From NCBI GenBank assembly GCA_041661045.1, contig JBAZVE010000001.1, positions 750,001 to 782,000 of the forward strand: 32,000 nt of DNA. Direction: 5' to 3'. Below are positions 1 through 32,000 of this stretch, piece by piece. Within the stretch, counting starts at the first letter, position 1. The number at the start of each line of letters is the position of its first letter. The DNA comes from Candidatus Saccharimonadota bacterium (GTDB taxonomy: Bacteria > Patescibacteriota > Gracilibacteria > UBA1369 > 2-02-FULL-48-14). Under the pieces are notes generated by a model. The model worked only from the letters and a program-made list of their open reading frames with translations. It did not search any database and had not been told where the DNA came from. The position numbers and the translations under genes were made by a program.

Positions 1-1
1 C

Positions 2-271
2 CAGGATGCTTTGCTTTTGGAACTTTCCGAACTTGCCAAGGACTTGGGCTTTGCCTTGAACGCGGTGAACTTTTCGGACTCGGTGAGCCAGGATTATGGA
101 AAGACGATTGGAATTTCCGCAAACTTTACCGGGACTTATGAGGATTTGGTTGGATTTTTGCAAAAACTGGAGGGGGCGGATCGTTTGCTTCGAGTCACCA
201 ACATGAGTGTTCAAAGAGTTTCTTCTGCGGACATTTCGTTTAGTGTGAATATTGAGGCCTATTACCAGTAA
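2..271 (+). CDS. pilO: PilO-like type IV pilus assembly protein, 3' fragment (5' end lies outside the window)
   Basis: The frame is open from the window edge. The C-terminal sequence (FTGTYEDLVGFLQKLEGADRLLRVTNMSV) looks like the PilO C-terminal domain. It sits 5 nt upstream of pilC. Confidence 0.5.
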   Translation, partial: QDALLLELSELAKDLGFALNAVNFSDSVSQDYGKTIGISANFTGTYEDLVGFLQKLEGADRLLRVTNMSVQRVSSADISFSVNIEAYYQ

Positions 272-276
272 GGATC

Positions 277-1404
277 ATGAAAGAAACCAGCGTCGTTTAC
301 GGAGTTTATAGTAATATCGATCAGCCGATTTTGGTGCGAGTACAGGATTTTTTTATCGATCGTAAAAGGGTTGGGGTAAAAGAAAAATCTTATTTTTTCC
401 ATTTGCTGGCGGTGATGATTGATGCGGGGATCCCCATCATGAAGGCGCTCAAAGTGCTTTCAAAAAAAACGGAAAATCCACGGTTTGCACGGATCCTCAA
501 TACCTTGGCTTATGATGTGGAACGGGGAAAGCTAGTGAGCCAATCCATGCTCAAGTTCCCCGATGTGTTTAAGGATTCGGAAGTGGGCATTGTGCGCAGC
601 GGTGAAAGCATTGGAAACTTGGCCTTGTTGCTTTTTAAGTTGGCGGAGCAGAGCGAACGCACACATGCTCTTACGCTCAAGGTGCGCGGTGCTTTGATTT
701 ATCCCGCCACGGTTTTGATCGCTCTTTTGATTTCCGGCGCTATTGTGGTTTCTTTTGTGATTCCTCGTATTGAGGAATTTTTTACGCAGGCGAATTTTGA
801 ACTGCCCTTTTTGACTCGGGTGGTTTTGACCGCGGGCTCTTTCTTCATTCAGTTTTCCTGGCTTTTTGTGATTTTGGTTTTCTTTTTGCTTCTTTTGGGA
901 AGTTTTTTTGTGGGCACGGAGAATGGAAAGCGCAAAGTGGACACTTGGTCTTTGTCTTTTTATTTTGTGGGCGACACGGTGCGAAAACTCAATGTTTCCC
1001 GGTTCATTCAACTGTTGAGTTTGCTGGTGGAGGCGGGCGTTCCCATTCATGAAGCCATTCGTATTTCCAGCGGAGCGGTGAGCAATGTGCTCTATAAAGA
1101 TTTTTTGAATACGCTGAGGAGTGGCGTGGAACGGGGAGAAAAAATTGCAGACAATTTGGCCAAGGCTCCGTTCTTGTTTCCTGAGACGGTGGTGGCGATG
1201 GTTTCGGTGGGAGAGGGCAGTGGACAGCTTGGAAAAATTGCAGAAAAACTGGCCCGACATTATGAACAAGAAGTGGAGCATTCCTTAAATAATTTCACAA
1301 CCATTTTGGAACCTCTGGTGATTGTTTTGGTCGGGCTCAGTGTGGGAGTGATGGCCCTCGCTTTGCTCGGGCCCATCTTTTCGCTCTCAACCCTTGTCTC
1401 ATGA
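277..1404 (+). CDS. pilC: Type IV pilus platform protein PilC (GspF family)
   Basis: 375 aa with ATG start. It shows the duplicated GspF-type architecture with three hydrophobic TM segments, and conserved-looking stretches such as GESIGNL and VSVGEGSGQLG. Confidence 0.9.
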   Translation: MKETSVVYGVYSNIDQPILVRVQDFFIDRKRVGVKEKSYFFHLLAVMIDAGIPIMKALKVLSKKTENPRFARILNTLAYDVERGKLVSQSMLKFPDVFKDSEVGIVRSGESIGNLALLLFKLAEQSERTHALTLKVRGALIYPATVLIALLISGAIVVSFVIPRIEEFFTQANFELPFLTRVVLTAGSFFIQFSWLFVILVFFLLLLGSFFVGTENGKRKVDTWSLSFYFVGDTVRKLNVSRFIQLLSLLVEAGVPIHEAIRISSGAVSNVLYKDFLNTLRSGVERGEKIADNLAKAPFLFPETVVAMVSVGEGSGQLGKIAEKLARHYEQEVEHSLNNFTTILEPLVIVLVGLSVGVMALALLGPIFSLSTLVS

Positions 1405-1985
1405 GTTTGTCCTCTCTTCAGCCAAAGCCCGCATTCACTCTTATTGAGCTTTTGGTGGTGATCACCATTATTGGGGTGCTTACGGGCGTTTTGATTCTGG
1501 ATTTTTCCGGCATTAAACAGCGGCAGGAGCTTTCCTTTATGGCGGACCAAAGCCTGGCCATGCTTCAACAAGCACGGGCGGAAGTTCAGGCGGGAAAGCT
1601 GCGGAGGGAAGATGGAATCTTTTTGTGTGAAGGCGTTTTTTTTAAACAGGGACAGGCCCCGGAATCGGCCGTGGCGGATTACAATGGAGAAGCAGGCGTT
1701 TGCGAGGGGGATTCTTTTGAACTTTTGCCCTATGGACTCAGCACCGGCACCGCTTTTATTGAGGAAATTACCGTGGGCGCCGCCGGGCAGGACGAATTGT
1801 GGGCCTTTTATAGCCCTCCCGAAGGAGAGGTGTTTTTATTTTCATCGGACGGGGAATTTTTGGAGGGAGATGCTACACTTGTTTTTGCTGCTGCAACCGA
1901 AATTCCACTTCAAGTGTTTCTGCAGATTTCCACTCAGACCGATTTAGCCTCTTTATCGCTTGGCAATGAAGAAAATGAAGAATAA
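1401..1985 (+). CDS. Prepilin-type N-terminal cleavage/methylation domain protein (minor pilin/pseudopilin)
   Basis: The N-terminus KPA-FTLIELLVVITIIGVL is a class III signal. Its ATG overlaps the pilC stop (ATGA). Confidence 0.85.
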   Translation: MSLSSLQPKPAFTLIELLVVITIIGVLTGVLILDFSGIKQRQELSFMADQSLAMLQQARAEVQAGKLRREDGIFLCEGVFFKQGQAPESAVADYNGEAGVCEGDSFELLPYGLSTGTAFIEEITVGAAGQDELWAFYSPPEGEVFLFSSDGEFLEGDATLVFAAATEIPLQVFLQISTQTDLASLSLGNEENEE

Positions 1986-2487
1986 GTCCTCCGCATTCAC
2001 CCTCATCGAAACGCTGATTGCCATCACCTTGGTCATGGTGGTTATTACGGCGACCACGGGTCTTATCTTGAGCACTTTGCTTTCCAATCAACGCAATATT
2101 CATTCTGTTCAGGCGGCTTTTTTGGCTCAGGAAAGCTTGGAGGCTTTGCGGTTTATGCGCGACAGCAATTGGCTTCAAAACTATGCGTGGGATGGAGGCA
2201 CTCCGCTGTGGGGTGGGGATTTTGCATTGAGTGATGGGGAAGAGGTGGAGCTTTTGCTCAAAGAGGAAGATTGTCCTCCTTGTTTTGCCTTCACTTCTTT
2301 TACGGAACAAGCCACGGTGAAATTGGGCGGCAATGAGTATATTCGTTCGGTGCTTTTTAAAACGGTTTTGGATGAAGAAGGAAATCGACTTCCCGGCACG
2401 GTGGAGGTGATTGCAAAAGTGGCCTGGCAAGAACGAGGGGAGACTCGCAGCATTGAGGTTTCTACTTACTTAAGCAATTGGCAATGA
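1966..2487 (+). CDS. Prepilin-type minor pilin
   Basis: The N-terminus is MKKMKNKSSA-FTLIETLIAITLV. I chose the ATG at 1966 rather than the TTG at 1960 used by the ORF track. The gene overlaps the upstream pilin gene. Confidence 0.85.
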   Translation: MKKMKNKSSAFTLIETLIAITLVMVVITATTGLILSTLLSNQRNIHSVQAAFLAQESLEALRFMRDSNWLQNYAWDGGTPLWGGDFALSDGEEVELLLKEEDCPPCFAFTSFTEQATVKLGGNEYIRSVLFKTVLDEEGNRLPGTVEVIAKVAWQERGETRSIEVSTYLSNWQ

Positions 2488-3035
2488 AAAAAACAGTACG
2501 ATCCATGCCGGCGTTTACTCTACTGGAGATGATCATTGCCATTACGGTTTTTACAATTTTTATTGGGTTCAGCATTGGCGTGTATCTGTCTTATCATCGC
2601 ACGAACCAGGAGGCTTTGGTGATGCGCAGCATCATGCTTGAAGCCGAGGCCGCCATGGCCGCGCTCACCGAGGCAGTGAAGGAGAATCGGGTGGATTATG
2701 ATCGTTCGGATGAGTCGAATTTGGCGCTGCGCGGCCCCGATGGAACCGGCCTTTTGTATGCTTGGGACAAAGAAAATGAAGCGCTTTCGGTGCTGAGCAC
2801 CGCCGCCGATGGCAGCTCCGGCGAAGCCCTTTTGCTCCACGGCCCCGCCACGAGCGCGAGCTTTGTTTCTTTCCGCGTTTTCCCTGAGAAAGATCCCTAT
2901 TCCAATCGTAGCGAAGCAAGTCTTCAATATCAGCCCACCGTTCAAATCCTCTTGGAATTTTCTTTGCCCGGGCGCGTGAAGGAAGAAGTGAGCGTCCTGC
3001 TTCAAAGCTCCATAACCAGCCGTTTCTACCAATGA
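2484..3035 (+). CDS. Prepilin-type minor pilin
   Basis: The N-terminus is MKKTVRSMPA-FTLLEMIIAITVF. The ATG at 2484 overlaps the upstream stop (ATGA). Confidence 0.85.
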   Translation: MKKTVRSMPAFTLLEMIIAITVFTIFIGFSIGVYLSYHRTNQEALVMRSIMLEAEAAMAALTEAVKENRVDYDRSDESNLALRGPDGTGLLYAWDKENEALSVLSTAADGSSGEALLLHGPATSASFVSFRVFPEKDPYSNRSEASLQYQPTVQILLEFSLPGRVKEEVSVLLQSSITSRFYQ

Positions 3036-4018
3036 TTTTTTCGCCTCCTCGTTTTCGATCTTCTCCGGCTTCCGCTTTGTTGCTCTCTTTTTTTATGATG
3101 ACGGTTTTGCTTTTGGCGTCCATCTCCGTGAGTACCCTGGTGCTGAGGGACACCGTGGCGGTTCGCAGCATGGTGAGCGGGGTGCAGGCACTGTACGCGG
3201 CCGAAGGCGTGACGGAGTTGGGGCTCTATTCTGTTAAAGAAAATCTCCCCGGTTATGAGCCGAGTTTTTTGGACTATTCCCTCAATGAAACCAGCATCGC
3301 GTCCGCTCAGCTCAGTGCCCGTGGAACGGTGGTGCCTTGTGAGGGGCAGAGTGAAGACGGCTGGGGTGTCCTCGACCCCAACGAATCGGTTCAGTTGGCT
3401 CTGTTTGCTCAAACGAAGGAAGACGGAAGTTTTTTGAAAAACACTTCTTTTAAAGTTGAATTTTTTGTGGGAGATGAAGAAGAAAATCCGCTCTTCAACG
3501 ACATGACTCAATTTTTGACGGAACAGGATGTGCTGCGATGGAAAATTCTTGGACTTTATTACGCACAAACGGAGGCGATTTCGGAATACATTCCGCTCGA
3601 CACCACCAACAACCGTACTTCTCCCGAGAATCCTTCGGTCTTTGGGCCCGGAGCTTCCGGCACGGTTCCGGATGGCTACAAATATGCTAAATTTTATGAC
3701 TCCGGAACGCCCTCGCATTTTTACCCCAGCTATTCCATCGCGACTTTCTTAGAAAATCACGATTACAATTATTTGGTGCTCACCAATATCATTCAAGGGG
3801 CCGAGGATGCACGCATTTACTACCGTTTGCACTGGGTCCCCGGTTCCGGCGTGCCCTCGGCTGAGCTGGGCGGTGTGGTGTGTGAATACACCGAAATCAA
3901 CGCTTTGGCCGACAGCACCGGTATTGCCGAAGTCCGCCAAGTCCTCCAGACCTTGGTGCGAGAAGGTGAAAACCTCCCCGTCTTTGATTTTGTGCTCTAC
4001 CACACCAGGGAGGATTGA
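3032..4018 (+). CDS. PilX-N-like large minor pilin / pilus-associated protein
   Basis: The hydrophobic N-terminus (SALLLSFFMMTVLLLASISVSTLVL) lacks an FTLIE motif, as in PilX_N-type proteins. It has an ATGA overlap with the preceding pilin and is the last gene of the coupled pilin block. Confidence 0.6.
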   Translation: MIFSPPRFRSSPASALLLSFFMMTVLLLASISVSTLVLRDTVAVRSMVSGVQALYAAEGVTELGLYSVKENLPGYEPSFLDYSLNETSIASAQLSARGTVVPCEGQSEDGWGVLDPNESVQLALFAQTKEDGSFLKNTSFKVEFFVGDEEENPLFNDMTQFLTEQDVLRWKILGLYYAQTEAISEYIPLDTTNNRTSPENPSVFGPGASGTVPDGYKYAKFYDSGTPSHFYPSYSIATFLENHDYNYLVLTNIIQGAEDARIYYRLHWVPGSGVPSAELGGVVCEYTEINALADSTGIAEVRQVLQTLVREGENLPVFDFVLYHTRED

Positions 4019-4046
4019 GTTATAATGGTCTCTTGTACCCTTTTTT

Positions 4047-4490
4047 ATGACAGAACACCTTGCACTTTCAGAGGATTCCCTGGAGGACGAAGCCCCGATT
4101 CCAGCGGAAGAACTTGCCGCTCGGCAGGAGGATTTGGAGAACATTTTGACTTACACGCGTCGGTTCCTGTCTCTTGTCGAGGACAAATGGAAAGAGACCA
4201 AAACTTGGGAGATGCCCATCACTCGCGGAGACATGATTTTTGCACTTCTCAGTAAACGGCTTTCCTGGGTGGATGCACAAGACAAGCGAGTTTACTCCAG
4301 CAATGCCCCCAGGGACATTCTGCTTCGCATGAACGCTATTATTGATCTTTTGGAGCGGGAGTACGGCATGGCGGCGTTTTTTTCCACCGAACGGTCCGAA
4401 GTCTTCAATCCCGCCATTCATGCTTCCTTGCACCTGGTGATGCGACCTGCGGAGCCCACAGTCGTCCTTCCTCCCGACTGGCAGTCCTGA
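4047..4490 (+). CDS. Hypothetical cytosolic protein, distant member of a three-gene paralog set
   Basis: 147 aa with ATG start, acidic N-terminus, no signal peptide or TM. A TATAAT box at 4021-4026 and the leader tacccttttttATG precede it. Confidence 0.6.
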   Translation: MTEHLALSEDSLEDEAPIPAEELAARQEDLENILTYTRRFLSLVEDKWKETKTWEMPITRGDMIFALLSKRLSWVDAQDKRVYSSNAPRDILLRMNAIIDLLEREYGMAAFFSTERSEVFNPAIHASLHLVMRPAEPTVVLPPDWQS

Positions 4491-4498
4491 GCCGAAAT

Positions 4499-4527
4499 TT
4501 GCCAATCCCCAAGCCCTTTGCTATAGT
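4499..4527 (+). promoter_or_regulatory. Sigma-70-like promoter, TTGCCA-17-TATAGT
   Basis: I counted the hexamers and the 17-nt spacer directly. The -10 box ends 28 nt before the ATG at 4555. Confidence 0.5.
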
Positions 4528-4554
4528 TTTGTATTCTAAGTTTTACCCTTTTTT

Positions 4555-5103
4555 ATGGCGATTCCAAGATCCGGTGACTTGCTTACGACAGAAGAATTGG
4601 AGACGCAAAAGGCTGCAGCTGATATGGCGGTGATAGAGGCTCGTGAAGTCCCACACATTGCTTTTCTTTTGCACCAATTGGATGCGTTTATTGGCTCTGA
4701 GGTGCAAGCGGGTAGAGTGCGAGCGGAAGGCGGAATCTTTTCTTTGAATAGGACAAAGGAGGGGTGGGAACTTAGTGACCAGGTTTTTAGAGCCAATTTG
4801 CCCTTTGAGGTGACGGACCCTTTTGACTTCAGAAACTTATGTTTGGGCTTGATTGCGGGGCGGATCCATGCCGTGGAGGAGTATTTGAGGCCTTTGGGCT
4901 GGCAAGCCTCTTTATCTAAGGGAAGCGAATCTCATGGAAGCGATGGAGAAGGCCCTCCTCGAGGCCCTGAACGGAGAGGCGGTACATCGGGAGAAGACAC
5001 TTTGACCCTCACCCCTTTGGAGCAAAAGGATCCCGTTGAGCAGGGGGCCTCTTCTACAATGGAGGACCTTGTAGGTGTGCTTGGGGAAGGACAATCTCAT
5101 TAG
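4555..5103 (+). CDS. Hypothetical protein, paralog of 5128-5670
   Basis: The N-terminus is MAIPRSGDLLTTEELETQKAAAD..., followed by EGGIFSL. It shares its first 12 nt and these motifs with the next gene. The C-terminus is a low-complexity Gly/Ser/Glu tail. Confidence 0.65.
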   Translation: MAIPRSGDLLTTEELETQKAAADMAVIEAREVPHIAFLLHQLDAFIGSEVQAGRVRAEGGIFSLNRTKEGWELSDQVFRANLPFEVTDPFDFRNLCLGLIAGRIHAVEEYLRPLGWQASLSKGSESHGSDGEGPPRGPERRGGTSGEDTLTLTPLEQKDPVEQGASSTMEDLVGVLGEGQSH

Positions 5104-5127
5104 TATTTATTTTTTAATCAAATTTTT

Positions 5128-5670
5128 ATGGCGATTCCAGGACCTCAAGATTTGATTTCGAGGCAAGAGTTGGAGGCGCAGGAAGCTGCAGATGTGCAGG
5201 CCTTGGCGGCGCAAAAAAAGGAGCAAATGGAGGCAGCTCTTTTGCGGGAGCTGGAGAGGTTTTTGGAGACTAGGCTTAAAGTTCAAGAAGGTGGAAGCTT
5301 TTCTTTGATGGGCACGGAGCTGGATCGTTTGCTTCATGGGTATTTTGAGCTGGGGCCTTCCGGTACGGGTGTACATGAGCGGGAGGTTGCGGCCAAACGC
5401 CGATTGGTGGCAAGGCGTTTAAGTAGTGAGGAGGAAGGACTTAGGTGGCATGCTTCTTTTTCTGAAGTTAAGCATGAAGGAGCTTTTTCCCCGAGTCAGA
5501 GGAGCGTTCAGCCCGCTACCATTGAATACTTTTTAACGCTTAGACCTTTGATGGAGGGTGAAGATCCTGAGGCGGATATTGATCCGAACCCTTATGGTAC
5601 TCGGCAAAAGGAGCAGGCTAGGATGGCTGCAAGAGTTGCGGGTGCATTAGGGAAAGAATGGGAAAAATGA
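5128..5670 (+). CDS. Hypothetical protein, paralog of 4555-5103
   Basis: The N-terminus is MAIPGPQDLISRQELEAQEAAD..., followed by EGGSFSL. No signal peptide or TM. Confidence 0.65.
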   Translation: MAIPGPQDLISRQELEAQEAADVQALAAQKKEQMEAALLRELERFLETRLKVQEGGSFSLMGTELDRLLHGYFELGPSGTGVHEREVAAKRRLVARRLSSEEEGLRWHASFSEVKHEGAFSPSQRSVQPATIEYFLTLRPLMEGEDPEADIDPNPYGTRQKEQARMAARVAGALGKEWEK

Positions 5671-5680
5671 TCCACACTAT

Positions 5681-5709
5681 TTGTAGATTTGCTGTAAAAG
5701 CCGTATAGT
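5681..5709 (+). promoter_or_regulatory. Sigma-70-like promoter, TTGTAG-17-TATAGT, for metG
   Basis: I counted the hexamers and the 17-nt spacer directly. The -10 box ends 25 nt before the metG ATG. Confidence 0.5.
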
Positions 5710-5733
5710 GGGGCGGAATTTACCCCTGTTTCA

Positions 5734-7215
5734 ATGGACTCGTTCTACCTCACCAATGCGATTGCGTACACCAATGCAGGGCCTCACATGGGGCATGCGC
5801 TGGAGGCGGTGCAGGGGGATGCCTTGACGCGGTATCATCGTTTGCAGGGTGAGGAAGTGTTTTTTTTGGTTGGGACGGATGAGCATGGCAGCAAGAATGA
5901 GCAAGTGGCTAGGGAGAAGGGGGTCACGCCTCAGGAGCTTGCGGATACAAATAGTGCGTTGTTTTTGGATTTTCATAAGAAAGTGAACGCCGCCAACGAT
6001 GATTTTATTCGCACCACCAGTGAGCGGCACAAGGAGGGGGCGCGGAAATTGTGGACTGAGCTGGAGGCCGCCGGAGTGTTTTATGAAAAAGAATATGAGG
6101 GCAAATACTGCATGGGCTGTGAGGCTTTTATTTTGGACAAAGACTTGGTGGATGGGAAATGCGCGGTGCATTTGAAGGAGCCGCAGATTTTGAAAGAGAA
6201 AAATATTTTCTTTAAACTTTCGCAGTATTCCGAGGCGATCAAGCAGAAGGTGGAGTCTGGGGAACTTTTGATTCGGCCGGCTTCCAGGCGGAATGAATTT
6301 TTGTCGCTTTTGGAAGAGGGGCTGAGGGATGTGAGTTTTTCCAGGCCCAAAAAAAGTTTGAATTGGGGAATTGAGGTGCCGGGGCATGAGGATCAAGTGA
6401 TGTATGTGTGGTGTGACGCGCTCTCCAATTATATTTCCGCGCTGGGTTACGCCGAGCGGAGCGAGGCGTTTAAAAAATGGTGGCCGGCGGCGGTGCATTT
6501 GATCGGCAAGGACATCATTCGCTTTCATTGCGGGATTTGGATTGGCATGCTGATGGCCGCCGGCCTTCCTCTGCCCAAAGCTATTTTTGTGCATGGTTTT
6601 GTCACCAGTGAAGGACAAAAAATGAGTAAGTCTTTGGGTAATGTTGTGGATCCCATTGCACTTATTGAGGAATGGGGAAGTGATCCGGTTCGTTATTACT
6701 TGCTGCGCGAAATCCCCAGCGACGAGGATGGAGATTTTTCTCGTGATCGTTTTGCTGCGGTTTACAAGGATGAACTCCAAAACACCATTGGGAACTTGGT
6801 GCGACGAGTGGCGACCTTGTGCATCAAGAATTTTGACGGGAAAGTGGAGAAACGCAAAGATGAGATGGAGGAGGTGTGGACAAAAACTTGGGAACGATAC
6901 CACAAAGGATTCTTAAACTTTGATATGCGCTCCTCCATTGAGGCGATGCTGGAACTGGCTCGATTTGGGAATTTATACACCGATGAAAATAAACCTTGGG
7001 AACTCGCGAAAACAGACCCCAAACGATTGGCCGTTGTTTTGGGCAATTTGATCCAACTGTGTAGCGGGCTTGGTGAAATGCTTCAGCCCATTATTCCGGA
7101 GGCTGCTCAAAAGATCCTGGATCAGGTCTCGGGAGAAACGATTGTACTCGGAGAGCCTTTATTCCCTCACCATGGCCTCAGCCAACTCGGCGGCACTGAC
7201 TCCGCTGGCGCTTAA
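5734..7215 (+). CDS. metG: Methionine--tRNA ligase (short form without a C-terminal tRNA-binding domain)
   Basis: It carries the class I aaRS signatures HMGH (HIGH) and KMSKS, a CxxC...C..H zinc knuckle, and a typical MetRS N-terminus FYLTNAIAYTNAGPHMGH. Confidence 0.95.
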   Translation: MDSFYLTNAIAYTNAGPHMGHALEAVQGDALTRYHRLQGEEVFFLVGTDEHGSKNEQVAREKGVTPQELADTNSALFLDFHKKVNAANDDFIRTTSERHKEGARKLWTELEAAGVFYEKEYEGKYCMGCEAFILDKDLVDGKCAVHLKEPQILKEKNIFFKLSQYSEAIKQKVESGELLIRPASRRNEFLSLLEEGLRDVSFSRPKKSLNWGIEVPGHEDQVMYVWCDALSNYISALGYAERSEAFKKWWPAAVHLIGKDIIRFHCGIWIGMLMAAGLPLPKAIFVHGFVTSEGQKMSKSLGNVVDPIALIEEWGSDPVRYYLLREIPSDEDGDFSRDRFAAVYKDELQNTIGNLVRRVATLCIKNFDGKVEKRKDEMEEVWTKTWERYHKGFLNFDMRSSIEAMLELARFGNLYTDENKPWELAKTDPKRLAVVLGNLIQLCSGLGEMLQPIIPEAAQKILDQVSGETIVLGEPLFPHHGLSQLGGTDSAGA

Positions 7216-7515
7216 GCCTTCGGCACAAGTGGCTTCGAGGTGTGTTCGTGCCGCTTCAGAAACCAAGTTCAGTTCTTCAGTTCCCTGAATCTCTGCTAAG
7301 TAGGTATCGATTTCCTTAGGATCGCTGTATCCATATTTTTTCATGATGTCCTTGGTGTTCTCTTCCAGGTCTTCCATGGCAATGCTCTCATCAAAAAGGA
7401 GACAAGCGGTTTCGGCCATGGCTTTACCGGTGTTTTCCGCAGTGCTTCCGGTTCCACCGCAAGCGCTTAAAAAAAGGGCTCCCGTGAGGAAAGATGCGAG
7501 TAATGGTTTGAACAT
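7159..7515 (-). CDS. Small putative lipoprotein
   Basis: It has a signal peptide with a lipobox-like LSAC-GG. The 118 aa mature part is acidic and helical-looking. It lies 41 nt downstream of the pilin-module genes on the same strand. Confidence 0.65.
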   Translation of the reverse strand: MFKPLLASFLTGALFLSACGGTGSTAENTGKAMAETACLLFDESIAMEDLEENTKDIMKKYGYSDPKEIDTYLAEIQGTEELNLVSEAARTHLEATCAEGLSASGVSAAELAEAMVRE

Positions 7516-7556
7516 GCTTTAGAGTTAGAGATATAGGCGCACAGGGAATCCTATGC

Positions 7557-7976
7557 TTAAATGGCAGACTTGTCCACCTGGAGTACAATCTGCAAAATGC
7601 CCTGTACGATGGCATAAGAAAGCAAAATCAAAAGGAGTCCCACCAGAGCCCAAGTGGTCCCTCGTTTCCCTTTTTCGATCCGCTCGTCCTTTCCAAAGGC
7701 AAAAATGTAATTGAATCCCGCAATCATAATAAAAATCACGGTGAGTGCACCAGTGAAGAGCAGCACTTGGCTGATGATCTTCCCCACAAACATAATGGCG
7801 GTTTGGGTGGCGGCAGTTTCGGGATGATCTGCATCCACGGCCTCTTCCGCTTCTATGGTGGGCAAACTGTCCGGCCTCAAATTATCGTCCAGTTGCAAGG
7901 CCGCCCAGCTCAGGTCGGCGTTCAAGAGGGAGAAGGAAAGTCCCAAGGCGATGGTGAGGAGGAGTTTTTTAATCAT
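7557..7976 (-). CDS. VirB2/TrbC-like (T4SS_pilin-type) membrane protein
   Basis: I chose the ATG at 7976 (MIKKLLLTIALGL), preceded by GAAGGAAG and overlapping the upstream stop by 8 nt. The layout is signal peptide, acidic spacer, then a TM-loop-TM module reading FAFGKDERIEKGKRG. Confidence 0.75.
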   Translation of the reverse strand: MIKKLLLTIALGLSFSLLNADLSWAALQLDDNLRPDSLPTIEAEEAVDADHPETAATQTAIMFVGKIISQVLLFTGALTVIFIMIAGFNYIFAFGKDERIEKGKRGTTWALVGLLLILLSYAIVQGILQIVLQVDKSAI

Positions 7977-8877
7977 TGCTTCCTTCGGTGTTAACAAATA
8001 CTTCATCGGACTCTCGGTTGCTGCTGTCCGTGAGATCCAAGTTGGCGATTCCATATACAATGGCGTAGCCCAAAGCTAAAAGAGCGAGCGCGATGGCGGA
8101 ATAAATCACAATATTTTTTGCCTTTGTTACGGCTTCTTCATTTCCACGGGCAATTACTAAAAGGGTTCCTCCGTAACAGAACGCGACGAAGATTAAAAAA
8201 GCCGTGGCGTACAGGACATTGGTGACCACCGCCGGTACAATTTCCCCTAAGAAATCTCCGCCGGGCAGAGAAACGCGCCCCTGGGTATCCTGGTCTTCAA
8301 TAATATCTTTTTGACTGGGAAGTAGGAGATCCAGGGCTTCTTCAATATCCAAATTTTGTGGAGGAGTGGTCTCCGCCGCTTCCGCGCTTGGTATGGCAAA
8401 GAAAGAAGTCGCGGAATCTCCATCTTGTTCATTGGGGAGCGAAATGGAAACCACCACGGAAACGATTCCATAGGCCAATATTATTAAAAGGAATCCTAAA
8501 AGACCGTAACGAAGATTGGTTTTGGCTTTGGTGAGTTTGTCGTCATTTCCGTAGGCAGTGAGCATTTGAATGGCTCCAAATAAAATGCCGGCAAAGGTCA
8601 GCAGCCCCATGAGTCCTATAAAAATATTGATTCCCTGGGGTATGGCTTCATTGAGAATATAATTTTGTGTGTCGTAGCCGCTTTGTCCGGTGTCCGGGGA
8701 GGGGAGAAAGTCAGGCGCGGGAATGTCTGGGCGAACCACCTGATCTTCCGGCGAAGCATCGTCTTCCGCTGCGGCGTGCGCAACGGGGACTTGGACTGCG
8801 CTGTGCAGCATTAAACCTGTGCCCAAGAGGCCCAATCCAAAGAAAAATACAAATGCGATTTTAAATAGTTTTATCAT
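7969..8877 (-). CDS. Tandem double VirB2/TrbC-like pilin-module protein
   Basis: A signal peptide is followed by two TM-loop-TM modules with loops TAYGNDDKLTKAKTN and IARGNEEAVTKAKNI, separated by an acidic linker. It has an ATGA overlap with the upstream gene. Confidence 0.75.
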   Translation of the reverse strand: MIKLFKIAFVFFFGLGLLGTGLMLHSAVQVPVAHAAAEDDASPEDQVVRPDIPAPDFLPSPDTGQSGYDTQNYILNEAIPQGINIFIGLMGLLTFAGILFGAIQMLTAYGNDDKLTKAKTNLRYGLLGFLLIILAYGIVSVVVSISLPNEQDGDSATSFFAIPSAEAAETTPPQNLDIEEALDLLLPSQKDIIEDQDTQGRVSLPGGDFLGEIVPAVVTNVLYATAFLIFVAFCYGGTLLVIARGNEEAVTKAKNIVIYSAIALALLALGYAIVYGIANLDLTDSSNRESDEVFVNTEGSND

Positions 8878-9719
8878 CCGAAAAATCCCGGGTTAATGCT
8901 GTAAAGGAGGAGTCCCGACAGAAAGAGCAAAACCATGCCTCCGATGGCCTGCAGAATTTTATTTTTTGCTTCACTGATGTCTCCGGTGACGCCGGACACG
9001 GAAATTTTGATTCCTTGAAAGACGATTGTTCCCATAAAAATACTTCCCACGGAGAGCGCGGCAAAGGTGAAGATTTGTTTCACCATGAGTTTAATGAGTC
9101 CCATCCCGCTGTCCCCAATCACCCACTGCCGTTTTTCACAATTCACCGCATGGGCAGCACATTCATCGTACGAAAGGCTGTAGAGCGTTCGAACATCATC
9201 ACAACTCACCACTTCACTCCCATTCACCACCCCCGCAAGGCAACACAATCCCGCATAAACGGTGAGGACTTTATTCTGATCATCCAAAACGACATCGCTG
9301 GCAATCACTTCGGTTATCTCTGTCACCAGCAGACCATTTTTCGTACAGTCTCCTTTTTCGAGATAATCGGTGGTTTCATTTGGGGCTCCACATTCTGCAT
9401 TTCCCAGCGTACTTTCATAACTGGCGTTGAATAGCCCATAAAAGTCTTCGTATCTTGTTGCCATTTCTTCTGCATTGTTCGCTCCGGCCTCGAGCTTTAA
9501 GCCGAACGGACATATCAGGGGTGCTTCTATGGCGTTTGCCATTTGATCGTCGGTTCCCAGTACTTCCGTGGTGTCGTTGCCCTCTTCAAAGCTTTCATTG
9601 AACTCATCTTCGCTCATGAGGGGGTCTTCGGTTGGAGCGGCTTCATCCGCAAAAACCAAGATAGCGCCTTGGAGGGTGAGGAGAGAACTGAGGATAAGAA
9701 GGGCGAGGAACTGGCGCAT
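8874..9719 (-). CDS. Secreted Cys-rich domain fused to a C-terminal VirB2/TrbC-like module
   Basis: The signal peptide is MRQFLALLILSSLLTLQGAILVFA. An acidic region and an ectodomain with 8 Cys follow. The C-terminal TM-loop-TM has the loop SGVTGDISEAKNK. Confidence 0.7.
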   Translation of the reverse strand: MRQFLALLILSSLLTLQGAILVFADEAAPTEDPLMSEDEFNESFEEGNDTTEVLGTDDQMANAIEAPLICPFGLKLEAGANNAEEMATRYEDFYGLFNASYESTLGNAECGAPNETTDYLEKGDCTKNGLLVTEITEVIASDVVLDDQNKVLTVYAGLCCLAGVVNGSEVVSCDDVRTLYSLSYDECAAHAVNCEKRQWVIGDSGMGLIKLMVKQIFTFAALSVGSIFMGTIVFQGIKISVSGVTGDISEAKNKILQAIGGMVLLFLSGLLLYSINPGFFG

Positions 9720-9729
9720 GGGAGCGGGC

Positions 9730-10155
9730 TTAATAAAAGAAGGATTGAATAAATACGGTGATGAAATAGGCGAAAAAAGCTAAAAGACAGCCCACAATGG
9801 CCTGGCTGAGAATGCCTTTTGCTTTGTCCACTTGGCCTTCATCTCCGCCGGCGGTGACCATCATAAAACCTCCAATCATAATCACAACGAAGGTGACGGT
9901 TCCAATCAAGAGCGTGAGAATATTGATGATGCGAAGGATGATGGCGGCGGGGACGGAGACCCCTCTCTCGGTGGCTTCATCCGTGATGTTTTCGTAAATT
10001 TCGGTGCTGTCGTTGGTTTGATTGTCTTCGGCATCCAGATCTAAAATTTCTTTCACATCAAAACCGCTATATCCGTTGTCTGCTAAGGCCAGCGGAGAGG
10101 CAAGCAGGCCGCAAGAGGCTAAAAAGAGGACGAAACTGGCGATGATTTTTTTCAT
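9730..10155 (-). CDS. VirB2/TrbC-like (T4SS_pilin-type) membrane protein
   Basis: The signal peptide has either a lipobox-like LASC or an ALA-DN cleavage site. An acidic spacer precedes a TM-loop-TM with loop TAGGDEGQVDKAKGI. It has an ATGA overlap with the ATPase gene. Confidence 0.8.
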   Translation of the reverse strand: MKKIIASFVLFLASCGLLASPLALADNGYSGFDVKEILDLDAEDNQTNDSTEIYENITDEATERGVSVPAAIILRIINILTLLIGTVTFVVIMIGGFMMVTAGGDEGQVDKAKGILSQAIVGCLLAFFAYFITVFIQSFFY

Positions 10156-12263
10156 GTGGCGGGCGAGTTGTCTTTACTATTATACCTGTTTTTCAGTTTT
10201 TCTTCAACCAGGGAAACCGGGCGAGCGCATTGGGCTCTGGAACGGGTTTTTAAGGTTTCGAGCGGGAGTGGGGTCTTGGAGGGGGGCGTTTTCTCAACAT
10301 TCATCCTAAAAAGAGGCAGTGGGCTGCCCTGGTGGAGGAGCTTTGCATAGGCTTGAAAAGGGGCGAGCTGGGTGAGGTCTTCTTCGGTGAGGCTGAGGGA
10401 GGGCGCAAGGATTTGCGCGTCGGCATAACTAGTGCGAAAACAGAGCAGCGAGCCCACATTCCCCAAAATGGCATCTTGAATTTCGTGCGGAACTTGGGTG
10501 AGGTACTGGTTGGCCAGGGTCAGGGCCAAGCCGTATTTTCTGGATTCCGCCAACATGGTGAGCAGGGTTTTGCTGGTGAAGTTTTGAAATTCATCCACGG
10601 TGAGACAAACCGTTTTTCGGCTTTCGGATGGGAGCTCCGCCCGTTGCAAGAGGGTGGACTGAATCATTGAGATGAAAACCATGCCCAGTATGCGGCTGGC
10701 ATCTTCGCCCAGTTTCCCCTTGGGGAGTGAGATCAGCACGATTTTGCTTTCGGCGAAGGCGTTTTTGAAGGAGAACTTGCTCTTGGGTTGGCCAAAAATG
10801 TTTCGGAGGACCGGAAGCGTGAGCAAGGGGCCCACTTTGTTGAGGATCGGAGCGCTGTGTTCTTGCCGGGTCCGCGGGTCTTGTTTTAAAAATTCTTCTT
10901 TAAAAAATCGGTGCAATTCGAAATCGTCCGTGAGCTCGAGCATTTTTCGGCAAAAGGCTTCGTTGGTGAGGAGGCGCGGAAGGTCGAGCAGTGTGGTGTT
11001 TGGGGCGAGAATCAGGAGGAGGAGTGCATTGCGCAAAATATATTCCAACCGTGGTCCCCAACTGCCCTGGGCCAAGACTTCAAACATTTCCACCAAGGCG
11101 GAGGCCTTGAGGTTCGGATTTTCTCCTGGGCAGAGCTCTAAAGGGTTGAGGGCGAGCGGAAAATCGGCATCGCCGGGGTCCAGGAGGAGGATGTCTTTTG
11201 CCCGCTCGAGGGGAGTGAGCCGGAGGGCGTCTTCAATCAAGTCCCCATGCGGGTCCAGCACCACGATGCTTCGGCCGAGTTCGGTATCTTCCCTAAAAAG
11301 ATGCAAAAGTGTTGTGGATTTGCCCATGCCCGTTTTGCCCACCAAGTACAGATGTCTTTTGCGATCTTCTTCCTCAAGCTTTGTATTCCCCGGCTCGGGA
11401 AGGTGGGCGGTGGGTTCGGTGTGCAGATAAGTGGCTTGTTCCTTTGCATTTGGGAGCGAAAGCAGGCTCGCCAGCTCTTCGGCGCTCAGCACGGTTTCTT
11501 GGTTTTTACGACTGAGACTGAGTTCGCCCAAATAAGGCAGGGTGAAGCCGTGCACAAAATCTTTAAAGGGGTGGCTCAGGGTGATTTGTGCTCTAAACAG
11601 AGGTCTGGACAGCTTGTCGAGGATGGCGTGGCGGGGATCTTCCCGTTCGTGCGAGGATTCCATTTGTTCTTGGGGTTCCTGTTTTTGTGTTTTGAGCGGG
11701 GAGCTAAAAAGGCAGTTGCGAAGGAGCGGGCCGAGAAAACGGCGAGCTTTGAAGCTGAACCAGGCCTTACTTTCCCATTGGTCAAAGTGTCTTTCAGGTT
11801 CGAAGCTGCTTTGTTTCACCTTTTTTAGGGCCCGTTCTCTCTGTCTATTTTTGAGGGGAATGAGCTGCAAATGGAGGAAACTGTTTGGGGTTTTGGCCAA
11901 CAGAGGGATCAAGGTGCTCAGGGGTGAAATATGTGTTTTTTGTATCCGATCTTCAAATTGGCTGTACCTTTTGATGGGGAGGAGAGGCCCTTTCTTTTGA
12001 TGGATGAAGTAAAGGGTTTTTGGGCTCGTGGTGAGGAACGATGTGGGGCTTGCTTGTGTTTCGATGAACCGAGAGCCGAGCAGGTGAGTGCTGAGGTCTT
12101 CTGTGCAGAAAAACTGTACTTTTTGGTCTTTTTGACGGATCAGAATTTCGATGGAGCCGGGATGTTTTTGTAGGGTGTGCAGCCAATGGTCGAGGAGCCT
12201 TGGGGAATAGTCACGGGTTTCGCAGAGTCGGAGTTCGTACAGTGTTTTGGCTTGGGGTTTCAT
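10152..12263 (-). CDS. VirD4/TraD/HerA-superfamily P-loop ATPase (coupling-protein-like) with an uncharacterised N-terminal domain
   Basis: Walker A is LVGKTGMGKST, followed by VVLDPHGDL. Walker B-like is VCLTVDEFQNF. Roughly the first 300 aa are unrecognised. No hydrophobic TM segment is visible anywhere in the protein. Confidence 0.8.
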   Translation of the reverse strand: MKPQAKTLYELRLCETRDYSPRLLDHWLHTLQKHPGSIEILIRQKDQKVQFFCTEDLSTHLLGSRFIETQASPTSFLTTSPKTLYFIHQKKGPLLPIKRYSQFEDRIQKTHISPLSTLIPLLAKTPNSFLHLQLIPLKNRQRERALKKVKQSSFEPERHFDQWESKAWFSFKARRFLGPLLRNCLFSSPLKTQKQEPQEQMESSHEREDPRHAILDKLSRPLFRAQITLSHPFKDFVHGFTLPYLGELSLSRKNQETVLSAEELASLLSLPNAKEQATYLHTEPTAHLPEPGNTKLEEEDRKRHLYLVGKTGMGKSTTLLHLFREDTELGRSIVVLDPHGDLIEDALRLTPLERAKDILLLDPGDADFPLALNPLELCPGENPNLKASALVEMFEVLAQGSWGPRLEYILRNALLLLILAPNTTLLDLPRLLTNEAFCRKMLELTDDFELHRFFKEEFLKQDPRTRQEHSAPILNKVGPLLTLPVLRNIFGQPKSKFSFKNAFAESKIVLISLPKGKLGEDASRILGMVFISMIQSTLLQRAELPSESRKTVCLTVDEFQNFTSKTLLTMLAESRKYGLALTLANQYLTQVPHEIQDAILGNVGSLLCFRTSYADAQILAPSLSLTEEDLTQLAPFQAYAKLLHQGSPLPLFRMNVEKTPPSKTPLPLETLKTRSRAQCARPVSLVEEKLKNRYNSKDNSPAT

Positions 12264-12345
12264 GCGCTTTTGGGATGGGTCTTTAAGCGTAGATGGGAAT
12301 TGGTTTTTTGTAAAAATCCCCCCATTGATTTTAGGGGTTTTGTTC

Positions 12346-12378
12346 TTAAAAAATGCGTTGTTGGCGGAGTAACAACAG
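12346..12378 (-). terminator. Possible intrinsic terminator after dus
   Basis: On the minus strand the sequence reads GTTGTT-ACTCCGCC-AACAAC followed by GCATTTTTTAAG. The stem is AT-rich and therefore weak. Confidence 0.35.
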
Positions 12379-12382
12379 GGGG

Positions 12383-13390
12383 CTAGGCGGAACGCAGCTT
12401 CTCCACAATTTCGTTGAGAATGCTTCGGGCTTCCTCCAGAGTGGAGATTTGAACCACCTGGGAGCGGTATTCGCTGGCCCCCTCAAAACCGCGGAGGAGT
12501 TGGACGAAGTGTTTGCGCATTTCCTTCATGCCGCGTTCCTCACCTTTGGATTCCACGCAGAGTTCGGCATGGCGAAGGTAAGTGGGAACCTTGTCTTCAA
12601 AGGAACTGGGCGGGGTGTATGTGCCTCCATAAAGAGCCGCGGCGATTTCCGCCATGAGCCAGGGATTGCCCATGGTTCCTCGGCCCACCATGACTCCGTC
12701 CAGAGTGATGCCGGCATACGGAGAGTCGCCGGATGCGGTGAGCTGAGCGAGGGCGTCGGCCGCGCTGCGAATGTCTCCATTCCCAATCACCGGAATGCCT
12801 ACGGCTTGTTTCACTGCGTAAATGGGGGTCCAGTCGGCGCGGCCCGTGTACATTTGCTTGGCCGTTCGCCCGTGAATGCTCAAGAGCTGGGCACCTGCAC
12901 TTTCCATATCTTTACAGAACTGTACAAACCAGGGGAGATCCACTTTATCGGCACCCACACGGGTTTTAACAGAAACCGGCAGCTTCGTGGCCTTGGCCAC
13001 GGCTTCCACCAATTCCGCGGCACGGCAGGGGTTTTTGAGCAGCGCGGAACCGTGATCGCTGCTCACCACTTTTTTTGCGGGGCAACCCATGTTGATGTCG
13101 ATGGCGTCGATGCCCATGGCCTCGATGCGCTTGGCGGCCTCTGCAAAATGCGCCGGCTTTTTACCAAAAATCTGAGCCACCAAAGGGCGCTCTTCGTTGG
13201 GGTTGAAGTCCAGTTGTTTGAGCGTCATTTTACTGTCGTAGACAATGCCGTCGGCACTGGTGAACTCGGTAAAACAAATCACCCGCGGCTCGATTCCCTT
13301 AATAAGCTGCCTGTAGGCGGTGTCGGTGTAGCCGGCCATGGGGGCAAGCGCAAGAATCGGCCGCTTTGCGGTTTTCCAGGAAAATGCCAT
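12383..13390 (-). CDS. dus: tRNA-dihydrouridine synthase
   Basis: The N-terminus ILALAPMAGYTDTAYRQL and the overall TIM-barrel Dus pattern (NMGCPAKKV, the catalytic Cys region) support the call. Confidence 0.92.
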   Translation of the reverse strand: MAFSWKTAKRPILALAPMAGYTDTAYRQLIKGIEPRVICFTEFTSADGIVYDSKMTLKQLDFNPNEERPLVAQIFGKKPAHFAEAAKRIEAMGIDAIDINMGCPAKKVVSSDHGSALLKNPCRAAELVEAVAKATKLPVSVKTRVGADKVDLPWFVQFCKDMESAGAQLLSIHGRTAKQMYTGRADWTPIYAVKQAVGIPVIGNGDIRSAADALAQLTASGDSPYAGITLDGVMVGRGTMGNPWLMAEIAAALYGGTYTPPSSFEDKVPTYLRHAELCVESKGEERGMKEMRKHFVQLLRGFEGASEYRSQVVQISTLEEARSILNEIVEKLRSA

Positions 13391-13391
13391 G

Positions 13392-14276
13392 TTATTTGTT
13401 GGGATTCACTTTTGGACCTTTCTCCTTTCCTCCAACAAAAACGATATTGTCCTTTTCGTAATCGCGGAAATCGGGATAGTTGCGGATGGGGGCGCCTTTT
13501 GCCCACGCCACTCCAAATCCTTGTTGATCTTCAAAGAGAGCGGACAATACGAAGACTGAATTTTCTCCCCCAATGCCATCGTAGACGGCGTAGAGGTATC
13601 CAAAAGGTTCACCCGCCTTGTCGATTTCTCCTTGTCTGGGGTCGGATGGGATGGTTTCAAAGGCATCGCTCTCTTCCAAAATGGTTTCGATTTCTGCGGC
13701 TGCGGGGTAAGCGCCGGTTTCTTCTTTGTAGGCTTCAATTTCCTCCAAAATGGCAGTCATGTCCTTCACTCTTTGGTCGTTTTCTTCAAGGTAAGTGAGG
13801 TCTTGTTCTTCGTCGTCGGTGATGGAGTCCTCAATGGTTTCCTCGCGGTCGCGATTGGCGAGCCACCAGATTCCGGAGCCTCCGAGTAGAATCACCACCA
13901 CTGCGGGGATGAGAAGGGCCAGGAAGAGTTTTCGTTTTTCAAAGCCTTCATCTTCATTTTCCTCCGTTTCTTCTTCGGGGAGCGTGAGGTCCGGAGCGCT
14001 TTCCACTTGTAAAGAGGCGAGGGGGTCTGGGACGGGGGCGGGATTTGCGGCCGGAGCGGGTGCTGGTGCCGCCGTCGGTGCCGGGGCAGGTTGACTCACC
14101 GCTGCGTGCCTTCGCTCCTCCGCCTGACGCATCAAAGAAAGCGCACGGGCGTTTCCAGGTTCCAATTGCAGAATTTCCAAACACCCTTGAACCACTTTGT
14201 CGTATTCCTTTGCATTGAGCCAAGACTGAACCAAGTTCAGGGCTTCGATCACGCTGATGTCTCCACTGTTTTCCAT
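13392..14276 (-). CDS. Membrane protein: N-terminal TPR-like helix pair, Pro/Ala linker, one TM, C-terminal extracytoplasmic domain
   Basis: The TPR-like segment is AKEYDKVVQGCLEILQLEPGNARALSL. The linker is PAPAPTAAPAPAPAANPAPVP. The TM is LFLALLIPAVVVILLGGSGIWWL. The stop lies 1 nt from the dus start. Confidence 0.7.
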   Translation of the reverse strand: MENSGDISVIEALNLVQSWLNAKEYDKVVQGCLEILQLEPGNARALSLMRQAEERRHAAVSQPAPAPTAAPAPAPAANPAPVPDPLASLQVESAPDLTLPEEETEENEDEGFEKRKLFLALLIPAVVVILLGGSGIWWLANRDREETIEDSITDDEEQDLTYLEENDQRVKDMTAILEEIEAYKEETGAYPAAAEIETILEESDAFETIPSDPRQGEIDKAGEPFGYLYAVYDGIGGENSVFVLSALFEDQQGFGVAWAKGAPIRNYPDFRDYEKDNIVFVGGKEKGPKVNPNK

Positions 14277-14345
14277 GTATCACAGAGTAAGCCAAATGGG
14301 CCCGGAGCGCAAGCGGAGGGCTTCAATAAGCGCCTCGAACAACTT

Positions 14346-14906
14346 CTAATAGGCTTCTTCGGTGTTGTAAACGCCGCCCACTTGAGGGATCACGGCTTCA
14401 ATGGTGCCCCAAGAGGACTCCCGGTCTTTTGGGGTGATGAGGGTCACTTCGTCTCCGGTGTTTCCCTTGTAATAAGTCACCGAGGCCAAGAGCACTTTGT
14501 AGGATTTCCCGTTTGCCAAAACCTTGAATTGTCCATCTTCCTTCACCAAGGTCCCTTTCACAAAATCTCGATCGATGGGGGAGATTTGTTTGTACATAAA
14601 GCTTCCGTTGGGCAGAATGGTGAGCTTGAGTCGGTCTCCTTCCACCAGTTTCGATTTGCTCGCGTAATTGGCGGGCACAGGATAGATCTTTTCATTGGGC
14701 CCGATCATGTTTTGTCCGTCAAAAACCCCTTCCACAATCTGATTTTCCCCTTGTTCATAGGCGCTGCTTTCTTCTGTTTTTGGCGTGCTGAGCTCCGAGT
14801 GTGCTTCCGGATTCATCTGGCCCAAAAGCTCCCTCGCGGCGCGTAAAGAAGCCTCACCGGCCTCGATCATGCGGAGAATTTTTGCGATTTGTTCATTATT
14901 TGTCAT
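14346..14906 (-). CDS. Hypothetical protein
   Basis: 186 aa with ATG start, on the same strand as its neighbours, with host-like codon usage. I recognise no motif. Confidence 0.6.
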   Translation of the reverse strand: MTNNEQIAKILRMIEAGEASLRAARELLGQMNPEAHSELSTPKTEESSAYEQGENQIVEGVFDGQNMIGPNEKIYPVPANYASKSKLVEGDRLKLTILPNGSFMYKQISPIDRDFVKGTLVKEDGQFKVLANGKSYKVLLASVTYYKGNTGDEVTLITPKDRESSWGTIEAVIPQVGGVYNTEEAY

Positions 14907-14928
14907 GGTTTGTGTGTTTATATGTGAT

Positions 14929-15933
14929 TCACTCCACCAACTTATATATTACTTTTTCTCCATTCTGTCCAGAAATTCTAAGATCGATGTAGTCCAACGG
15001 CGCGGTATAAAGATCTATTTTTACCAAAGCTTTTTTGAGTTTGAGTAATTGAAGATTCAGATCTTGAGTCATGTCCAGCCACACGAAAAAGTACCGTTCG
15101 GTGTACAGGTGCAGCTCCCGTGCCCGTTTGAGATAATGGATTTCCAGGACATCCATATTGAATTTCCCCTCAAAACTTTTGCTGGTTTCTAAAAGTGAGC
15201 TCAGCACTTCCTGTGGGATCAATTCTTCGTTGATTTGATCCGGTTTCTCCGGCACGGCGGGGTCCGCTTCGTCCGCGGTCTCGGGGGATTCCACTGTTTC
15301 CTCAGGTTCTGCCGTTTGTACCGCGCCCAGATCCGCATCGGTCCCGGTGGAATCTATGACCAGAAGCGGAAGGTCTTCGATGGTGGCCCCCACACTGGCG
15401 ATATAGCCCTTTTCGTTGACCACAAAATTTTCGCTGCTGCCGTCCTCAAATTCCACTCGTACGCTGGCCACGGGAGGGTAGGTTTCCAGTTTTACCGTGA
15501 TGGTGTGGAAGAGCTTTCGATCGATATCCAGATTTTTTAAGTAGGTGAAGCTTTTGAGCAAGGCCTTTTCTTGATTTGATGCGCTCCAAAACAGCATGTT
15601 TTTGCCCAAAATCTCCTGCAAAATTTCTTTGATGGCCACCTGCTCTTGGCTGGTGTCCGCCTCGCCCTTCACTTCAATGTTTTGAATTTCGAACAAAGGA
15701 GTAAAAAAGATTCCATAGAAACCCGCCACCACCCCGCTCAAAACCAGGAATATTTTTAGATTTCTTAAAAAACGGCCGGTCTTTTCGGTGCTTCTGCGAC
15801 TCAAACGGTCGGTTTGTATGGGCCTTATGCGAGGAATAAATGGCTTTCTCCTCGAAAAGCGCTGGCTTTTATAACTGGTGAAGCTGGTCTGGCCCGTGCG
15901 ACGATTTCGTTTAAAAATCGAGAGTAAACCCAT
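14929..15933 (-). CDS. ftsQ: FtsQ/DivIB-like cell division protein (POTRA domain)
   Basis: A basic N-terminus is followed by a single TM (LKIFLVLSGVVAGFYGIFF) and then a POTRA-like segment FEIQNIEVKGEADTSQEQV... Confidence 0.7.
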   Translation of the reverse strand: MGLLSIFKRNRRTGQTSFTSYKSQRFSRRKPFIPRIRPIQTDRLSRRSTEKTGRFLRNLKIFLVLSGVVAGFYGIFFTPLFEIQNIEVKGEADTSQEQVAIKEILQEILGKNMLFWSASNQEKALLKSFTYLKNLDIDRKLFHTITVKLETYPPVASVRVEFEDGSSENFVVNEKGYIASVGATIEDLPLLVIDSTGTDADLGAVQTAEPEETVESPETADEADPAVPEKPDQINEELIPQEVLSSLLETSKSFEGKFNMDVLEIHYLKRARELHLYTERYFFVWLDMTQDLNLQLLKLKKALVKIDLYTAPLDYIDLRISGQNGEKVIYKLVE

Positions 15934-15956
15934 AAATGGCGGGATGGGGTTTGGGA

Positions 15957-16112
15957 TCAGTTGCCTTTTGCAAGAGCATCTCTCATGGCATTTTGGCGAG
16001 CCTCACTTCGTGGGCGGGCAATTGCCTTGTTTCGCCTTTTCCATTGCTTAGACTTGGGCCGACTTGCGTTGGCCGTTGTCATTCCGTGTTTTAAACTGTG
16101 TTTATTGACCAT
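15957..16112 (-). CDS. Candidate small basic protein (51 aa), below the ORF-track cutoff
   Basis: My hand translation gives MVNKHSLKHGMTTANASRPKSKQWKRRNKAIARPRSEARQNAMRDALAKGN. It has an ATG start and a TGA stop 23 nt upstream of the ftsQ start. It is the only sizeable ORF in an otherwise empty 252-bp gap. Confidence 0.3.
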   Translation of the reverse strand: MVNKHSLKHGMTTANASRPKSKQWKRRNKAIARPRSEARQNAMRDALAKGN

Positions 16113-16185
16113 ATATTCGGCTTGGCCGAAGCTTTAAGAGCTTAGGGATTGTAGGTGGCGCTTCAAGAGAAGTCAAGCCAAGAAC

Positions 16186-16986
16186 TTATATGCCACCGGG
16201 GGGAGAGTCATCGTAGTCCGTTTTTTTCTTGTTGAGGTGGTCTTGCAATCTGCGCTTAAAGAAGGGATCAAAGGGTACGATGTCCCCGGGATTTCCATTG
16301 AAGGTTTGGATGGTCCCATCTACTCCATTCCAGAATACTTCAGTTGGGAGTGCCTTATAACTCTCAAACAGAGCGTTAAAAATTTCATCTTCTCCCATGC
16401 CCGCGCTCCAGTTGATGCACATAGCTTTTAGAGCCCGTTTAAACCTTGTGACCTGTATGCCCTCCCGTTCTTCCATTTGTAGCCTTGTTGTTTGCTCGAC
16501 TATGGTGTTAGAGGTTTCTGTGTTTAATGAAAGTAGTCTGCGTAGGTCCGCCAGAAGATTGGCGATATCGGCTTCTTTAAGGTTGTCGAGTTTTTTTGCC
16601 TCCATGACGAGGGTCACCAAGCACTTGATTGCTGTATCCCAAGTGCTTGCGGGAGTGAGTTCCGTTTCCGGTTGGCTCTCGATTTTTTTAAGTGCTAAAG
16701 CGGCTTCGATGATTGTGGTCAAACGGTCATCCTTGATTCTGTTGGTCCCTACACTTCGTTTCAGTTGAGCAGCTAAGCGGAGTACTTCTTGAGGTTTGGG
16801 TGCTGCTGGTGGTGTTTTTGCGGCTCTTTTTAAGCCACCTCCAAAACTTCGAATCAACTCAATTGGCTCATCGCCGACTGGGTCTTCTTCTGTTCGGGTG
16901 GACTGCGGTAGGGCACGAATACCCGCCCCCCTGGTCGGCAGGTGGAAAAGATTACTAGGCTTGGGCTCGGGAAATTCTGTGGGCAT
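16186..16986 (-). CDS. Hypothetical protein (orphan, atypical codon usage)
   Basis: 266 aa with ATG start. It uses CTA/ATA/AGA/TTA/ACA codons more than the housekeeping genes here. I recognise no motif. Confidence 0.55.
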   Translation of the reverse strand: MPTEFPEPKPSNLFHLPTRGAGIRALPQSTRTEEDPVGDEPIELIRSFGGGLKRAAKTPPAAPKPQEVLRLAAQLKRSVGTNRIKDDRLTTIIEAALALKKIESQPETELTPASTWDTAIKCLVTLVMEAKKLDNLKEADIANLLADLRRLLSLNTETSNTIVEQTTRLQMEEREGIQVTRFKRALKAMCINWSAGMGEDEIFNALFESYKALPTEVFWNGVDGTIQTFNGNPGDIVPFDPFFKRRLQDHLNKKKTDYDDSPPGGI

Positions 16987-17032
16987 AATTTATTTTATAG
17001 CCTAGGTATCATACTTTGTTTTTCTGTTTTGT

Positions 17033-17066
17033 AAAGAGACCCTACCGTGGAGTGAAGGGCCTCTTT
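17033..17066 (-). terminator. Possible terminator hairpin after nrdJ
   Basis: The 9-bp stem is AGAGGCCCT/AGGGTCTCT with a 12-nt loop. It has one G-U pair in the minus-strand RNA, which would be an A-C mismatch in the plus-strand RNA. The T-run is better on the plus strand, so the feature is possibly bidirectional. Confidence 0.3.
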
Positions 17067-17097
17067 TTATAATTGAGTGGGGGGCTTCGTTTCGGTT

Positions 17098-20000
17098 TTA
17101 GGAACAGCCCATGCTGTTTCCACAGTTGAGACATTTGTAGCAAGTGGCGTTGCGCACGGTCACATGTCCACAGGTTCCGCAGAGAGGGGCGTCGCCCATC
17201 ATGCTTTTGAGTCCTTGGCTGAGGGCATCGTGAGCGGTGGTGGCTCCCATGCCGAGGCCGGATGCTCCCATGCTGGGCGCTTCGAGGCTGGGCGTGGCAG
17301 AACCACTTTGAGCTTCGGCTGCTTCATTTTGAATGGCGGCGGTGATTTTTCCTTTGAGCGTGTTTTCCATGAATTGCGTGCTCTTGGGTTCAACATGGAC
17401 GAAATCCGTGCGGCCCAAATATTCCATTCCCAATACGCGGAAGATGAAGTCTACGATGGAAGTACATGTTCGAATATTGGGGTGGGTGGTGAATCCACTG
17501 GGTTCAAAGCGGGTGAAGGTGAAGCTGTCTACATATTTTTCCAGTGGGACTCCATATTGCAGTCCCACGGAGACCGCTACTGCAAAACAGTTGAGGAGGC
17601 TTCGGTAAGAGGCACCTTCTTTAAAGGTGTCGATGAAGACTTCGCCCAGAGTGCCGTCTTCATATTCTCCGGTGCGGATGTACATTTTTTGTCCCGCCAC
17701 AGCGGCTTCCACGGTGATTCCATTTCGCTTGGTGGGCATGGAGATTTTTGATCCGCGGAGCACGGTGCCTTCTGGAAGTTCGGTCGTTTTTTCGGCAGTT
17801 GCGGCCTTGTCTTTTTTGCTGGAAAGCGGTTGAGAGTGTTTGCTTCCGTCGCGGTAAAGGGCAATGGCTTTGAGTCCCAGTTTCCAGGATTGCATATAGA
17901 TGCTTCGGATCTCTTCCACGGTGGCTTCGTTGGGGATGTTCACGGTTTTGGAAATGGCTCCGGAAAGGAAGGGTTGTACGGCGGCCATCATCTTTACATG
18001 GCCCAGTGCGGCGATGTAGCGGCTGCCTTTTCCGCACTTGTTGGCACAGTCGAAGATTGCAAAATGTTCTTCTTTGAGTCCGGGCGCGCCTTCCAAAGTT
18101 TCGGCGGCTTCTTGTTTATCGGTACCCATCACGAAGTCCAGCATTTCTTTCACTTGTTCTTCATTGTAGTCCAAGCGGTGCAAAACTTCGGGGATGGATT
18201 GGTTGATGATTTTAAAGTGTCCTCCGCCGGCGAGTTTTTTCCATTTCATGATGGAGAATTCAGGCTCCACACCGGTGGTGTCGCAGTCCATCAAAAGTCC
18301 GATGGTTCCTGTGGGGGCGAGCACGGTGGCTTGAGCATTGCGGTATCCGTATTTTTCTCCCATTTCCACCATGAGGTCGGCGTCTTCTCGTGCGGCTTCC
18401 GCGAGTGCGGTTCCGGCCAGGTTCCCATCAATGGCGTGGGCGGCTTCCTTGTGTTTGTTCATCACACGGAGCATATCGGTTTTGTTCTTTTCGTATCCGG
18501 CAAAGGGTCCCACGGCTTTGGCCAATTGAGCGGAAGCCACAAAGGCGTGACAGTGCATGATGGCGGTGAGGGCGGCGGCGATGGAGCGGCCTTTGTCGCT
18601 GTCGTAAGGCACGCCGAGCATCATGAGCAAGGTCCCCAAGTTTGCGTAACCGAGGCCGAGGGGACGGTAGTCGTGGCTGTTTTGTGCGATGGAAGGAGTG
18701 GGGTAGGAAGAAACATCCACCAAAATTTCTTGAGCGATGAAGAAGATTTCTACGGCGTGGCGGTAAGCTGCAACATCGAAGGAACCGTCTTCGTTGAGGA
18801 ATTTAACAAGATTGAGGGAAGCCAGGTTGCACGCGGTGTCGTCCAAGAACATGTATTCGCTGCAAGGGTTGCTTCCGTTGATGCGGCCGCTTTGTGGGCA
18901 GGTGTGCCACTCGTTGATGGTGGTGTCGAATTGGAGGCCGGGATCGGCGCAAGACCAGGCGGCCGCGCAAATATCTTCAAAAAGTTCCTCCGCATCGATT
19001 TCTTCATATTTTTTTCCATCGGTGCGGAAACGAGTCCAGAATTTCTCTCCTTTTTCCACGGCGCTCATGTATTCATCCATCACGCGCACAGAGTTGTTGG
19101 AGTTTTGTCCGGAAACCGTGTGGTAGGCTTCACCGCGCCAGTCTCCGCTGTAGCCGGCATCCATAAGCGCTTTTGCTTTTTTCTCGGATTCCACTTTCCA
19201 GTTGATGAAGTCACGGATTTCGGGGTGATCGATATCGAGCACCACCATTTTGGCGGCGCGACGAGTGGTTCCACCGGACTTAATAGCTCCGGCTCCACGG
19301 TCGAGCACTTCGAGGAAAGACATGAGTCCGGAAGAAATTCCTCCACCGGAAAGGATTTCGTATTTTGAACGAATGGCGGAGAAGTTGGATCCTGTTCCGG
19401 ATCCGTATTTAAAGAGTTTGGCTTCATTTTTAGCCAGGTCAAAAATGCCCATCAAAGAATCGTCCACTTTTTGAATGAAGCAGGCGCTGCATTGAGGGCG
19501 AGCGTACGCGTTTTGGATTTCCACGATTTTTCCTTCTGCAAAATCCCAAGCATAATTTCCGGCATCTCCCACCACTCCGTATTCGTGATACAGTCCACAG
19601 TTGAACCACACGGGGGAGTTGAAGGCTCCGCGTTGCGTGATGCACATGAATTTGAGTTCTTGTTCGAAAGCATCGGCGTCTTCTTTGCTGGCAAAGTAGC
19701 CTCGCTCCTCTCCAAATGTGCGGATGGTGTGGGACACGCGATGCACCACTTGCTTGGCACTGGTTTCGCTGGTGTTGTCCGTTCCGCTGACGCCGCGTTT
19801 TCTAAAGTACTTTTGGGCCAAAATATCGGTGGCCAGTTGGGACCAAGTTTTGGGCACTTCCACGGCTTTCATTTCAAAAACCACCGTTCCATCCGGTTCC
19901 GTGATGCGGCTTTCGCGTGTTTCGAACTCGATCATGTCGAAAGCCTCCAATCCCACTTGAGTGAAACGGCGCTTGATGCTGAGTGCTTTGCCTGCGGGTT

Positions 20001-20100
20001 TGGCATCTTTGGGTCTTTCCACCTTGTTTGCAGTATTTGCAGCGCCGGCGGCGGGATCTTTGCTCGTAACGGGGTCGGGGAGGGTGATGGATTGGGCCAT
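17098..20100 (-). CDS. nrdJ: Adenosylcobalamin-dependent ribonucleoside-diphosphate/triphosphate reductase (class II)
   Basis: 1000 aa. The active-site region is NPCSEYMFLDDTACNLASLNL. The C-terminal redox Cys cluster is CGTCGHVTVRNATCYKCLNCGNSMGCS. Confidence 0.95.
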   Translation of the reverse strand: MAQSITLPDPVTSKDPAAGAANTANKVERPKDAKPAGKALSIKRRFTQVGLEAFDMIEFETRESRITEPDGTVVFEMKAVEVPKTWSQLATDILAQKYFRKRGVSGTDNTSETSAKQVVHRVSHTIRTFGEERGYFASKEDADAFEQELKFMCITQRGAFNSPVWFNCGLYHEYGVVGDAGNYAWDFAEGKIVEIQNAYARPQCSACFIQKVDDSLMGIFDLAKNEAKLFKYGSGTGSNFSAIRSKYEILSGGGISSGLMSFLEVLDRGAGAIKSGGTTRRAAKMVVLDIDHPEIRDFINWKVESEKKAKALMDAGYSGDWRGEAYHTVSGQNSNNSVRVMDEYMSAVEKGEKFWTRFRTDGKKYEEIDAEELFEDICAAAWSCADPGLQFDTTINEWHTCPQSGRINGSNPCSEYMFLDDTACNLASLNLVKFLNEDGSFDVAAYRHAVEIFFIAQEILVDVSSYPTPSIAQNSHDYRPLGLGYANLGTLLMMLGVPYDSDKGRSIAAALTAIMHCHAFVASAQLAKAVGPFAGYEKNKTDMLRVMNKHKEAAHAIDGNLAGTALAEAAREDADLMVEMGEKYGYRNAQATVLAPTGTIGLLMDCDTTGVEPEFSIMKWKKLAGGGHFKIINQSIPEVLHRLDYNEEQVKEMLDFVMGTDKQEAAETLEGAPGLKEEHFAIFDCANKCGKGSRYIAALGHVKMMAAVQPFLSGAISKTVNIPNEATVEEIRSIYMQSWKLGLKAIALYRDGSKHSQPLSSKKDKAATAEKTTELPEGTVLRGSKISMPTKRNGITVEAAVAGQKMYIRTGEYEDGTLGEVFIDTFKEGASYRSLLNCFAVAVSVGLQYGVPLEKYVDSFTFTRFEPSGFTTHPNIRTCTSIVDFIFRVLGMEYLGRTDFVHVEPKSTQFMENTLKGKITAAIQNEAAEAQSGSATPSLEAPSMGASGLGMGATTAHDALSQGLKSMMGDAPLCGTCGHVTVRNATCYKCLNCGNSMGCS

Positions 20101-20175
20101 AAAAAAGGAGGAATAAGGTGGATAGAAATGGAGATAAAGCCCCGAACCGGTTCTAGTGGGGTTTTATCGCGTGAG

Positions 20176-20223
20176 ACACAAGATATAGGGGATCTGTGCC
20201 AGGTGTACCCCAAGATACGGCCT
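20176..20223 (-). promoter_or_regulatory. Two NrdR-box-like elements with 32-bp register
   Basis: Box 1, read on the minus strand, is CCCCTATATCTTGTGT, which is 13/16 to my recollection of the NrdR consensus acaCwAtATaTwgtgt. Box 2 (20208-20223) matches only 9/16, but it repeats the CAAGATA core exactly 32 bp away and overlaps the candidate -10 box. Confidence 0.3.
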
Positions 20224-20240
20224 TTTTTTAAAGGGGTCAA
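20212..20240 (-). promoter_or_regulatory. Candidate nrdJ promoter, TTGACC-17-TATCTT (read on the minus strand)
   Basis: The -35 hexamer is good, the -10 is weak and the spacer is 17 nt. It lies about 110 nt upstream of the nrdJ ATG. Confidence 0.35.
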
Positions 20241-20348
20241 AGGGATTTGCCTCACTTCCATTTGACGAGCAGGGGCAAAACTTTTGGGGAGGGGCCTTGA
20301 CTGAATTTTGAAAACTCGCGAACCACACTCTTAAGAGGGAATGGGTCA

Positions 20349-21230
20349 ATGGTTTGTAAGGATGTCAAACAGCCTGTTGACGATTTTGAACAAAGGCGTA
20401 TCCTTCGCTCTTGGCTTAATCTTAATGCACAACTTATGTCACAGCTTGATGCATCACAACGAAATCTTTTTGAAATGATACAGAGCGCCCCTGTTGTAGG
20501 ATCAGAAGCGGCTGATCCCGTAAGAGATTTATTAGCTCAGGCACGGATTCGGCTTGATCAATCTGGCCTAGTTCCGCTTGTTTTCGAGGAGGGAAGACAG
20601 CGATATGATGGTGGCCCTGTCATTGGAGGTGATGCGTTTTATTATGTAGGTCAGAGAAGGAATGATGTGGGTGTTAATGATGCGGTTATAGAACGATTGC
20701 GGAGAAAAATGGCGGGAGATGAAGCTTTTACAAGAGCCGCCCTGTGGATGCCGAAAGGCATTCAAGTGGTTGGGGTAAGACCAGATGGTCAACTTGAGAT
20801 TCGTCAGGCATCCACAGAAATTGTAAATGCACGATGGTCAACAAATTATCCAGCAGAGCCAAGGGATCGAAGTGGGTTGCGTCTATTGCCTCACGATGAG
20901 GCAGAAGCTCAGGAACGAGGAGCCTGGGCAACTATTCTTGAGATTCATCATGCAGTAAAGGCAGCAGGCTATCATGTGCCAGAAGATGCACCCAATCTCA
21001 AAAAGAGCGGGCTCGTCGCTGCTTCAGAAGCAGTGATGGGGACTCGCTATGTTATGGGCTCAGGGGATTGGTCATGGCGAAATGCGAGTCTTGAATCCCC
21101 TGACGACATTGATGGGAAGGTTCTTGTGCGTTCCGTGCGGTCTCTTCATCGTGGTGGGGAGTCCATTGAGGAGCGAAAGGCTTCCGTTAGTGATCACAAT
21201 CATGGTGCGGTGCTCTGGTTAAGAGCTTAG
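20349..21230 (+). CDS. Hypothetical protein (orphan, atypical codon usage)
   Basis: 293 aa with ATG start. Ala codons are mostly GCA/GCT, unlike the neighbouring genes. No signal peptide, TM or recognisable motif. Confidence 0.55.
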   Translation: MVCKDVKQPVDDFEQRRILRSWLNLNAQLMSQLDASQRNLFEMIQSAPVVGSEAADPVRDLLAQARIRLDQSGLVPLVFEEGRQRYDGGPVIGGDAFYYVGQRRNDVGVNDAVIERLRRKMAGDEAFTRAALWMPKGIQVVGVRPDGQLEIRQASTEIVNARWSTNYPAEPRDRSGLRLLPHDEAEAQERGAWATILEIHHAVKAAGYHVPEDAPNLKKSGLVAASEAVMGTRYVMGSGDWSWRNASLESPDDIDGKVLVRSVRSLHRGGESIEERKASVSDHNHGAVLWLRA

Positions 21231-21898
21231 CAGCTCTCGTCGCCGCAGCCGCAGGAGTCATTGGAGTCGCTGCCGCAGGAGCCACCACCGCAGCCGCCGG
21301 AGCCGCAAGAGCAGCCGAATTTTTTGGCGCCCACGAAGTTGGGGTTGCTGATTTTGAAGCCGCTGCCGTAGGCGCTTTCGATGAAGTCGACTTCGGCGCC
21401 CAGGAGATTTTGGAGAGATTCGGGATCGAGGAAAATTTCGACGCCGTGAAATTCAAAAGATTTGTCTTTGGACTCGCCGTGTTCGGTGAAGTCCATGGCG
21501 TAAGCGGGTTCTTTTTCCGGGGTGCTGCTGGAAGAGTGCGCGGTGATCCGGAGGCCGTAGCCTTCCTTATCTTCGGCCTTGGCGAATTCTTTGATTTTGG
21601 TGGCCGCGAATTCGGTGACATAAATGCCATCGTCCGGAGCGCGTTTGCGGACAAGGGCCAGGTCGTTGATGCGATCGATCATTTCATCCACTATTTCCTC
21701 GGCAATCCCGTGAGACATGGCGCCCATTTTGAGGGGTTCAAAAACATTCACACTGCAGCTGGTGCAGTGCAAGCCAAAGTCTTGCATGATTTCCGCGGAT
21801 TCGGGCAGGCGGTTCAAGACATCTCCAATCAGCATGTCTCCATCAATCAGCTGTTTCTTGGGGGCTGACTTCTTGGGTTGGGATTTCTTCTTGGGCAT
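21227..21898 (-). CDS. DUF1858-like redox domain fused to a HesB/IscA-type Fe-S assembly domain, with a Cys/Gly-rich tail
   Basis: The N-terminal part (DMLIGDVLNRLPESAEIMQDFGLHCTSC) matches the DUF1858 pattern. The middle and C-terminal part (IYVTEFAATKIKEF...GLRI...GFKISNPN) matches IscA/HesB. The tail is GCSCGSGGCGGGSCGSDSNDSCGCGDESC. The start is ambiguous between 21898 and 21835. Confidence 0.75.
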   Translation of the reverse strand: MPKKKSQPKKSAPKKQLIDGDMLIGDVLNRLPESAEIMQDFGLHCTSCSVNVFEPLKMGAMSHGIAEEIVDEMIDRINDLALVRKRAPDDGIYVTEFAATKIKEFAKAEDKEGYGLRITAHSSSSTPEKEPAYAMDFTEHGESKDKSFEFHGVEIFLDPESLQNLLGAEVDFIESAYGSGFKISNPNFVGAKKFGCSCGSGGCGGGSCGSDSNDSCGCGDESC

Positions 21899-22004
21899 CG
21901 GTTGTATTTAAGGAGCCCAAGGATAGCAGAACCGGCGTCAATGTGCCAGCGAGCAAACCCAAAATCATGATGACCGAGAGAACTTGGAAGATTTTTTTCT
22001 GCAT
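21843..22004 (-). CDS. Candidate small membrane/secreted peptide (53 aa), alternative to the Lys-rich N-terminal extension of the downstream gene
   Basis: My hand translation gives MQKKIFQVLSVIMILGLLAGTLTPVLLSLGSLNTTDAQEEIPTQEVSPQETAD. It reads as a basic N-terminus, a hydrophobic helix and an acidic tail. Its TGA stop is followed by GGAGAC and then the ATG at 21835. Confidence 0.25.
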   Translation of the reverse strand: MQKKIFQVLSVIMILGLLAGTLTPVLLSLGSLNTTDAQEEIPTQEVSPQETAD

Positions 22005-22022
22005 AGAAGAAGAGGATGCCGC

Positions 22023-22391
22023 TTAGAGCACCTGGGTATCGATGTAAATGAGGGCCAGGGTCAGGAGCATGCTGATGAATCCTGCGATGGGCAGTCTTTC
22101 CTCGGTGAGGAGTTTTACTTTCCATTTGTTGAGGCTGGGGATGAGGGTGGCGGCGCCTTTAACGGCAGTGAGTACGGCCAGCCAAGACAGCAAACTTTCC
22201 CATTCCCATTTGAAACTTACGGAAGAAGTGGTGAGCATGAGCAAGGCCAAAACGAGGAGCAGAATGCTGGTGAAGAATTGTAGACCTTCGGAGTCGGCAA
22301 AATCTTTGAGGATGCGGCGAGTGCCTTTGGGGTCGAGGACCATTTTGAACTCAAGCGGAAGCATGAGGAGGGCAAGCAGAGTGAGAGTCAT
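22023..22391 (-). CDS. Small integral membrane protein, function unknown
   Basis: 122 aa with ATG start and about four hydrophobic segments. Confidence 0.6.
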   Translation of the reverse strand: MTLTLLALLMLPLEFKMVLDPKGTRRILKDFADSEGLQFFTSILLLVLALLMLTTSSVSFKWEWESLLSWLAVLTAVKGAATLIPSLNKWKVKLLTEERLPIAGFISMLLTLALIYIDTQVL

Positions 22392-22417
22392 GGCGGCGGA
22401 GGTTAGGTGAGTTTATT

Positions 22418-23440
22418 TTACAGGATGAGCATCGAGTCGCCAAATGAATAGAAGCGAAAATCATTTTGGATAGCCAGCGCGTAGAGGTCTTTGAGGTGTC
22501 GTTTGGCTTTCTTGTGCTGTAAAAAGGCTTCGACTAGCATCATGAGAGAGGAATTGGGGAGATGGAAATTGGTGAGCAGTTGGTCCACCAGCGCGAATTC
22601 AAAAGGTGGAAAAATGAAGAGATTGGTGGTTTCTTTGTGGCCGAGGGCGAAACTTTCCAGTGTTCGCACGGCAGTGGTGCCCACCGCGGTGCAGCGGCGG
22701 CCGGCGGCTTTGAGGGCGCGAATTTCTTTGGCGGCCTGGGGGGAAATGGTGGTGTGTTCTTGGTAGAGGGTGCCGGTTTCAAAGTGTTCCGGAAGCACCG
22801 GCGCAAAAGTCCCCAGGCCGATGTGCAGCGTCACGAAACAGCTTGGGATACCGGCCGCCGCCAGTTTTTTGAACACGCGAGGCGTGAAGTGCAGCGAGGC
22901 GGTGGGGGCTGCGACGGAGCCCGGATTTTTTGCAAAAATGCTTTGATATTTTTTGCGGAGCTCCGCCTCGCTGAGCTCGGAAGTCCCGATGTAATGGGGA
23001 ACAGGGGTGTGGCCGATCTCCAGCAAGAGCTTTGGGAGTTGGTGAAGGTCAAAGAGGGCCCGGAATGTGAATGCTTTCTCGGTGTCTTCGGTCACTTCTA
23101 AAAGGGCCTCTGGTTTGAGCACAATGCGCTGCCCCAAACGGAGCCGTTTGTTGGCGGTGGCCTTTACTGTGCCGGCAGCGTGATCCACTTCGCTGGGCAA
23201 AATCATCAATTCCACTTCTTCACCATTTTCTCGTTTGGCCAGTACTCTTGCGGGGAGCACTTTGCTCTCATTCATCACTAAAAAAGAATCCGTCGGGAGA
23301 TATTTATGCAGGTTGATGAAACGATCAAACTGGACTTGATCCGTTTGAGTATTGTAAATGAGCAGCTTCGAATGATCTCGCGGGGAAGCGGGCTTTTTTG
23401 CAATACGGTCTTTGGGAAGCGGGTAGGAGTAGAGATCCAT
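22418..23440 (-). CDS. queA: S-adenosylmethionine:tRNA ribosyltransferase-isomerase
   Basis: The N-terminus MDLYSYPLPKDRIAKKPASPRDHSKLL and the C-terminus FRFYSFGDSMLI are characteristic of QueA. Confidence 0.93.
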   Translation of the reverse strand: MDLYSYPLPKDRIAKKPASPRDHSKLLIYNTQTDQVQFDRFINLHKYLPTDSFLVMNESKVLPARVLAKRENGEEVELMILPSEVDHAAGTVKATANKRLRLGQRIVLKPEALLEVTEDTEKAFTFRALFDLHQLPKLLLEIGHTPVPHYIGTSELSEAELRKKYQSIFAKNPGSVAAPTASLHFTPRVFKKLAAAGIPSCFVTLHIGLGTFAPVLPEHFETGTLYQEHTTISPQAAKEIRALKAAGRRCTAVGTTAVRTLESFALGHKETTNLFIFPPFEFALVDQLLTNFHLPNSSLMMLVEAFLQHKKAKRHLKDLYALAIQNDFRFYSFGDSMLIL

Positions 23441-23748
23441 TAAGCGGCTTTCACCAGGTCTCGCGCTTGGCTCATGCTTTCCTCGAATTCCTCCATTTCA
23501 CTTTCGAGGGCAGCCAGAATCTCTTCAAAGCCTTCTTCGTCGGATTGTTCGAGTTCATCCAGGGTGAGACGCATGTTTTCTAAACCCATGTGGAGATCAT
23601 GCAAAACCTCGCCGTTTTCGTCGTCGGTGTCGCTCCAGTCTTCGTCGGTGTCATACAAATTATCAAACTCTTCTTGCAGTTCCTCGAGTTCATCCGCCCA
23701 GGTTTGGAATTTTTCTTTAAGAGCTTCAGTGGTTTCGGTGCGATTCAT
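23440..23748 (-). CDS. Hyper-acidic small protein, function unknown
   Basis: I chose the ATG at 23748 (MNRTETTEALK...). The ORF-track start at 23805 is a TTG. The protein is very rich in Asp/Glu with helical heptad-like stretches. Its stop overlaps the queA start (TAATG). Confidence 0.55.
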   Translation of the reverse strand: MNRTETTEALKEKFQTWADELEELQEEFDNLYDTDEDWSDTDDENGEVLHDLHMGLENMRLTLDELEQSDEEGFEEILAALESEMEEFEESMSQARDLVKAA

Positions 23749-23814
23749 AGGATGGAAAGTTAGGTTGTGGTTCGCTGCGGCTTGATATTGATGTTGCTTT
23801 CGCAACCTTTTTGC

Positions 23815-25041
23815 TTAGCCTCCGCTGCGCTTCGGCTTGAAGGATATCACAAAAATAATCCATGCCAAGAGGATTATCACCGCACCTGTTAAAATGGCTA
23901 AATTTTCGTTTATAGTCACTAAAAATCCGGCCACCAGCGAGGGAATGGCTTGGCCCAAAGCGCGCAAAGATTGGGTGATGCCCATGGCTTCGCCTTGTTC
24001 GCTGGGTTTGCTGATCTGTGAAACCACGGCGGTGGTGTTGGGGAAGGTGAGTCCTTCAAAGAGGGCGAGAAAGGGCTGGCTGAGGTAAAGGAGGGTGACG
24101 CTGGGAATAAATGGAACCACGAAAAGAGTGGCCGAGAGGCAGAGTATGGAGAAGCGAAGCGTGCCTTGTGGGCTCAAATATCGTGCGGCGATGCGTGTGA
24201 AAAGCCCCTGACTTAGGGCGATCCAAATCCCCACGAAACCAAACAAGGTGCCGATTTGTGCACTGCTCATTTCGTACTTTTGAACCAAGAAGACTGGCAT
24301 AAATTGGGTATAAAAACAAAAACCAAGGGCGTGGAGGAAGACCACCAAAAAGATGGAGCGCAGATGTTTCATGTGGAAGGACTTGGCGATGTGCTGGAAG
24401 CCCAAAAAGAGGTGTACCCGCTGATGGGTTGGGTTTTTGAGGGTTTCTTTAAAGAAAAAGGTGAGCAAGGTGAGGCTGAGGGCGGAAAGCAGTGCGGCAA
24501 AATAGAACGGTACCGCGGGGCCGAACCACGGTAATATAGATGGATCGGCCAGCTTTCCGCCCAAAAATGGTCCCACCACAAAGCCCAGCCCAAACGCCAT
24601 TCCAATAAGGCCAAAGTTTTTGGCGCGGGTCTCGTCGGTGCTCATATCGGCAATGGCGGAATTGGCCACACTGATGTTTCCTCCCGTAAATCCGTCCAGG
24701 GCGCGGCTAAAATAGAGCAACCACAGTTGTTGAGTCACGATTCCCACGGCAAACAGCAAATACCCAAAAAAGGTTCCTATCAAAGAGATGGAGAGCATTT
24801 TTTTGCGTCCATAGCGGTCCGAGAGTGTGCCAAGAATGGGCGCCCCAAAAAATTGTCCCAGCGGATACACCGCCACCAGCACGCCCAGCGCAATGTTCCG
24901 CGTGGCCTCCGTCCACAGTGTTGGCACCAAGGTGCTCATGGGGTCGAGCATCATGGGCGCCAGCACCGGAATCATGATCCCAATCCCCATCAAATCTAAA
25001 AAGACGATGATGAAAAGGGTGAGGAATTTGGAGTTTTTCAC
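23815..25041 (-). CDS. MFS transporter (drug:H+ antiporter-like)
   Basis: It has motif A GTLSDRYGRKKML and about 12 TM segments. I prefer the GTG at 25041 (MKNSKFLTLFIIVFLD...), which overlaps the HEPN stop as GTGA. The track start at 25101 is a TTG that would overlap the HEPN gene by 64 nt. Confidence 0.85.
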   Translation of the reverse strand: MKNSKFLTLFIIVFLDLMGIGIMIPVLAPMMLDPMSTLVPTLWTEATRNIALGVLVAVYPLGQFFGAPILGTLSDRYGRKKMLSISLIGTFFGYLLFAVGIVTQQLWLLYFSRALDGFTGGNISVANSAIADMSTDETRAKNFGLIGMAFGLGFVVGPFLGGKLADPSILPWFGPAVPFYFAALLSALSLTLLTFFFKETLKNPTHQRVHLFLGFQHIAKSFHMKHLRSIFLVVFLHALGFCFYTQFMPVFLVQKYEMSSAQIGTLFGFVGIWIALSQGLFTRIAARYLSPQGTLRFSILCLSATLFVVPFIPSVTLLYLSQPFLALFEGLTFPNTTAVVSQISKPSEQGEAMGITQSLRALGQAIPSLVAGFLVTINENLAILTGAVIILLAWIIFVISFKPKRSGG

Positions 25042-25370
25042 TTTATTAGTTTTTGAATGTCTTTTTTGAAAGGAGGAAGATCTTCTTGAATGGTTCTCCA
25101 AATCAATTCCATGTCGAGGTCAAAGTAGTGATGAATAATCATATCGCGCATTCCACATGCATCCTTCCAGGAGATGTGAGCAAGGTCTTTTCTAAATTCC
25201 TGGGGTAATTGTTTTGTGGCCTCTCCGATCACTTCAAATTTTCTTAGAACTGCGTCTTGGGTCTTTTCATCTGACAAAAAATTTACCAAATCGATTCCTT
25301 TCGTGTATGCCTCGATCGATTCCAAGCACTCAAGAATGTGCTTGAGATACTCCTGTTCATCTTTCTTCAT
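25038..25370 (-). CDS. hepT: HEPN-domain (DUF86) toxin of a HEPN/MNT module
   Basis: 110 aa with an Rx4H motif in GMRDMIIHHY. It has an ATGA overlap with the upstream nucleotidyltransferase gene. Confidence 0.85.
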   Translation of the reverse strand: MKKDEQEYLKHILECLESIEAYTKGIDLVNFLSDEKTQDAVLRKFEVIGEATKQLPQEFRKDLAHISWKDACGMRDMIIHHYFDLDMELIWRTIQEDLPPFKKDIQKLIK

Positions 25371-25654
25371 AAGATTTTTGCTTCATCTTTAAGGATTCTT
25401 TCTTTTAGAGAGGGGCGGATCGAGTTGTAAGTCCCTATGTCTACCTTTCTCTCCACGATTTCTTCTAAATCGCTTTTTAGGCGCACGAGATCAAAATAGG
25501 TCTTGCCTTTTTCCAGTTCCACCAAGATGTCTAAATCGCTCTCAGGGGTTTCTTCGCCTCGAGCAAAAGATCCAAAAATTCCCGAACGGACCACGCCCGC
25601 TTTTTTTAAAATGGGAACGATTTGCATCTGGATTTTTTTAATTCTTTGTGTCAT
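25367..25654 (-). CDS. mntA: Minimal nucleotidyltransferase (MNT) antitoxin
   Basis: 95 aa with the GSFARGEETPESDLDILV motif (GS...DxD) of the pol-beta NTase fold. Confidence 0.85.
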   Translation of the reverse strand: MTQRIKKIQMQIVPILKKAGVVRSGIFGSFARGEETPESDLDILVELEKGKTYFDLVRLKSDLEEIVERKVDIGTYNSIRPSLKERILKDEAKIL

Positions 25655-25715
25655 AAGATTTTTTGAAGTTCGGTTTTAGCTTAGCTTTCTCTCTCTATTT
25701 TTACAAGTTCATCAG

Positions 25716-26393
25716 ATGGCGCGACGAAAACTCAAACATTTTGCGGAGATGAAAGAAATGGCACATGTTTTTGAGCCGACCCTGGCTTTTCAACGGGGTG
25801 AAAAAATGGATTTGCGGGGCTCGTGGGGGCCTCGCGTTGTTTTGGAATTGGCGTGCGGAGGAGGGGATTACACGCTTGCGCTGGCCCAGCGTTTTCCGAC
25901 CAACACGGTGATTGGCGTGGACATTAAAGGGAGCCGGATGTGGTTTGGCGCGCAAAAAGCAGCGGATCTTAAGGTGTCCAACGCCAAATTTCTGCGCACA
26001 CAAATTGCAAATTTGGGAGATTTTTTTGCCGATGGCGAGGTGGATGAAATCTGGATCACTTTCCCCAATCCGCATCCCACCAAGGGCAACGCCAAACGCC
26101 GTTTGACCTCGCGCAGATTCCTGGAAATGTATCGGCGCATTTTAAAGCCCGGCGGCTTGCTGCACCTGAAGACGGACGACGCCGCTTTGTTTGAATTCAG
26201 CAAAGAAATGCTGCCTTTGGAAGGGTTTATGGTGGAGGAGGCCCTGGCTGACATTTATGGCGCCGCCGAGGATGACGCCATGGGGGTCGATTCGATTTTG
26301 ACCCAAATCCAAACTCAATACGAAAAAAAGTATCTTGCTCAGGGCCGAACCATTAAGTATTTGAGGGGCGTCAGCCCTTCCAAAGTTGCGTAA
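25716..26393 (+). CDS. trmB: tRNA (guanine-N7)-methyltransferase
   Basis: The SAM-binding segment is VLELACGGGDYTLALA. The segments DEIWITFPNPHPTK and GGLLHLKTD are typical of TrmB. Confidence 0.92.
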   Translation: MARRKLKHFAEMKEMAHVFEPTLAFQRGEKMDLRGSWGPRVVLELACGGGDYTLALAQRFPTNTVIGVDIKGSRMWFGAQKAADLKVSNAKFLRTQIANLGDFFADGEVDEIWITFPNPHPTKGNAKRRLTSRRFLEMYRRILKPGGLLHLKTDDAALFEFSKEMLPLEGFMVEEALADIYGAAEDDAMGVDSILTQIQTQYEKKYLAQGRTIKYLRGVSPSKVA

Positions 26394-26426
26394 ATTGTGT
26401 TACAATACAGGGAAACAAAAATAAAT

Positions 26427-27095
26427 ATGTTCACGCCGGAAGCATTTCTGTTCGGGTTCACTCAAGGTTTTGTCCTTGGCCCATTGAGTCTCTATGCTAT
26501 TCGTGAAGGATTGAATCCAAAGAAGGGTTTTTGGTATCAACTTCAGGTTATTTTGGGATCTTTTGTTGTGGATATTGTTTATTTGCTCATGGCCACTTAT
26601 GGCATTGCGCACTTTGTTGAAAATCAGTGGGTCAAGGTGGTGATGTGGACTTTTGCGGGTTGTATTTTGATTCGAATGGGCTTCAACTCTCTCCATGAAA
26701 AACCAGGTCGTTTGACTTATATTAAACTTCATGGGCATCGGCTCACTTTTTTTGACAACGATTTTGTGAAGGGATTTATAGTGAGTTTGTTTAATCCTAT
26801 GGCGGTGGTCTTTTCCCTTATGATTGTGGGCAGTCTTTATGCTTCTTATGCGGGCTCCAGTGGTCCTGCCACTTTTGCTATGAATGTAAATTTGGGTGGA
26901 GTTGCCGCTGGCTTAATTGTCTGTGGTCTTACTTATGCGGTTCGTCAAGTTTTCCATGCGTGGATGATTAAAAAGCTCATGTTTGTGGGATCTATGGTTT
27001 TGATCGGTTATGGAGCGTATTTTTCTTTTAAGGCCTTTGCGGAAATTCAACCCATGGTTGAGGCGGCATTTGCTTCCATATATTCCGCAATGTAG
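26427..27095 (+). CDS. LysE/RhtB-family translocator
   Basis: I chose the ATG at 26427 (MFTPEAFLFGFTQGFVLGP...). The track start at 26397 is a GTG. The protein has about six TM segments with a LysE-like N-terminal pattern. Confidence 0.75.
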   Translation: MFTPEAFLFGFTQGFVLGPLSLYAIREGLNPKKGFWYQLQVILGSFVVDIVYLLMATYGIAHFVENQWVKVVMWTFAGCILIRMGFNSLHEKPGRLTYIKLHGHRLTFFDNDFVKGFIVSLFNPMAVVFSLMIVGSLYASYAGSSGPATFAMNVNLGGVAAGLIVCGLTYAVRQVFHAWMIKKLMFVGSMVLIGYGAYFSFKAFAEIQPMVEAAFASIYSAM

Positions 27096-27901
27096 TCCTG
27101 GTAAGCGTCCATGAGTTTTTTTGTGATGGGTCCAGGTTTTCCGTTGCCCACCTTTTTATTATTGAGCTTGGTGACGGGAATAAGCTCTCGCGGGCGATTG
27201 GTGAGAAAGATTTCATCGGCGGATTTGAGGGCGCCGAGTTTTATGTTTTTTTGGATGACTGGGATTGCTAGTTTTTTGGCAAGGGCCAAAACTCGTTTTC
27301 GAGTGAGCCCTGGTAGCATGCCTGTTTTTGGTGTGATGATTTTCCCGTTTTTCACAATCATCAGGTTGGTTGAGGCTCCTTCGGGAATGTTTCCGTCTGG
27401 GCTTACTATAAGAGCTTCATAAATACCTTTTGGAAAAAGTTCTTTATAAGCCACGACCATATGAGTGAGGCCCACAGTTTTTATTTCTGGCAAAATGCGC
27501 TGTAAATGCATGGTTACCACGGAAACTCCACTGGAATAATCTTTTGGGTTGAGGATAAGAGGCTCGCATGTGACCACGGCAAGAGGATTTTTGGTGCAGG
27601 TGAAATCAAAATCATTCACTCCTCGAGAAATCGTGATGCGTACTCGTGCTGACTTTGCTTTATTTCGATCGGCGGTTCCTTGAATCCAATTTTTGAGCTG
27701 CTTCTCTGTCCAAGGAAGCTCAATATTCATGACTTGAGCGGAGTGTAAAACCCTTTGGACATGCAATTCGAGTTCCAAGACTTTGCCTTTGTAGGTGCGC
27801 ATGGTGTCGTAAAAACCATCGCCATAGAGGAAAGCGTTGTCCAAAACAGATATTTTGGCTTGTTTATCGTTCATCCATTTTCCGTTGATGCAGATGATCA
27901 T
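27047..27901 (-). CDS. Class IV (fold type IV PLP) aminotransferase, branched-chain/D-amino-acid family
   Basis: Supporting segments are FLYGDGFYDTMRTY, the Lys-containing EIKTVGLTHMV, and EGASTNLMIVKNGKIITP. Its start overlaps the upstream stop (TAATG). Confidence 0.85.
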   Translation of the reverse strand: MIICINGKWMNDKQAKISVLDNAFLYGDGFYDTMRTYKGKVLELELHVQRVLHSAQVMNIELPWTEKQLKNWIQGTADRNKAKSARVRITISRGVNDFDFTCTKNPLAVVTCEPLILNPKDYSSGVSVVTMHLQRILPEIKTVGLTHMVVAYKELFPKGIYEALIVSPDGNIPEGASTNLMIVKNGKIITPKTGMLPGLTRKRVLALAKKLAIPVIQKNIKLGALKSADEIFLTNRPRELIPVTKLNNKKVGNGKPGPITKKLMDAYQDYIAEYMEANAASTMG

Positions 27902-29310
27902 TAGGGTTGGGGTTCGTTACACAGGATATCATAAATAATTGGCCAGTTGCTTTCAAAGGCATTCGCAAGAATGATCTTGCTTAGAGCTTCTTGAGATTCC
28001 TCCAAGGTCTTTCCTGTGCCGTGGAGCAGGAGGTCCAGGTTGAGGGCTGGGCGCTTCGCTTCCAAGAAAAGGGTGTTGAGTCCGTAGTTATATAAAGTAC
28101 TGTTGGCTTGGCAGAGGTCTGAGTCGGCTCCGGCTCGGTTGTAGACTTCTTTCATGGACGCTAGGTAGTGCATTTGGTTGAAGCCGCCCAAACAGTTGAA
28201 GCCGTAATACAGGTGTATCACCGTGTAGATGAGCAGCAGGTTGGGCATGAGGGCTTTTTTCCGCAAAGCCTGGGCCACGGCCTCGGGGGTGAAGGGGAGG
28301 CTGAAAGCGCCGTCTTCGGTGCAGAGCTGGCCGTCTTTTTTTTGAAGTTTAGTTCGAGTATTTTTTTCTGGATTCACCCACCAAAAGAGGTGGGTAGCCA
28401 GGTTGCCTTGACGCAAAAATTCTTCCATGGCTGTTGTGAGGGAGTCCAGGAATGTGGCTTGGCTGGGGTCGAAGATCAGTTTATGGATGAGGCTTTCGCT
28501 TTGCAGGTGGTTCTCTAGGAGCAGTTCTGTGACCAGGGTTTCCAGATCCACATAAATAAGGCTTTTGGCCTGGGGCTCGTTTTTGAAGATTTTTTCCCAC
28601 AGTTCATAGTTGATCTGAGTGAATTGATCACATAAAGAAGGCGCTGAGAGGATTTCAGGCTTTTTATAAATTTCCGTGAGTACCGCAAAGAGTTTGTCGG
28701 CTTCTTGAGGGCTGACTTCTCCGTTCCGCACTTTCTCATGCAGGGCCTTCTCAATTTTTACAATTTCTTCCAGAGTGTAGGGTCTGAAACCATAAACCAG
28801 GCTGCTGTGGCTGTTGCTTGGTAAAATAGAGAGCTTTTGGAGTTCATAGGAACCATTTTTTTCTGAGTGGAACAAAAGGCCACGGGGATAGTCTTCGTTA
28901 TTGAGAGAAACGCTGGCACAGGACAGTACTACCACATTTTTTAGCACGGGGTCGTTGAGTTCAGCGGCTGCTGCGGCCAGCATCAGGTCGGCGCTGGTTG
29001 GCAGGCTGGAGTTGAGGGTTCCGTGGTGATCGGCGCTGGAGGCTCCGTAATAATGCTCTAGTTGAGTTTTGACCTCGTCGGCTTTGGCTATGCTCAGGCG
29101 GCTAGCTACGATTTTATGAAAGCTGCGTAAAAACTCTTCCTGGCGTTCTTGGGCGGGGGTAGGTAGGTTTTTCAGGTTGGCAATGGCAAAGTCCTTTAAA
29201 GACAGATCCCCATATTTCTCGATCAACTCTTTAAGCAGAGGGCGTTTTTCGAATATGAACGCCTTCTGTTCAGCTGGGCTTGTACCGGCTTGGGATTGCA
29301 GAAAAAACAT
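27901..29310 (-). CDS. Uncharacterised protein, family X (paralog of 31166-32000)
   Basis: I chose the ATG at 29310 (MFFLQSQAGTS...), which avoids a 61-nt overlap with the upstream gene. It shares LFWW/LFWA and YYGxxCLGGFNQxxYLxxMK blocks with the other copy. I recognise no known motif. Confidence 0.7.
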   Translation of the reverse strand: MFFLQSQAGTSPAEQKAFIFEKRPLLKELIEKYGDLSLKDFAIANLKNLPTPAQERQEEFLRSFHKIVASRLSIAKADEVKTQLEHYYGASSADHHGTLNSSLPTSADLMLAAAAAELNDPVLKNVVVLSCASVSLNNEDYPRGLLFHSEKNGSYELQKLSILPSNSHSSLVYGFRPYTLEEIVKIEKALHEKVRNGEVSPQEADKLFAVLTEIYKKPEILSAPSLCDQFTQINYELWEKIFKNEPQAKSLIYVDLETLVTELLLENHLQSESLIHKLIFDPSQATFLDSLTTAMEEFLRQGNLATHLFWWVNPEKNTRTKLQKKDGQLCTEDGAFSLPFTPEAVAQALRKKALMPNLLLIYTVIHLYYGFNCLGGFNQMHYLASMKEVYNRAGADSDLCQANSTLYNYGLNTLFLEAKRPALNLDLLLHGTGKTLEESQEALSKIILANAFESNWPIIYDILCNEPQP

Positions 29311-29348
29311 AGATGCTCTGTGATTATAACGGGTTTGGCTGGGTCTTG

Positions 29349-30101
29349 CTATGCTTTGTCGAAGTGTTGCCAATCTTGCTCCCCGTTCCATTCGGCGCCC
29401 CACTCCCAACCTTTGGCTTTGAATGTGGATACCACGGCGTCACCGTCAACAAGTACTCCTGGCTTTCCTGCTTCATAAATGGCTCCTTCGGGGACGATGC
29501 TGCCGTCTTTGCGGTAATGGGGATTCAGCAGGGGATTGATATCCACCGCACGCCCCTTTGCGTGTCGGGACATGATGGTGGTGCCTGCAATAGTGCGGTA
29601 ATTGAAGCCGGAGCTGTTGTCTACCAGCATGGAGGCATCGTCATCCCATTCAAACTGGGAAACGGGGATAGCGGATCGGACGGGAAACTTTGTCTTAAAA
29701 GCAGCAGCAAATACCTCTTCCACCTCGTTTGCCAGCTCCTCATCCACCACTATTTGGCCCTTATGAGTCAAGCCATCGAAACCTACATAATACACTTCCA
29801 AAAGTGTCTGTTTGGCCAGCAGTTCCTCAGGGCAGTCGTCCCGCAGGCCGTTCACCACTGCTTCTAAATAAGACAGTTGAGCATCCACCACGGCATCGGT
29901 GGGGGCTTCTTCTAAACCATAGTTGGCAAGATTAACGGGCCTGGATTGCAGTTTTCCCTCGGCTTCCATTTGTAACAAACAGATGATTTTAGACCGAAGA
30001 GCCGCTACTTCTTCAGTAACGGGCTCTTGTAAAACATCTTCTCGAGCGCTGAGTTCGGCAGCTCTTGTGTACTCCGTTCTGCCTGGGGCTTGATTTAGCA
30101 T
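29349..30101 (-). CDS. M15-family (LAS superfamily, VanX/VanY-like) zinc metallopeptidase
   Basis: The metal-ligand motifs are SRHAKGRAVD (SxHxxGxAxD) and GWEWGAEW...DWQHFD. Confidence 0.8.
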   Translation of the reverse strand: MLNQAPGRTEYTRAAELSAREDVLQEPVTEEVAALRSKIICLLQMEAEGKLQSRPVNLANYGLEEAPTDAVVDAQLSYLEAVVNGLRDDCPEELLAKQTLLEVYYVGFDGLTHKGQIVVDEELANEVEEVFAAAFKTKFPVRSAIPVSQFEWDDDASMLVDNSSGFNYRTIAGTTIMSRHAKGRAVDINPLLNPHYRKDGSIVPEGAIYEAGKPGVLVDGDAVVSTFKAKGWEWGAEWNGEQDWQHFDKA

Positions 30102-30130
30102 TTGACAAGCAAGTTAATATGTTATATGCT
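30102..30130 (+). promoter_or_regulatory. Candidate promoter, TTGACA-17-TATGCT, for the M14-like gene
   Basis: A perfect -35 hexamer lies immediately beside the divergent M15 gene start, within a 60-bp divergent intergenic region. Confidence 0.35.
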
Positions 30131-30161
30131 CCTGAGCTAGCAACTATAACTCCCTTATCCA

Positions 30162-31169
30162 ATGGAAACAAGCCAATTTGATTACTCAAAGCGAACTCTC
30201 GACAGAGCTAATAAGGGATTGATGGATTCAGAATACCGAGGAGTTCCCGGGGTTAAAGAATTCCGCGGAGAGCAAGCTGGACCTTCTGATCCAGTATTGT
30301 TCATTGGTACTCATACTCATGGAGATGAACCCGGATCAGGTGCGATTCTCCCTGCACTTATGAGTGGAAAAGTTCAACTGGAGCGAGGTCGTGTGATTGT
30401 AGCGGCCAATAATCTTGCTGCAGCGCGAAACGGAAAGCGTGTGATACCTGGTGGATTGAATTACAACCGTCTTCCCGCAGATGATGTTCTAGCTCAAGCT
30501 CATGTGAATAATCCTTCTGTGGATATTCAAAGAATGCGAGCGTTGGCACAAGCAGGTTTACTTGAAGCAACACACGGTTTGGATCTCCATACTATCCCTC
30601 ATTCAAAGATTCCTGGATTTAAACTCCACGAGAAGGGTGATCCTGCTTTTGCAAATGCTATTGGTCTTGAAACTTTTATTGCTGACATCACCAACAACCA
30701 GTTTGATGCAGAGAATCCTACTGGACCTAAGACTGTGGCTTTTGGAAACTACATCGGAGGTTTGCATAATCCTATTCCAGTTGCTGAAATAGAAGGAGGA
30801 GGTAAAGAAACCCCTCGAGTGCGTCAAACCGTTGCTCAAGGAACGCTTTCTGTTATGGCTCAATTGGGAATGATTGATCCTAGCCGTTATGGATTAAAGT
30901 CAAGAGAAATGGAACAACGCTTATACACGGTTACCGACTGGGCTTGGGCACCTGCTGGCTATACTATGGCTCGCGAATTCGAACCTTATGCGGAAGTACA
31001 AGAAGGAGAGCCTGTAATGATTGACGCTACTGAACAAGGGCGGTCACCAATCTTGGCTCCTAGAAGGGGGCACTTGATTATGCCACCCCCATTTGGGAAA
31101 CCTCTCGAGGGAAATGATGACTGGTGGTATTCAGCTCCAGTAGAAGTGAGCCGACAGATGGTGCTTTAA
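30162..31169 (+). CDS. M14-like succinylglutamate desuccinylase/aspartoacylase (AstE/AspA) family deacylase or peptidase
   Basis: GTHTHGDEPGSG carries the HxxE zinc ligands and GLDLHT the third His. AEIEGG is a candidate catalytic Glu. Codon usage is clearly different from the neighbours, dominated by GCT/CCT/GGA/ACT. Confidence 0.7.
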   Translation: METSQFDYSKRTLDRANKGLMDSEYRGVPGVKEFRGEQAGPSDPVLFIGTHTHGDEPGSGAILPALMSGKVQLERGRVIVAANNLAAARNGKRVIPGGLNYNRLPADDVLAQAHVNNPSVDIQRMRALAQAGLLEATHGLDLHTIPHSKIPGFKLHEKGDPAFANAIGLETFIADITNNQFDAENPTGPKTVAFGNYIGGLHNPIPVAEIEGGGKETPRVRQTVAQGTLSVMAQLGMIDPSRYGLKSREMEQRLYTVTDWAWAPAGYTMAREFEPYAEVQEGEPVMIDATEQGRSPILAPRRGHLIMPPPFGKPLEGNDDWWYSAPVEVSRQMVL

Positions 31170-32000
31170 ACTTCTGGAATCTCTATACAAGGTTCAGCCT
31201 TATCGTGAAGTCCGATCATGGTGTTGAGGTCCTTCTCGGTTATCGATTCCAAATCGGGGTCCCATTCGGATTTGTCGTAGGAGATTTTGTACATTTCAGG
31301 CATCAGTGGGGTCAGGGCTTCTTCGAAAGTGATTTGTTTGGCGGAATCTACCAGGCGTTGCCAGCTGTCCTCCTTACCATAAAGAATTAAATCGGGGCCA
31401 CTGGCCAGGGCTACCTCGTGATCGCCATATTCCATAAAGGCAAAGCTGAGTCCGTCACAGATTTCCTTGGTTTGAGCCCGAGCGCAGACTTCAATACTGC
31501 GGTAATTCCCAATATCTACATTCATTTTAATGTATCCGTTCTTCATGTGAGTGAGGTAGTTCACTTGGTTGAATCCCCCAAGACATTTCACGCCGTAGTA
31601 AAAAGAAACGGTTGAAAAAGCCAGTAAGAGACCTGGGATAAGTTCTTTTTCTTCCATGGCTTTTTGAATAATTTCTGGCTTGAGTTCGATCTTGTAAGAT
31701 TCATCTTTGGAAACCAAGAAATTGCCCTTTCTCCAGAGTTGAAGATTGTGTTTGCTCCCTTTGGGCAGGGCCCAGAACAGATAGGTTCCTGATTCATCGG
31801 CTCGTGAGAAAGATCCAAAAATCCCTTCAAAGTACTGATTGATGTAGGGTTCGTAAGTGGGGTCAAAGAGGATGTGGTTTAAGATGGTGTCTTGATTGAG
31901 GTGATGCTTGATGAGCAGGCGGACGACAATATCCTCCAATTCCAGGTAAACCAGGTTGGGGAGTTTCACCTTGCTGGCTTCGAAGAGTCGTGGCCAAAGT
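31166..32000 (-). CDS. Uncharacterised protein, family X, second copy (5' end lies outside the window)
   Basis: The frame stays open to the window edge (LWPRLFEASKVKLPNLVYLELE...). It aligns with the C-terminal half of 27901-29310. Confidence 0.7.
   Translation of the reverse strand, partial: LWPRLFEASKVKLPNLVYLELEDIVVRLLIKHHLNQDTILNHILFDPTYEPYINQYFEGIFGSFSRADESGTYLFWALPKGSKHNLQLWRKGNFLVSKDESYKIELKPEIIQKAMEEKELIPGLLLAFSTVSFYYGVKCLGGFNQVNYLTHMKNGYIKMNVDIGNYRSIEVCARAQTKEICDGLSFAFMEYGDHEVALASGPDLILYGKEDSWQRLVDSAKQITFEEALTPLMPEMYKISYDKSEWDPDLESITEKDLNTMIGLHDKAEPCIEIPEV

Follow-up and report, generated by a model that had tools for sequence, protein, structure and literature searches.

What does an uncultivated, ultra-small Peribacteria/CPR bacterium do with a soluble, conjugation-type coupling ATPase joined to exactly five pilin-like hairpins? 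In Patescibacteria, earlier work has described both pilin arrays and orphan coupling-protein homologues. The arrangement seen here is unreported: we found no description in the literature of an obligatory ATPase-pilin linkage, of the fusions, or of a fixed five-module set. Secretion/pilus machinery of this type is thought to act on the hosts of such bacteria. We examine the operon in its 32-kb window (the whole stretch of DNA that was analysed) and in related genomes. The leading reading is a split type IV secretion system (T4SS), with the remaining parts encoded elsewhere.

Organization of the operon

Positions 7159-12263 of the minus strand hold six tightly coupled genes: an ATPase, four signal-peptide proteins, and a small lipoprotein. 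The original prediction placed all six open reading frames correctly. The genes form a single transcription unit that begins past the dus terminator.

12319..12337, minus strand: terminator-like hairpin (CCCCTAAAATCAATGGGGG, then a T-run) after dus; upstream operon boundary (scan and sequence reading)
10152..12263, minus strand: 703-aa soluble ATPase, T4CP (TrwB/VirD4) family; stop codon overlapping the start of the following gene (ATGA) (Pfam, AF2, Foldseek)
9730..10155, minus strand: pilin-like protein 1, 141 aa; signal peptide, acidic disordered spacer, one hairpin (PF18895, 28.6 bits)
8874..9719, minus strand: pilin-like protein 2, 281 aa; signal peptide, acidic spacer, Cys-rich ectodomain, hairpin (PF18895, 17.6 bits; module alignment)
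7969..8877, minus strand: pilin-like protein 3, 302 aa; signal peptide, tandem hairpins, acidic linker (PF18895, 39.8 bits; four TM segments)
7557..7976, minus strand: pilin-like protein 4, 139 aa; signal peptide, acidic spacer, hairpin (PF18895, 26.3 bits; independent gene call)
7159..7515, minus strand: 118-aa lipoprotein (lipobox LSAC), last gene of the operon (lipobox conserved in 7 loci)

The genes are translationally coupled. ATGA overlaps at 10152-10155 and 8874-8877 and an 8-nt overlap (ATGATTAA) at 7969-7976 join neighbors, a 10-nt gap (9720-9729) separates the genes of pilin-like proteins 1 and 2, and a 41-nt gap precedes the lipoprotein gene; every junction of the five-gene chain proposed earlier was found on reading the sequence. 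Also confirmed were the proposed neighbors, dus upstream with its terminator-like hairpin (12337-12319) and metG downstream. The true start of pilin-like protein 4 is ATG 7976, according to independent 139-aa gene calls; the mechanical open reading frame starts at TTG 8060.

A soluble ATPase with a coupling-protein fold

The product of the first gene is a soluble and catalytically intact ATPase that adopts the fold of coupling proteins (TrwB/VirD4).

11394..12263, minus strand: N-terminal alpha/beta domain, residues 1-290, homologous to DUF8128 (PF26449) (tblastn, profile search)
11313..11339, minus strand: Walker A GKTGMGKST, residues 309-317 (invariant residues in 84 homologues)
10794..11117, minus strand: seven-helix all-alpha insert (residues 383-490) within the nucleotide-binding domain, a layout shared with TrwB (DSSP of AF2 model, TrwB alignments)
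10578..10604, minus strand: Walker B region LTVDEFQNF, residues 554-562 (VDEFQNF 556-562) (invariant residues)

Three of the families suggested as a check match in Pfam: TrwB_AAD_bind (46.2 bits; residues 297-615, exceeding its cut-off), DUF87 (33.3 bits), and T4SS-DNA_transf (21.1 bits). The AF2 model (pLDDT 94.6) folds like TrwB, with a Foldseek E = 1e-12 and a target-normalised TM-score of 0.61-0.65 over ~425 columns, at 15-17% sequence identity. Fold and sequence are nearer TrwB than VirB4: the TM-score against TrwK is ~0.3, and the VirB4 model TIGR00929 gives 16.7 bits vs a cut-off of 643. All NCBIfam equivalog models score far under their cut-offs; the best match is CedD (38.5 bits vs 600), and membership in CedD is ruled out. 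Residues G309, K310, T311, G312, G314, and K315 of Walker A and D557 and E558 of Walker B are invariant in 84 homologues. The picture of a P-loop ATPase free of a TM anchor holds, in that both motifs are present and hydrophobic segments are absent (maximum Kyte-Doolittle 19-residue mean, 1.48).

Canonical coupling proteins carry an N-terminal anchor of two helices; here, a DUF8128-type, CPR-specific N-domain replaces it. In tblastn, alignments to DUF8128 proteins cover query residues 28/94-691. An N-domain profile finds this ATPase family only, stand-alone N-domain ORFs among them, and the PDB holds zero sequence relatives of the domain.

Pilin-like proteins and the lipoprotein

Four exported VirB2/T4SS_pilin-type proteins carry five non-redundant helical-hairpin modules.

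9733-9954, minus strand: module 1, pilin-like protein 1; helical hairpin
9102-9536, minus strand: Cys-rich ectodomain of pilin-like protein 2, ~145 aa; cysteines kept in 7 loci
8877-9095, minus strand: module 2, pilin-like protein 2; aligns with the other four modules
8437-8655, minus strand: module 3, pilin-like protein 3; first tandem hairpin
8032-8250, minus strand: module 4, pilin-like protein 3; second tandem hairpin
7581-7796, minus strand: module 5, pilin-like protein 4; hairpin

The leaders, charges, helices, and alignable TM-loop-TM modules described at the outset were all recovered. Each protein has a hydrophobic N-terminal leader, acidic spacers (9-15 D+E vs 0-2 K+R), and two hydrophobic helices (the 302-aa protein has four); the five modules align with one single-residue gap and an invariant Gly and Lys. 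In the AF2 model of pilin-like protein 1, the helices span residues 68-101 and 106-140.

The modules match Pfam T4SS_pilin (PF18895, gathering score 26.6), the family proposed for them: pilin-like proteins 3 and 1 pass the gathering score (39.8 and 28.6 bits), whereas 4 and 2 miss it (26.3 and 17.6 bits). The match to pilin-like protein 3 comes in two stretches, and orthologues of pilin-like protein 4 (P0121-P0135) bear PF18895. A module profile search of 5.8 billion sequences found PF18895 proteins, down to E = 1e-18. A search of 1.84 billion representatives for the ectodomain of pilin-like protein 2 gave only 54 clusters, almost all matching that protein in size.

At its 3' end, the lipoprotein gene overlaps the 3' end of the convergent metG by 57 nt. 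A lipobox L/M-[ST]-A-C and two more Cys are conserved in 7 loci; the protein is present in most relatives, not all (it is missing from L088), and has zero family matches in Pfam and NCBIfam. We know of no VirB7 model against which it could be tested. Its earlier label, "VirB7-like," is unsupported: VirB9/VirB10 partners were not found nearby, and these bacteria are regarded as monoderm (PMC12102498).

Conservation, module order, and fusions

Comparison of gene order bears out the ATPase-pilin operon as a unit. Nine distinct relatives (L002, L003, L004, L082, L086, L087, L088, L090/91) carry it at this same site, flanked by dus and metG, with ATPase identities of 42-75%. In every operon compared, the modules number five and their order is identical; gene boundaries vary. 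Orthologous modules are 56-68% identical and paralogous modules 17-35%, a difference that indicates five old subunits, each under its own constraint.

In two lineages, the ATPase and the first pilin are joined in-frame into one protein; such fusions make up four protein clusters (P0011, P0031, P0034, P0046), two of which were re-found in independent assemblies, with a check at the DNA level. Locus L087 carries a pilin-2::pilin-3 fusion. A second, independent ATPase-pilin linkage lies in a code-25 Gracilibacteria MAG (L031), in the order ATPase, three-module pilin protein, second ATPase. The sub-clade of the window ATPase is compact (~66 clusters at 90% identity), and in the loci examined the pilin set always comes after it. 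Recurrence in nine loci, the PF18895 scores, and the profile search to E = 1e-18 together argue that the arrangement is not chance.

Other T4SS components

Pfam finds no further T4SS family in the 32-kb window, and VirB4, VirB3/PrgI, VirB6, and VirB8-10 were found neither there nor in the 6-10 kb around the operon in relatives. These searches comprised Pfam on the window, precomputed Pfam on flank gene calls, and phmmer with pCF10 VirB4/PrgJ on the relatives' loci; divergent VirB4/B6/B8-10 might evade them. The claim that there are no other recognisable T4SS parts stands for this neighborhood only: in Patescibacteria, and above all in class Gracilibacteria, T4SS genes are often dispersed, and coupling-protein homologues (5,713 VirD4-like homologues) mostly lie at a distance from virB4 (PMC12102498). 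VirB4 is the sole universal T4SS protein and occurs in ~80% of Patescibacteria genomes; no VirB6 has been detected in class Gracilibacteria (PMC12102498).

Models of function

On balance, it is somewhat probable that the operon encodes a branch of the Patescibacteria-type type IV secretion/pilus machinery that is particular to one lineage, a clade of Peribacteria (Peregrinibacteriota; GTDB class Gracilibacteria) in whose chromosome it is fixed. Sec would insert the pilin precursors, and the leader would then be cut; the acidic N-terminal spacer would remain outside, with the hairpin in the membrane and its short Gly...Lys loop toward the cytoplasm, as in VirB2. The ATPase, probably hexameric and TrwB-like, would dock, lacking its own TM anchor, onto the hairpins from the inner side of the membrane; in the ATPase::pilin-1 fusions, the leader of pilin 1 would become a signal-anchor and provide the tether. 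The energy of ATP hydrolysis might serve to pull out the five hairpin types and build a short VirB2-like filament or conduit from them, or else to drive substrate through it. Pilin 2 may be a minor or adhesive subunit displaying its Cys-rich ectodomain, and the lipoprotein an extracytoplasmic accessory. A VirB4-centred core elsewhere in the genome would most likely cooperate, as with the dispersed T4SS genes of other Patescibacteria; this is an assumption, because no VirB4, VirB3, VirB6, or VirB8 was found within 32 kb or in the relatives' flanks. The filament or conduit is a proposal.

Several observations weigh against this model. The Foldseek match of modelled pilin-like protein 1 is non-significant (best match, the Aeropyrum conjugation pilus, A. 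pernix CedA1; E = 2.1), and two of the four putative pilins fall under the Pfam cut-off. The far commoner DUF8128-type paralogues of the ATPase rarely lie near pilin modules (within 10 kb in 2 of ~76 loci, adjacent in one). In canonical systems, pilus production does not require the coupling protein, and to our knowledge an assembly role for such an ATPase has no precedent. The coupling protein is even reported to suppress pili (PMC13463995).

Could the operon instead suffice by itself, with the coupling-type ATPase in the VirB4 role and five modules plus lipoprotein building a filament or conduit with no VirB4 core? Consistent with this are its self-contained, translationally coupled layout, the undetected core genes near nine distinct loci, the recurrent fusions, a VirB4-like ATPase architecture (soluble, large N-domain, C-terminal NTPase domain), and the undetected VirB6 of class Gracilibacteria. 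We nonetheless judge it unlikely: VirB4 is universal in T4SS and widespread in Patescibacteria, T4SS parts of this class are known to be dispersed, the ATPase is nearer TrwB than VirB4, and the core searches covered the operon neighborhood only.

Less likely again, the hairpins never polymerise outside, and supply in trans the TM domain that the ATPase lacks, like the TrwB anchor or VirB3 for VirB4, forming with it a membrane channel that imports or exports DNA or protein. The missing two-helix anchor, the fusions that physically anchor the ATPase, and the non-significant pilin fold match fit such a platform. So do archaeal precedents: among the VirD4-like CedD/TedD ATPases, some have no TM domain and are proposed to attach to the membrane through partners, and CedA1/A2 are proposed as pseudopilins forming a DNA channel (PMC11823120). 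However, the signal peptides, the long N-terminal extensions rich in acidic residues, and the Cys-rich ectodomain of 145 aa suggest surface exposure and would be superfluous in a simple anchor; the modules match a pilin family model, and an anchor would need fewer than five distinct conserved modules.

Two further ideas are very improbable. Plasmids of Streptomyces, Sulfitobacter, haloarchaea, and Sulfolobus carry relatives of the ATPase domain (27-35% identical), which would suit a locus left behind, or carried as cargo, by an integrated conjugative element or plasmid, but these matches leave the N-domain uncovered, the locus has no integrase, relaxase, or tRNA and an unremarkable GC content, and the site between housekeeping dus and metG is fixed across 42-75% ATPase identity. 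A defence module against phages, based on a HerA/MADS8-like ATPase, would account for the PADLOC mad8 match (58 bits) and weak HerA matches, yet these reflect superfamily-wide P-loop features, TrwB is the best structural match, none of the five other operon proteins matches a defence family, and no methylase, nuclease, or Sir2 partner was found near the operon.

Comparison with known systems

TrwB (R388), VirD4, and TraD share with the ATPase a nucleotide-binding domain with Walker A/B and an all-alpha insert; they have a TM anchor where it has a 290-aa soluble DUF8128-type N-domain, and the operon, unlike their systems, has no relaxase or DNA-processing genes. We know of no canonical T4CP gene that is operonic with pilins. 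The Mycoplasma ICE Mbov_0395 family (NF045849), of monoderm pilin-like proteins, is the top NCBIfam hit for two pilin proteins, at 34.1 bits (pilin-like protein 3) and 23 bits, both below the cut-off of 40; its members reside on mobile ICEs carrying VirB4 (Mbov_0397).

The Patescibacteria-wide DUF8128 + T4CP-like ATPases ("T4CP homologues," PMC12102498) are homologous to the ATPase in both domains (31-35% identity over ~600 residues). These paralogues are longer (760-950 aa vs 703 aa), often tandemly duplicated or split, and set amid housekeeping genes.

In the Ced/Ted archaeal DNA import systems, as in the operon, a VirD4-like ATPase (CedD/TedD), sometimes without a TM domain, partners VirB2-like two-helix pilins (CedA1/TedC); TedC carries a Sec signal peptide, and the ted locus includes the gene for TedD (PMC11823120). 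These systems belong to a different domain of life, and they include CedA (VirB6-like) and CedB (VirB4-like), neither of which was found at the operon.

VirB2-like pilin arrays are established in Patescibacteria (PMC10633639, PMC12102498), a background that the original prediction lacked. Examples are Southlakia epibionticum SEML1_0006-0019, which is essential (PMC10633639), the "Sec-secreted array" of Nanosynbacter lyticus TM7x, and 441 surveyed arrays (PMC12102498); no Peregrinibacteria names were found in the accessible part of that survey's genome table. Like the operon, these arrays are chromosomal, in a CPR bacterium, without relaxase, and composed of tandem divergent PF18895-type signal-peptide pilins, with paralogue identities averaging ~25% (PMC12102498) vs 17-35% here. 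They are placed relative to virB4, whereas the array of the operon follows a coupling-type ATPase, with no virB4 detected nearby; the Southlakia epibionticum cluster, in turn, has no recognisable coupling protein (PMC10633639). Unlike these known arrays, the operon combines a fixed number (five) and order of modules with ATPase::pilin fusions.

The operon and its surroundings

Six minus-strand genes at 7159-12263 form a single, tightly coupled operon. They encode an ATPase, four pilin-like proteins (pilins 1-4), and a lipoprotein; an open reading frame (ORF) scan places all six exactly as the original prediction described them.

Features of the operon and its upstream boundary
10152-12263, minus: ATPase gene, 703 aa (ORF scan)
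9730-10155, minus: pilin 1 gene, 141 aa, signal-peptide protein (ORF scan)
8874-9719, minus: pilin 2 gene, 281 aa, signal-peptide protein (ORF scan)
7969-8877, minus: pilin 3 gene, 302 aa, signal-peptide protein (ORF scan)
7557-7976, minus: pilin 4 gene, 139 aa, signal-peptide protein (ORF scan and independent gene call)
7159-7515, minus: lipoprotein gene, 118 aa (ORF scan)
12337-12319: terminator-like hairpin 3' of dus, the gene upstream of the operon (sequence scan)

The junctions read in the sequence as predicted: in order, an ATGA overlap, a 10-nt gap, a second ATGA overlap, an 8-nt overlap (ATGATTAA), and a 41-nt gap. For pilin 4, the mechanical ORF opens at TTG 8060, and the independent gene call uses ATG 7976. 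TGA serves as a stop codon in the ATGA overlaps, which fits a code-11 member of the Peribacteria rather than code-25 Gracilibacteria. The GC content of the operon is the same as that of its flanks. Both expected neighbors were found: dus upstream, with the hairpin, and metG downstream. The convergent metG (5734-7215, plus) and lipoprotein genes overlap at their 3' ends by 57 nt (7159-7215).

Outside the operon, Pfam matches describe housekeeping functions: PilC and pseudopilins, FtsQ, a class II ribonucleotide reductase, QueA, an MFS transporter, a methyltransferase, and an aminotransferase. A search of the window for tRNA genes found none. The type IV pilus block at 277-4018 (plus) consists of PilC (T2SSF), three N_methyl pseudopilins, and a 328-aa unknown protein; such a block usually lies beyond metG in related loci, being kept in L082, L086, L087, and L088 and not in L090. 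Between the pseudopilin genes and metG sit two tandem paralogous ORFs (4555-5103 and 5128-5670, plus; 182 and 180 aa), which both start with MAIP, share 38% identity across the first 64 residues, and have no Pfam match. An ORF at 25038-25370 (minus) encodes a HepT-like ribonuclease toxin (PF01934, E = 7e-29). Three long ORFs, at 12353-13798 (plus), 5731-6903 (minus), and 10672-11430 (plus), run antisense to dus, metG, and the ATPase gene, respectively; we regard them as mechanical only, because the genes on the opposite strand match families strongly.

A soluble coupling-protein-type ATPase

The ATPase is a soluble enzyme of the type IV coupling protein (T4CP; VirD4/TrwB/TraD) type, in which a CPR-specific domain takes the place of the membrane anchor. 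In Pfam, it matches TrwB_AAD_bind (46.2 bits; cut-off 20.5), DUF87, and T4SS-DNA_transf. All NCBIfam matches fall below their cut-offs: CedD at 38.5 (600), SXT_TraD at 33.5 (366), and the CD1115 VirD4-like family at 32.9 (250). Hydropathy analysis finds no hydrophobic segment (maximum 1.48), and the N-terminal transmembrane anchor of T4CPs is thus absent. An AlphaFold (AF2) model built on 84 homologues (pLDDT 94.6, pTM 0.89) displays an intact coupling-type fold: a soluble alpha/beta N-domain of 290 residues (1-290), followed by a RecA-like nucleotide-binding domain, with an all-alpha insert of seven helices (383-490). The homologues invariably share the core Walker A residues (within GKTGMGKST) and the Walker B residues D557 and E558. 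In a Foldseek search of the PDB, TrwB ranks first (E = 1e-12, target-normalised TM-score 0.61-0.65, about 425 columns); HerA, VirB4 (TrwK, TM-score about 0.3), DotL, and Cag-beta rank lower. The profile matches, the TrwB fold, and the missing hydrophobic segment together bear out the prediction of a VirD4/TraD-like ATPase without a membrane anchor.

By none of the models tested (Pfam, NCBIfam, hhalign) is the protein a VirB4. Among VirB4/TraC/CagE models, TIGR00929 gives 16.7 bits (cut-off 643), and PF03135 and PF19044 find no match; in the proposed profile check, the Pfam coupling-protein families match and the VirB4 families do not. An hhalign comparison with the single sequence of PrgJ, the VirB4 of pCF10, aligns only 76 columns; comparisons with single PrgJ and PcfC (the pCF10 T4CP) sequences give low probabilities and were used for alignment extent alone. 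No relaxase or DNA-processing module is linked to the ATPase within the window, and relaxases are rare across Patescibacteria (PMC12102498).

The N-domain has no relative in the PDB by sequence. Profile searches find it only in this ATPase family, where it carries the Pfam name DUF8128 (PF26449) and is sometimes a separate ORF; these searches return PF26449 proteins at E = 1e-95 to 1e-76. The window ATPase is 31-35% identical to DUF8128-T4CP-like ATPases of Patescibacteria over residues 28/94-691, such that both domains are homologous. It is without a precomputed PF26449 match, which points to a divergent sub-clade of these ATPases. Outside CPR, the nearest annotated relative of the ATPase domain, at 35% identity over 350 aa, is a soluble orphan protein of 395 aa, annotated "T4SS DNA-binding domain," on a non-mobilizable Sulfitobacter plasmid (NZ_CP081110.1: 99994-101181); it is surrounded by transposases, without T4SS genes.

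Five pilin-family modules and a lipoprotein

By hydropathy and AF2, pilins 1-4 each combine a leader with an acidic spacer of predicted disorder and either one or two helical hairpins. The anticipated set of five aligned transmembrane-loop-transmembrane modules, with signal peptides and acidic spacers, is present across all four proteins: these are pilin-family modules with an export leader and a predicted outside-facing N-terminal extension. The modules align essentially gap-free, and the Gly and Lys of the loop are invariant. In the AF2 model of pilin 1, helices 68-101 and 106-140 are joined by a 4-residue turn.

Matches of the pilins to T4SS_pilin (PF18895; cut-off 26.6 bits)
Pilin 3 (302 aa, both modules): 39.8 bits, above
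Pilin 1 (141 aa): 28.6 bits, above
Pilin 4 (139 aa): 26.3 bits, below
Pilin 2 (281 aa): 17.6 bits, below

The modules do match the T4SS_pilin model of VirB2/TrbC-type pilins, as predicted: the 302-aa and 141-aa proteins pass the PF18895 cut-off, and the 139-aa and 281-aa proteins fall below it. Searching with a profile of all five modules brings up PF18895 proteins (E = 1e-18 to 1e-4), some of which carry TrbC/VirB2 (PF04956) as well. The best PDB match of the pilin hairpin in Foldseek, the conjugation pilus of Aeropyrum pernix (8dfu; E = 2.1, target-normalised TM-score 0.58), is not significant, helical hairpins being too simple to discriminate.

Pilin 2 also has a Cys-rich ectodomain, about 145 residues long, whose cysteines are kept in seven loci. 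In a search of 1.84 billion representatives, just 54 clusters have this ectodomain, nearly all of pilin-2 size. A reading of pilin 1 as a lipoprotein, through the motif LASC, was ruled out: the Cys is not conserved among orthologues. The lipobox of the 118-aa lipoprotein is conserved in seven loci, and the gene is missing from L088, a related locus. This protein had been likened to VirB7; the lipobox is there, but no VirB9 or VirB10 was found in the window, and the label is unsupported. There is no VirB7 profile, and Patescibacteria are regarded as monoderm (PMC12102498).

Conservation and natural fusions

A JGI contig of 1.3 Mb encodes the exact window ATPase. In related loci (L002, L003, L004, L082, L086, L087, L088, and L090/91), with ATPases 42-75% identical to that of the window, the operon recurs at the same position (dus upstream, convergent metG downstream). 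Gene order in relatives, a point on which the prediction depended, is conserved: in all nine distinct operons the modules number exactly five and follow one order, and gene boundaries vary. Orthologous modules are 56-68% identical, whereas paralogous modules within one operon are 17-35% identical, which argues for five old, individually constrained subunits rather than rapidly varying copies.

Two pairs are tied together by fusions and conserved order: the ATPase with pilin 1, and pilin 2 with pilin 3. The ATPase is fused in-frame to pilin 1 in L088 and L090/91, and four protein clusters in all have this fusion; in the two checked at the DNA level, no stop separates the parts, and both were re-found in independent assemblies. 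The start codon and leader of pilin 1 are kept within the fusions, where the leader would serve as an internal signal-anchor, preserving hairpin topology and tethering the ATPase to the membrane. At L087:12505-14079, pilins 2 and 3 form one protein of 524 aa with three hairpin modules; the operon total is still five.

A paralogous ATPase family across Patescibacteria

The ATPase profile recovers about 76 other loci, whose ATPases (760-950 aa, with a DUF8128 N-domain) are members of a paralogous family found throughout Patescibacteria. These paralogues are often tandemly duplicated or split, have housekeeping neighbors, and are pilin-free within 10 kb save at two loci. Our first pilin HMM was too narrow; widening it with 27 PF18895 proteins left the outcome the same. 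With the widened HMM, the only loci with pilin modules within 10 kb of the ATPase are those of the window type, L031, and L023; in L023 there is one pilin gene, about 8 kb off and not adjacent. L031 is an independent ATPase-pilin linkage. This locus (L031:9089-15074), from a code-25 Gracilibacteria MAG in which TGA is a sense codon, encodes an 803-aa DUF8128-type ATPase, a 320-aa pilin protein with three modules, and a second ATPase of 810 aa.

Tandem duplications of the DUF8128-type ATPase occur in other CPR lineages (L005, L029, L033, L059, L062, L065, L069, L070, and L079). Elsewhere the gene is split in two, with about 440-530 aa in the N-domain ORF and about 590 aa in the ATPase ORF (L050, L058, L063, L064, and L078). 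Quinonero-Coronel et al. 2025 (PMC12102498) report 5,713 "VirD4-like T4CP homologues," most of them distant from virB4, and it is to these that the paralogues correspond.

Proposed mechanism and alternatives

Our preferred model, which we hold by a narrow balance of probability, is that of an ATPase working on or through exported pilins, probably together with a VirB4 core. The pilins would be inserted by Sec, and the ATPase, probably a TrwB-like hexamer, would dock at their cytoplasmic face. ATP hydrolysis might then either extract the hairpins and assemble them into a VirB2-like filament or conduit, or drive a substrate through. The pilin 2 ectodomain may be a minor or adhesive subunit, and a VirB4 core encoded elsewhere probably cooperates.

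A stand-alone machine independent of VirB4 is unlikely, yet it is the alternative that we take most seriously. Pfam detects no T4SS parts, VirB4 included, among all sizeable ORFs of the 32-kb window; in the 6-10 kb flanks of related loci, VirB4 was detected neither by Pfam nor by phmmer with PrgJ. A phmmer search with pCF10 PrgJ and PcfC against all ORFs of 84 loci, in codes 11 and 25, likewise returned no VirB4, and the other large P-loop ORFs in the flanks are DnaX, Mur ligase, and tRNA synthetases by Pfam. In these searches, VirB4, VirB6, and VirB8-10 went undetected beside the operon, as the prediction had it, and in the flanks of the relatives; divergent versions could have escaped. VirB4 is present in about 80% of Patescibacteria genomes, and in class Gracilibacteria T4SS genes are dispersed and VirB6 is undetected (PMC12102498).

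Somewhat less probable again is a role for the hairpins as a membrane platform or anchor for the ATPase, rather than as a filament, an arrangement comparable to CedD/CedA1/CedA2 (PMC11823120).

More doubtful than either is a bolder form of the stand-alone machine: a coupling-family ATPase, not VirB4, as the motor of a hetero-oligomeric VirB2-type filament, the whole being a minimal, chromosomally fixed pilus for host interaction. Every bacterial conjugative pilus solved so far is a 5-start helix built of pentameric layers (10.1101/2024.03.04.583355), and five distinct modules invite the speculative idea of one paralogue per strand, that is, one pentameric layer.

Two further readings are scarcely credible and were dropped: an ICE or plasmid remnant, given fixed chromosomal synteny, no mobility partners, and plasmid matches that cover the ATPase domain alone; and a defense system (MADS/HerA), in which the ATPase has a match (mad8, 58 bits) but none of its five partner proteins does, synteny is again fixed, and defense partners are absent.

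Significance and relation to known systems

Patescibacteria make up a large share of bacterial diversity and are mostly uncultivated. To our knowledge, neither a cargo for their T4SS nor a role for their ubiquitous orphan coupling-protein homologues is known. With its conserved structure, translationally coupled genes, and natural fusions, the operon is the first genomic link of this ATPase family to pilins. As such, the description "exapted for unknown functions" gives way to a hypothesis that can be tested, namely that pilin hairpins are what the ATPase acts on or through. Whether several distinct subunits can make up a conjugative-type pilus is a question for which the invariant set of five non-redundant modules provides a natural test. 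Were the system to prove VirB4-independent, the rule of VirB4 as universal T4SS motor would be overturned.

Canonical coupling proteins are dispensable for pilus production. A coupling protein even suppresses it, according to the title of one study (PMC13463995). Against this background, a conserved, sometimes fused ATPase-pilin unit with a fixed set of five subunits is surprising. An ATPase-pilin operon or fusion is unmentioned in PMC12102498, PMC10633639, and the 2025 T4SS review PMC12857230. Peregrinibacteria, Peribacter, and GCA_015485665 do not occur in the accessible portion of the PMC12102498 supplement and genome table, and NCBI taxonomy places the phylum of Peregrinibacteria outside the "Patescibacteria group"; the lineage was therefore probably not surveyed there.

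Patescibacteria T4SS with pilin arrays and orphan T4CP-like ATPases are both known already. VirB2 arrays number 441 in Patescibacteria, with 2-11 genes each and about 25% identity (PMC12102498). In the only genetically tractable Patescibacteria species, Southlakia epibionticum, the T4SS and its pilin array, which lies within a VirB4 cluster, are essential for growth on the host (PMC10633639). No coupling protein was recognised in that cluster (PMC10633639), whereas the array of the window follows a coupling-type ATPase.

Follow-up and report, generated by a model that had tools for sequence, protein, structure and literature searches.

What is the function of two copies of an undescribed protein family that are encoded next to an aminotransferase and two putative zinc hydrolases, at the end of a 32,000-nucleotide stretch of DNA (the window) from a bacterium of the Peribacteria/Gracilibacteria class of the CPR? 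The host uses the standard genetic code, since TGA serves as stop codon in 14 of the 37 open reading frames of the window. The original prediction was a cluster for trimming peptidoglycan stem peptides or D-Ala-containing peptides and interconverting the released D-amino acids.

Analysis of open reading frames identified all five genes of this prediction, in the arrangement described. The minus-strand string begins with an M15 zinc peptidase (Peptidase_M15_4 by Pfam, 250 residues; 29349..30101), and continues with X1 (27901..29310), a protein of 469 residues counted from its ATG that belongs to the short subtype of an uncharacterised family, here called family X, and with a divergent class IV (fold type IV, PLP-dependent) aminotransferase of 284 residues (27047..27901). 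The stop codon of X1 and the start codon of the aminotransferase indeed overlap as TAATG (context ...CCC TAATG ATC...). On the plus strand lies a gene for a cytoplasmic AstE/AspA-type (M14-like) zinc deacylase of 335 residues (30162..31169); its start and that of the M15 gene are separated by the expected divergent spacer of 60 bp (30102..30161), in which positions 30102-30130 of the plus strand read TTGACA-17-TATGCT, agreeing with the sigma-70 consensus at 10 of 12 positions, as a consensus match only. X2 (31166..32000, minus strand) converges on the deacylase gene, as had been reported, with an overlap of 4 nucleotides; it comprises the C-terminal 277 codons of a member of the long subtype, with a frame that is open to base 32000, where it is cut by the window end. 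To these genes can be added a LysE-type amino-acid exporter gene (26397..27095, plus strand; Pfam LysE, 53.7 bits), which is convergent with the aminotransferase gene, with 3' ends overlapping by 49 bp. A LysE gene follows the class IV aminotransferase at the same position in three other loci (L001, L045 and L085) and occurs near X in L022, and the exporter is possibly a member of the module.

X1 is 100% identical to the deposited hypothetical protein P0001, and the X2 fragment shows 93% identity to positions 235-510 of a 511-residue protein from a sister genome (L001). Both the identity between X1 and X2 (30% over about 240-470 residues) and the E-values against full-length orthologues (2e-26 to 4e-83) bear out that these are two copies of one family, and by sequence comparison they are true paralogues. 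Family X has no match in Pfam, NCBIfam, PHROG or PADLOC. It comprises about 1,200 cluster representatives, and all named sources are CPR; it is an undescribed family, confined to CPR bacteria. In its layout, a strand leads into a near-invariant ST.DHHGP loop, with a histidine (H95) in D-H-H-G that is 100% conserved, and then a helix, and a GGF(N/S)Q loop comes after the last core strand. Two cysteines, C131 and C373, are conserved to about 84% and are not invariant.

The gene neighbourhood of family X was surveyed in 81 loci, to which later loci were added to give about 85 in total. In the first survey, a class IV aminotransferase was found within three genes of X in 16 loci. Near X there was a histidine-racemase-like gene in ten loci (directly downstream of X in seven of these), ATP-grasp genes also in ten, an AstE-like gene in nine, M15_4 in four and a VanX-type M15 gene in two more; M15_4 was seen in two later loci as well. 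Across the about 85 loci, three kinds of ATP-grasp peptide ligase adjoin X, and two of these kinds are also fused to it; other neighbours are AstE/AspA-type deacylases, two kinds of M15 dipeptidase and LysE exporters. Fusions of X were found to a histidine-racemase-like domain (P0030), to an LdmS-like ATP-grasp domain (P0085) and to a cyanophycin-synthetase/GshAB-like ATP-grasp domain (P0133 and P0141), the last of which matches the G domain of cyanophycin synthetase as well as the ATP-grasp of GshAB, with an E-value of 1e-25. The cluster of the window itself has no ATP-grasp gene, and carries the second X paralogue instead. The X-linked racemase retains residues E49, E65, C67, E206 and C209 of the histidine racemase HisR (PMC11602996).

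Most X2-type genes are solitary and lie beside housekeeping genes (IleRS, IF2, enolase, PBP). X1-type copies, found in 13 lineages, have an X2-type copy nearby in 12 of them, a class IV aminotransferase in ten and an AstE-like gene in ten, while gene order and strand are shuffled among the lineages. As the same gene set returns, reordered, in relatives with an X1 of only 43-55% identity, the clustering goes beyond chance, and the cluster is a module conserved among uncultured bacteria of the Peribacteria type. The idea of a functional cluster built around family X, linked to peptidases and the aminotransferase and not randomly scattered, therefore stands. The linkage to M15 is present but weak, the peptidases being the least conserved members of the set.

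The profile and structure searches proposed earlier for family X gave no family match at the sequence level and the same fold twice. AlphaFold models of X1 (pLDDT 91.5) and of the X2-type protein P0026 (pLDDT 89.5) were compared with the PDB using Foldseek, and both independent models had as top and only significant match the bacillithiol-associated protein BshC (4wbd), with E-values of 1.4e-6 and 3.2e-6, respectively, and a probability of 1.0 in each case. The alignments cover 425 and 515 columns at a TM-score of only 0.41-0.44, i.e. a remote similarity. The next matches for both models are the class I synthetases LysRS, GluRS and TyrRS; for LysRS (1irx) the probability was 0.99 with X1 and 0.60 with the X2-type model (TM-score 0.33-0.37). 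The ST.DHHGP and GGF(N/S)Q loops of X occupy the places of HIGH and KMSKS in class I synthetases, and these canonical motifs themselves are absent from X. Searches of Pfam and NCBIfam, with no hit for X1, X2 or P0026, and profile searches of PDB sequences detected no sequence relationship to BshC or the synthetases, and 4wbd was not found from X alignments A1 and A2 in profile searches of PDB sequences with E-values up to 10. The models thus predict for family X a fold similar to that of BshC and of class I tRNA synthetases. Of the suggestion that X is a novel enzymatic or binding component, the enzymatic half gains from this prediction; the binding half does not, because the predicted fold together with the ATP-grasp fusions and adjacency points to synthesis and not to degradation or binding.

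The secondary matches to synthetases raise the possibility that X2 is a housekeeping tRNA- or RNA-directed enzyme, for instance in non-canonical aminoacylation or modification, with X1 as a specialised duplicate and with neighbours that supply or remove its substrate. The wide distribution of X2-type genes, mostly in single copy and often next to IleRS, IF2 or QueA, would fit such a role, which we nevertheless regard as improbable: X matches no synthetase Pfam model and no anticodon-binding or RNA-binding domain, it lacks HIGH and KMSKS, its best fold match is not a tRNA enzyme, and the racemase and peptide-forming ATP-grasp domains that are fused to it point to small-molecule chemistry. Still less probable is that X, though very divergent, is a true orthologue of BshC and makes a low-molecular-weight thiol resembling bacillithiol. 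The extent and exclusiveness of the BshC match in both paralogues, and the X-ATP-grasp fusions, which recall the GshAB logic for thiol peptides, speak for this, but neither the Pfam nor the NCBIfam BshC model is matched by X, and the recurrent partners are a racemase, aminotransferases and enzymes of acidic amino acids rather than cysteine or malate enzymes. Genes for a BshA-type GT4 glycosyltransferase or a BshB-type (LmbE-type) deacetylase did not recur near X in the 81 loci, within 10 kb on each side.

An equally slim chance is given to X being no ligase, but an ATP-dependent epimerase that acts through an adenylated intermediate, like MurL of the MurD2/MurL peptidoglycan pathway. This is in keeping with a fold of the adenylate-forming type and with a setting that involves D-amino acids; C131 and C373 could serve as acid and base, and MurL, too, lacks known conserved domains (PMC8788868). 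Against this, the two cysteines vary, no Mur ligase recurs beside X, and a second epimerase would be redundant, since X already has dedicated racemases and aminotransferases as companions, some even as a fusion.

The aminotransferase scores 170.2 bits with Pfam Aminotran_4 (cut-off 28.5), and the lysine in its LPEIKT motif corresponds in the alignment to the lysine that is catalytic in 5e25 and 9pxs; judged from these sequence features, it is a PLP fold type IV enzyme. It misses all NCBIfam equivalog and subfamily cut-offs, including those of the IlvE models (TIGR01122, 183.9 versus 245.55; PRK08320, 210 versus 363) and of the DAAT model TIGR01121 (163.7 versus 277.45). The nearest solved structures are archaeal BCATs (173 bits), compared to 116 bits for a DAAT. 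When tested for the BCAT signature (FEGxR, YxR and GTAA in beta-turn 2), the protein reads YDTMR, RVR and NRPR; its motifs YDTMR, RVR and FLTNRPRE, which replace FEGIR, YIR and VTGTAAE of BCATs, are conserved in the X-linked aminotransferase subfamily. Canonical IlvE-like paralogues with YIRP/YVRP and GTAA are found elsewhere in L065, L068 and L071, and no branched-chain pathway was found near the cluster. Identity as an ordinary IlvE with its pathway nearby, which would have undermined the original prediction, was rejected on the scores and altered motifs.

A canonical DAAT of the Bacillus Dat type was likewise rejected. From the signature of that type (carboxylate trap Y31, R98-x-H100, and xYxQ), the protein has Y31, but its loop, RGVNDFDF, contains no RxH, position 88 is Arg and not Tyr, and the TIGR01121 cut-off is not reached. 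Active-site residues, by which a DAAT-like and a BCAT-like enzyme were to be told apart, thus place the protein with neither canonical type. Non-canonical DAATs are characterized by R26, F31, [TY]33, [LA]35, [RK]88 and a basic residue in beta-turn 2 (PMC10003956, Table 2). Of these, the X-linked enzyme has T33, R88 and, in fourth place of beta-turn 2 (NRPR), a basic residue that corresponds to K237 of AmicoTA; it deviates with Tyr at 26, Tyr at 31 and Arg at 35. R35 and the basic residue of beta-turn 2 are residues with which DAATs bind the gamma-carboxylate of D-Glu or 2-oxoglutarate. D-stereochemistry is not secure, since the sequence is closest to L-specific archaeal BCATs, and since an L-specific aminotransferase of the AspC/TyrB type replaces the class IV enzyme in L084. 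The D-amino-acid theme of the original prediction is supported independently by the adjoining or fused histidine-racemase-like genes and by VanX/DdpX-type dipeptidases, which occur in sister loci.

The M15 protein scores 58.6 bits with Peptidase_M15_4 (cut-off 25), and the zinc motifs SxHxxGxAVD (here SRHAKGRAVD) and DWQHF, with ligands H-x6-D ... H, are conserved in four orthologues, which assigns it by sequence to peptidase family M15 (VanX/VanY/LAS type). A phage-type endolysin was considered and rejected: the protein has no PHROG match at E <= 0.001, the window contains no phage genes, and orthologues adjoin X in five other loci (L001, L056, L064, L085 and L086). The AstE-like protein falls just below the cut-off of AstE_AspA_cat in Pfam (22.6 versus 25 bits), while its orthologue in L003 scores 40.3 bits and also matches the NCBIfam models of aspartoacylase and succinylglutamate desuccinylase (AstE), below their cut-offs. 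The motifs THGxE (THGDE), NR, DxH (DLH) and ExEGG (EIEGGG) are conserved in ten orthologues; we take THGDE, N-R, DLH and EIEGGG to represent the zinc ligands HxxE...H and the catalytic Glu. The family match is to N-acyl-Asp/Glu deacylases and not to MpaA-type murein amidases, and the murein-amidase reading of this gene is not upheld.

Catabolic salvage, in which the two hydrolases trim imported peptidoglycan stem peptides or peptides with D-Ala, the D-amino acids set free are converted by the aminotransferase and the racemase, and X is a novel hydrolase, binding or accessory protein, appears unlikely, although it is the strongest of the alternatives. It would explain the presence of two zinc peptidases of D-peptide-associated families, the racemase and possible DAAT could turn D- into L-amino acids, and such organisms make few amino acids themselves (PMC4736985). 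Evidence to the contrary is that the fold of X is that of an adenylate-forming or ligase-type Rossmann enzyme and not of a hydrolase or solute-binding protein, that ATP-grasp ligases are fused to X, and that the peptidases are the rarest partners (M15_4 in 4/81 and AstE-like in 9/81 loci), the AstE/AspA match moreover being to N-acyl-amino-acid deacylases. Furthermore, none of the cluster proteins has a signal peptide, and the only adjoining transporter is LysE, of exporter type. No evidence was found in favour of trimming or salvage of muropeptides.

We propose that the genes form a cytoplasmic module of Peribacteria-type CPR bacteria in which a small peptide or a conjugate of an amino acid is made and turned over, with X1 and X2 as ATP-dependent ligases, and assign this reading a probability of roughly 0.45. 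It builds on the genes observed here, on their conservation, linkage and fusions, and on the similarity in fold, as the BshC/synthetase-like fold makes X more likely an ATP-using ligase than a part of cell-wall salvage. The remoteness of the fold match, the solitary position of most X2-type genes and the rarity of the M15 link count against it. The class IV aminotransferase would supply an amino acid, probably an acidic one, a D-isomer or both; elsewhere this task would fall to a histidine-racemase-like enzyme or to an aminotransferase of the AspC type. X2 and X1, as amino-acid (amide) ligases built on a Rossmann core of the class-I-synthetase/BshC type, would then form amide bonds, in sequence or as a heteromer, and a further residue could be added, in lineages other than this one, by an ATP-grasp ligase that adjoins X or is fused to it. 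The product or its intermediates would be hydrolysed by the AstE/AspA-type deacylase and the M15 dipeptidase, and the product may be exported by LysE. In a narrower version, offered more tentatively, X would be a new class of ribosome-independent peptide or amide ligase that makes a D-amino-acid-containing di- or tripeptide together with a histidine racemase or non-canonical DAAT, with M15 and AstE dismantling and LysE possibly exporting it; in both versions, ligase chemistry, substrate identity, D-stereochemistry and product are all inferred. The analogy with BshC does not establish the chemistry of X, as the BshC reaction has never been reconstituted in vitro and its chemistry is unproven (PMC5790435). 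Solving X could therefore, if the narrower reading is true, also reveal the workings of BshC-type enzymes.

Among known systems, BshC (B. subtilis YllA, PDB 4WBD; putatively cysteine-adding in bacillithiol synthesis) resembles X in fold and size (about 540 residues) and acts on a small molecule, as proposed for X. BshC reportedly has, according to its 2015 structure paper, a class-I-synthetase-like Rossmann core without classic HIGH and KMSKS motifs. The differences lie in the lack of sequence-level similarity and in the partners, which are BshA and BshB for BshC, and an aminotransferase, racemase, ATP-grasp enzymes and zinc peptidases for X. X resembles class I synthetases (LysRS, 1IRX) in the placing of two loops, one with a conserved histidine behind the first strand and one rich in glycine behind the last core strand, but it lacks their signature motifs and a recognised anticodon-binding domain. 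MshC and PanC are small-molecule ligase offshoots of class I synthetases, and MshC provides a precedent for a synthetase-like enzyme that ligates an amino acid to an amine. VanC-type operons combine a ligase, the amino-acid racemase VanT and the M15 D,D-dipeptidase VanXY, and X loci likewise combine a putative ligase, a putative D-amino-acid-forming enzyme (histidine-racemase-like or class IV aminotransferase) and an M15 dipeptidase (M15_4 or VanX/DdpX). However, the VanC-type ligase is an ATP-grasp Ddl/Van enzyme, which X is not, VanT is PLP-dependent whereas the X-linked racemase is of the cofactor-independent CntK/HisR type, and X loci have neither a VanRS regulatory pair nor a demonstrated link to MurF or peptidoglycan. 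GshAB is a fusion of two amide-forming enzymes, and we propose the same logic for the X-ATP-grasp fusions, in which X takes the place of the first module, i.e. the GshA or Mur-like domain of GshAB and cyanophycin synthetase. Finally, AstE/AspA deacylases are paired with RimK-type amide ligases in gene neighbourhoods; here, an AstE/AspA-type hydrolase with an intact HxxE...H...E site is paired not with RimK, but with the putatively amide-forming X.

The M15 peptidase gene (29349-30101; 250 aa; Pfam Peptidase_M15_4, 58.6 bits), the gene of the uncharacterised protein X1 (27901-29310; 469 aa from its ATG; nothing credible in Pfam) and a class IV aminotransferase gene (27047-27901; 284 aa; Aminotran_4, 170 bits) were all located on the minus strand in an ORF scan. 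An AstE/AspA-like gene (30162-31169; 335 aa; AstE_AspA_cat, 22.6 bits, just below the cut-off of 25) starts on the plus strand, separated by 60 bp from the M15 gene. The second family X gene, X2, runs on the minus strand from 31166 to the last base of the window with its frame open throughout; these are the C-terminal 277 residues of a protein that is intact (511 aa, 93% identity) in the sister genome, and X1 and X2 share about 30% identity. The junction between X1 and the aminotransferase reads ...CCC TAATG ATC..., confirming that stop and start overlap. The original prediction had described these genes, their overlap and spacer and the paralogy of the X proteins, and ORF scan, junction sequence and Pfam bear it out in every detail. 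X1 is identical (100%) to a hypothetical protein deposited for a 'Candidatus Gracilibacteria' MAG. Some Gracilibacteria read UGA as glycine; here TGA ends 14 of the 37 ORFs in the window, so that the standard code applies and the alternative code can be ruled out, the five genes being intact under code 11. The LysE gene (26397-27095, plus strand) is convergent with the aminotransferase gene, their 3' ends overlapping by 49 bp, and no terminator-like site was found between them. An Rfam search over the whole window gave no matches, i.e. no regulatory RNA or riboswitch was found.

Elsewhere in the window, a toxin-antitoxin pair (25038-25654, minus strand), consisting of a HepT-like RNase (110 aa, Pfam 100 bits) and an MntA-type nucleotidyltransferase (95 aa), sits between genes for an MFS transporter and a TrmB-like methyltransferase. 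These flanking genes are adjacent in the sister genome (locus L001), only about 45 bp apart, and the pair therefore looks like a strain-specific insertion. Secretion/pilus and T4SS-like blocks were found at 277-3035 and 7969-12263; they comprise a type II secretion/type IV pilus platform protein (T2SSF) with three N-methyl-motif pseudopilins, and, in a separate block, two T4SS-pilin-like proteins and a TrwB/VirD4-like coupling ATPase (703 aa). ORFs of 266-481 aa without a Pfam match lie at 3032-4018, 8874-9719, 12353-13798, 13392-14276, 16186-16986 and 20349-21230; as 12353-13798 (plus strand) and 13392-14276 (minus strand) overlap, at most one of these two is likely to be real.

A word-indexed search with X1 returned only 28 relatives, and an X2-type query 444 proteins. 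An exhaustive profile search retrieved 1,229 cluster representatives at E <= 0.001 and 596 at E <= 1e-30, the clusters (about 1,200) being defined at 50% identity. All named sources belong to the CPR (Peribacteria, Peregrinibacteria, Gracilibacteria, Kerfeldbacteria, Magasanikbacteria and Parcubacteria), and the label Gammaproteobacteria on a few MAG records is taken to be an error. Single sequences and two profiles gave no match in Pfam, NCBIfam, PHROGs, PADLOC or PDB sequences; the sole Pfam hit, DUF5659 (18.6 bits), was under its cut-off and was disregarded. Precomputed Pfam domains in family X proteins are limited to those of fusion partners. Two subtypes can be distinguished, a long X2 type (about 505-555 aa), which is common and usually single, and a short X1 type (437-492 aa), which is rare. 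Among 257 members (X1 numbering), H95 and Q229 are conserved in 100%, F309, W310, G375 and Q379 in 99%, G376, R143, E257 and D426 in 98%, and H268 in 96%. Family X, which is large and well conserved, has not been described before and is confined to the CPR. It is predicted with high confidence to consist of synthetase/BshC-type enzymes, with a scaffold known in kind and partners and a likely product that are new.

AlphaFold models were obtained for X1 (27-sequence alignment; pLDDT 91.5, pTM 0.92) and for the X2-type protein P0026 (52 sequences; pLDDT 89.5). Foldseek searches of the PDB gave one significant match per model, in both cases B. subtilis BshC (4wbd), with E-values of 1.4e-6 and 3.2e-6, a probability of 1.0, 425 and 515 aligned columns and modest TM-scores of 0.41-0.44. 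The next match is class I lysyl-tRNA synthetase (probability 0.99 and 0.60), followed at noise level by GluRS and TyrRS. In the models, a near-invariant ST.DHHGP loop lies between the first core strand and a long helix, and a GGF(N/S)Q loop comes after the last core strand; class I synthetases have HIGH and KMSKS at these positions, motifs that are reportedly missing from BshC. From the predicted structures, X can be read as a distant member of the class-I-synthetase Rossmann group that resembles BshC. Since the BshC reaction has never been reconstituted (PMC5790435), the fold suggests, but does not prove, amide-ligase chemistry. A true BshC-like thiol pathway would be in line with the match to 4wbd; judged by sequence, X lies outside the BshC family, and we regard such a pathway as highly improbable. 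Among the papers listed in a literature search on BshC in CPR bacteria, none mentions the protein. We give equally little credence to X as an ATP-dependent, MurL-like epimerase; MurL likewise has no known domains (PMC8788868).

Gene neighbourhoods were compared in loci from species-representative genomes (77) and metagenome contigs (ten), by calling ORFs, clustering all proteins and checking the clusters with HMMs. In these counts, in which loci of related genomes are not independent observations, 16 of 81 loci have a class IV aminotransferase no more than three genes from X, and 22 have one within 10 kb. A His-racemase-like gene (250-280 aa) is found near X in ten loci, directly downstream in seven, ATP-grasp genes of three kinds in ten, an AstE-like gene in nine, M15_4 and LysE in four each, and a VanX/DdpX-type M15 dipeptidase (PF01427) in two. 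The PF01427 proteins, homologues of D-Ala-D-Ala dipeptidases, belong to a different M15 subfamily, unrelated to M15_4, that has also been recruited to loci of X; one (L008, 13798-14502) directly follows a class IV aminotransferase and the other (L052, 12347-13492) a His-racemase-like gene. Of the 13 distinct X1-type lineages, 12 have an X2-type copy close by, ten a class IV aminotransferase, ten an AstE-like gene and four an M15 gene. Gene order and strand vary among them, for example X2, AstE-like, M15, X1, aminotransferase, LysE in L085 and AstE-like, X1, aminotransferase, X2, M15, AstE-like in L086. As the order is shuffled at 43-55% identity, we argue for selection on the gene set rather than mere inherited synteny.

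Four long family X members are fusions: P0030 combines X with the racemase (precomputed Pfam PF26317, CntK_N), P0085 with an ATP-grasp of cluster 54, and P0133 and P0141 with one of cluster 137. X thus recurs, both in fused proteins and in gene neighbourhoods, together with an amino-acid racemase and with enzymes that form peptide bonds. The majority of X2-type genes are solitary and surrounded by housekeeping genes. This, with the synthetase-like matches, is what a housekeeping, tRNA-related role of X2 would lead one to expect; the fusions and recurrent partners are to be set beside it, and we consider this role improbable.

Several individual loci differ from the window. In L001, a second AstE-like paralogue (7074-8045, minus strand; 45% identity to the first) separates the AstE-like gene from X2. 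It has no counterpart in the window, where X2 directly abuts the only AstE-like gene and the two overlap by the same 4 nt at the stop (31166-31169); one hydrolase copy was recently gained or lost. In L034 (4775-8093), a class IV aminotransferase lies upstream of X2 on the opposite strand and a His-racemase-like gene downstream; as both flank X2, the two enzymes do not simply stand in for each other and might each supply a substrate of its own. At L005 (6566-7969, plus strand), a 467-aa protein without Pfam match occupies the usual X2 site directly upstream of X1; on testing it proved not to belong to family X, and it may be another unrecognised partner enzyme. Going by annotations made from sequence inspection only, a PBP2/FtsI-like transpeptidase and an M16 peptidase recurrently adjoin X2-type genes in eight loci and a MurB-like gene lies near them in three (L017, L019-L021, L024, L031, L033, L035 and L059, L068, L071), which may reflect synteny within a clade or hint at a link to the cell wall.

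The racemase profile matches HisR histidine racemases (9cr6, 9cr1; E 9e-39) and CntK, and its best NCBIfam models are two histidine racemases, with scores under the equivalog cut-offs. Its invariant residues E43, E66, C68, E191 and C194 correspond to E49, E65, C67, E206 and C209 of HisR, i.e. to the catalytic cysteines and proposed imidazole-binding glutamates (PMC11602996). The ATP-grasp proteins resemble several kinds of peptide-forming ligase: cluster 137 is similar to the corresponding domains of cyanophycin synthetase and GshAB (E 1e-25), cluster 54, which is adjoined by a fumarase/aspartase-family lyase, to the dipeptide ligase LdmS, and cluster 45 to the RimK/MptN glutamate ligases.

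The aminotransferase falls under every NCBIfam cut-off; the proteins closest to it overall are archaeal BCATs (5e25, 5cm0, 5mqz) with about 173 bits, a DAAT scoring 116 bits. Residues defining BCATs are altered, and the changes are kept across the X-linked subfamily: FEGIR has become YDTMR, YIR has become RVR, and the carboxylate-binding turn GTAA has become NRPR (signature FLTNRPRE). Three of the loci concerned also contain canonical IlvE-like paralogues at other positions. An ordinary IlvE with a branched-chain pathway, the alternative that the original prediction had wanted checked, is therefore rejected, and no such pathway is nearby. The canonical DAAT trap R98-x-H100 is absent from the window aminotransferase. 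T33, R35 and the basic residue found where AmicoTA has K237 point toward binding of D-Glu or 2-oxoglutarate, and D-specificity is plausible on these residues; AmicoTA is structurally closest to the same archaeal BCATs (PMC10003956). In the X2-X1 locus L084, the gene after X1 (8404-9552, plus strand) is of the AspC/TyrB type (fold type I) instead of class IV. This looks like non-orthologous displacement, and, bearing on whether a D- or L-amino acid is supplied, cautions against assuming D.

In the M15 protein the zinc ligands (H-x6-D and H) are intact. By sequence inspection it lacks a signal peptide, and it has no close relative among solved structures; a phage endolysin, also raised beforehand, is ruled out by the lack of any match to phage families (PHROGs). 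In the AstE-like orthologues the THGxE, NR, DxH and ExEGG motifs are kept in ten of ten. The family had been noted to include murein-peptide amidases; an orthologue matches models of aspartoacylase and succinylglutamate desuccinylase, enzymes that act on N-acyl-Asp or N-acyl-Glu and not on murein peptides. An acidic-amino-acid thread appears in the AspC-type enzyme of L084, the fumarase/aspartase-family lyase and the Asp-adding cyanophycin-type ATP-grasp. Of the original reading as muropeptide salvage, the conserved cluster, the link of X to peptidases and aminotransferase (seen on comparing 81 loci) and the D-amino-acid flavour (racemase, PF01427) stand, while the salvage mechanism does not, and we now consider salvage unlikely. 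Against X as a stand-in for a missing peptidoglycan enzyme speaks the published Peribacter analysis, which reports that the set of peptidoglycan genes is complete (PMC4736985).

The most economical reading, to which we give a probability of about 0.45, i.e. somewhat below even, is a module for biosynthesis and turnover of a small peptide or amino-acid conjugate with X as its ligase. The amino acid would be supplied by the aminotransferase or racemase, further ligation would be performed by ATP-grasp enzymes or, as in this window, by the second X paralogue, the zinc hydrolases would serve breakdown or editing, and the product might be exported via LysE. The main weaknesses of this proposal are the remote fold match, the lack of a nameable product, the solitary position of most X2-type genes and the non-independence of loci from related genomes.

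The CPR account for much of bacterial diversity, and the majority of the proteins specific to their lineages still lack a functional assignment. The context of X, with racemase, aminotransferases, ATP-grasp ligases, two kinds of zinc peptidase and an exporter, is rich enough for the direct design of assays. If X is a ligase, it would add a new scaffold to the ribosome-free ways of making peptides and point to a small molecule of symbiotic ultra-small bacteria; it could also help to answer which reaction BshC-type enzymes catalyse, a question open since 2010. If X is a housekeeping protein, annotation of the family would still be useful, but ordinary. Among known systems, the VanC operon follows a logic of ligase, racemase and M15 dipeptidase, and the module likewise pairs a ligase (putatively X) with a racemase and an M15 dipeptidase; the pairing of X with an ATP-grasp, in turn, resembles GshAB.
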